A stretch of 32,000 nt of DNA from Iodobacter violaceini (lineage in GTDB: Bacteria > Pseudomonadota > Gammaproteobacteria > Burkholderiales > Chitinibacteraceae): assembly GCF_011601265.1 (NCBI RefSeq), contig NZ_JAAOLX010000017.1:1-32000 (forward strand). Direction: 5' to 3'. Within the stretch, counting starts at the first letter, position 1. Each line of letters begins with the position of its first letter. The notes beneath the pieces were generated by a model that saw only the letters and a program-made list of their open reading frames with translations, was not told where the DNA came from and made no database searches. Both the position numbers and the translations under genes were made by a program. Of this stretch, positions 1 through 32,000 are shown piece by piece.

Positions 1-181
1 CCATTGCATCAATATCCCCTCCCCACTTACCATTAACATAAAAAGCAGGAATACCTACTTTGGTATGATTTAAGCCAGTTAATCCACCTGGAACACTCGT
101 ATCTTCTGGCTGTTTTTCTTGGCATGAGACCAAGGAAAAAAACATCGCAAAACAAAAAAACACTTTGAATATAAGTTTCAT
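1..181 (-). CDS. DUF3304-type T6SS-associated lipoprotein, N-terminal part (gene runs off window start)
   Basis: Own translation of the minus strand from ATG (179-181): MKLIFKVFFCFAMFFSLVSCQEKQPEDTSVPGGLTGLNHTKVGIPAFYVNGKWGGDIDAMG... It has a signal peptide plus lipobox (LVSC). It is clearly paralogous at nt and aa level to 209-658. It is absent from the ORF track because it is truncated by the window edge. Confidence 0.6.
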   Translation of the reverse strand, partial: MKLIFKVFFCFAMFFSLVSCQEKQPEDTSVPGGLTGLNHTKVGIPAFYVNGKWGGDIDAM

Positions 182-208
182 TTTTAAAGGCGACTTTATG
201 TTTATCAT

Positions 209-658
209 TTATTTTTTCTCTTCTCCAGAAATTCCTGGGCCAGGATAACCTGGATTTTCAGGATAAAGATTGCTCACAATTACTTTGATTTGCTGTTCAG
301 GTAAAAAATGTACGTAAACACCCCCTCCTCCCGTAGGATACGGGGTCCACTAAAACTTCTTTTTCAAACCAATGCTCTTCCAATGTATCTATCGCATTCC
401 AACGCACTTTTACTTTAAGGCCTTCCTTGGGATACTCTCGCGGCATAGAAACACAACACACTGTTTTTCCCCCACCACCCATTGCACGAAGATTCCCCCC
501 CATTCACCATCAACATAAAAAGCAATAATCGCTACTTTGGTATGATTTAAGCCCGTTAATCCACCCGGAATACTCGTATCTTCCGGCTACGTTACATTGC
601 ATGAAGTCAATAAAAAAACCATTAATAAAAAAAACAATCCTTTTAATCTATTTTCCAT
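209..658 (-). pseudogene. DUF3304-type lipoprotein gene, decayed (1 nonsense + 2 frameshifts)
   Basis: ATG at 656-658 gives MENRLKGLFFLLMVFLLTSCNVT, then an in-frame TAG (the paralog 1-181 has CAG here). The reading frame continues PEDTSIPGGLTGLNHTKVAIIAFYVDGEWGG, then shifts at the C7 run 495-501 into track ORF 297-503 (GNLRAMGGGGKTVCCVSMPREYPKEGLKVKVRW, the family-typical GGGG..CC..P...GL.V.V.W pattern). It shifts again in the G-run near 329-343 into GVYVHFLPEQQIKVIVSNLYPENPGYPGPGISGEEKK with stop at 209-211. Confidence 0.6.
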
Positions 659-689
659 TGCCTTCTCTGCGGATCAAAAGAACACTTAA

Positions 690-1565
690 TTAATTTTTCA
701 TATCCATTTCTTCAAAAAATGCAGCAGGTATTTCAGCTATTGCATCCTGTAATAAAACACCTTGTTTAATGCTTTTTTTCATATCTAAATATTCACAGCG
801 TAAATCCAGCCCCTCCCCATACATAAACCAAAGCACTGCTAATACCAGCACATCATTTTGCTGGCTTTCCAACTGCATTTCCCGCGCTTCTTTTACACTT
901 ATGCACGCTAATTGATAAGATACTGCGTTGGAATATTTATTCAATAAATCAGGAAAATTTACCTGCAACTGGCTCAATAGCGTATCTGGCTCTGATTGCT
1001 CAAGCAAGGCGGCAAACTGCTGATCTGTAAACGCCAGCATTTCTTTAGGCGCGTCTACCCACAGCGGCCCCAAACCCTTGCCCAATTGAGCCTGCCAAGT
1101 ATCTTGGCGGTTTAAATAAAGCCAACAATTGATTGGATTAAATAAAATATCTTTTTGCTGGGGATTTAAAATCTGGAACAAAGACTCGGAAATTCTTGTG
1201 TCCGCAAATCTTAACATCCATGATTTTTCATCAGATACAACAAAATGCAAATATTCTAAATGCTGCTTTAATTCTTTAATATCTCTATTGCTATTTATAA
1301 AACCCAGCATAGGTTTGCCTTCACAAACACGCAGTAAAGATTGTAAAAAAGCAGAATCTCCATTTTTTTTAACTTCAATAATCAAAGGGGACAGCTCGTC
1401 GTATTCCTCCAGCTCAGTACCTGCATAGAGTTGACAGCCCCTAGCCCCAATCAATTTTTTTATCTTTTTTGGTTCAAACGCTGTATCAATTAAGGCAAAC
1501 CACCCCCCCTCAATTTCTAGGTTATTTAAATATGCATCTAAAGTAATTAATTCACTCTCATTCAT
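690..1565 (-). CDS. DUF4123-family T6SS adaptor/chaperone (Tap/Tec-like)
   Basis: 291-aa ORF starting 11 nt after the vgrG1 stop. WFALIDTAFEPKK...QLYAGTELEEYDELSPLIIEV...IKELKQHLEYLHFVV...WMLRFADTRISESLFQILNPQQKDILFNPINCWLYLNR matches the DUF4123 pattern as I remember it (yaLiDaa...sLy.gt...l..v.PyLv...eL..HL......lRfyDpRvl..ll..l...q...lf.pi..w). The position directly downstream of vgrG is typical. Confidence 0.8.
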   Translation of the reverse strand: MNESELITLDAYLNNLEIEGGWFALIDTAFEPKKIKKLIGARGCQLYAGTELEEYDELSPLIIEVKKNGDSAFLQSLLRVCEGKPMLGFINSNRDIKELKQHLEYLHFVVSDEKSWMLRFADTRISESLFQILNPQQKDILFNPINCWLYLNRQDTWQAQLGKGLGPLWVDAPKEMLAFTDQQFAALLEQSEPDTLLSQLQVNFPDLLNKYSNAVSYQLACISVKEAREMQLESQQNDVLVLAVLWFMYGEGLDLRCEYLDMKKSIKQGVLLQDAIAEIPAAFFEEMDMKN

Positions 1566-1576
1566 ACGCCGAATTC

Positions 1577-4234
1577 CTATACCACAAATGGACTGCCTGA
1601 TTTAAGCGCCAGCAATAAACATTCTTTGCATACACTATTCGGAAACTGTGGCAAAGGCAGATTCAATTGCGCAGGCCCACTCAACTCATGACTCGCCCCC
1701 TTAATACTCACTTCACCCGGGCAATGGATTTCTATATTGCCACCTTTTAAGCGGATATAGCCGCCGCCGGAGGTGAAGAGCACTTCGTCGCCTGCGGCGA
1801 TTTCTACTTTTTCTTTGCAGGCAGTGATTTTTACGTTTTTATCTGCGGTGATTTCTACGTCGTCACTCTGCGCCTGCAGCTGGATTTTGCCTTTGGCGGC
1901 GATCAGTTTGAGCGCGACTTTGTCTTTTACCCCGGCCACAAACAGGCTGATGTGTAATCCGACGTTGTGGATCCAGCGGCGGCCGGAGGTTTGGTTGGAG
2001 TCTCTTTGGGCGACCAGATCAAGGTTTGTGCCTGCGGCAATGGTCTGGCTTTGCGGGCTGGTGATGGCTACACCGTCCTCCCCGTGCAGCAGGATGATTT
2101 TTTGTTGGCCGGCCTGGTCTTTGGATTTGCTTTTGCCGTCTTTATCGGTATTTGACCCAGCTTCCAGGCTTTTGCTGGCGTGTACATGGTGGTGCAGATG
2201 GCCGGTGGTGGCTTTTTCGCCTGCGCTGTTGTCAGGCTTGACGGTTTTATCACCGTCGCCGGTTTCTATGGTGTCGGCGAGTTGATTGGTGGCGGTTTCA
2301 CCCAGGCTTTGGGCCAGTGCCAGAGCCGATTCCAGCTGGCTTTGCGCAGGGCGGTGGTCGAGTTGTTTGCCGGATGCGCCGCTTTTGGCTTCGGTGCTAA
2401 TCAGCAGACCATTAGCGCGGATGGCGCCCTGATTGTCCGTGCGTAATTCAAAGCCTTCGCCGCGTGGCTCACCCTTGCCGTCGGTTCTCGGGTGGATCAG
2501 ATAACCAAGATTGAGCTGGGTTTTGCCGTGCTCGCTGGATAATTTGGTGCGGACTTCACCTTTTGTGTCATCAAACAGCAGCTCGCCATACTGGCCGCCT
2601 TCATGCTCTTTGGTTTTGATACCTGATAATGTTTTGTTGGCGGGCAGTGCGCCTGCCCCGCTGAACGCGGGCACGGGATGGCTGCCGTTATAGACCACAC
2701 CGGTGATGATGGGGCGGTCGATATCGCCTTCGATAAAGTCGACCAGCACTTCCTGGCCGATGCGCGGGATGAACTGATGCCCAAAGCCTGCACCTGCCGA
2801 TGGGTAGGCGACGCGGATCCAGCAGGAGGATTTATCATCCAGATTTGCGCCAAACTCCGGGTGCTCGGCAGCGCGCTGCCAGTGAAATTGCACCTTGATC
2901 CGCCCCTGCTCGTCGGTGTGGACTTCTGCACCGGCAGGGCCGACCACGGTGGCGGTTTGTACGCCGCGGCTTTTGGGTTTGCTGTGTTCGATATGGGCAA
3001 AATCAGGCGTAATCGGCTGGCCGCGTCTTTGGGCGGTGAAGCGGGCTTCATACGGTTTAGCGGCATCGGAGGCCAAAAGGCTGGGCGCGACCACGCCCAG
3101 TTGCTGGCTTAAATCCACGGGCAAATTATTATTAGCGGTAAATGTCAGCCCGGTAACGGCAAATTCGCGTTGCTCGGCGCTATCCCATTCGTGGGCGGGG
3201 TGGTCTTCCAGCCGGAACCACTGCCCTGCCTGCAAGGCACGCAAGGTGCCGGAGCCGCTAAAGGATTTCTTTTGCGCGTCTGCAGCCTGCTGACGCAATT
3301 GGGCGTAGTGGCTTAGGCCTTCTGCATCGCTGGCGTAATAGAGGGCCTGCGGGTCGTAATCTTCGAAGCTGGCCTGCAGCTGCTGGCCGCCATCGCCCTG
3401 GTCAATGCGGCTTTCATCAAAGCTTTGGCTGGTGCTGGTGACTTTGTAATCAAAGCTGGCGAGTGACACCGAGCTGCTGCCTACCTGGCGCTGGCTGTTC
3501 CACTCGGTAAGCGCGTCAGATTCTTCCGTGGCATCGGCGCGGTGAAAGCGCACCTGCATTGCCTGGGCTTCGGGTAGCGCAAAGGCATCGTCAAAGATGA
3601 CCAGCTGAACCTGTGGATTATCGCCTGGCAGATGTTCGAATCGCCACGCCAAGCCTTCCTCGGCTAATAATCGCGTCAGAAAATCGAAATCGGATTCACG
3701 GTATTGTAAGCAGTAAGAGCGCGGGCCATGCGTGCCGGAGAGTTTGAAATCCAGCGTTTGCACGGCGGCAAAAACGGGGTTTTTAGCCTGGTGCTCGGCT
3801 AAAACTTGTTTAACGATATCGGGTACGGATAAATCCTGGAATACGCGGGAAGTGCGGCGGTAGCGGAGTAAGGCAAACGGCGGTTCTGCCGTCAGCGCGT
3901 ATTTGGCAAAGCCACCATCTGAACCCAGCAATTGCGCCTGCGAGATGACGCCACAGCGCTCAACTGCATCACCATTGGCATCAGCCACCGATAAAACAAT
4001 AGGTAAACCGAGTAAGGATTTAAGCGCTAAAGCGCCATCAGGCGATAAGCAATCAATCTGATAGCGGTAAGCCTGGTTAATCCCTTCGCTGCCATCCACC
4101 CGCTGAGGTAAAAGCTGCTCACCCCATGCTGCGCCATCTCCTAACTGCAGGGAGATCAATCGCTGATCTTGATTAAATGCAGCCGCAAAGCTGCTCAGTA
4201 ATTGTGATAAAGGCATGGGGGAAATCATTTGCAA
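1577..4234 (-). CDS. vgrG: VgrG spike protein (VgrG1), short Cys-containing C-terminal tail
   Basis: 885-aa ORF with a gp27/gp5-like core. It contains the classic motifs GRIKVQFHWQR and SCWIRVAYPSAGAGFGHQFIPRIGQEVLVDFIEGDIDRPIITGVVYNG, plus a DUF2345-like beta-helix and the tail ...NSVCKECLLLALKSGSPFVV. The start is ambiguous: TTG 4234, ATG 4228 or ATG 4216. Confidence 0.95.
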   Translation of the reverse strand: MQMISPMPLSQLLSSFAAAFNQDQRLISLQLGDGAAWGEQLLPQRVDGSEGINQAYRYQIDCLSPDGALALKSLLGLPIVLSVADANGDAVERCGVISQAQLLGSDGGFAKYALTAEPPFALLRYRRTSRVFQDLSVPDIVKQVLAEHQAKNPVFAAVQTLDFKLSGTHGPRSYCLQYRESDFDFLTRLLAEEGLAWRFEHLPGDNPQVQLVIFDDAFALPEAQAMQVRFHRADATEESDALTEWNSQRQVGSSSVSLASFDYKVTSTSQSFDESRIDQGDGGQQLQASFEDYDPQALYYASDAEGLSHYAQLRQQAADAQKKSFSGSGTLRALQAGQWFRLEDHPAHEWDSAEQREFAVTGLTFTANNNLPVDLSQQLGVVAPSLLASDAAKPYEARFTAQRRGQPITPDFAHIEHSKPKSRGVQTATVVGPAGAEVHTDEQGRIKVQFHWQRAAEHPEFGANLDDKSSCWIRVAYPSAGAGFGHQFIPRIGQEVLVDFIEGDIDRPIITGVVYNGSHPVPAFSGAGALPANKTLSGIKTKEHEGGQYGELLFDDTKGEVRTKLSSEHGKTQLNLGYLIHPRTDGKGEPRGEGFELRTDNQGAIRANGLLISTEAKSGASGKQLDHRPAQSQLESALALAQSLGETATNQLADTIETGDGDKTVKPDNSAGEKATTGHLHHHVHASKSLEAGSNTDKDGKSKSKDQAGQQKIILLHGEDGVAITSPQSQTIAAGTNLDLVAQRDSNQTSGRRWIHNVGLHISLFVAGVKDKVALKLIAAKGKIQLQAQSDDVEITADKNVKITACKEKVEIAAGDEVLFTSGGGYIRLKGGNIEIHCPGEVSIKGASHELSGPAQLNLPLPQFPNSVCKECLLLALKSGSPFVV

Positions 4235-4273
4235 TCCAGGTGGAGCGGGTAAATGGCAAGGGAATGAACGGTA

Positions 4274-4744
4274 TTATTTGCCGATCTCAACACGTACAGC
4301 GTGCTCTGCGTCTTCGGTATTAAAGCGACGGCTTAATTTCTTTTTAGAGATGCCTTGCTTAACCAGGAATTTCTCTACATTCACAGCGCGAGCCAAAGCG
4401 GCGGACTTCGCGTTACCAATGTCTTTCTTGTAGCAATAGCCACGCAGGGTAATTGCTTTGGCTTCTTTTAATTGTGGCAGCAGGCTCATCAGTTGCAGCT
4501 CGTGCTCTGGAGTCAGCTTGGCAGACATTTTGTCAAACTTAAGAAAGGATGGGTCAACAACGGCCTTCTGGGTAGCCGCTGCTGCTGTTTCTGCAGCTTT
4601 TGTAACTGTCGATGTTGTTTCTACTGGTGCATGCTTCCATGAAGTAGAAGGCGTCGCACTCGGTGTTGCTGGATTTTCTGCACATCCGGTCACACTGGCA
4701 GCAATCACAAGTAATGCTGCACAAACAAATCCTGAACGTTTCAT
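4274..4744 (-). CDS. Lipoprotein with divergent OmpA_C-like (peptidoglycan-binding) domain
   Basis: The track ORF 4274-4855 was trimmed to ATG 4744, giving MKRSGFVCAALLVIAASVTGC (signal peptide plus lipobox). A Pro/Thr/Ala-rich linker follows. The C-terminus FDKMSAKLTPEHELQLMSLLPQLKEAKAITLRGYCYKKDIGNAKSAALARAVNVEKFLVKQGISKKKL follows the OmpA-like pattern (F..sa.L......L..l...l.....i.i.Gh.D......LS..RA..V...L...Gi). Confidence 0.6.
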   Translation of the reverse strand: MKRSGFVCAALLVIAASVTGCAENPATPSATPSTSWKHAPVETTSTVTKAAETAAAATQKAVVDPSFLKFDKMSAKLTPEHELQLMSLLPQLKEAKAITLRGYCYKKDIGNAKSAALARAVNVEKFLVKQGISKKKLSRRFNTEDAEHAVRVEIGK

Positions 4745-4784
4745 TGTTAAATCCCTTTTTTTTGAAACAACTAATCTGCTTTGT

Positions 4785-4817
4785 AAGTTGCTGGACTGAG
4801 CATCAGTCCAGCAACTT
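4785..4817 (-). terminator. Perfect 14-15 bp stem-loop just downstream of hcp (possible attenuator/processing hairpin; no clear U-tract)
   Basis: aagttgctggactga-gca-tcagtccagcaactt, located 60 nt after the hcp stop. There is no T-run on either side, so this is not a textbook intrinsic terminator. Confidence 0.35.
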
Positions 4818-4878
4818 GCCAACAGCAGATCAGTTTGCTGCTTATCGCTTATCACCCGAATGGTGATATAAAAACTAT

Positions 4879-5376
4879 TTAAGCGATCGTTTTGTTAGCG
4901 GTCAGATCCCAACCAGAGCTAACATTACCGCCACCAGCGCCATCAGTACGTTTTTGCTGGGTGTAAGTCCACTTGATTTTGCCGTAGCTGAAGCTTACGG
5001 TTTCGCTAGGGAAACCTTCGTCATTAGCTGAACCATGTGGCTCTGCTTTAGAAATCAAAACTTGTTCCATTTTGATTTCCATGTACTTCACTTTGTCGCC
5101 ACCGGAACGGCACAGCTCGATGGTTACATCTTTGATGTGCTTACCAGTGCAGCATGCTTCGTAGATCTTTGGGCTGGCTTTGTCCAAAAAGTGAGTGATA
5201 ACGTATTGAGCGTGGTTTACACGTTCAGCAGTAGCACCACCGGCAGAGCTGGCAGTAGCCTGAGCTGGCTGCTCAATTTTGTGCGAGAAAGATTGGATTT
5301 CGATCCAGTCTTTATGCTTGTCATCAGTAGATTCACCAGGAATACCATCAATTTTCAAAAATGCATCAAAAGCCAT
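4879..5376 (-). CDS. hcp: Hcp (TssD) tube protein
   Basis: MAFDAFLKIDGIPGESTDDKHKDWIEIQSFSH... is a typical Hcp N-terminus. AAGGAG lies 7 nt upstream of ATG 5376. The track start 5382 is a TTG two codons upstream. Confidence 0.95.
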   Translation of the reverse strand: MAFDAFLKIDGIPGESTDDKHKDWIEIQSFSHKIEQPAQATASSAGGATAERVNHAQYVITHFLDKASPKIYEACCTGKHIKDVTIELCRSGGDKVKYMEIKMEQVLISKAEPHGSANDEGFPSETVSFSYGKIKWTYTQQKRTDGAGGGNVSSGWDLTANKTIA

Positions 5377-5424
5377 TTGCAAACTCCTTACAGTTAATAA
5401 AAGTTACTTCTACGCTTCACTGCA

Positions 5425-6906
5425 TCAACGGGTTGGTTTAGGCAACTCAGCCACAAGACGCAAGGAAATGGTTAGCTCATCGAGCTGAAAGTGAGGGCGC
5501 AAGAACGCTGCTGCGCGGTACACACCTGGCTTGCCAGGCACTTCAACCACGTCAACACGTGCTTCACGCAATGGGTATTTAGCTTTGGCTTCCTGGCTGG
5601 CCGAATCATCCAGCAGCACATATTGCGCCAGCCATGTGTTCAGGAAATCCTGCACATTCTGGCGTGAAGCAAAGCTGCCGATCTTGTCGCGCATGATCGA
5701 TTTCATGTAATGCGCAATGCGCGAAACCGAGAAAATATAAGGCAGCTGAGTAGACAAACGCGCATTGGCATTGGCCGAATCAGTGTTATAAGTCTTGGCT
5801 TTTTGCGATGACTGGCCGCTGAAGAAAGCAGCGTAATCGGTGTTTTTACAATGCACTAAGGAGATAAAGCCCAGATCAGACAGCAGCTTTTCAGTGCGGT
5901 CGGTCACGGCGACTTCGGTAGGGCATTTCAGAGCCACTTCACCATCGTCGGTTTTAAAGGTGTGTGCTGGTAAACCTTCTACCAGGCCACCGCCTTCCAC
6001 ACCGCGAATCGCTGCCAGCCAGCCGTATTCGGCAAAAGCAGCAGTTAAGCGCGCGGCATAGGCATAAGAAGCATTGGTCCACAGGTATTTGCTGTGATCG
6101 GTGCCATCGACGTTTTCTTCGAAATCAAATTCTTCAACCGGCACAGTATCGCGGCCATAAGGCAGGCGGCCCAGTACGTGCGGCAGTACCATACCTACAT
6201 AACGCGAATCATCTGATTCACGGAATGATTTCCACTTGGTGTATTCAACCGTATCAAAAATCTTGGCCAGATCGCGTGGCTTGCCGATATCGGTAAAGCT
6301 TTCCAGCCCAAACAGTCCTGCACCAGCTGAGGTAATCAGTGGCGCGTGCGAAGCTGCAGCCACATGAGATAATTCTTCCAGCAGGTAGAAGTCTTCAGGA
6401 TGGCGGCCAAATTCAAAATCGCCCACCAGGCCCGCATATGGTGCGCCACCAAAGGTGCCGTATTCTTCTTCGTAAATCTTTTTAAACAAGGCGCTTTGGT
6501 CAAATTCAGACGAGGCTTTAAAGTCTTTCAGCAGGTCTTTTTTAGACGCGTTCAGCACCTTGATTTTCAGCATGGTGCTGGTTTCTGATTCTGCAGTCAG
6601 ATACTTCAGGCCACGCCATGAGGATTCCAGCTTCTGGAAATCAGCGTGGTGCATGATTTCATTCAGCTGCTCTGAAATCAGCGCATCAATTTCTGCAATA
6701 CGCACATCCATACTGGCGCTTAAATCGCGGGAAATCGTTACGGTGCCCGCCAAAACCTGATCAACCAATTCGCTGATCAAATCACGGGTACGGTCTTTTT
6801 CCTGCTCATTGCTGGCAATACGGCTGTTATCAATAATTGAATCAAGCAAGCTGCTGGCTTCGCTGTGCTCAACGGTGCCCGCTTCAAGCTTCTGTAGATC
6901 TGACAT
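5425..6906 (-). CDS. tssC: TssC (VipB) large sheath subunit
   Basis: 493-aa ORF starting 5 nt after tssB. Its length, position and motifs (FGGAPYAGLVGDFEF, LPHVLGRLPYG, C-terminal RAAAFLRPHFQLDEL) are typical of TssC. Confidence 0.95.
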   Translation of the reverse strand: MSDLQKLEAGTVEHSEASSLLDSIIDNSRIASNEQEKDRTRDLISELVDQVLAGTVTISRDLSASMDVRIAEIDALISEQLNEIMHHADFQKLESSWRGLKYLTAESETSTMLKIKVLNASKKDLLKDFKASSEFDQSALFKKIYEEEYGTFGGAPYAGLVGDFEFGRHPEDFYLLEELSHVAAASHAPLITSAGAGLFGLESFTDIGKPRDLAKIFDTVEYTKWKSFRESDDSRYVGMVLPHVLGRLPYGRDTVPVEEFDFEENVDGTDHSKYLWTNASYAYAARLTAAFAEYGWLAAIRGVEGGGLVEGLPAHTFKTDDGEVALKCPTEVAVTDRTEKLLSDLGFISLVHCKNTDYAAFFSGQSSQKAKTYNTDSANANARLSTQLPYIFSVSRIAHYMKSIMRDKIGSFASRQNVQDFLNTWLAQYVLLDDSASQEAKAKYPLREARVDVVEVPGKPGVYRAAAFLRPHFQLDELTISLRLVAELPKPTR

Positions 6907-6911
6907 AGCGA

Positions 6912-7421
6912 TTACTCCTCTGCAGAGGCTGGTCTAGCCTGGCTAATTTGATGTAATTTTTCGGTATCGCGAACCACTTCATCCAGCAGCTCTTCCAGCT
7001 TATCGTTACCGACTACCTTATTACGCAGATCTGAAAGTCTTCTGCGTGCATCCAGCAGTTTTTTTAATGGCTCAACCTGATTCACCACATTTTGTGGCTC
7101 GAAATCGGCGAGTGATTCAAATTGCAAAGAAACCGACATTTGTGAATCGTCGTCTTTCAATTTGTTATTTACTTTCATAGCAAGGCTGGGTGCCATGCCT
7201 TTTAAAACATCATCAAAATTATCGCGGTCAATTTGAATGAACTTGCGCTCTTTCAATTTGGCCTGTGGGGTATTACCGGTGTAATCGCCCACTACGCCCA
7301 ATACAAAGGGCAGCTCTTTGTTTTCAATTGCGTCGCCAATTTCAACGTCGTAAGTAATCTGAACGCGAGGAGGACGAACGCGCGATAGTTTTTTCTGTGT
7401 GCTTTCCTTGGCCATTGCCAT
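6912..7421 (-). CDS. tssB: TssB (VipA) small sheath subunit
   Basis: 169 aa; [31 protein letters not shown] is the canonical TssB N-terminal region. It lies immediately upstream of tssC. Confidence 0.95.
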
Positions 7422-7458
7422 TCCTAAATAAAATAAGTTGCAGAATTAAAACACGAAA

Positions 7459-8478
7459 CTAACTGATTCCGTAAGTAATTTTAACGACAATTTCACGCAA
7501 TTTTAATAAAGACAACGTAGGGTCGCTAAGCTGTCTTCCTAAAATATACGAAGCCTCGGCATAGGATTGATGACTGCGCCACGGGGAGTTCAAATCGCAT
7601 ACATTCACTAATTGCAATGGATCAATTGTTTCCCCCCACAACATGCTCAACTGCTTATCAGTCAGAGGATTAAGCGCCAAAGCCATAAACCGGCTGCCAG
7701 CCTGCTCAATAAATGCAAAATTAATCTGACTGATACCCTGGGCATGAATCGCTGCACGGCAAAGTGATAACCAGACAGCGGCACCCAGAATTTCCTCACC
7801 CACACCTACAGGCAATGGCAACAAAAACACTTGCGAGGCCATGCTGCCGCCGTAGCGGCGTGATAATTGCAAATAAAACGCAAAAGCCAGCAGGGTTGAT
7901 TCCAAATCCCCCCGCCCGGCCTTATTCAATGCCTGTTCGAGTAATGTAGCAGGCGTGTTGGCCATATGCCGTTCGAGCAATTGGGCGGCAAGGCCCAGAT
8001 CTGCTGCGGCACGGCTGCCAAACGACATCTGATCTTCCATAAACTGCTTGCAGGCAATCATTTCTACCGAGTTATCCACCGCGCTTTTCAGCTGGTCTTT
8101 TAAACCAGAAAAAAACAGCTCGTTGGCCAGTAAAAACTCGGCTTCATTGCCCATCAGTACATCGCTGGGCACACAGACCCCGGCCACCAGCGGGTAGTAA
8201 CGCAAAGCTTCATCATGGCTGGGCAGGGAAACGCCTAAAAAAGCGCCCCGCAAATCACGGCTGTGCATTAAAAATTCGCTGGCCGGCGCCTGCATATAGC
8301 GTGTTTGCCAATCTGGCTTTAAAGCCAGAACCTTCAGGCTGTCGGCCAGCGACTGATCCACATCCAGCGCAACCGGATGGCTGGCATTGATACGGATAAA
8401 ATCAGCACGCCGGGGTAATTTGCCAAAAATTGCATATTGCATCGGCAAATCCTGAGCCCGTTTAAAATTATTTAGCAT
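7459..8478 (-). CDS. tagF: TagF (DUF2094/ImpM-like) T6SS accessory/repressor protein, long form (339 aa)
   Basis: The N-terminal FGKLPRRADFIRI matches the TagF signature (GKLP..gDFv). It starts 9 nt after the tssM stop, a common tssM-tagF arrangement. Confidence 0.75.
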   Translation of the reverse strand: MLNNFKRAQDLPMQYAIFGKLPRRADFIRINASHPVALDVDQSLADSLKVLALKPDWQTRYMQAPASEFLMHSRDLRGAFLGVSLPSHDEALRYYPLVAGVCVPSDVLMGNEAEFLLANELFFSGLKDQLKSAVDNSVEMIACKQFMEDQMSFGSRAAADLGLAAQLLERHMANTPATLLEQALNKAGRGDLESTLLAFAFYLQLSRRYGGSMASQVFLLPLPVGVGEEILGAAVWLSLCRAAIHAQGISQINFAFIEQAGSRFMALALNPLTDKQLSMLWGETIDPLQLVNVCDLNSPWRSHQSYAEASYILGRQLSDPTLSLLKLREIVVKITYGIS

Positions 8479-8487
8479 GGCAGCACC

Positions 8488-11400
8488 TTACATTGTCACG
8501 CGTTCTGGCAATGACAGCTTACGTAAACCAGAGAGTTGCAGAGGGTTTACACCACTCACTGCGCGGAAGTTAAAACGGACCACATCCGCATCCCCGGCAT
8601 CTCCCCGACGAATCTTCCAGGTCAGCGTGGCCGAATCGGCATCGTGCTGCTCAACCTGAGCCTGCGCGAGTAAACGCATCCAGCCCATACGCCCCTGCTG
8701 ATTACTTACAACGGCGCTTACACCGCTAAATGCAACGACCTGAATTCTGGCGCCTTGCGTATTGCCTGTGCCTGGCCAGCTGAAGGATTGCCATGGCTGA
8801 GGCCCGTTGCGGTAACGCATTTCCTGGCCATCTACCTCAAACATAATCTCGGACAAGCCCGATGTAGGAATCGCCTGCAGCTCAAACTTAGCACTGGATG
8901 AATCTGCCATCTGGCTGGAAGCCATACTGCTCAGGCGGCCCATTCCAGCCAGAAATGCCGGATTAAAACGAATGCCTAAATTTGCCCATGTGCGCGGCGT
9001 CAGGCTGTCGCCCTTTTGCGTCACCAGGCCATTCAGATACTTTTCAGTAAACTTATCGACCGTGCCTTCTTTCGGTTTTACAAACTTGGCGATATCCGAC
9101 ATAGGCGCTTCATTGGCTGAATCGCTGAATGGATATTTGGCAGAAAGCACTTTCCACTGGCCGTACACTTCTTTTTGCCAAGCCTGATTCAGATCTTTTT
9201 CTACCGGCCCAAGCAGCACGGCGTAAGTCTGGATCAGGGGGCGAACCAGCATTGGCCGCACAATATCGCGCGTTTCTTGTGAAAGTGGTGTAAGCAGTGC
9301 GTTATCCACCTGCTGCAGGGTATCGGCCAGCTCGGAGCCGCTGCCATTTAAAGTGGCCTGAACAAGTGGCCGCGCCTGTGCACCCGGCTCATCGCTGCTG
9401 GCAATCTGATTCATCTTGCCTTTAAGCTTGCCCAGCTGCTCCAGGTAGCTGTTAATCGGCGCAACACCGGCACTATCTGCCTGCACCAGACGGGTAATGC
9501 CCAGGAACTGCTTGCCCACTTCGCCCAGCTCGGCGGCATTAGTGGTGGCGGGCTGATTGCTGCCTTTTAATAAGGCAGTGGTTTTTTCCAGCACAGATTG
9601 CTTGGCGTTTTCCAGCTTGCGTGAAAGCTCGCTTGGGTTATCCCATGCCGTTTCAAATGCAGCGCGGGCCAGAATCAATTTAACCGGCGAATTCTGCATA
9701 TCAGCCAGCTGGCCAATGGCATTACCCGCAAAAGGCAGATCGTTGAAATCACGAATCACCACGCCTTGCAAGAATTTCTTCCACTCGGCCGCGTATTCAA
9801 GACGGTAAAGTGCTTCCAGATCGGCCCGGTTTTTTTCGATATTGCCGTCTTTACCCAGGTTATCCTGCACCGAAGATGCCAGTACCCAGTCATCGCTCTT
9901 CACTTCGCCCTTGCTGGCTTCTTCAATCGAATTGCGAACAAAGTTATCCCATGCTTCGCGGGTAAACGCGCCTGCAACCATCTGGCTGCCGGCAATCACG
10001 TCGCCATTTTTATTGTTCAGAATGCGCGGCACGGTCAGCGGAGCAAAGCGTGTATTAGCACGCGCTTTGATCTCGTTATAAACACGCTCGGTTGCGCTTA
10101 AACGCTTAAGCGAAGCACGCAATACTTCACGTGCAGCAGCCACGGTTTTTTCATCATTAGCAATCAGAGGTAAATCAGGCTCTTTAATCTGGCTTACATA
10201 AAACGCCACCAGTCTTTCTGCCGCAGCCATCACTTCTTCGTTACTGCGGTTGCCTTTATTAGCCTCTAACCAGCTGCGCCAGTAACGCGGAATCTGATCA
10301 GTAAGATGCGCTTCATCCATACGGGAGCGATCATGCAGCATCAGGTAAGTTTTCAGCGCGTTATAGCCCTGATCCAGCTTAGGCTGAGCAGCAGGCGCTT
10401 CTGCAGTTTCTTTTGCTGTTAATGCCGTAGCACGCTGAGGAATATGCCATGCGCTCAGCTGGATATTGGGCAAACCCTTTTTATGCGGTGCAGGTGCACG
10501 TTTTTTAACCGGCTCTTTGACAGGCTCAGCCGCTTTAGGCTCAGGCGTTGGTGTTGGAGCGGGTGTTGGTGTGGGCGTTACAGCCGCAGGCTTTGGAGCC
10601 TCTGGCACGGGCGCAGGCTCGGCCACTTTATTAGAAGCCAGCTGCTCAAGAGACAGCTCCAGATTCTTTTTCACCGGAACCAGCATCGATTCCTTCAGGC
10701 CTGCAAAATATTCTTTGCGCAGCGCGATTTCCAGCTCTTTACCCTGATAAAGACCCAGACCCACCTGCCACGGATGGCCGTCTTTGCGATAAGACTGTAA
10801 TTCTTCAATCCGTTTTTGCAAGATGCCCAGCGACATCAGCTTGTCGTACAGCTGGCCGGACGACGCCAGTTTTTGTGCGGCAACACGATCATTTGCCACG
10901 CTGGCCATCAGCTTTTGATTACCAATATACGACCATGTCCAAAGCCCGGCACACAGCGCCAGACCAGACAGACCCGCCAGCATACCGGCCAGACGCCAGC
11001 GGCTGCCAGCCGGGCGTGTCTGGCGTGACACCAAATGCTGATCCGGGAAAACAACTTCTCTGAATAAATCGCGCAGGAAATAGCTGTACGAAGCGGGCGC
11101 CTGGCGCGCATCAAAGCCCTGACGGCTTAAATCAAACTGATTGGATACATGAGTTGCGGCACCAATACGCGGCACCCCTTCCTGCAAAGCGCTGGAGAAA
11201 TAAAAGCCGCGCAGCAATGGGCGTGCATGGTAAGGGTCTTCTTCCTGCAACAGCTTTACAAACTTGGCAACGGCTTCTTTAAGCGCATGAAACTCGATAG
11301 GGAAGGCAAAAAACGCGGGTTTATTCTGATTGCCGCGATGCGCAGCCAGTTTTTCTTCACCAATTTGCACGAGACCACGGTACATCGCATCAAACTGCAT

Positions 11401-12297
11401 GCTGACCACATGGCTGGCATCAAAGCCAGAGCCCTGCTCGGCGCTCAGAGTGGCACCCCATACGCGGTGACGCTCTTCTTCTGGCATTTCTTCAAAAAAC
11501 TGCGAAAAACCGCCCAATAAATCAAGCTTGGTAAAGATCAGATAAATCGGCACCTGCAAGCCAAAAGTGGCTTCAATTTCATGGATACGCTCACGAATCT
11601 GGCGGGCGTAAAGCGCAAAGCCTTCAGAATTGTGCTGCGCCAGCTCAGGCAGGCTGATGGTCACCAAAATACCGTTAACCGGTGCTTTTGAGCGGTGACG
11701 CTTTAATAATTTTAAAAACTCCAGCCACTCCACGCGATCTTCTGTCTGCGTGGCATAGCGCCCAGCTGTATCCAGCAACACGCCTTCGGTAGAAAAAAAC
11801 CAATCGCAATTACGCGTACCGCCCACGCCCTGCACACCTGCTTTATCGCTAAACGGAAAAGTCAGGCCGGATTGCAAAATAGCCGAGCTTTTACCTGCAG
11901 CAGGATGGCCGATGATCATATACCAGGGCAATTCATACAGCGCCGCATTACCGCGCGATTTACCCAGCTGTGACGTTTTAAGCGTATCAATCGCACCCAG
12001 CATGCGCTGACGCAGAAGATTCACCTCAGCACGCTTATCTACGCTGGCCCCAATCACGGCATCATCTGCTTGCTTGAGCAGCATTTTTTCGATCAGGCCC
12101 CCCGCACGATTTGCAATTAATTTGCCAACCATGAGGGTAAAGACCCACAGCAGCATCACAGCGAAGATCCAGCCAAAGCGAACCTCTGCTGTTTTCAGAC
12201 CAAACCATGGACCTAAAAACCAGATCAAAGCAATCAGAATTAAAAAACCGATTGCTGACGTGACTTTGGCGTTACGCAGCCAATGCTTCATGAACAT
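8488..12297 (-). CDS. tssM: TssM (IcmF) membrane-complex protein
   Basis: 1269 aa with N-terminal TM helices and a Walker A motif GHPAAGKSS (nt ~11887-11910). A third TM lies around aa 435-457, followed by a large periplasmic IcmF-like C-terminal region. GGAG lies 4 nt upstream of ATG 12297. Confidence 0.95.
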   Translation of the reverse strand: MFMKHWLRNAKVTSAIGFLILIALIWFLGPWFGLKTAEVRFGWIFAVMLLWVFTLMVGKLIANRAGGLIEKMLLKQADDAVIGASVDKRAEVNLLRQRMLGAIDTLKTSQLGKSRGNAALYELPWYMIIGHPAAGKSSAILQSGLTFPFSDKAGVQGVGGTRNCDWFFSTEGVLLDTAGRYATQTEDRVEWLEFLKLLKRHRSKAPVNGILVTISLPELAQHNSEGFALYARQIRERIHEIEATFGLQVPIYLIFTKLDLLGGFSQFFEEMPEEERHRVWGATLSAEQGSGFDASHVVSMQFDAMYRGLVQIGEEKLAAHRGNQNKPAFFAFPIEFHALKEAVAKFVKLLQEEDPYHARPLLRGFYFSSALQEGVPRIGAATHVSNQFDLSRQGFDARQAPASYSYFLRDLFREVVFPDQHLVSRQTRPAGSRWRLAGMLAGLSGLALCAGLWTWSYIGNQKLMASVANDRVAAQKLASSGQLYDKLMSLGILQKRIEELQSYRKDGHPWQVGLGLYQGKELEIALRKEYFAGLKESMLVPVKKNLELSLEQLASNKVAEPAPVPEAPKPAAVTPTPTPAPTPTPEPKAAEPVKEPVKKRAPAPHKKGLPNIQLSAWHIPQRATALTAKETAEAPAAQPKLDQGYNALKTYLMLHDRSRMDEAHLTDQIPRYWRSWLEANKGNRSNEEVMAAAERLVAFYVSQIKEPDLPLIANDEKTVAAAREVLRASLKRLSATERVYNEIKARANTRFAPLTVPRILNNKNGDVIAGSQMVAGAFTREAWDNFVRNSIEEASKGEVKSDDWVLASSVQDNLGKDGNIEKNRADLEALYRLEYAAEWKKFLQGVVIRDFNDLPFAGNAIGQLADMQNSPVKLILARAAFETAWDNPSELSRKLENAKQSVLEKTTALLKGSNQPATTNAAELGEVGKQFLGITRLVQADSAGVAPINSYLEQLGKLKGKMNQIASSDEPGAQARPLVQATLNGSGSELADTLQQVDNALLTPLSQETRDIVRPMLVRPLIQTYAVLLGPVEKDLNQAWQKEVYGQWKVLSAKYPFSDSANEAPMSDIAKFVKPKEGTVDKFTEKYLNGLVTQKGDSLTPRTWANLGIRFNPAFLAGMGRLSSMASSQMADSSSAKFELQAIPTSGLSEIMFEVDGQEMRYRNGPQPWQSFSWPGTGNTQGARIQVVAFSGVSAVVSNQQGRMGWMRLLAQAQVEQHDADSATLTWKIRRGDAGDADVVRFNFRAVSGVNPLQLSGLRKLSLPERVTM
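10477..10623 (-). repeat. Pro/Thr/Ala/Lys-rich low-complexity linker inside TssM periplasmic domain, encoded by short imperfect tandem DNA units
   Basis: aa ~559-607: AEPAPVPEAPKPAAVTPTPTPAPTPTPEPKAAEPVKEPVKKRAPAPHKK. The plus-strand DNA shows reiterated ggtgttgg/ggcgttgg units. Confidence 0.8.
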
Positions 12298-12326
12298 GAA
12301 TCTCCATACAAAATGAAATACAAAAA

Positions 12327-13184
12327 TTACTTATTTCGCAACATGGCGGCCAGAGAGCCCGCCTTTTCGATATGCCCATAGTCTTTAAATGACCAAACTC
12401 CGCCCCACGTCAGCCCCGCAGCAACGGCTTCTTCCCCCAAAGCCTGATAGGCAGCAAATGCCCATGGATCACGCTCTGAAATAATAATTTTTCCATCTTT
12501 CATCGGCGCAAGATCAACCGCCAAACCGTATTGGTGCTTGCTCTGCCCGCCTTTTGCCTTAGTCACCACATTCGCCTGCGAGATCAGATCATCCTGGCGC
12601 TCCGGGCTTCGGTAGCCTTCAAGCAGCGCCAAGGGATAACCCCGCTCCGTCATTTTTTTCATAATCTGTAAAACCGTCTGCACAAACTGCGGATCAAGCT
12701 GGCTCCAGTCCCGGTTGGCTGTAGCTAAACCAGGACGCGCAGCTGCAGCTGCAGCACTGATAAATACTTCCGGAGGCAATGCGGGTGGCGGCTCAAGCCT
12801 GGCTTCTGTAAACGTGCCTTGTATATGAGCAACCTGGCTATATTCCTGGGGCAAGAATGGTGCAATAACATGCCGGGAATTGAAATGCAGCGTTATACCG
12901 ACAACAGCTAAAACCAGAATCAGACTGGCTAATGGCAATAGCGTTAATTTCGCTTTTTTATGTAATGAAAATCTACTTAATAACGATACTTTCTGCTTTG
13001 GTTTATCGGGTAAAATACTTACAATATCTTTTCTCTTCTTTTTTGTTGCATCAGAGCCACCTGCGGGTTTTACCTTATTTTCAGTCTGAACAGTGCTTAC
13101 GCTGGTCCCACGAACAAAAAATCGCCAGCCAACCCATGCCAAAGCCAAAAATATTACTATTAAAATCATGATGATAGCAAACAA
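12327..13184 (-). CDS. Membrane-anchored peptidase M15 (VanY/Peptidase_M15_4-like) peptidoglycan hydrolase, TagX-like
   Basis: The N-terminal TM (ILIVIFLALAWVGWRFF) is followed by a second hydrophobic helix. The C-terminal domain contains GYRSPERQ...SKHQYGLAVDL...GLTWGGVWSFKDYGHIE, matching the Zn-binding S.H..G.A.D ... wGG.W...D..H motif set of M15 LD/DD-peptidases. The start is TTG 13184 or ATG 13169. Confidence 0.7.
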   Translation of the reverse strand: MFAIIMILIVIFLALAWVGWRFFVRGTSVSTVQTENKVKPAGGSDATKKKRKDIVSILPDKPKQKVSLLSRFSLHKKAKLTLLPLASLILVLAVVGITLHFNSRHVIAPFLPQEYSQVAHIQGTFTEARLEPPPALPPEVFISAAAAAARPGLATANRDWSQLDPQFVQTVLQIMKKMTERGYPLALLEGYRSPERQDDLISQANVVTKAKGGQSKHQYGLAVDLAPMKDGKIIISERDPWAFAAYQALGEEAVAAGLTWGGVWSFKDYGHIEKAGSLAAMLRNK

Positions 13185-13398
13185 AACCCGAACCCCAGAT
13201 ACTTACTAAGATGTTATTCTACATTTAAGCAGGGCAAAAGCATAACTCATGATCATATTTTACTAACATGCCTTATTCCCCATGCACACATCCTTTTCTC
13301 GTGATATATATCTCTACCTTGAGGGCATAATTCCTTTTTTTTATCCCTCCTTACCATGCCATTTTTAAACCATTTTTTATTTAGAAAACACAAAGACG
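13185..13398. promoter_or_regulatory. Divergent intergenic region between the tagX-like/tssM operon and the tssJKLE operon (promoters expected, none pinpointed)
   Basis: A 214-bp AT-rich non-coding gap between divergently oriented first genes. I could not identify a convincing sigma70 or sigma54 consensus by eye. Confidence 0.4.
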
Positions 13399-13962
13399 AT
13401 GCTCATTCATTCACTTAAAAAACACGCCAAAGTGGCATTGGTTGTTTCCAGCCTGCTTCTGCTTTCTGCCTGCGCCAGCAGCGGCCCGAAACCCTTCAAA
13501 ATTCAGGGCGAAGCAGACCCTTCCCTCAACCGGGACAGCAGCGGCAGACCGCTTTCCCTGGTACTGAGGATGTACCAGCTGAAGGGACATGAAGAATTCA
13601 ACCGCCTGACATTTGACTCACTGGTCAGCGGAAAATCAGATGCAGAATTACTGGGCAACTCGCTCATTTCACAAAATGAATTTGTGCTGCTGCCAGGAAA
13701 AACACTCACTCTGGACGACAAAATTACCCCTGAAACCAAGTTTCTGGGCGTCGTTGGCTTCTTTCGCAAGCCTGACTCCCAGCTCTGGCGTGTACTGGTG
13801 AATGCAGAAGATGTGCGGGACGAAAAAGAATTCAGCATCAAAGCGCAAGATTGCTATCTGCAGGTGATTCATCCCAAAGCCCAGCTTATTCCTGGCCAGC
13901 CAGCGAGTTTTAAGGCGGACTGCGGCTTTATCAGCAAAAAACCAGCCCTGAAAACTAAATAA
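13399..13962 (+). CDS. tssJ: TssJ outer-membrane lipoprotein
   Basis: It has a signal peptide with lipobox LLSAC. NRDSSGRPLSLVLRMYQLKGHEEFNRLTFDSL matches the TssJ/VasD pattern (lN.d..GrpsPl.vriYqLk....F). It lies upstream of tssK-tssL. Confidence 0.85.
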   Translation: MLIHSLKKHAKVALVVSSLLLLSACASSGPKPFKIQGEADPSLNRDSSGRPLSLVLRMYQLKGHEEFNRLTFDSLVSGKSDAELLGNSLISQNEFVLLPGKTLTLDDKITPETKFLGVVGFFRKPDSQLWRVLVNAEDVRDEKEFSIKAQDCYLQVIHPKAQLIPGQPASFKADCGFISKKPALKTK

Positions 13963-14011
13963 CTATTGTGGCCCGCTGCCGGAGCGGCGGCTTGCCGGAG
14001 TCTTAACACCT

Positions 14012-15361
14012 ATGTTGAAAGCCAAACGTGTTTTATGGGGCGAAGGGATGTTCCTTCGCCCGCAGCATTTCCAGCAGCAGTCTTTATTGCAGGATTATCA
14101 ACAGGCTGAAACGCGGCAGTTGCTCAGCCGCCACAGCTGGGGCTTGCAGAAGTTTCAGATTGACGAAGTTGCCCTGCGCGGCGGCCAGGTTCGCTTAGAT
14201 TCACTCTCGCTTTTATTCAGGGATGGCAGCCTGTTTCAGGCCCCGCAATCCGAGCCGCTGCCCTTATCCCGTAATCTGAATGATTTGCCGCAAGTGGGTG
14301 TGAGCACCACACTTTATGCCTGCCTTGCCGAGCTGCAACCCTATGGCGGCAACACGCAAAGCAATGAAAATACCGCATCGCGCTCTACCCGCTACCGCAG
14401 CGCCCATCAGGGTGTGGCCGATTTGTACACGCAGGCGCTGGAAGCCGATCTCACCACGCTGGAGCTGGATGTCCGCCTGATGGTGGAAGAAGAAAACCGC
14501 GATGGTTATGAAGCAGTTCCACTCGGTAAATTAGTGAAGGACGCCACAGGCCAGTGGTCTTTGGGGGCCGGTTTTTACCCGCCCTCCACCACCGTCAGCG
14601 CCATTCCTGAGCTCAGCCAGAATCTGCGCCGCTTATTGGATATTTTGCTGGTTAAAAGCCAGGCACTGGCCGGTGCTCACCGCGAGCGCGCTAAAAATGT
14701 GATGGAATACGGCACCACCGACATCGCCTCCTTCTGGCTGCTGCACACGGTGAACCGCAACTTTGCCCGCATCAATCACTTGGTTAAGTGTGAGCCACTT
14801 CACCCTGAAGAGCTTTATCGGGCCCTTGCCGAATTCTGTGGCGAATTGCAGACATTCTCATCGGTTTACACCCTGGCCGATATTCCGCCTTACCGCCACG
14901 AAGCCCTGCACGACAGCCTGCTGGTGCTGGATGTACAGATCCGTGAATTGCTCGATACCGTGATTTCAGCGCGTTACGCTGTGATCCCGCTCACATCACC
15001 TAAGCCTTCATTCCATATTGGCCGCCTGGAAAGTGATCGCTTCCTTGAGAATGTTGACTTCTATCTGTCGATTCAAAGCGAGCAATCGTCATCCAGCATC
15101 ATTGAAACTGTGCCGCTTAAATTTAAAATTGGCGCGCCGGACGATGTGGATAAGATTTTGAACTCGGCCATGCGCGGTGTCAGCATGTCCTATGCGGCGC
15201 AAACGCCTTCGGCTATTCCAATCCGCGTGGGCAATCATTATTTTGCCTTTGAGCCTAAGGGCGATATTTATCAACGCATGCTGCAATCGCGCAGTATTTG
15301 TATTTATGTTCCGCAATCGCTGTCGGATTTAAAACTAGAGCTGATTGCAGTCTTTCGCTGA
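14012..15361 (+). CDS. tssK: TssK baseplate protein
   Basis: 449 aa; the N-terminal RVLWGEGMFLRPQHFQQQ is the hallmark TssK motif. Confidence 0.9.
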   Translation: MLKAKRVLWGEGMFLRPQHFQQQSLLQDYQQAETRQLLSRHSWGLQKFQIDEVALRGGQVRLDSLSLLFRDGSLFQAPQSEPLPLSRNLNDLPQVGVSTTLYACLAELQPYGGNTQSNENTASRSTRYRSAHQGVADLYTQALEADLTTLELDVRLMVEEENRDGYEAVPLGKLVKDATGQWSLGAGFYPPSTTVSAIPELSQNLRRLLDILLVKSQALAGAHRERAKNVMEYGTTDIASFWLLHTVNRNFARINHLVKCEPLHPEELYRALAEFCGELQTFSSVYTLADIPPYRHEALHDSLLVLDVQIRELLDTVISARYAVIPLTSPKPSFHIGRLESDRFLENVDFYLSIQSEQSSSSIIETVPLKFKIGAPDDVDKILNSAMRGVSMSYAAQTPSAIPIRVGNHYFAFEPKGDIYQRMLQSRSICIYVPQSLSDLKLELIAVFR

Positions 15362-15370
15362 GAGTAAAAA

Positions 15371-16066
15371 ATGAGTTTAACCGCTAACACAGAAGCGCAC
15401 CCACTGGCCGTTGCCAAACCATCCGCCCCCAGCCTGCGCGAATTGCTGGAAGACGGCATTTATCTGCTGTTTTTACTACGGGACGGCAATGCCCCAAGCA
15501 GCGCAGCCGAATTCAACCGCCGCGTGGATCATTTCCTCGCCCAGTTTGAAAAAAATGCCCGCAACTTTGGCAAAGAAGTCCCCAATATCAGCGAAGCCAA
15601 ATACGCTTTTTGTGCGCTGATGGATGAAATTATTCTTTCATCCGAATTCAGCCTGCGCGAAGAATGGGAACGGATGCCTTTGCAATTACGCATTTTTGGT
15701 GAGCATCTGGCCGGTGAAGGTTTCTTTGATCGTCTGGAAGTCTTGCGCCGCGATCCAAACAATAATTTCGAGGCCATGGAAGTCTTCCATACCTGCCTGT
15801 TACTGGGCTTTCAGGGCAAATATCTGCTGGAAGGCCAGGAAAAACTGGGCTATTTAACCGCCCGCGTAGGCCAGGAAATCCAGCAAGTCAGAGGCGGCAA
15901 AGCAGAATTTGCCCCGAACTGGAAGCTGCCACAGCGCTTTCAGGCCTTTGTGCGCCACGAGCTGCCGCTCTGGCTGTACTTCGCCCTGCTGGCCCTGGTA
16001 GGTGCCGGGCTGTTTATTGCCTATCGCTTTTTACTGGCTCAGGAATTAAGCAAGGTGATTGCTTAA
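15371..16066 (+). CDS. tssL: TssL (DotU-like) membrane protein, no C-terminal peptidoglycan-binding extension
   Basis: 231 aa; AKYAFCALMDEIIL...GEGFFDRLEVLRRDPNNNFEAMEVFHTCLLLGFQGKY matches the DotU core. A single C-terminal TM (LWLYFALLALVGAGLFIAYRFLL) is followed by only 11 residues. Confidence 0.85.
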   Translation: MSLTANTEAHPLAVAKPSAPSLRELLEDGIYLLFLLRDGNAPSSAAEFNRRVDHFLAQFEKNARNFGKEVPNISEAKYAFCALMDEIILSSEFSLREEWERMPLQLRIFGEHLAGEGFFDRLEVLRRDPNNNFEAMEVFHTCLLLGFQGKYLLEGQEKLGYLTARVGQEIQQVRGGKAEFAPNWKLPQRFQAFVRHELPLWLYFALLALVGAGLFIAYRFLLAQELSKVIA

Positions 16067-16114
16067 AAAGATGACAAGAGCGGGTTAAACCCAATCCTGT
16101 CTGCTTAATAAAAT

Positions 16115-16168
16115 TTGCAGCCTGGGGCAGCCATCAATCAGCAAAAAAACGGCTGGCCCAAGCTGCAA
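16115..16168. repeat. Imperfect 18-nt inverted repeat (16/18) with 18-nt loop in tssL-tssE spacer
   Basis: The arms are ttgcagcctggggcagcc (16115-16132) and ggctggcccaagctgcaa (16151-16168). Confidence 0.4.
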
Positions 16169-16238
16169 AAGCATCATGCCCCGCAGATTTTGCTTAAGCA
16201 CTACGACAAATCGCGTAAAAAATTAAACAGGCCATTGT

Positions 16239-16724
16239 ATGAGCACGCCCCGCCGCCAAACCCTTACCCTGCCGTCTGTACTTGACCGGCTGCTGGATAA
16301 CGAGCCGGATATCAGCCACGCATCCTCGGCCATGCTCTTTGAGCTGCCGCAGTTTCGCCGGGCGCTGGCGCGCGATTTAGAAGCGCTGCTCAATACGCGG
16401 ATTATGGATTTACCCGAAACGTTTGAAGCCTATCCGCTGGCCACAGATTCGATGCTGCTGTTTGGTATTCCGGATTTATCCGGCATCAGCCTGCTGAACC
16501 CGGACGACAGAGAAATGCTGCGCGATCGCTTACGCCGCGCCATCGAGCGGCACGAGCCGCGCTTAAGCCGCGTAAAAATCAGCCTGGATGCCCCGCGCGA
16601 ATTAGAGCGGCATTTGCGCTTCAGGGTGGATGCCGTGCTGAAAGTACATCCGCACCGCCCCCCGGTTAGTTTTGATGCCACTTTGCAACTCTCGTCCAAT
16701 GTTTACCGTATTCAGGACAGATAA
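16239..16724 (+). CDS. tssE: TssE (gp25-like) baseplate protein
   Basis: 161 aa; LPSVLDRLLDNEPD and LARDLEALLNTR are typical of the TssE/gp25 family. Confidence 0.85.
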   Translation: MSTPRRQTLTLPSVLDRLLDNEPDISHASSAMLFELPQFRRALARDLEALLNTRIMDLPETFEAYPLATDSMLLFGIPDLSGISLLNPDDREMLRDRLRRAIERHEPRLSRVKISLDAPRELERHLRFRVDAVLKVHPHRPPVSFDATLQLSSNVYRIQDR

Positions 16725-16918
16725 CCGCCAAATGGCCGGGCGTAGCATTGCCTGTTTAAGCGTCATCCAATGTTTACCGTATTCAAGTTAGCTATGCAGA
16801 AACATATGCTGTGGGCCTTTCGTGGCAAATAAGCAGCGCAGCGCCTGCGCTGCAGCCTTATTTGCTGCCAGCTTGTGCCTGCCACCCCATATTTACCGTA
16901 TTTAAGATCGATAACCGG
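16695..16918 (+). repeat. Three direct copies of the tssE 3' end (copy 0 = real gene end 16695-16728; copy 1 16766-16787; copy 2 16886-16918)
   Basis: Copy 0 is tccaatgtttaccgtattcaggacagataaccg and copy 1 is tccaatgtttaccgtattcaag (21/22). Copy 2 is cccatatttaccgtatttaagatcgataaccg (~26/33, and it includes the TAA). Confidence 0.8.
16825..16865. repeat. GC-rich compound hairpin (9 bp + 8 bp stems) between tssE-end copies 1 and 2
   Basis: gcaaataag/cttatttgc encloses cagcgcag-cgc-ctgcgctg. There is no flanking T-run, so it looks REP-like rather than a classic terminator. Confidence 0.5.
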
Positions 16919-16929
16919 AACCTTCTTCT

Positions 16930-19900
16930 ATGGACATGAGCCAGCTTCTCGCCTCTTTTGCCGCAGCCTTTAATCAGGATAATCGCCTTATCAGCCTGCA
17001 ACTTGGCGACGGGGCGGCGTGGGGTGAGCAGCTGTTGCCGCAGCAGGTCAGTGGCAGCGAGGGGATGAATCAGGCTTACCGCTATCAGATTGATTGCCTT
17101 TCCCCCGATGGCAGCTTAGAGCTTAAATCCTTACTGGGCCTGCCCATTGTTTTATCTGTGGCCGATGCCAATGGCAGCGAGATTGAGCGCTGTGGTGTGA
17201 TATCCCAAGCGCAGTTGCTTGGCTCTGACGGGGGCTTTGCAAAGTACGCGCTAACGGCAGAGCCGCCGTTTGCTTTACTTCGCTACCGCCGCACTTCCCG
17301 CGTGTTCCAGGATTTATCCGTGCCGGATATCGTGAAGCAGGTACTGGCCGAGCATCAGGCTAAAAACCCCGTATTTGCAGCGGTGCAAACGCTGGATTTC
17401 AAATTATCCGGCACACACGGCCCGCGCTCTTATTGCCTGCAATACCGCGAGTCGGATTACGATTTCTTAGTGAGGCTGATGCAAGAGGAAGGCTTAGCGT
17501 GGCGCTTTGCTCATCTGCCGGGTGACAATCCCCAAGTGCAGCTCGTTGTCTTTGACGATGCCTTTGCCGTACCCGAGGCGCAAGACAGCCAGGTGCGCTT
17601 TCACCGCGCGGATGCCACGGAAGAATCTGATGCCCTTACCGAGTGGAACAGCCAGCGTCAGGTAGGCAGCAGCTCGGTATCGCTTGCCAGCTTTAATTAC
17701 AAAGCCGCCAACACCAGCCACACCGCCGATCATAGCGCTGTGGATCAGGGTGATGGCGGGCAGCAAATTCAATCCAGCTTTGAAGATTACGACGCCCAGA
17801 CGCACTATTACGCCAGCGATGCTGAAGGGCTAAGCCATTACGCTAACTTGCGTCAGCAGGCCTTGGATGGGCAAAAGAAAACGTTTACTGGCTCTGGCAC
17901 TTTGCGCAGCCTGCAAGCGGGGCAATGGTTCAGATTAGAAGACCACCCCGCACACGAATGGGATGCGGCCGAGCAGCGCGAATTCGCCATTACCCGGCTT
18001 AAATTCACCGCGCAGAATAATCTGCCGGTGGATCTGACCCAGCAACTACTGCAAGTCTCCCCCAGCCTGCTGGCCGCAAGCGCAGCTGACACCAAGCCCT
18101 ACCAGGCCGATTTCACCGCCCAAAGACGCGGCCAGCCGATCACCCCCGCCTTTGCCCATGAGCCGCTGAGTAAACCCAAAAGCTTTGGCGTACAAACCGC
18201 CACCGTGGTTGGCCCCGCCGGCTCAGAAGTGCATACCGACGAGCAAGGCCGGATTAAGGTGCAGTTCCACTGGCAGCGTGCCGCAGAGCACCCGGAGTTT
18301 GGCGCAAATCTGGATGACAAATCATCCTGCTGGATCCGCGTTTCTATGCCGAGTGCAGGCGCAGGCTTTGGCCACCAGTTTATTCCGCGCATCGGCCAGG
18401 AAGTTTTAGTCGACTTTATCGAAGGCGATATCGACCGCCCCATCGTTACCGCCGTGGTCTATAACGGCAGCCACCCGGTGCCGACATTCAGCGGCGCAGG
18501 CGCTTTACCCGCCAACAAAACATTATCCGGCATCAAGACCAAAGAGCATGAAGGTGGCCAATACGGCGAGCTGCTGTTTGACGATACCAAAGGCGAAGTT
18601 CGTACCAAATTATCCAGCGAGCATGGTAAAACTCAGCTCAATATGGGCTACCTGATCCACCCGCGCACGGATGGAAAAGGCGAACCACGCGGCGAAGGCT
18701 TTGAGCTGCGCACCGACAAACAAGGTGCCATTCGCGCCAGCGGCTTACTCATCAGCACCGAAGCCAAAGGCGGTGCATCCGGCAAACAGCTGGACCGCAG
18801 CCCAGCCCAAAGCCAGCTGGAATCCGCTTTAGACACCGCCAAAAACCTCGGCGAATACGCCACCAAACAACTCGCCGATAGCATAGAAACTGGCGAAGAT
18901 GATCAAACCGTCAAACCCGACAACAGCCCCGGCGACAAAGCCAGCCACGGCCATCTTTACCACCACGTGCACGCCAGCAAAAGCTTTGAAGCGGGTAGCA
19001 ACACGGATAAAGACGGCAAAACAAAATCTAAAGAGCAGGCTGGCCAGCAAAAAATCATCCTGCTGCACGGCGAGGACGGCGTAGCCATCACCACCCCGCA
19101 AAGCCAGACCCTCAGCGCAGGCAGCAACCTGGATCAGGTCGCCCAGCGCGACACCAACCAAAGCACCGGCCGCCGCTGGATTCACAATGTAGGCCAACAC
19201 ATCAGCCTGTTTACCGGCGGCATCAAAGACAAAATCACCATGAAGCTGATCGCCGCCAAAGGCCAGCTGCAAATGCAGGCGCAAAGCGACGACATCGAAA
19301 TCACCGGTGACAAAAACGTCAAACTCACCGCAATCAAAGGCAAGGGCCTCTTCAACGCCAAACAAGAAATCCTGCTCACCGCCGGCGGTGCTTATATCCG
19401 CATCAAAGGCGGCAAGATCGAGCTGCATGCACCGGGGAAAGTGAGCATTAAGGGCGGGAGCCATGATTGGAGCGGGCCGAAGAGCCAAAGCGTGCCTATG
19501 CCAACATTTAAAGGTAAAGATGGCCTTGGACAGTTAGAACTATTCCATCATTACCAAAATGCTGAAGCCATTAAAGGTGGCCAATATATTGTGACCGACT
19601 TAAAAGGTCAGGTTCATAAGGGCATGCTGGATGATAAAGGCTATGCCGTGATTGCAGGCTTGCCGATGGGTGCAGTCAGCGCTCAGTTTTTGAGTGACCC
19701 ACGGCAGACAAAAGCCCCCACAGGCACTTTTGAAACACCACTGCTAAAAGATGTTCCAAGCAAAATAGATACGGATGCCATTGCTAAACAAGCTTCTGCA
19801 CAATTAAGCAGTTTGCTGCCTGATGTGGCCAAAGCGCAGGGAATGGCAAGCACGCTATCTTCGCTTGACCCTGCTCAGGCAATGGCTGCGGCAAAGCAGG

Positions 19901-20265
19901 CTGCAGCAGGCCAAATAATGAGTCACGTTCCCCAAGGCATAGGCTCAGCTATTGGCAGTGCTCAAATGGCTAATACATTTGCATCAATGAACCCTCAGCA
20001 GGCAATGGATGCTGCTAAACAAGCGGCAGCTGGCCAGGCGATGAACTACCTGCCTAAAGAGGCGAGTTCTGCGGTTGGCAGTGCTCAAGGGATAGCAGGT
20101 TCACTATCCAACCCTGGCCAGGCTATGGATGCGGCAAAACAAACCGCTTCAAGCCAGGTAATGAGCCACGTGCCAAAGGAAATCAGCGCCGCTGCCGGGC
20201 AAGCCAATGCTTCTGCTCAACAAGCCCAACAAGTTAAACAAATGCTCGCTTCGCTCAAGAAGTAA
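16930..20265 (+). CDS. vgrG: VgrG spike protein (VgrG2) with ~250-aa C-terminal extension
   Basis: 1111 aa. The first ~855 aa are collinear with VgrG1 (same gp27/gp5 motifs: GRIKVQFHWQR, SCWIRVSMPSAGAGFGHQFIPRIGQEVLVDFIEGDIDRPIVTAVVYNG). An additional beta-rich segment and tandem repeats follow. Confidence 0.95.
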   Translation: MDMSQLLASFAAAFNQDNRLISLQLGDGAAWGEQLLPQQVSGSEGMNQAYRYQIDCLSPDGSLELKSLLGLPIVLSVADANGSEIERCGVISQAQLLGSDGGFAKYALTAEPPFALLRYRRTSRVFQDLSVPDIVKQVLAEHQAKNPVFAAVQTLDFKLSGTHGPRSYCLQYRESDYDFLVRLMQEEGLAWRFAHLPGDNPQVQLVVFDDAFAVPEAQDSQVRFHRADATEESDALTEWNSQRQVGSSSVSLASFNYKAANTSHTADHSAVDQGDGGQQIQSSFEDYDAQTHYYASDAEGLSHYANLRQQALDGQKKTFTGSGTLRSLQAGQWFRLEDHPAHEWDAAEQREFAITRLKFTAQNNLPVDLTQQLLQVSPSLLAASAADTKPYQADFTAQRRGQPITPAFAHEPLSKPKSFGVQTATVVGPAGSEVHTDEQGRIKVQFHWQRAAEHPEFGANLDDKSSCWIRVSMPSAGAGFGHQFIPRIGQEVLVDFIEGDIDRPIVTAVVYNGSHPVPTFSGAGALPANKTLSGIKTKEHEGGQYGELLFDDTKGEVRTKLSSEHGKTQLNMGYLIHPRTDGKGEPRGEGFELRTDKQGAIRASGLLISTEAKGGASGKQLDRSPAQSQLESALDTAKNLGEYATKQLADSIETGEDDQTVKPDNSPGDKASHGHLYHHVHASKSFEAGSNTDKDGKTKSKEQAGQQKIILLHGEDGVAITTPQSQTLSAGSNLDQVAQRDTNQSTGRRWIHNVGQHISLFTGGIKDKITMKLIAAKGQLQMQAQSDDIEITGDKNVKLTAIKGKGLFNAKQEILLTAGGAYIRIKGGKIELHAPGKVSIKGGSHDWSGPKSQSVPMPTFKGKDGLGQLELFHHYQNAEAIKGGQYIVTDLKGQVHKGMLDDKGYAVIAGLPMGAVSAQFLSDPRQTKAPTGTFETPLLKDVPSKIDTDAIAKQASAQLSSLLPDVAKAQGMASTLSSLDPAQAMAAAKQAAAGQIMSHVPQGIGSAIGSAQMANTFASMNPQQAMDAAKQAAAGQAMNYLPKEASSAVGSAQGIAGSLSNPGQAMDAAKQTASSQVMSHVPKEISAAAGQANASAQQAQQVKQMLASLKK
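19783..20262 (+). repeat. Four tandem 36-41-aa Ala/Gln-rich repeats at the VgrG2 C-terminus
   Basis: The units are AKQASAQLSSLLPDVAKAQGMASTLSSLDPAQAMAA, AKQAAAGQIMSHVPQGIGSAIGSAQMANTFASMNPQQAMDA and AKQAAAGQAMNYLPKEASSAVGSAQGIAGSLSNPGQAMDA. The last unit is AKQTASSQVMSHVPKEISAAAGQANASAQQAQQVKQMLASLKK. Confidence 0.85.
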
Positions 20266-20284
20266 TAGCCCTGCTTATACGGTA

Positions 20285-20314
20285 CAGCCATGGTCTAAAA
20301 CCATGCTGACTTTT
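20285..20314 (+). terminator. Weak stem-loop plus short T-run between vgrG2 and rhs (possible partial terminator)
   Basis: cagccatggt-ctaaa-accatgctg (9 bp with one bulge) is followed by acttttaaa. Confidence 0.25.
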
Positions 20315-20337
20315 AAATATTCGGAGACTTCGCCTCA

Positions 20338-23300
20338 ATGAGCGAAACAAGACAAGTTGCACATGCGCCCTATGGTAAAGAAACAGTTGCGGATACCCAG
20401 TCTGCCATAGGCAGTTTTGATACCTGGCTAAAGAAAGTTTCTGACAACCATGTTTCGCTTGATGACTTACAAACAGTCGCCAGCGCCCTGCCTGTGGTCG
20501 GTAATCTCATTGCTGCAGGAGATATGCTCGTCAATCTTTACGATATTTCGCAAAAGAAAGAGGGGGGGGATTTTGGAGACTGGATGGGGGTGGGCATTAA
20601 TGGCATAGGCTTGATCCCCGCTCCGGGTACGGCGGCACTGCGTATATCAATGCGCCCGGTACTTGGCAGCGTAAGACAAGCTTTAATTCGCGGCGGAAAA
20701 ACAGTAGGTCCCGCCTTGGTCGACGTTATTGTCAGCCATATTCTGGCCAGCGAAGCATTAGCCCAAAAAGCGGAAGACGCCGTTACAAAGATGCTGAATG
20801 TGATTTCACCCATGATGAAAGAAGTCGCCGACTTCGTTTCTAAAGTGATAGAGCAATTCACAACATTTTTAAAACAACTCATCAACGGCACATTAGGTAA
20901 ATACCGTGTTCCTGCGGGTAAAGCACCCAGCAAAGGGGAGTTTGTTCGCAATCCCGCAATTCGTTTAGGCAGCTTTTTTGGTGAAGCGTGCCAGTTTTAT
21001 CGTAAGGCGGTAGCTACTGTTGCATCTAAAGCAGCTTCTGCCCTGCTAAGCGATAAAGTAAAACAAACACTGACTGATTTACTTAACCACCTGAATAATT
21101 CAATTAAGCCGCAAATAGTTGGCAAGATCACCGCCCTGGCCGATGCAAAGGCCAAACAAAGCCTGGTATCCTTACTGACTCTGCTACTTGCCGCAATTAC
21201 AAAGGGCAAAAAGAAAGCAGCTGCTGGTGCTGTTGCCGTTGGCAAAACCACAAAAGTGGTAGCGAAACGTGCCCAGCAAGTGATTGAGCAAGTCAGCTCG
21301 CAAATCAAAGCCAAACTTAGCCCCAATGGCTGCAAAGAATGTAAAACCAAAGGCAAATCACGCAGTACAAAATCAATTGGCTATGCACTGGGTGATGAGG
21401 TTTTTAGCCACACCGATTTTAGCCTTAATGGTGTAATGCCCTTAGTTTGGCAACGTACTTATAACTCCAGGCTGGCCGCTTATGATCAGGGCGAGCTGGG
21501 CGCACGCTGGACATCCCCGCTATCTACCCGCTTTGATTTAATCAACGCAGAATCAGGCCCCATCTTGCGCCACTTTGATGCGGATGGCCGTAGCCTGGAT
21601 TACCCAGCACTTGCAGTGGGCGAGCACCATCAAGACCGCACTGAAGGCCTGATGCTTAGCCGTTTGGATGAAAACCTGCTGACCATTACCCGTGGCCATG
21701 AATTGCTGGAGGTGTACGAGCGCTACGAATCCCGCTTTATGCTGCGCATGCTGAAAGACCGTGCGGGCAATACGCTGGCGCTGAGTTACGATGCAGCGGG
21801 TTTATTGCAGCAAATCGATTTAAGCAGTGGCAGCAGCGCAAAATTTGAGCGTAATGCAGCGGGAAAAATCAGCCGTATTAGCACCCCCCCCAGCAAAGAG
21901 CTTCCTGCTGGGCGCGTGCTTGCTGAATACAGCTATAACGAGCATGGTGATTTAATCAGCGCCAAAGATGAGCACGGCAATCAGCGCGATTATCAATATA
22001 AAAACCACCTGATTACCCGCTACACCGATCGCACTGGCCGCGGGGTTAATCTGGAATGGGATGGCAGCAGCGCTACATCCAAAGCTATTCGTGAGTTTGC
22101 AGATGATGGCAGTAATGAGATCCGCCTAAGCTGGCACGACGACATCCGCCTCACCACCGTTCGCAATGCCCATGGCGATGAAACACTCTATTACTTTGAT
22201 GCGCTGGGCTACACCTATCGCATTATTTATCCCGATAACAGCGAAGAATGGCTGTTTCGCGATGATTATAAAAACCTAATCAAACACGTTTATCCCGATG
22301 GCAGCTCAGATCGTTATGAATACGATGCCAACGATAATCTGCTGCTGCATATTCGCCCCGACGATAGCACCGTGCAGATGGCTTACGATGATAAAGACCA
22401 GCTGATCCGCATTACTGATCCGCTGGGCAATATCTGGCTGCGTGAATACGACGACAAAGGCAATCTGCTTAAAGAAATCGATCCTAAGCAATACGCCACC
22501 AGCTATAGCTACAACCCGCAGGGCCTGCCTATCGCAATTAAAGACGCCAAAGGCGGCACAAAAAAACTGGCCTATTTACCCAACGGCCAGATTGCCAGCT
22601 TTACCGATTGCTCTGGCTCCTGCACCGAATGGCATTACGATGCCAATGGCCGCTTGTTAGAAACCCAGGATGCAGCAGGCAACCTCACCCAATATCGCTA
22701 TGGCAGCGATGGGCGTCTGGAGGCTGCTAAACAGGCGGATGGCACCGAAGCCAAATTGCAATTTGATGCCGAAGGCCGTTTGCTGTCGCACACCGATGCG
22801 CTGGGCCGCAGCACCCGCTATGGCTACGATAAAGCAGGCCGGATTCATTCCCGAATCGATGCGATGGGCCAGGAGCTGGCCTACCGCTACGACAAACTGG
22901 GCAGACTGACCGCACTGCAAAATGAAAACAGCGCCCAATATCGCTTTAGCTACGATCCTGTTGGCCGCTTAATCGAAGAAAACAGCTTTGATGGCAAAGC
23001 CACCCGCTATCATTATGCCGAAGCCAGCGGCCAGCTCTTAGAAGTGAACGAAGCAGGCCAGCTTACCCAGCTTAACTACGATGCCGCAGGCCGCCTTGCA
23101 CAGCGTAAAACGGGCAGCAGCAAAGAATCATTCCGCTACGATCCGGCTGGCCGCCTTGCCATCGCTAAAAACCGCTTTAGCCAGGTGGTGTTTAACTTTG
23201 ATGAAGTGGGCGATTTAACGCGTGAAGAGCACCATTACCAGCTCTTTGGCCAAAGCCAAACCCATATCTGGCAACACGAATACGACGAGCTGGGTAACCG

Positions 23301-24804
23301 CATCGCCAGCATTCGCCCCGATGGCCAACGCACCGACTGGCTGGTTTACGGCAGTGGCCATGTGCACGGCATGCTGTGGAATAAGCAAGAAATCACCAGC
23401 TTTGAGCGCGATAAACTACACCGCGAAACCGGCCGCAAACTCGCCAACCAGCTGCAAGCCCAAACCCAATACGACCCAATGGGCCGCATGCTGCAGCAAA
23501 CGCTCAGCGGAAAAACCAGCAGCAACCGCAGCTATCAATACGATCCGGTAGGGCAACTGCTGGGCATTAAAGACAGCCGTAAGGGCGAAACCCAATACCG
23601 CTACGATCCGGTAGGCAGGCTGCTTGCTGCCAACACACCAAAACATCAGGAAACCTTTGCCTTTGACCCCGCCAGCAATCTGCTCGACAGCGCAGGCAAA
23701 GCAGAAAACACCCTACCCAGCCAAACACCACGTATTCTGGATAACCTGCTGAAGCAATACGCAGGCACCCACTTTAAATACGACGCACGCGGCAACCTCA
23801 CCGAAAAACAACGCGGTGAACAGATCACCAAACTAAGCTGGGACGGCTTTAACCGCCTGAGTGAAGTGCAAACAGCCCAAGGCGTAACGCAATACTATTA
23901 CGACGCCTTTGGCCGCCGCATCGGCAAAGAAAACGCCCAAGGCCAAACCGCATTCATCTGGGACGGCGACGTGATCGCCCTGGAAAAAACCGCAAACCAA
24001 ACCCGCCATTACCTGTTCGAGCCCAATAGCTTTATACCGCTGGCGCAGATCGTCTCCGCCAACGACAGCGAGCAAGAACACACCGCCTACTACCACGTAG
24101 ACCACCTCGGCACACCGCAAACACTGAGCGATGAAAACGGCGAAATCGCTTGGAGTGCAGAGTACAAAGCGTGGGGTGAAGCGCAGGTCGTCATTAGTGA
24201 AGCCGCAAAAGAAGCCGGAATCAATAACCCAATACGCTTCCAAGGCCAATACGCCGACGAAGAAAGTGGATTGCATTACAATAGACACCGCTATTACGAC
24301 CCGGAGATTGGGCGGTTTATTAGTAGTGATCCGATTAAATTAGCGGGCGGCAGAAATTTACACCAATATGCTCCGAATCCTATTGGGTGGATTGATCCGT
24401 TTGGATTGGTGCACGAAACAGCACCTGGATATCACGTCTATGGATTATATGAGCCGGGTAAAAGTCCTGACCGAGGTGACTCTCCTTATTACGTTGGCAT
24501 AACGGATGATTTGGATAGGCGTAATATAGAACATGGTAAAAGTGGGCGCTTAGCAGGAGGAACCATGGAACCAATAATGAGAGATGTAGATTATGGTACT
24601 GCCCGTGGTGTTGAGCAGGCTAATATTGAGCATCATGGCACCAAGACAGGGACTATTGGACAAGATTTAAGCACAGCAACAACTTATGACGAAAGAGGAA
24701 ACAAAGTTGCCTCATTTGACCATAAAAATTCAACGCGTTGCCCCAAAAGGCAGCAGCACTTTGAAAATGCATATAACAATGAAATAAAACGCTTAAACCG
24801 TTAA
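20338..24804 (+). CDS. rhs: Rhs-family T6SS polymorphic toxin (no PAAR), GIY-YIG-like nuclease C-terminal tip
   Basis: 1488 aa. The Rhs shell starts near aa 346 (SIGYALGDEVFSHTDFSLNGVMPLVWQRTYNS) and has many YD repeats (YxYDxxGRL). The conserved core end is [39 protein letters not shown]...NPIGWIDPFGL, followed by a 131-aa variable tip. Confidence 0.95.
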   Translation: MSETRQVAHAPYGKETVADTQSAIGSFDTWLKKVSDNHVSLDDLQTVASALPVVGNLIAAGDMLVNLYDISQKKEGGDFGDWMGVGINGIGLIPAPGTAALRISMRPVLGSVRQALIRGGKTVGPALVDVIVSHILASEALAQKAEDAVTKMLNVISPMMKEVADFVSKVIEQFTTFLKQLINGTLGKYRVPAGKAPSKGEFVRNPAIRLGSFFGEACQFYRKAVATVASKAASALLSDKVKQTLTDLLNHLNNSIKPQIVGKITALADAKAKQSLVSLLTLLLAAITKGKKKAAAGAVAVGKTTKVVAKRAQQVIEQVSSQIKAKLSPNGCKECKTKGKSRSTKSIGYALGDEVFSHTDFSLNGVMPLVWQRTYNSRLAAYDQGELGARWTSPLSTRFDLINAESGPILRHFDADGRSLDYPALAVGEHHQDRTEGLMLSRLDENLLTITRGHELLEVYERYESRFMLRMLKDRAGNTLALSYDAAGLLQQIDLSSGSSAKFERNAAGKISRISTPPSKELPAGRVLAEYSYNEHGDLISAKDEHGNQRDYQYKNHLITRYTDRTGRGVNLEWDGSSATSKAIREFADDGSNEIRLSWHDDIRLTTVRNAHGDETLYYFDALGYTYRIIYPDNSEEWLFRDDYKNLIKHVYPDGSSDRYEYDANDNLLLHIRPDDSTVQMAYDDKDQLIRITDPLGNIWLREYDDKGNLLKEIDPKQYATSYSYNPQGLPIAIKDAKGGTKKLAYLPNGQIASFTDCSGSCTEWHYDANGRLLETQDAAGNLTQYRYGSDGRLEAAKQADGTEAKLQFDAEGRLLSHTDALGRSTRYGYDKAGRIHSRIDAMGQELAYRYDKLGRLTALQNENSAQYRFSYDPVGRLIEENSFDGKATRYHYAEASGQLLEVNEAGQLTQLNYDAAGRLAQRKTGSSKESFRYDPAGRLAIAKNRFSQVVFNFDEVGDLTREEHHYQLFGQSQTHIWQHEYDELGNRIASIRPDGQRTDWLVYGSGHVHGMLWNKQEITSFERDKLHRETGRKLANQLQAQTQYDPMGRMLQQTLSGKTSSNRSYQYDPVGQLLGIKDSRKGETQYRYDPVGRLLAANTPKHQETFAFDPASNLLDSAGKAENTLPSQTPRILDNLLKQYAGTHFKYDARGNLTEKQRGEQITKLSWDGFNRLSEVQTAQGVTQYYYDAFGRRIGKENAQGQTAFIWDGDVIALEKTANQTRHYLFEPNSFIPLAQIVSANDSEQEHTAYYHVDHLGTPQTLSDENGEIAWSAEYKAWGEAQVVISEAAKEAGINNPIRFQGQYADEESGLHYNRHRYYDPEIGRFISSDPIKLAGGRNLHQYAPNPIGWIDPFGLVHETAPGYHVYGLYEPGKSPDRGDSPYYVGITDDLDRRNIEHGKSGRLAGGTMEPIMRDVDYGTARGVEQANIEHHGTKTGTIGQDLSTATTYDERGNKVASFDHKNSTRCPKRQQHFENAYNNEIKRLNR
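24409..24804 (+). other. Rhs-CT toxin domain, GIY-YIG (URI) nuclease-like
   Basis: It directly follows DPFGL. PGYHVYGLYEPGKSPDRGDSPYYVGITDDLDRRNIEH gives GIY (VYGLY), YIG (YVGIT) and the conserved Arg. The later ARGVEQANIEHHG supplies the conserved Glu. GC content drops from here onward. Confidence 0.7.
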
Positions 24805-24823
24805 AATAAACAAGGAAAACAAA

Positions 24824-25510
24824 ATGGGCTGGTGGAATATACCCGATCAAAAAGATGCCGTTATTGGTGATGCGGTGCTGGATTCAATACGACATTTTTT
24901 AAAAGAATTTAGCCATGAATACATCGAAGATTTAGGCAGAAAACCTACCCTGCTTGAGCTTGAATACGCCTTATCACTGGCATTTAAAGTAAATGTAGAT
25001 GATGATATTGCCAGTGGTATGGAAGAGCTTGAAATTAAGCAAGTCGTATTAAAAACAGCCAAACGACCAAAGCGGTTTAAACCCGTACCGGGGGATTTAT
25101 TTGCCTTCCGCTATGATGAACAACGTTATGGTTTTGGTAGGCTGATCTCAAAATTAAGCATGGGAATGGTCGCGGAAATCTATGATTATTTTTCTGCCCA
25201 GCCTATATTCGACCCAAATTATACAGATAAATGGCTGATTAGCCCCGTAGTACTTAACCCATATGGTTTATTTGAATGTCGAAACGAAGGTGAATGGCTA
25301 ATTATAGGTAAAACGCCTAACTATGTTATCCCTAACAAATTCAATGATGTATTTTTTGTTACTGGTACCCCTGGCAAGCTCCAAGCAGTACGAGTGAACA
25401 ACTCTGATTTTGATATTAGTTTAGAGGAGGCCACTGGCCATAGAAGATATACCTATAGCTCTGATATTCAGATTAAAGAGCTTATTGCCGAAGCATTAAA
25501 AAACAAGTAA
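24824..25510 (+). CDS. Cognate immunity protein candidate (copy a), C-terminal half Imm26-like
   Basis: 228 aa, starting 19 nt after the rhs stop, with an AAGGA SD 7 nt upstream. PGDLFAFRYDEQRYGFGRLIS...MVAEIYDYF...GEWLIIGKTP resembles the Imm26 pattern as I remember it. The N-terminal MGWWNIP...D...GD..LD is reminiscent of DUF4259. Confidence 0.65.
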   Translation: MGWWNIPDQKDAVIGDAVLDSIRHFLKEFSHEYIEDLGRKPTLLELEYALSLAFKVNVDDDIASGMEELEIKQVVLKTAKRPKRFKPVPGDLFAFRYDEQRYGFGRLISKLSMGMVAEIYDYFSAQPIFDPNYTDKWLISPVVLNPYGLFECRNEGEWLIIGKTPNYVIPNKFNDVFFVTGTPGKLQAVRVNNSDFDISLEEATGHRRYTYSSDIQIKELIAEALKNK

Positions 25511-25516
25511 ACAAAC

Positions 25517-25547
25517 AGGGGGCAATAATATTGCTCCCTTTTTTTAT
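25517..25547 (+). terminator. Rho-independent terminator after immunity gene copy a
   Basis: agggggcaat-aat-attgctccct (10 bp including one G-U pair) is followed by tttttttat. Confidence 0.65.
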
Positions 25548-25565
25548 AGAATGGCTCGGGAGAAT

Positions 25566-25633
25566 AAAATGGGCGGGTGAAGTATACCCGATAAAAAAGA
25601 TGCCATTATTGGTAGTACGGCGCTGGATTCAAT
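25566..25633 (+). pseudogene. Degenerate 5' remnant of the immunity gene (third copy)
   Basis: aaaatgggcgggtgaagtatacccgataaaaaagatgccattattggtagtacggcgctggattcaat aligns with the first ~65 nt of 24824-25510. It reads M-G-G-stop. Confidence 0.7.
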
Positions 25634-26140
25634 GAAAAATAATTTAATAAAAAAATTAAAAAACACGGTTGGATTTTTGAGCATACTGATAAAAATAGTA
25701 AAGAAAAGGATAATAAAGAAATTGAAATAATTAAAAAAACATGCATCAACCTCTACAAATGGTGCTCTTTTTTTGATGCGTTATATAGCAGTGCAGATGA
25801 TGAATGGTTTTTATCTTTAAATGATTTTAGAAATAATTCCGACTCTTCTTTTTCATGGAATAAATTTGAGAAGATATGTATTGAATCTTGTTCTAGTCCA
25901 AAAGAAGAAATAGAGGTAAAAATTTTTTGGAGTGGTCATTTACCTATTTTTATGTCAACAAAAAGTGGATATCAATACTGGGCAATAAAAACAAGTGGTG
26001 AGAATATTGGGGCTATATATTACGGTAGAGAACCGGAGTTCGAAGAGGTAACCAAAATCGCAGAAAATTTCGACGATTTGATAAAAAAAATTAATTTATC
26101 TCTTGATACAAACAATAAGATACTTGGCATTGATTTTTAA
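25632..26140 (+). pseudogene. SUKH/SMI1-KNR4-like orphan immunity gene, frameshifted in an A7 run
   Basis: The reading frame is open from 25643 to 26140 (166 codons; the track only lists the last 62 aa). It contains ...SFSWNKFEKICIESCSSPKEEIEVKIFWSGHLPIFMSTKSGYQYWAIKTSGENIGAIYYGREPEFEEVTKIAENFDDLIKKI, like SMI1/KNR4-family proteins as I remember them (FW..hlP...s..g.Y.ylai......G.v..geePefEe...vA.sF..fl). The only plausible start, ATG 25632 (MKNNLIKK), is one frame off, and the A7 run lies at 25649-25655. GC is very low. Confidence 0.5.
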
Positions 26141-26205
26141 TGATTGTTTTTTTTATAAAATACAATCATTAAAATATAACATATGTGTTTTTTGAGGAGG
26201 CGGCA

Positions 26206-26892
26206 ATGGGCTGGTGGAATATACCCGATCAAAAGGATGCCGTTATTGGTGATGCGGTACTGGATTCAATACGGCATTTTTTAAAAGAATTTAGCCATGA
26301 ATATACCGAGGATTTAGGCAGAAAACCAACTCTGCTTGAACTTGAATATGCATTATCACTGGCATTTAAAGTAAATGTAGATGATGAAATTGCCAGTGGC
26401 ATGGAAGAGCTTGAAATTAAGCAAGTCGTATTAAAAACGGCTAAACGACCAAAGCGGTTTAAACCTCTGCCGGGTGATTTATTTGCTTTTCGCTATGACG
26501 AAAAACATTATGGTTTTGGCCGGTTGATCTCAAATGTCAGTATGGGAATGGTTGCGGAAATTTATGATTATTTTTCTGGCTCCCCTATATTTGATCCAAA
26601 TCGCTCAGAAAAATGGTTAGTTGATCCCGTATTACTTGATTCATTTGGCTTGTTTGAACGCAGGTCGGAAGGTGAATGGTTAATTATAGGAAAAACACCT
26701 GATTACGTTGCTCCTGAAAAATTCAATGACGTGTTTTTTGTTACTGGCACCCCTGGCAAGTTCCAAGCTGTGCGAGTTGATAATTCTAGATTTGATATTA
26801 GCCAAGAGGCAGCCATTGGCCATAGAAGATATTCAAGCTGCGGCGACACTCAAATAAAAGACCTTATTTCCGAAGCTTTAAAAAACAAATGA
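26206..26892 (+). CDS. Immunity protein paralog (copy b), diverged in the C-terminal half
   Basis: ATG 26206 is preceded by GAGGAGG; the track start 26185 is a GTG. The first ~100 aa are almost identical to copy a (3 differences by eye), and the remaining ~128 aa are roughly 75% identical. Confidence 0.7.
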   Translation: MGWWNIPDQKDAVIGDAVLDSIRHFLKEFSHEYTEDLGRKPTLLELEYALSLAFKVNVDDEIASGMEELEIKQVVLKTAKRPKRFKPLPGDLFAFRYDEKHYGFGRLISNVSMGMVAEIYDYFSGSPIFDPNRSEKWLVDPVLLDSFGLFERRSEGEWLIIGKTPDYVAPEKFNDVFFVTGTPGKFQAVRVDNSRFDISQEAAIGHRRYSSCGDTQIKDLISEALKNK

Positions 26893-26928
26893 ACGAACAG
26901 GGGGCAATATTATTGCTCCCTGTTCGTT
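26892..26928 (+). terminator. 17-bp hairpin after immunity copy b (homologous to 25517-25547 but longer stem, poor T-run)
   Basis: aacgaacagggggcaat-att-attgctccctgttcgtt. Confidence 0.5.
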
Positions 26929-26946
26929 TATAGAAGGATTTTGGAA

Positions 26947-27751
26947 ATTCATCTGGGACGGCGACGTGATCGCCCTGGAAAAAACCGCCGAACACACCCA
27001 CCACTACCTGTTCGAGCCCAACAGCTTTGTGCCGCTGGCGCAAATCGTCTCCGCCAACGACAGCGAACAAGAACACACCGCCTACTACCACGTAGACCAC
27101 CTCGGCACGCCGCAAACACTCAGCGATGAAAACGGCGAAATTGCGTGGAGCGCTGAATATAAAGCGTGGGGAGAAGCAAAAACCATTATCAGCGAAGCGG
27201 CTAAAACAGCAGGTATCAACAACCAGCTACGTTTCCAAGGCCAATACACCGATGAAGAAAGCGGCTTGCATTACAATCGATACCGCTATTACGACCCGGA
27301 GATTGGGCGGTTTATTAGTAGTAATCCGATTAAATTAGCGGGCGGAAGTAATTTACACCAATTTGCGCCGAATCCGATAAGTTGGCTTGATCCACTGTGG
27401 CTGGCACGTATTAAAAATGCAGTAGAAGGTGATCGCCGCCATCAAGAATTTAATGAAATAATAAAGGCTGAAAATACACATGCAAAAATTCAAAGTGAAT
27501 GCTATCTACGTGACAAAAATGGAAAGTCTGTTAAAGATCCCATTACAGGTGAACGCCGGCGTGTAGATACAGCTGTAATTGAAAATGGTAAGGCGAAAAC
27601 TTATGAGGTGACAAGTACTAGTGCAGATAAACAAGAGCAGCTCGCTAAAGAAGGTCGAATTATGGGAAATGGTGGAAATTACATCCGTGACCGTAGTACT
27701 GGCGAGTTAATTCCAACAAGTGGTCTTTCTGAAATTGTTAGGTTGCCATAA
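26947..27751 (+). CDS. Orphan Rhs C-terminal cassette 1 (5'-truncated, no ATG/SD), restriction-endonuclease-fold-like toxin tip
   Basis: Nucleotides 26947-27403 are >90% identical by eye to rhs 23952-24408 (FIWDGDVIALEKTA...[12 protein letters not shown]). The frame is open from 26933 but has only a GTG at 26966. The junction motif is DPLWL instead of DPFGL. The tip (27404-27751) contains RRVDTAVIENGKAKTYEVTS...Q..K, a PD-(D/E)xK-like arrangement. Confidence 0.8.
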
Positions 27752-28090
27752 ATGAATGAAAATTATTTAGTTTTAATGTCAATCAATGAATTTGTATCTG
27801 CCTATAAAACAACCAATGCTAAAGGGGAGATAATTGATGACGTCGAATCTCAAGAGATGGTGCGAAGATCAATAACAGCATTGATTAATTTTTTTGCTGA
27901 AAACAACCTGCTTAATGACAAAAAAATTACAGAAACAAACAGAGAACTTAGGAGAGATGACTTTACTCCTGAAGGTCTTGAATTATTTATAAAAAAGGGT
28001 GGGGCTTGGTTAAAATCTAAAGCATCAAAAAAAGATCCGCCAAATATAAAACTATTGGAAAAAGCGCTTTTTTATATAAAGAAAAATTGA
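27752..28090 (+). CDS. Candidate immunity protein for orphan cassette 1
   Basis: A 112-aa ORF whose ATG abuts the toxin stop (taaATG). It is low in GC, small and acidic/helical in character. No family was recognised. Confidence 0.55.
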   Translation: MNENYLVLMSINEFVSAYKTTNAKGEIIDDVESQEMVRRSITALINFFAENNLLNDKKITETNRELRRDDFTPEGLELFIKKGGAWLKSKASKKDPPNIKLLEKALFYIKKN

Positions 28091-28108
28091 GTTAGTTAAA
28101 GCAAGAGA

Positions 28109-28158
28109 GTATGTTCATATTGATATACGAACATGCTAAATTATTATTTTTATATTTA
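28109..28158 (+). terminator. Imperfect hairpin plus T-rich tail after orphan-1 immunity gene
   Basis: gtatgttc(a)tat...ata(c)gaacatgc is followed by taaattattatttttatattt. Confidence 0.3.
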
Positions 28159-28436
28159 TCCTGTTTTTAATTTGTATGTTTGGCGAGCCATATATTGTCA
28201 ATATTTCGGTGGATTATATAAAAACTTAAACACTTAATTACGTTTTGATCGTTTTTCTAATAAATCAGTAAAACCACTCCGTCGCAGCATATAAAACTTA
28301 CGGGCCATTAAAAATTAACTCGCCCCCCAAAAAAACGATTGTACAGAAATCAAAATCTACTGAAGTACAATAAATGCATCATGACTTCACTATACACAAA
28401 CTACTAATCCAACTTTTACACCTTAGGAGTAAAGGA

Positions 28437-29159
28437 ATGATGGATTTAAAAAAATTAATAGCACAGCATTTTCCCGATGACATAGTAGAGGTTAAAGGAA
28501 TTTTAAAATTCACTTTGCACATGCCGAACGAAAAAATAGTTCATTACCTAAATATTGGATGCACGGATAAAAATATTAATAATTTAGCTATTTGTGTTGA
28601 TCATGATGATGATGAGTTTGCAATCGATTTATTAAAAAATGATGTTAAGCCATTGGAAGCACCAATTACTATAATTAATACTGAATTTGAAGACAAAAAA
28701 TTTGACTCCATTTTAATGGCTAGTGGCTTATATCACCGTCAACTAAGAGGGATAGTTAACGAATATAGGAATAATTTTTTTCTTTGCTTACCTATTTTTA
28801 AATCAGAATTTTTTGGGAATGAGACGGAAAAAGATTTTTTAGATACATGTGCTAAATTCACACCCGTTTATAATTGGAATCGAGAGAAAAACCCAAAATC
28901 TGTTGTTGCATTTAGCAACCCTAAAACAGGGGGAGGCACCATAAAAAAAGGCATTGTATTAGCTTTTCCTACAATTAAGAGGGAAATAAATAATATGGAC
29001 GGTGTTGAAGATGGAACAATGTTAATTACAAACTACAAAAATGAGAAGATTGATATACGATCAAGCACTAAAAATTTTAGTTTGAAAACAAACAAGACAG
29101 ATTTAACACTAGGTAATGACGAGTTAGTCAACTATATTTGGGATTTTATATCTATATAA
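28437..29159 (+). CDS. Hypothetical protein (~240 aa), no recognisable domain; possible orphan immunity gene
   Basis: The track ORF 28374-29159 was trimmed to ATG 28437, which is preceded by taggagtaaagga. GC is very low (~28% by eye). No motifs were recognised. Confidence 0.45.
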   Translation: MMDLKKLIAQHFPDDIVEVKGILKFTLHMPNEKIVHYLNIGCTDKNINNLAICVDHDDDEFAIDLLKNDVKPLEAPITIINTEFEDKKFDSILMASGLYHRQLRGIVNEYRNNFFLCLPIFKSEFFGNETEKDFLDTCAKFTPVYNWNREKNPKSVVAFSNPKTGGGTIKKGIVLAFPTIKREINNMDGVEDGTMLITNYKNEKIDIRSSTKNFSLKTNKTDLTLGNDELVNYIWDFISI

Positions 29160-29254
29160 TTTTAAAAAAATATACTACAGAAAGGGTATTTTATGCTACA
29201 TAAAACGTGCTCTTGTTGTTGAGTTAACAAGAAAATCCGGCGGCAGATCTTGCA

Positions 29255-29375
29255 TTAACATATCTGACGATTTTCATCTCGTTTTATGATTCGGCAAACC
29301 GTTGAGTAATGCACGCAAAAATACATCGCGATTTGCTGCATGCTGGGAATAACTGGGGTCAGAGTAAAATTAATT
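29255..29375 (-). pseudogene. Possible remnant of a resolvase/transposase-type C-terminal helix-turn-helix
   Basis: The last ~40 aa of track ORF 29255-29791(-) read TLTPVIPSMQQIAMYFCVHYSTVCRIIKRDENRQIC. This resembles the HTH_7-type pattern (IA..fgVs.sTvyRil.). The rest of that ORF is merely antisense to the orphan rhs arm, so no catalytic domain remains. Confidence 0.25.
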
Positions 29376-29428
29376 CTGCTTTCTTTTGCTCTAAGAGGAT
29401 TTAATTCTTTTCCGACTCCTATTATTTT

Positions 29429-30490
29429 AAGCAATACGCCGAAACCCATTACAAATACGACGCCCGCAGCAATCTGATTGAAAAGCAACAAGGCGAGCAG
29501 ATCACTAAATTCAGCTGGGATGGCTTCAACCGCCTGAGCAAAATCAGCAGCCAAGCGGGCGAAACCAAATACTTCTACGACGTATTCGGCCGCCGCATCG
29601 GCAAAGAAAACGCTCAGGGTAAGACAGAATTTATTTGGGACGGCGACGTCATCGCCCTGGAAAAAACCGCTGAACAAACACGTCATTACCTGTTTGAACC
29701 CAACAGCTTTATACCGCTGGCGCAAATCGTAGAAAAAGGCGAAAGCAGCCACGCCGCCTACTACCACGTGGATCAACTTGGTACGCCGCAAACGCTCAGT
29801 GACGAAAACGGCGAAATCGCATGGAGCGCGGAGTAGAAGGCTTGGGGCGAAGCGCAGGTCGTCATTAGTGAAGCGGCAAAGACAGCCGGTATCAATAACC
29901 CACTACGTTTCCAAGGCCAATACGCCGATGAAGAAAGTGGATTGCATTACAATCGATACCGCTATTACGACCCGGAGATTGGGCGGTTTATTAGTAGTGA
30001 TCCGATTGGTCTATTGGGGGGATTTAATACCCATGCTTATGCGCCAAATCCGGTTGAGTGGGTGGATTCATTAGGCTTAGCTAAAGCTAATTATAGATAT
30101 AAGCATGGCCCAAATGGTGAGCTACGTAGTGCTACAGCGAAAATAACTCAAGCAGATATCGGAAAAGGAACTTGTACTAATTGCTCTTCAAGAGCAAAAG
30201 CACGGGCTCTTGGTGAAGGATGCGACGATGCTGGGCATGCCATTGGTAAGCAACTTGGCGGAGATGGAGGCGTAAATGGTACTTTTCCTCAAAACCCTAA
30301 TATCAATCGTGGTGTTTTCAGAGATTTTGAAAATGATACTGCACGCAGAGTTCAAGCTGGTGACAATGTAATTTTACGTGTCACACCAGTTTATAACGCA
30401 GGCTCTACAAGGCCACATGAAGTTATTTATCAACGTCGAGTCAATGGCGTAACTGAACGTCATGTTTTCAATAACCCAGGATGCCCTTAG
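29429..30490 (+). pseudogene. Orphan Rhs C-terminal cassette 2, interrupted by in-frame TAG; Endonuclease_NS_2 / His-Me finger-like toxin tip
   Basis: Nucleotides 29429-30079 align with rhs 23752-24405 (KQYAETHYKYDARSNL...FIWDGDVIALEKTAEQTRHYLFEPNSFIPLAQ...). The conserved WSAEYKAWGE reads WSAE-TAG-KAWGE (TAG at 29834-29836). The junction is DSLGL. The tip (30080-30490) contains [37 protein letters not shown]...[25 protein letters not shown], like PF13930-type nucleases (D.GHli...lGG.....N..pQ...lNrg....E......G..V.v.v...Y.g...RP). Confidence 0.8.
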
Positions 30491-30499
30491 GAGATTAAA

Positions 30500-30916
30500 G
30501 TGGACAAAGAATTTATGACTGCATTTTTATCAGAAATGCTCGATTGGGAAGATTGGTTTGATAACATCAGAAAATCAGAATCCTATAAAAATGATGTAAG
30601 CAATCAATCGTCATCAAAAGCTGAAGCAAAAGAAAAAGCCAAGGCCATTATTGATAAATACTTATCAATAAAAGCCATCTCCAAAAACGGAGAGGCATTT
30701 CTCGCGGTTCTGCCGACAGCAAGGCCCCGATATTTCTCCCAAGAAATAGTCACCATAGAAGAAGATGGTAAAAAAATAAAAGTAATCACCCGAAACACCA
30801 AAAGCCCAAAAGCAAGAATAATGTATGTGTTGCTTAAAGGTGAAAGTGGCCTAAAAATAAATGAAATATACTCATCTTATGCTGATCAAGAATGGGATAA
30901 AAAGAGCAGTTTATAA
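30500..30916 (+). CDS. Candidate immunity protein for orphan cassette 2 (possibly RhsIA/NTF2-like)
   Basis: 138 aa with a GTG start at 30500. AGGAG lies 6 nt upstream and overlaps the toxin stop; an alternative ATG is at 30515. The position is the main evidence, and the family call is tentative. Confidence 0.6.
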   Translation: MDKEFMTAFLSEMLDWEDWFDNIRKSESYKNDVSNQSSSKAEAKEKAKAIIDKYLSIKAISKNGEAFLAVLPTARPRYFSQEIVTIEEDGKKIKVITRNTKSPKARIMYVLLKGESGLKINEIYSSYADQEWDKKSSL

Positions 30917-31054
30917 GCCAAAAATATAGATTTACCTTTGAAGAAACGACGTAAAAAGGATGCAGGACACCGATTTTAGCTTACTTGAGGTGCTGCCTAT
31001 TGTCTAGACACGACAATATTGAGAACAAACTGGAAGCAGACCACGGTTAATTAA

Positions 31055-32000
31055 ATGGAATGGGATGGCCAGCATGCCGATGCAAAGGCGATCCGCGAAT
31101 ACGCCGATGATGGCAGTATGGATATTCGTTTGGCGTGGGATAAAAACATTGACCTCACCTACGTCACCGATGCGCTGGGCCAAACCACCGAATATTACTT
31201 TGATGAAAAAGGCTACAACTACCGCATCATTTATCCAGACCATAATGAAGAATGGTTTAACTTTGATGCCAAAAAACAGCTCATCAGCCACATTTTTCCG
31301 GATGGCTCTACCGAGACATTTGAATACGACGATGAAGGCAATATGCTGCTGCACGAGCGGCAAGATGGCAGCGAAGTGCGGTTTAGTTACGATCAGCAGC
31401 AAAACCCGATCGAAATCCTTGATCCAACAGGGGAAAAATGGCTACGTGCTTACAACGCTAAAAACCAGCTGATCGAAGAAACCGATCCGCTAGGGCATAA
31501 AACGCAATACGCCTATAACGAGCAAGGCCTGCCCATCAGCATTACCGATGCCAAGGGCGGTAAAAAACAAATTAAATATCGCCCGGATGGCCTGCTGCAA
31601 AGCTATAGCGATTGCTCTGGCAAAACCAGCCAGTGGCAATACGATGCCCGTGGCCGCCTGATTGTTACGCAAGATGCCGCAGGTAATGCCAGCCAGTATC
31701 ACTATGGCAGCGATGGCCAGCTGGCTAAAATCATCAACCCCGATGGCACGCAGAATGAGCTGCAATACGATGCCGAAGGCCGCTTGCTCAGCCATGCCGA
31801 TGCCCTGCAGCGCAAAACGCAGTTTGAATACGACCGCGTAGGCCGGGTTAGCAGCCGCCTTGATGCGGCAGGCCAAACCCTCAGCTACCAATACGACAAA
31901 CTGGGGCGGCTTATCCAGCTGACCAATGAAAATAACGAGCATTACCGCTTTAGTTACGATCTGGCCAGCCGTTTGCAAGAAGAAACAGACTTTAGCAACC
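31055..32000 (+). CDS. rhs: 5'-truncated second rhs core (YD-repeat shell), continues beyond window end
   Basis: This is not in the ORF track because no stop falls within the window. My own translation from ATG 31055 is open to 32000: MEWDGQHADAKAIREYADDGSMDIRLAWDKNIDLTYVTDALGQTTEYYFDEKGYNYRIIYPDHNEEW...YDAEGRLLSHADALQRKTQFEYDRVGRV...YRFSYDLASRLQEETDFSN. It is collinear with the main Rhs from LEWDGSSATSKAIREF (nt ~22044) onward but much more diverged (~70% nt by eye). A TAA lies immediately upstream in frame. Confidence 0.85.
   Translation, partial: MEWDGQHADAKAIREYADDGSMDIRLAWDKNIDLTYVTDALGQTTEYYFDEKGYNYRIIYPDHNEEWFNFDAKKQLISHIFPDGSTETFEYDDEGNMLLHERQDGSEVRFSYDQQQNPIEILDPTGEKWLRAYNAKNQLIEETDPLGHKTQYAYNEQGLPISITDAKGGKKQIKYRPDGLLQSYSDCSGKTSQWQYDARGRLIVTQDAAGNASQYHYGSDGQLAKIINPDGTQNELQYDAEGRLLSHADALQRKTQFEYDRVGRVSSRLDAAGQTLSYQYDKLGRLIQLTNENNEHYRFSYDLASRLQEETDFSN

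Follow-up and report, generated by a model that had tools for sequence, protein, structure and literature searches.

The C-terminal extension of an Iodobacter VgrG protein is probably a docking module for the adjacent PAAR-less Rhs protein

The stretch of Iodobacter violaceini DNA analyzed here (32,000 nucleotides, referred to as the window) encodes two VgrG proteins, one of which, VgrG2, has a long additional C-terminus and is followed by an rhs gene. We asked what this extension does and whether it might be the site that holds the Rhs protein. The vgrG2 open reading frame (16930-20265, plus strand) comprises 1111 aa. Its parts and the VgrG1 locus are as follows:

16930-19500, plus strand: VgrG2 spike core (aa 1-857) with gp27/gp5-like head, OB domain, T6SS_Vgr and DUF2345 beta-helix
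19525-19689, plus strand: five-stranded Ig-like/TTR-like beta domain (VgrG2 aa 866-920; AF2)
19690-19782, plus strand: linker (VgrG2 aa 921-951, ...AQFLSDPRQTKAPTGTFETPLLKDVPSKIDTDAI; alignments and AF2)
19783-19890, plus strand: repeat R1 (VgrG2 aa 952-987, AKQASAQLSSLLPDVAKAQGMASTLSSLDPAQAMAA; pLDDT 70-83)
19891-20013, plus strand: repeat R2 (VgrG2 aa 988-1028; predicted helix-break-helix, pLDDT 42-73)
20014-20133, plus strand: repeat R3 (VgrG2 aa 1029-1068)
20134-20262, plus strand: repeat R4 and terminal helix (VgrG2 aa 1069-1111, ending QQAQQVKQMLASLKK)
1577-4234, minus strand: VgrG1 paralogue (885 aa), same core as VgrG2, short tail ending NSVCKECLLLALKSGSPFVV
690-1565: DUF4123 adaptor gene, placed after the VgrG1 gene

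The VgrG2 core matched the Pfam families Phage_GPD (2e-79), Phage_base_V, T6SS_Vgr (9e-35) and DUF2345 (1e-45) as well as NCBIfam TIGR03361 (1e-120). Aligned with VgrG1, aa 1-860 of VgrG2 were 83.7% identical; identity fell to 60% in aa 801-850 and was lost past a common 'SGP'. An earlier note on this DNA had described both proteins as collinear up to approximately nt 19500 (aa 857), with VgrG1 ending in a short tail and VgrG2 continuing for some 250 aa, and was right on both counts. The extension of approximately 250 aa is thus confirmed as real. Iodobacter VgrG paralogues have more than 90% of the core in common and yet possess four different tails. With VgrG1 as the comparator, this shows the VgrG tail to be a swappable specificity module.

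The beta segment quoted in the earlier note was found in the VgrG2 translation. AF2 predicted a five-stranded sandwich, whose strands span residues 9-63 of the extension with a pLDDT of 94-98. CnaB/prealbumin-like domains ranked highest in a Foldseek search with this model; 6SJL_A, from the spike EAEC VgrG1-Tle1, stood lower in the list (rank 21, probability 0.99, 58 columns, E=0.079, rmsd 3.6), every match having an E-value above 0.01. The proposed TTR-like character agrees with these models. Like VgrG2, VgrG1 of EAEC Sci-1 has a small beta-sandwich past DUF2345, which in EAEC is a cargo-docking site. However, sequence similarity between this TTR domain and the VgrG2 extension was undetectable (phmmer against PDB sequences), the structural match was weak, the EAEC cargo is a phospholipase and no helical tail follows the TTR domain. 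The extension family and the VgrG15-type tails of Acinetobacter were aligned by hhalign with 99.6% probability (E=1.7e-24, 84 columns), the match covering the beta domain and reaching extension residue 86. BLASTP of the VgrG2 beta domain against a VgrG15 orthologue gave 3e-6. Judged by sequence, the VgrG2 beta domain and the VgrG15 Ig-like domain are homologues. Within the linker, extension residues 71-90 have a low pLDDT (48-56). By alignment the linker is the counterpart of a family-conserved 'DPRDPW...WP' segment and of VgrG15 residues 908-932, which in the model published for VgrG15 cross the clade domain (PMC11461821).

VgrG15 of Acinetobacter baumannii has the same architecture as VgrG2, namely a core, an Ig-like domain of five strands (853-907), a linker and helices (933-1028), and is encoded directly upstream of a PAAR-less Rhs. 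In the A. nosocomialis orthologue, GALELL is found at 854 and LNLNLSADQMKSL at 1000; these are landmarks that the paper gives for VgrG15 at residues 853 and 999-1011. The extension of VgrG15, described as an Ig-like domain plus helices, is needed for delivery of the Rhs protein Tse15 and binds it (Hayes 2024, PMC11461821). Moreover, the chimera VgrG16::VgrG15(831-1064) delivers Tse15, residues 831-1064 thus being sufficient on VgrG16 (PMC11461821).

The following features were assigned downstream of vgrG2:

20338-24804, plus strand: rhs gene
20338-21372, plus strand: Rhs N-terminal clade/FIX domain (aa 1-345), alpha-helical, no PAAR
21202-21270, plus strand: candidate contact strand (Rhs aa 289-311, KGKKKAAAGAVAVGKTTKVVAKR), aligning with Tse15 loop 288-304
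21373-21417, plus strand: clade autocleavage motif (SIGYALGDEVFSHTD; predicted P1' S346, predicted nucleophile E354)
21373-24408, plus strand: Rhs cocoon with DUF6531, YD repeats and RHS core, the C-terminal cleavage motif lying at its end
24409-24801, plus strand: Rhs C-terminal toxin tip (aa 1358-1488)
24824-25510, plus strand: candidate cognate immunity gene of the Imm26 family (Pfam Imm26, 2e-6)

That the next gene encodes a PAAR-less Rhs with no adaptor gene in between, as noted earlier, was borne out: Pfam gave no PAAR match, and the gap of 72 nt harbors no intervening gene, be it an adaptor or an extra immunity gene. The clade domain itself had no match in Pfam, and its single-sequence model had a pLDDT of only 40, too low for use. 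By phmmer, Rhs aa 17-399 matched Tse15 (8UXT_A, 30-387) with E=3e-11, and a profile of eight clade domains revealed Tse15 as its sole significant match in the PDB (E=7e-22). BLASTP against the clade domains of seven other loci gave 1e-18 to 1e-35, the most conserved block being aa ~27-121. Like the Rhs of the window, Tse15 (PDB 8UXT/8UY4) has an alpha-helical clade domain of ~335 aa that is autocleaved at (S/N)Ix4G(T/A)Ex3HxD. The Iodobacter motif fits this consensus (PMC11461821) except for an Asp at the T/A position, and the cleavage motif lies at aa 346-384 in 8 of 8 loci. The cocoon matched RHS_repeat (1e-84), DUF6531 and RHS in Pfam and TIGR03696 in NCBIfam; its C-terminal cleavage motif PIGWIDPFGL (PxxxxDPxGL) occupies aa 1348-1357. 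By these matches the beta domain and the clade domain both have homologues in the VgrG15-Tse15 pair.

The gene order is conserved as well. In all 18 intact loci examined, the extension was located directly upstream of a clade-domain Rhs. In the seven other intact extension loci (Iodobacter B9-8, a metagenome, P. putida group, A. lanii, C. violaceum, A. bereziniae and Burkholderia), the very next gene always encoded an Rhs whose clade domain is homologous and which contains the cleavage motif, and in Acinetobacter a VgrG tail of this type was found upstream in 11/11 Tse15-like loci. We concluded that VgrG2 is probably a spike of the VgrG15/VgrG3 type and the extension its cargo-specificity module, which holds the downstream PAAR-less Rhs on the T6SS tip, as the closest characterized homologues do. 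The docking platform suggested in the earlier note, and with it a physical binding of VgrG2 to Rhs, is supported by the homology of both partners to VgrG15 and Tse15 and by the strict adjacency of the genes.

In each VgrG2 protomer, the DUF2345 beta-helix is followed by the Ig/TTR-like domain, the linker and the helical repeat region, and Rhs would bind through its clade/FIX domain (aa 1-345). The Tse15 loop 288-304 forms a beta strand that joins the VgrG15 Ig-like domain at its edge, a contact that comes from an AlphaFold-Multimer model only (PMC11461821). By analogy, we infer a strand-addition contact in which a clade loop at ~aa 297-309, within the candidate contact strand (aa 289-311), would join the edge of the Ig-like domain, while the VgrG helices would wrap around the clade domain. 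Autocleavage of Rhs would follow, both at S346 and behind aa 1357, with Rhs being fired along with the spike.

It appears extremely improbable that the extension instead recruits a different partner (for instance a PAAR cap, an adaptor or an effector belonging to another module), Rhs being loaded by another route. A crude motif scan disclosed no PAAR gene in the window, and in one relative (L002) vgrG is immediately preceded by a PAAR gene, both of which would suit such a role. PAAR proteins, however, bind to the tip of the beta-helix and not to C-terminal extensions. In addition, the gene adjacency and the published data on VgrG15-Tse15 and VgrG3-RhsF indicate Rhs.

The latter pair belongs to the VgrG3 (CV_1432)-RhsF (CV_1431)-RhsFI island of C. 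violaceum, a member of the same order as Iodobacter, Neisseriales. The two genera are usually assigned to a single family. According to papers from 2026, VgrG3 possesses the same Ig-like plus helical extension (PMC13617354) and co-immunoprecipitates with the FIX-Rhs RhsF, an assay that leaves the interacting domains unmapped (PMC13324451). The FIX core of the Iodobacter clade domain is 44% identical to that of Chromobacterium (E=3e-24), the cleavage motif 'SIGYA(L/I)GDE' is common to the Chromobacterium Rhs and the Rhs of the window, and the islands have the same layout (vgrG, rhs, immunity gene, truncated rhs, immunity gene). By description, VgrG1b of V. parahaemolyticus is also comparable: this paralogue has an extra C-terminal extension (101 aa) required for delivery of the downstream effector with an N-terminal FIX marker (Jana et al. 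2019, PMC6688995). Its cargo, though, is a small nuclease (PoNe) and not an Rhs, and the extension is necessary but alone not sufficient (PMC6688995). The novelty of the extension implied by the earlier note did not hold, since the same tail class, a small beta domain plus helices, has been published for VgrG15 and C. violaceum VgrG3. Only the fourfold copying of the helical unit is distinctive.

The four tandem Ala/Gln-rich units, likewise described in the earlier note, stood out clearly from shuffled sequences. They start at aa 952, 988, 1029 and 1069 (nt 19783, 19891, 20014 and 20134; periods of 36, 41 and 40 aa) and are 36-43 aa long, R1 being 5 residues shorter and the second half of R4 divergent. 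Pairwise unit alignments gave z=7.7-12.7 over composition-preserving shuffles, 0 of 500 scoring as high, with the exception of R1-R4 (z=1.7); R2 and R3 share 23 of 41 residues (z=12.7). Self-alignment of the whole tail scored 230 versus 57+/-9 in shuffles (z=19.8, offset 40). The repeat is visible in the protein only, the DNA identity between units being 51-63% and Tandem Repeats Finder reporting no repeat on the DNA. AF2 placed seven helices after the beta domain (helical region pLDDT 42-85, pTM 0.32; last 24 residues 67-85), and the region of ~160 aa is predicted to form four helix-break-helix units of ~40 aa. The VgrG15 tail differs in having five non-repetitive Asn/Ser/Gln-rich helices. 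With hhalign, the helical tails of the Iodobacter group could not be aligned with those of the Acinetobacter group, so that the correspondence to VgrG15 is here one of position and predicted secondary structure only.

Might these helices be a toxin? There are evolved VgrGs that carry a toxin domain at the C-terminus, and in a Variovorax relative (P0008) the same Ig-like domain leads into a region containing an HExxH motif in place of the helical tail. Nevertheless, we regard an effector function of the extension itself as highly unlikely, e.g., amphipathic helices acting on target membranes or the cell wall. Pfam and NCBIfam assigned no domain to it, enzymatic or other, which favors docking, and phmmer against PDB sequences gave nothing significant (best E=1.3). 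The tail contains no hydrophobic segment (maximum 19-residue Kyte-Doolittle hydropathy 0.62), no extra immunity gene separates vgrG2 from rhs, and the adjacency to clade-domain Rhs genes likewise argues against a toxin.

A further explanation is that the Ig/TTR-like domain alone docks Rhs, the repeats being a flexible, largely disordered spacer or the leftover of a slippage-like duplication without specific binding. The low to moderate pLDDT of the repeats and their low-complexity composition (25% Ala, 14% Gln, 13% Ser) would be compatible with this, as would the wide variation in length and sequence of the relatives' tails. Between the two Iodobacter orthologues, the repeats also changed faster than the beta domain, with 21 amino-acid changes in 161 codons versus 1 in 78 (aa 858-935, with 19 synonymous changes). 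Furthermore, replacing seven residues of the mapped helix by alanine in full-length VgrG15 did not prevent delivery of Tse15 (PMC11461821). On the other hand, VgrG15(1-912), which retains the Ig-like domain without the helices, abolished Tse15 delivery, and residues 976-1014 were the minimal Tse15-binding region in two-hybrid assays, Tse15 also pulling down native VgrG15 (PMC11461821). The same two orthologues differ synonymously at ~25% of codons but have four intact repeats of the same length without indels. Some helical or low-complexity tail is retained in every intact family member, and R1 and the terminal helix are common to Chromobacterium. On balance, we consider a mere spacer unlikely and most likely the repeats enlarge or lengthen the helical cradle around Rhs rather than bring a new activity, a role of the extra copies that we infer.

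The fourfold repeat was found in two Iodobacter strains. No copy was detected outside Iodobacter and Chromobacterium, and in C. violaceum a unit HMM disclosed one weak copy (i-E 0.0018). Among 1.84 billion representative proteins, the top phmmer match of the extension was a Chromobacterium tail (2e-12), a VgrG fragment of Chromobacterium sp. that shares its 90% cluster with fragments from C. violaceum; we assume these fragments to be of the VgrG3 type. BLASTP against this tail gave an HSP of 140 aa (E=3e-21) covering the beta domain, the linker and the first helical unit, in which R1, the copy nearest to the VgrG3-type tails, aligns with KKQAMSQLSSLVGKTLPPGVA. In a second HSP (E=0.001) the terminal helix resembled the Chromobacterium ending QQARDVKQLAS...LLKKIL. 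The tails measure ~90 aa with at most one weakly recognizable unit in Chromobacterium and ~160 aa with four copies in Iodobacter. The four repeats probably arose by tandem amplification of this unit, an old event confined to the Iodobacter lineage; R1 and the terminal helix would be the common parts and R2 and R3 the added copies.

The islands differ also in their toxins. While that of RhsF is an ADP-ribosyltransferase, the tip of the window's Rhs is possibly GIY-YIG-like (sub-threshold Pfam match, E=0.026) and is paired with the Imm26 gene, whose position is the same in strain B9-8.

The window contained a T6SS cluster, comprising TssBC, Hcp, TssM, TagF, TssJ, TssK, TssL and TssE, and two vgrG genes. 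By exact-sequence look-up, VgrG2 was identified as WP_166830315.1 and the Rhs protein encoded next to it as WP_166830317.1. Past the rhs gene lie two copies of an Imm26-family gene and then orphan Rhs tips accompanied by immunity-like genes, which together make up a typical orphan Rhs tip array (24824-30916).

The two vgrG genes, the rhs gene and the orphan tip array
1577-4234, minus strand: VgrG1, 885 aa; a DUF4123 adaptor gene is next
16930-20265, plus strand: VgrG2, 1111 aa
20338-24804, plus strand: Rhs, 1488 aa, 72 nt beyond vgrG2
24824-25510 and 26185-26892: pair of near-identical Imm26 genes
26966-27751: orphan Rhs C-terminal fragment with a degenerate DPLWL cleavage motif; small ORF 27752-28090 downstream
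29942-30490: second orphan tip with an Endonuclea_NS_2 domain; Imm-NTF2 gene 30500-30916 next

VgrG1 and VgrG2 exhibited 83.7% identity over VgrG2 aa 1-860 and diverged past a common 'SGP', after which VgrG1 has only 25 residues more and VgrG2 approximately 250 aa. According to Pfam, the DUF2345 beta-helix ends at VgrG2 aa 851 and the extension starts directly after it. Thus, the C-terminal extension beyond VgrG1 that the earlier note had described is real, identity being lost after aa 860. The tail proved to be variable among otherwise near-identical Iodobacter VgrG paralogues, two of which have other tails again. Those two, P0048 (960 aa) and P0051 (931 aa), share nearly the same core and end in two other short beta-rich C-terminal tails. 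Hence, at least four alternative tails occur on one Iodobacter spike scaffold.

To find relatives of the extension, it was compared by phmmer with 1.84 billion representative proteins. We obtained 46 matches at E<=1e-3 (best 2e-12), nearly all of them C-termini of VgrG proteins or fragments, with named members in Chromobacterium, Paludibacterium, Burkholderia, Variovorax, the Pseudomonas putida group and Acinetobacter. The relatives share a beta domain with the consensus GxLELxHxYxN...YxVTDxxGxVxxGxLDxxGxAxVSGLxxGxAKVxFGxDPRDPW...WP, past which their tails are rich in Ala, Gly, Gln and Ser and very variable in length and sequence. The closest tail belongs to P0001, a VgrG fragment of Chromobacterium sp. 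that shares its 90% cluster with C. violaceum fragments and matched the extension across the beta domain, the linker and the first repeat unit (BLASTP 3e-21). A VgrG2 orthologue of identical length with the same Rhs downstream is present in 'Janthinobacterium' sp. B9-8, which we treat as an Iodobacter because its proteins cluster with Iodobacter ones at >=90% identity. Genome and metagenome scans yielded no close relative of the extension. A word-indexed protein search with the extension and the Rhs N-terminus as queries returned 8000 low-complexity candidates, none of which was significant, and the same search with a profile of the TTR-like domain only gave three uninformative matches.

The family could be connected to the VgrG15-type tails of Acinetobacter. 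Over the beta domain and the next segment both are homologous (hhalign 99.6%, E=1.7e-24, 84 columns), and a pairwise BLASTP of the VgrG2 extension with the A. nosocomialis VgrG15 orthologue gave 3e-6 for the Ig-like domain (VgrG15 853-907). This orthologue shows the published landmarks of VgrG15 with an offset of one residue, GALELL at 854 and LNLNLSADQMKSL at 1000. The helical parts of the VgrG2 family and VgrG15, however, did not align, while homology to the Chromobacterium tail was seen there.

A similar relationship was found for the Rhs protein. Pfam assigned RHS and DUF6531 to it, no PAAR, and no family to its N-terminus (aa 1-345). By phmmer, this N-terminus matched residues 30-387 of Tse15 (PDB 8UXT_A) with E=3e-11. 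A profile of eight N-terminal domains, from which the cocoon was left out, matched Tse15 18-200 and 229-327 with E=7e-22; no other meaningful match came from the PDB. The autocleavage motif of the Tse15 clade domain is (S/N)Ix4G(T/A)Ex3HxD (PMC11461821). At the clade/cocoon junction of the window Rhs, SIGYALGDEVFSHTD at aa 346 fits this motif, except that the T/A position is occupied by Asp, which also holds for the homologues from C. violaceum and Burkholderia. Ahead of the variable toxin, PIGWIDPFGL at aa 1348 represents the C-terminal aspartyl-protease motif PxxxxDPxGL.

The next gene was a rhs gene in all seven extension-bearing loci with a readable downstream gene (Iodobacter B9-8, L001; a metagenome, L002; Pseudomonas, L003; A. 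lanii, L004; C. violaceum, L005; A. bereziniae, L006; Burkholderia, L007). The clade domains of all seven are homologous to that of the window (BLASTP 1e-18 to 1e-35), and each has the cleavage motif. An eighth locus, L008 of Paludibacterium denitrificans (6001-12597), shows this vgrG-rhs arrangement in a degraded state, in which a VgrG tail remnant of 198 aa is followed by short Rhs fragments (DUF6531, YD-shell, RHS, Tox-HNH-EHHH). Conversely, 11 out of 11 Acinetobacter loci found by the Tse15 clade sequence encode, just upstream, a VgrG that carries both the beta domain and a tail. Beside these counts, we consider it exceedingly improbable that the extension recruits another partner.

For the extension (aa 858-1111), an AF2 model was built with 21 homologous tails. 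It revealed a five-stranded beta domain (aa 866-920) at a pLDDT of 94-98, followed by a poorly defined linker and by seven helices across aa 948-1110, which reached a pLDDT of only 42-85, the first and the last being the most confident; the overall pTM was 0.32. In the model, one repeat corresponds to about two helices, (D/N)PxQAMDAAKQAAxGQxMSH and, after a break at V/L-P, xxxxSAxGSAQ.... Foldseek matches in the PDB were confined to the beta domain. The top ones were CnaB/prealbumin-like (TIE protein, BcpA, SdrD, SpyCatcher; probability ~1.0, rmsd 1.4-2.6 over ~60 residues), and in the representative search, weak sequence matches to CnaB-type and tandem 'prealbumin-like' repeats pointed the same way. 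The EAEC VgrG1-Tle1 spike (6SJL_A) ranked 21st with E=0.079; all Foldseek E-values exceeded 0.01 because the beta domain is small. A phmmer search of the extension against PDB sequences gave nothing significant (best E=1.3), and the EAEC VgrG1 TTR domain was not among the matches. The designation of the beta segment as TTR-like is therefore fair at the level of the fold; phmmer showed no sequence link to the EAEC domain.

Pfam and NCBIfam assigned no family to aa 858-1111; the earlier note had named an HMM assignment to a known enzymatic effector domain as a result that would refute docking. Together with the lack of a significant PDB match and of an extra immunity gene, this led us to reject an enzymatic 'evolved VgrG', and an effector domain of any kind in the extension is very improbable. 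A membrane-active tail was rejected as well, since the tail contains no hydrophobic segment. Its net charge is +3, that of the Rhs clade domain +21.

The four Ala/Gln-rich units R1-R4 start at aa 952, 988, 1029 and 1069 (nt 19783, 19891, 20014 and 20134). Unit-versus-unit alignments scored 7.7-12.7 SD over shuffles, the R1-R4 pair excepted, and self-alignment of the entire VgrG2 tail gave z=19.8 at an offset of 40 residues, confirming that the tandem array is real. At the DNA level, the units are only 51-63% identical and no tandem repeat was reported by Tandem Repeats Finder, so the duplication is old. A recent hypervariable repeat was rejected on account of this low identity and the equal copy number in both Iodobacter strains. 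The 40-aa unit had no Pfam match at E<=0.01 to curated repeat models (TPR, Sel1, HEAT and similar).

Among 20 tails compared by self-alignment, a strong internal repeat was unique to VgrG2, the other 19 relatives giving z<=5.4. An HMM of the unit recovered the four copies of each Iodobacter protein, from which it had been built, and one weak copy in C. violaceum (i-E 0.0018). Beyond these two groups no significant copy was detected among the tails compared, VgrG15 included. The repeats are thus not a family-wide property. By BLASTP, R1 and R3-R4 both mapped to one and the same Chromobacterium segment. The simplest history suggested by these alignments is that the unit was present about once in an ancestor shared with Chromobacterium and was probably amplified in tandem within the Iodobacter lineage.

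The two Iodobacter strains differed by 19 synonymous and one amino-acid change in aa 858-935, which include the beta domain, versus 32 synonymous and 21 amino-acid changes in the repeats, where no indels occurred. The array has thus been kept, though less strictly constrained than the beta domain. The main rival explanation, that the repeats are a mere spacer, appears unlikely.

With this anatomy, and with both partners homologous to the characterized VgrG15/Tse15 pair and invariably adjacent, the guess that the extension is the docking site for the PAAR-less Rhs is probably right. In A. baumannii, VgrG15(831-1064) on VgrG16 delivers Tse15 and VgrG15(1-912) fails to do so, while residues 976-1014 are enough for a two-hybrid interaction (Hayes et al. 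2024, PMC11461821). In the AlphaFold-Multimer model of that study, the Ig-like domain gains a strand from the clade loop 288-304, and the helices are wrapped around the clade domain. Furthermore, in C. violaceum the FIX-domain Rhs RhsF is co-immunoprecipitated with VgrG3 (PMC13324451), and in Vibrio a FIX effector depends on a C-terminal extension of VgrG (Jana et al. 2019, PMC6688995). By analogy, the clade domain of the window Rhs would bind the extension by strand addition from aa ~297-309, which align with the Tse15 loop. The helices would wrap the clade domain, and the extra repeats would enlarge this helical cradle. A single-sequence model of the clade domain itself only reached a pLDDT of 40.

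It is a doubtful idea, quite unlikely in our opinion, that the fourfold amplification is functional in the sense that each unit or unit pair is a separate clade-domain contact. If so, the VgrG2 trimer would be a multivalent or extended platform, which could hold the ~160-kDa Rhs further from the spike, raise avidity or permit more than one Rhs per spike, and the helical repeat number would be a tunable loading parameter in VgrG15-type spikes.

The novelty implied for the tail did not hold, as descriptions of this class of VgrG tail date back to 2024, and publications of 2026 name it explicitly for the closest relatives; the lineage-specific repeat expansion is a minor twist on it. The data extend a PAAR-independent Rhs loading route that was described recently, via a VgrG Ig-like plus helical extension and a clade/FIX domain, to Iodobacter, with the partner domains always adjacent across Acinetobacter, Pseudomonas, Burkholderia, Chromobacterium and Iodobacter. 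They can help to annotate these VgrG tails, which Pfam does not cover at present, and to predict the Rhs that a given VgrG carries. As a natural length variant of the helical part, the repeat expansion could probe the contribution of this part to loading. The finding alone opens no new question.

Some further observations were made on the tails. Many otherwise unalignable ones (VgrG2, the VgrG15 orthologue of locus L009, P0080, P0012, P0003) have a short basic C-terminus (...LKK, ...SKK, ...FKK, ...KIK); the last 54 residues of VgrG15 are dispensable for delivery (PMC11461821). In the Variovorax proteins P0008 and P0102, the same Ig-like domain is followed by ~200 aa with an HExxH motif in place of the helical tail. 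This region has no Pfam match and may be a fused metallopeptidase-like effector. The short VgrG1 tail (NSVCKECLLLALKSGSPFVV; 1577-1640, minus strand) has a 'CKEC' motif in common with the end of the Rhs clade domain (NGCKECKTKGKS), where it sits just ahead of the cleavage site (21319-21350, plus strand). 'CKEC' also occurs at the junction of the solved VgrG-Rhs fusion protein PDB 8QJA (DCKECRGRVGGSIG), and the VgrG1 tail may be a remnant or mimic of such a junction.

Other observations concern the surroundings. In B9-8 (L001, CP014222, 1-23336), the vgrG2-rhs-imm26-imm26-rhs fragment module lies away from the T6SS core and adjoins a CBASS-like operon (SMODS/DncV-like, ThiF, JAB), whereas the module of the window directly follows tssE. 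Due to these different settings, the vgrG2-rhs module is regarded as mobile. The toxin tip of the main Rhs (24409-24801; YHVYGLY...YYVGITDDLDRRNIEH) gave only a sub-threshold GIY-YIG match in Pfam (E=0.026) and may be a nuclease paired with Imm26. The T6SS cluster includes an M15-family peptidoglycan peptidase (12327-13184, minus strand) and an OmpA-like protein (4274-4855, minus strand), which recall TagX and TagN of Acinetobacter T6SS clusters. Those clusters are not known to have a gene for the TssJ lipoprotein, which is present in the one studied here. Downstream of the DUF4123 adaptor gene, the window (1-690, minus strand) contains two paralogous small ORFs, with no large effector evident. 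An in-frame stop codon is present in one of them, and the signal sequences of both (…LLTSCNVT… and …SLVSCQEKQPEDTS…) are lipoprotein-like.

Follow-up and report, generated by a model that had tools for sequence, protein, structure and literature searches.

A PAAR-less Rhs protein from Iodobacter violaceini with a predicted Tse15-type clade domain, encoded directly behind a VgrG with an Ig-like extension

We analysed a 32,000-nucleotide stretch of Iodobacter violaceini DNA, referred to here as the window, which encodes a 1488-aa Rhs protein (20338-24804, + strand). Its first 345 residues had been read, from the sequence without database searches, as an unrecognised N-terminal domain in place of PAAR. 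Our profile and BLASTP comparisons instead identify aa 1-345 (20338..21372, + strand) as a Tse15/FIX-type clade domain, which very probably replaces PAAR as the trafficking module of the protein. The domain, the cleavage motif that follows it and the Ig-like domain of the adjacent VgrG all show homology to the Tse15/VgrG15 system, and the vgrG-rhs gene pairing is seen in relatives as well.

By analogy with Tse15/VgrG15 and RhsF/VgrG3, we infer VgrG2-Rhs contact, autocleavage and delivery as follows. [quoted passage not shown] No Eag or DUF4123 adaptor would be needed for the N-domain to tether the cocoon, filled with toxin, to the T6SS spike. Glu354 would cut the N-domain from the shell between K345 and S346, with a non-covalent attachment persisting after the cut. 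On firing, the N-domain would travel with the C-terminal nuclease-like toxin.

Results

The rhs gene lies directly downstream of a T6SS component, the spike protein gene vgrG2 (16930..20265, + strand; 1111 aa). The vgrG2 stop at 20265 and the rhs start at 20338 are separated by a spacer of 72 nt (20266..20337) that on direct reading contains a ribosome-binding site, with GGAG preceding the rhs ATG, and no open reading frame. No gene is therefore encoded between vgrG2 and rhs, in agreement with the sequence-only reading, which had reported no PAAR, Eag or DUF4123 gene at this position. A Pfam scan of every plausible open reading frame in the 32 kb window found no PAAR or Eag/DUF1795 protein, and the sole DUF4123 gene (690-1565, minus strand) stands after the gene for VgrG1, the other vgrG. 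The vgrG2-rhs operon contains no PAAR, Eag or adaptor gene. Its distal member is an immunity gene of the Imm26 family, cognate to rhs (24824..25510, + strand; Pfam Imm26 E 2e-6). The T6SS genes of the window comprise tssBCEJKLM, hcp and tagF; since tssA, tssF, tssG and clpV are absent from these 32 kb, further T6SS genes must be located elsewhere.

Residues 1-345 of the Rhs protein match no Pfam model, and no NCBIfam model even at E <= 0.1. The label "unrecognised" thus holds for these two collections and fails beyond them, as homology to the Tse15 clade domain runs through the whole region. The PAAR domain (PF05488) is absent from aa 1-345 by both Pfam and NCBIfam, and regular-expression searches of the same residues found neither the prePAAR motif AARxxDxxxH, nor even an AAR tripeptide, nor any of the three MIX motifs (hRxGhhYhh, shhPhR and hh(F/Y)SxxxW(S/T)), bearing out the earlier statement that PAAR, prePAAR and MIX elements are missing here. 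The RhsP-type N-terminus of V. parahaemolyticus (PDB 8H8A/8H8B) was matched neither by the N-domain alone (E <= 10) nor by a profile of N-domains, A1 (E <= 1); a weak alignment to 8H8A/8H8B comes from the Rhs shell, not from the N-domain.

We built profile A1 from 22 N-domains of relatives, leaving out the Rhs shell. Tse15 (8UXT/8UY4) was the sole match of this profile in the PDB (E 2.8e-25, the next entry standing at 0.0098), and the alignment extends over the whole clade domain, from profile positions 7-348 to Tse15 residues 12-330. An independent hmmsearch scored Tse15 at 97.6 bits, while none of 5000 shuffles exceeded 10.5 bits. BLASTP links the Rhs N-domain to that of a second A. baumannii Rhs protein (3e-35; 27% identity over 386 columns) and to Tse15 itself (2e-9; 24% identity). 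A phmmer search of the PDB with aa 1-345 alone returned just one chance match (E 0.66), so the link to Tse15 needs a profile or intermediate sequences. Identity to other Chitinibacteraceae N-domains is 36-39%, and 39% is the highest value anywhere in the searched collections.

An exhaustive search of cluster representatives identified 82 homologues at E <= 1e-3, 57 of them at E <= 1e-10, with alignments beginning at query aa 2-10. All representatives that reach past the domain run into an Rhs shell, and the remainder are short fragments; the domain sits at the extreme N-terminus, right before the Rhs shell, and all longer relatives share this layout. A word-indexed homologue search with the single N-domain came back empty, and profiles A1 and A3 yielded 6 and 10 proteins by this route, a low return caused by the low-complexity Ala/Lys stretch, which saturates the candidates. 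Non-Rhs FIX proteins were not reached by single-sequence or profile searches, and an exact-sequence look-up found no identical record for the Rhs protein.

AlphaFold run on the A1 alignment produced an all-helical model with 11 helices and no strands (pLDDT 67.7); the single-sequence model of the N-domain has a pLDDT of 38.6. When the A1-based model was compared with the PDB by Foldseek, Tse15 ranked top in both probability (0.91) and TM-score (0.38). The model also gives a negative answer on a cryptic PAAR-like fold, which the sequence-only reading had named as one of its refuters. Judged from its sequence relationships, Rhs aa 1-345 belongs, as a diverged copy, to the helical clade (FIX-type) family that was first visualised in Acinetobacter Tse15, and the protein is therefore an ordinary new member of a recently described class.

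Within the domain, column conservation in A1 places the most conserved core at aa 28-113 (20419..20676, + strand), which aligns with Tse15 residues ~79-133. This core spans the two Gly-rich hydrophobic stretches that had been noticed in the sequence, with Kyte-Doolittle maxima (19-aa window) of 1.66 at aa 47-65 and 1.22 at aa 83-101, as well as the invariant R102 and R106. The invariant or near-invariant residues of the N-domain are W30, P52, D62, W82, G91, P94, R102, R106 and P107. We conclude that the two stretches are the best-conserved, FIX-like core of the domain rather than prePAAR-type transmembrane helices. The Ala/Lys/Val-rich character ascribed to the region is reflected in its composition (A 12.5%, K 10.4% and V 9.6% over aa 1-345). 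Its C-terminal part is a basic, low-confidence linker, aa 289-345 (21202..21372, + strand), with pLDDT below 50 for aa 295-345; it contains AVAVGKTTKVVAK and a CKEC motif, and its residues 293-310 correspond in the alignment to Tse15 loop 288-304. The preprint of Kielkopf et al. makes no comment on a CxxC motif.

An N-terminal autocleavage motif follows at aa 346-360 (21373..21417, + strand), identified by regular expression. It reads SIGYALGDEVFSHTD, or S346-I-GYAL-G-D-E354-VFS-H358-T-D360, with Glu354, His358 and Asp360 present. The corresponding Tse15 motif is (S/N)Ix4G(T/A)Ex3HxD, in which E343 is essential (PMC11461821). The window protein deviates by an Asp at the Acinetobacter T/A position, a residue also found in other family members and in 8QJA, and the motif as a whole is kept in 26 family members. 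The predicted scissile bond, between K345 and S346 with Glu354 as the predicted catalytic residue, coincides with the domain/shell junction. With the motif exactly there and Pfam DUF6531 beginning at aa 347, the shell starts where the sequence-only reading had placed it, at aa ~346.

The Rhs beta-cocoon shell spans aa 346-1357 (21373..24408, + strand) and comprises DUF6531, 13 RHS_repeat stretches and the RHS core at aa 1250-1282 (Pfam), overlapping Rhs_assc_core at 1276-1357 (NCBIfam). Its PDB matches include 8QJA (1.2e-257) and Tse15 (6.9e-215). The shell ends in an aspartyl-protease motif, PIGWIDPFGL, of the PxxxxDPxGL type (aa 1348-1357), beyond which lies the C-terminal toxin, aa 1358-1488 (24409..24804, + strand), which is weakly GIY-YIG-like (Pfam E 0.021, below the curated cut-off). 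The YD-repeat shell, RHS core, PxxxxDPxGL motif, variable toxin and downstream Imm26 gene are together those of an Rhs/YD polymorphic toxin.

VgrG2 matches Phage_GPD, Phage_base_V, T6SS_Vgr and DUF2345 in Pfam, the last of these ending at aa 851. As far as aa 860 it shares 84% identity with VgrG1 (1577-4234, minus strand); beyond that point the two diverge over a 250-aa VgrG2 extension. The extension, Ig-like domain included, has no Pfam match and no PDB sequence match. BLASTP reveals an Ig-like (TTR-like) domain at aa ~861-925 (19510..19704, + strand), the predicted docking site of the Rhs clade domain, which aligns with VgrG15 native residues 847-909 (E 2e-6, 33% identity); we confirmed the identity of the VgrG15 comparison protein by seven published residues. 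The same domain matches two further A. baumannii VgrGs whose genes stand before clade-Rhs genes, with E values of 1e-21 and 2e-20.

The Ig-like domain is followed by an Ala/Gln-rich, presumably helical tail (19867..20232, + strand), in which repeat alignment resolves three tandem 40-41-aa repeats at aa 980-1020, 1021-1060 and 1061-1101; Tandem Repeats Finder detected no DNA-level repeat in this tail. The tails of related VgrGs are likewise A/Q/G-rich, without repeats, and the three-repeat tail looks specific to this window. We considered the repeat as an equivalent of the VgrG15 976-1014 binding segment and dropped this candidate, because in the tails of VgrG15 and of the two other A. baumannii VgrGs an HMM built on the three repeats scored nothing above shuffled sequence.

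We searched for related loci with a two-sequence alignment. Among the 12 further loci whose upstream gene was scorable by BLAST, 11 encode a VgrG with this Ig-like domain directly 5' of the clade-Rhs gene; the remaining one is that of VgrG15, for which the match shows in pairwise comparison only. The scored loci come from A. baumannii (L006 and L007), Chitinolyticbacter, Iodobacter, a MAG, Pseudomonas, Variovorax, Burkholderia and one other assembly. Five relative loci have no upstream VgrG (L001, L003-L005, which are one locus seen three times, L017 and L018), indicating that VgrG-Rhs pairing is frequent, not obligatory; at L016 the upstream sequence is too short to score. In these comparisons the Ig-like domain looks like the constant partner and the helical VgrG tail like the variable one.

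Discussion

Direct, PAAR-independent and chaperone-free loading has been published for Tse15/VgrG15 (2024) and for RhsF/VgrG3 (2026). In A. baumannii AB307-0294, the structure of the Tse15 clade domain (8UXT, 8UY4), its autocleavage and its binding to VgrG15 were described by Hayes et al. (2024, Nat Commun 15:8709, PMC11461821). The clade domain comprises residues 14-333, folded into 12 helices; Tse15 pulls down VgrG15, of which it needs residues 831-1064, and two-hybrid assays show that Tse15 79-133 is required for VgrG15 binding and map the VgrG15 determinant to 976-1014 (PMC11461821). The VgrG15 Ig-like domain is formed by residues 853-907, and Tse15 loop 288-304, unresolved in cryo-EM, was modelled as a beta-strand paired with it (PMC11461821).

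Tse15 and the window Rhs are alike in their clade domain of ~335-345 aa, helical in Tse15 and by prediction in the window protein, their cocoon and C-terminal toxin, the Glu-dependent cleavage motif at the same junction and the PxxxxDPxGL motif. Genes for PAAR, Eag and DUF4123 proteins are missing from both the Tse15/VgrG15 and the vgrG2-rhs loci. The window protein reads GDE where the Tse15 consensus is G(T/A)E, and has a CxxC motif ahead of its cleavage site, as against a single Cys in Tse15. The VgrG2 tail, with its three 40-aa repeats, is similar in kind to the VgrG15 tail but unrelated to it in sequence; the GIY-YIG-like toxin and Imm26 immunity protein differ from those of Tse15, and the host is a betaproteobacterium, unlike the Acinetobacter host of Tse15. 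The low 24% identity to Tse15, with a link that needs a profile or intermediates, the dissimilar VgrG tails, the Asp in the cleavage motif and the relative loci that have no upstream VgrG count against our reading.

The second published system is C. violaceum RhsF (CV_1431) with VgrG3 (CV_1432) (JBC 2026, PMC13324451; NAR 2026, PMC13617354). RhsF co-immunoprecipitates with VgrG3, and its delivery depends on VgrG3; these papers treat PAAR and the FIX/clade domain as the two known solutions to Rhs loading, and equate the Tse15 clade domain with FIX (PMC13324451, PMC13617354). By its published description, RhsF resembles the window protein in its vgrG-rhs-immunity operon and its ~337-aa helical, FIX-containing, Tse15-like N-domain, and VgrG3 resembles VgrG2 in having a TTR/Ig-like domain plus a helical extension, again with no PAAR domain or chaperone gene. 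C. violaceum belongs to the same bacterial order (Neisseriales) as the window host; the RhsF toxin is an ADP-ribosyltransferase, whereas that of the window is nuclease-like. Homology to two systems that have been studied by experiment supports the proposal that VgrG2 and Rhs form a self-contained loading pair through the VgrG2 extension, and the suggestion that this mode was possibly undescribed is superseded by its publication in 2024.

FIX itself was defined on non-Rhs PoNe effectors, as an N-terminal marker of ~80 aa corresponding to residues 43-121 of V12_14465 (Jana, Fridman, Bosis & Salomon 2019, Nat Commun 10:3595, PMC6688995). FIX effectors are usually encoded directly downstream of vgrG and are often fused to nucleases, and FIX is required for their delivery (PMC6688995). 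The window core, aa 28-113, matches FIX in size and position, its putative membership resting on the equivalence drawn in the literature, and it carries the same hydrophobic helices that Phobius calls transmembrane in the FIX proteins listed. The earlier statement that no FIX-like motif is visible is probably wrong, because the 2026 papers call the Tse15/RhsF-type domain FIX-containing. In its listed part, the table of FIX-containing genomes holds at least 110 mentions of A. baumannii strains, and the B. gladioli Rhs protein WP_013700163 is not among the FIX supplementary-table entries listed (PMC6688995).

More distant comparisons place the window protein outside the PAAR/prePAAR Rhs class, exemplified by P. 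protegens RhsA (7Q97), P. laumondii Tre23 (7PQ5) and proteins of Serratia and Enterobacter. The homologous cocoon is shared, and so, by prediction, are double autocleavage and spike-mounted T6SS delivery; the PAAR/prePAAR proteins mount on the VgrG tip via PAAR, with prePAAR and Eag-shielded transmembrane helices, all absent in the window Rhs. For the EAEC VgrG TTR domain and Tle1, a pair cited by Hayes et al. (2024) and in the JBC 2026 paper, cargo binds a beta-sandwich (TTR/Ig-like) domain on the spike by edge-to-edge strand pairing. Tle1 is a phospholipase, not an Rhs protein, and the likeness of this pair to VgrG2 and Rhs is one of description, the VgrG2 extension having no PDB sequence match.

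The conserved core of the N-domain could also be read as mainly membrane-active, with its two Gly-rich helices entering the target inner membrane and carrying the nuclease-like toxin to the cytoplasm, and with VgrG docking secondary or located elsewhere. An analogous role has been proposed for prePAAR transmembrane domains, and here the hydropathy peaks are the best-conserved blocks of the family. Phobius assigns one or two transmembrane helices at ~42-65 and ~94-120 to FIX proteins listed in the tables of Jana et al., the toxins joined to FIX mostly target nucleic acids (PMC6688995), and in A. baumannii far more of the clade and toxin fragments is secreted than of the cage. We nevertheless regard this reading as unlikely: recombinant Tse15 is soluble, its clade domain folds into a bundle of 12 helices that packs against the cage, and Tse15 79-133, which aligns to the second stretch, is needed for VgrG15 binding. 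Moreover, conserved charged or polar residues (D62, N56, R102 and R106) lie inside the supposed transmembrane segments, whose hydropathy is borderline for such helices, and a membrane role would supplement docking on VgrG2 rather than exclude it.

Two further readings question the docking partner or the domain itself. We find it distinctly improbable that the Rhs N-domain is bridged to the VgrG2 tip by a PAAR protein or an adaptor whose gene lies beyond the window, leaving the VgrG2 extension irrelevant to recruitment. Genes for stand-alone PAAR proteins do occur next to the module in related loci, in the B. gladioli BSR3 order tssM-dotU-PAAR-vgrG-rhs and downstream at locus L002, two PAAR proteins co-immunoprecipitate with C. 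violaceum VgrG3, and the window itself lacks tssA, tssF, tssG and clpV. Against this, the determinants of Tse15 delivery lie in the C-terminal region of VgrG15 and the interaction is direct by two-hybrid and pull-down, clade-Rhs genes and the Ig-like VgrG domain are found together across beta- and gammaproteobacteria, and the vgrG2-rhs operon has no adaptor gene whereas VgrG1 has its own DUF4123; a separate PAAR protein would most simply be just the spike cap. Hardly credible at all is a non-functional, fast-evolving leader or mis-called start that resembles Tse15 through low-complexity helical composition. The Ala/Lys/Val-rich sequence, the low single-sequence pLDDT of 38.6 and the empty word-indexed search would fit it, but it is effectively refuted by the 82 homologous representatives aligning from aa 2-10, the invariant residues, the shuffle control, the Tse15 profile match and the ribosome-binding site 5' of the ATG.

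Beyond direct loading through the clade domain, it is conceivable, though we think it doubtful, that the VgrG2 repeat tail is a multiplied effector-binding element, or that the FIX-like core has a further, undescribed membrane-translocation role for cytoplasm-acting toxins. If true, the repeat tail could shift the stoichiometry or avidity of Rhs loading, with at most nine sites per trimeric spike.

The loading mode is already known, and the window opens no new mechanism. Genome scans keep flagging an unknown Rhs N-terminus because the clade/FIX domain and the Ig-like docking domain of VgrG have no Pfam or NCBIfam model. The window adds a diverged Chitinibacteraceae member, at most 39% identical to the searched collections, and extends the documented pairing of Ig-like VgrG and clade-Rhs proteins across beta- and gammaproteobacteria. 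The distinction between a constant Ig-like domain and a variable tail is of use when binding experiments are planned and VgrG-Rhs cargo systems engineered.

The Rhs N-terminal domain is homologous to the Tse15 clade domain

A T6SS cluster occupies the 32-kb window. Its minus strand carries genes for a tagX-like peptidase, tssM, tagF, tssB, tssC, hcp, an OmpA-like protein, vgrG1 (1577-4234) and a DUF4123 adaptor (690-1565), and its plus strand carries tssJ, tssK, tssL, tssE, vgrG2 (16930-20265), rhs (20338-24804; 1488 aa) and an Imm26 immunity gene (24824-25510), with orphan rhs C-terminal/immunity cassettes downstream of the latter. vgrG2 shares 81-85% DNA identity with a vgrG of Iodobacter sp. 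CM08, and the DNA therefore probably stems from the Chitinibacteraceae (Neisseriales, Betaproteobacteria). The 72-nt gap between vgrG2 and rhs contains a ribosome-binding site and, on inspection, no ORF, confirming the sequence-only reading that no PAAR, Eag or DUF4123 gene separates the two. None of the scanned ORFs in the window encodes a PAAR or Eag protein, and the sole DUF4123 gene goes with vgrG1.

Rhs aa 1-345 (20338-21372, plus strand; the N-domain) matched no Pfam or NCBIfam model, and motif searches of it found no PAAR, AARxxDxxxH or MIX motif, as the sequence-only reading had also stated for PAAR, prePAAR and MIX. Searched against the PDB with phmmer, the full-length Rhs protein aligned with Acinetobacter baumannii Tse15 (8UXT/8UY4) from query residue 17, and the isolated N-domain gave no match. 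When 1.84 billion cluster representatives were searched exhaustively with phmmer, the N-domain had 82 relatives at E <= 1e-3 (57 at E <= 1e-10), the nearest at 36% identity; those extending past the N-domain all run into an Rhs shell, and the remainder are short fragments. We cut 22 relatives at the shell boundary before aligning them, so that the resulting profile (A1) contains no Rhs shell. Against the PDB, A1 matched Tse15 with E = 2.8e-25, placing profile positions 7-348 on Tse15 residues 12-330 and spanning the entire helical N-terminal clade domain (resolved residues 14-333); the second-best match was a designed helical bundle (E = 0.0098). Through intermediate sequences from A. baumannii chromosomes mislabelled in a plasmid collection, BLASTP matched the N-domain to another A. 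baumannii Rhs N-domain at E = 3e-35 and to a 98%-identical Tse15 at E = 2e-9. The homology of the N-domain is thus directly observed.

An AlphaFold model built on A1 has 11 helices (pLDDT 67.7), and its disordered segments, aa 191-225 and 295-345, match in the alignment two Tse15 loops that are unresolved (190-203 and 288-297). Foldseek with the model against the PDB gave weak support (Tse15 E 0.66), although Tse15 ranked first in probability (0.91) and TM-score (0.38). The modelled fold, which is purely helical, together with the lack of a Pfam or NCBIfam match, rules out a cryptic PAAR-like fold, which the sequence-only reading had set against its own idea.

VgrG2 carries an Ig-like extension

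Through aa 860, VgrG2 shares 84% identity with VgrG1; a further 250 residues follow. We recovered the Tse15 partner VgrG15 at a related locus (L008), where all seven published residues agree (L999, N1000, L1003, S1004, Q1007, M1008 and L1011). BLASTP pairs VgrG2 aa ~861-923 with VgrG15 residues 847-909 (E = 2e-6, 33% identity), and the VgrG15 Ig-like domain comprises residues 853-907 (Hayes et al. 2024, PMC11461821). VgrG2 also matched two further A. baumannii VgrGs, each encoded ahead of a clade-Rhs gene, at 1e-21 and 2e-20. Three tandem repeats of 40-41 aa make up the VgrG2 tail (aa 980-1101; 19867-20232). They follow the pattern [DN]PxQAMxAAKQ...SAxGxA and have diverged so far that TRF does not detect them at the DNA level. 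An HMM of the three repeats found no similarity in the VgrG15 tail, and the repeats are absent from the tails of the closest VgrGs (Iodobacter and a MAG).

VgrG1 (885 aa) lacks the extension and is followed by the DUF4123 adaptor gene (together 690-4234, minus strand), so that loading through an adaptor and loading through an extension are both encoded in one cluster. Beyond the adaptor gene, positions 1-690 (minus strand) contain no long ORF and two short lipoprotein-like frames that resemble each other ('...SC..PEDTS[IV]PGGLTGLNHTKV...'), one broken by stop codons; no VgrG1 cargo effector, expected there, is visible inside the window.

Ig-like VgrGs are paired with clade-Rhs genes

We next compared 18 loci from other organisms, representing 16 distinct genomic places (L003-L005 are one locus recorded three times). 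At 11 of them, from A. baumannii, Chitinolyticbacter, Iodobacter, a MAG, Pseudomonas, Variovorax, Burkholderia and one unassigned assembly, a VgrG with an Ig-like domain is encoded directly upstream of the clade-Rhs gene. Pairwise comparison adds VgrG15/Tse15 (L008) as a twelfth pair; three other loci have no upstream VgrG and look orphan or degraded, and upstream sequence at one further locus is too short to score. Gene pairing is thus also a direct observation. Beyond the Ig-like domain the tails vary and are rich in A, Q and G, and in the B. gladioli VgrG the tail is nearly missing. This points to the Ig-like domain rather than the helical tail as the partner that clade-Rhs proteins have in common.

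Some relatives keep a stand-alone PAAR gene near the module, beside vgrG in B. gladioli BSR3 (L020, plasmid bgla_4p, 2899-10617) and downstream of rhs in L002 (14292-14555). In Variovorax rhizosphaerae (L015, 35-1129), the VgrG upstream of the clade-Rhs gene has, in place of an A/Q-rich tail, a ~200-aa domain after the Ig-like domain with an HExxH-like 'AHETGH' motif, and could represent an evolved VgrG whose C-terminus is metallopeptidase-like. In Iodobacter sp. CM08 (L010, 7604-9841), the ORF immediately preceding the clade-Rhs gene joins an Rhs-shell fragment in frame to the C-terminal half of a VgrG, and is probably the scar of a recombination or an artefact of assembly.

The Rhs junction retains the clade-cleavage motif

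The shell begins with DUF6531 at aa 347, followed by RHS repeats, an RHS core and an Rhs-associated core, the last ending at aa 1357 with the C-terminal motif PIGWIDPFGL (aa 1348-1357). An exact-sequence look-up found no identical protein on record. The clade-cleavage motif described for Tse15 is (S/N)Ix4G(T/A)Ex3HxD, with Ser335 as P1' and Glu343 essential (Hayes et al. 2024, PMC11461821). The junction here reads S346-IGYAL-G-D-E354-VFS-H358-T-D360, so the domain boundary placed at aa ~346 from sequence coincides with the bond predicted to be cut, K345|S346. Twenty-six relatives keep the motif.

Eleven residues before this site lies a CxxC, CKEC (aa 332-335; 21331-21342); at least 70% of family members retain its C332 and K333. 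Many relatives share a CxxC here, including 'DCKECR' in the VgrG-Rhs fusion 8QJA, whereas Tse15 has a single Cys; the literature examined describes no function for it.

The C-terminal toxin (aa 1358-1488; 24409-24804) shows a sub-threshold GIY-YIG match (E 0.021), and its 'GYHVYGLY...PYYVGIT' recalls the GIY-YIG signature; the toxin may be a nuclease paired with Imm26. Positions 24824-32000 form a typical Rhs 'graveyard', with two Imm26 copies (24824-25510 and 26185-26892), orphan rhs C-terminal fragments at 26966-27751 and 29942-30490 (Endonuclea_NS_2) with their own immunity genes (27752-28090 and 30500-30916, Imm-NTF2), and a 5'-truncated rhs shell from ~31050 past the right end.

A model for Rhs loading

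Tse15 has neither PAAR nor chaperone, cuts itself into clade, cage and toxin, pulls down VgrG15 and depends on VgrG15 residues 831-1064; the secreted fragments are mainly clade and toxin (Hayes et al. 2024, PMC11461821). Chromobacterium violaceum RhsF, encoded after vgrG3, likewise lacks a chaperone and has a FIX-containing N-terminal domain in place of PAAR; it co-immunoprecipitates with VgrG3, which has a TTR-like C-terminal domain and on which delivery depends (JBC 2026, PMC13324451). The Tse15 clade domain has been equated with FIX, and Rhs loading is stated to have two solutions, PAAR or a FIX/clade domain binding a dedicated VgrG extension (NAR 2026, PMC13617354). A 2019 study introduced FIX as a marker of ~80 aa (residues 43-121 of V12_14465), mostly encoded downstream of vgrG and needed for delivery (PMC6688995). 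Our N-domain and profile searches reached no non-Rhs FIX protein.

By analogy with Tse15/VgrG15 and RhsF/VgrG3, we consider it quite likely that the Rhs cocoon is held on VgrG2 by its clade/FIX-type domain, which would bind the Ig-like extension of VgrG2 and probably also the VgrG2 tail. Glu354 would cleave the N-domain at K345|S346, and the N-domain would remain bound and travel with the weakly GIY-YIG-like toxin upon firing. In two-hybrid assays Tse15 does not bind VgrG15 without residues ~79-133 (Hayes et al. 2024, PMC11461821), and the second hydrophobic stretch of the N-domain falls on these residues in the alignment. Tse15 loop 288-304, which was modelled as a strand joining the Ig-like domain of VgrG15 edge-to-edge (Hayes et al., PMC11461821), may have its counterpart in the basic linker to which it aligns (aa 293-310, KAAAGAVAVGKTTKVVAK).

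The hydrophobic core could instead serve primarily in membrane translocation, which is compatible with docking and which we regard as improbable. Phobius TM calls at ~42-65 and ~94-120 for FIX proteins in part of the supplementary tables of PMC6688995 coincide with the two Gly-rich hydrophobic stretches of the Rhs protein. Hydropathy bears out these stretches but not a prePAAR-like TM character: their Kyte-Doolittle maxima (1.66 and 1.22) are borderline for a TM helix, and their conserved charges argue against prePAAR-like helices. Conservation in A1 is highest at aa 41-60 and 81-120, and across the domain R102 and R106 are invariant and W30, P52, A59, D62, W82, G91, P94 and P107 near-invariant, which marks both stretches as the conserved core of the domain. 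Still less probable is that loading needs a PAAR or adaptor from another part of the genome. Judging from the B. gladioli and L002 loci, a separate tip PAAR is very likely present elsewhere in the genome, and would be consistent with extension-mediated loading. That the N-domain likeness is a compositional artefact is effectively refuted: hmmsearch gave Tse15 30-334 97.6 bits versus at most 10.5 bits for 5000 shuffles.

Overall, comparison with Tse15/VgrG15 and RhsF/VgrG3 indicates that the sequence-only reading was right to propose a PAAR-less Rhs loaded on the VgrG2 extension. Its suggestion of a possibly undescribed loading mode fails, because this Rhs is a diverged member of the already published Tse15/RhsF class of PAAR-less Rhs effectors. 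What is particular to the window is minor: the triplicated VgrG2 tail repeat, and the CxxC just before the predicted cleavage site, shared with many relatives and with 8QJA.
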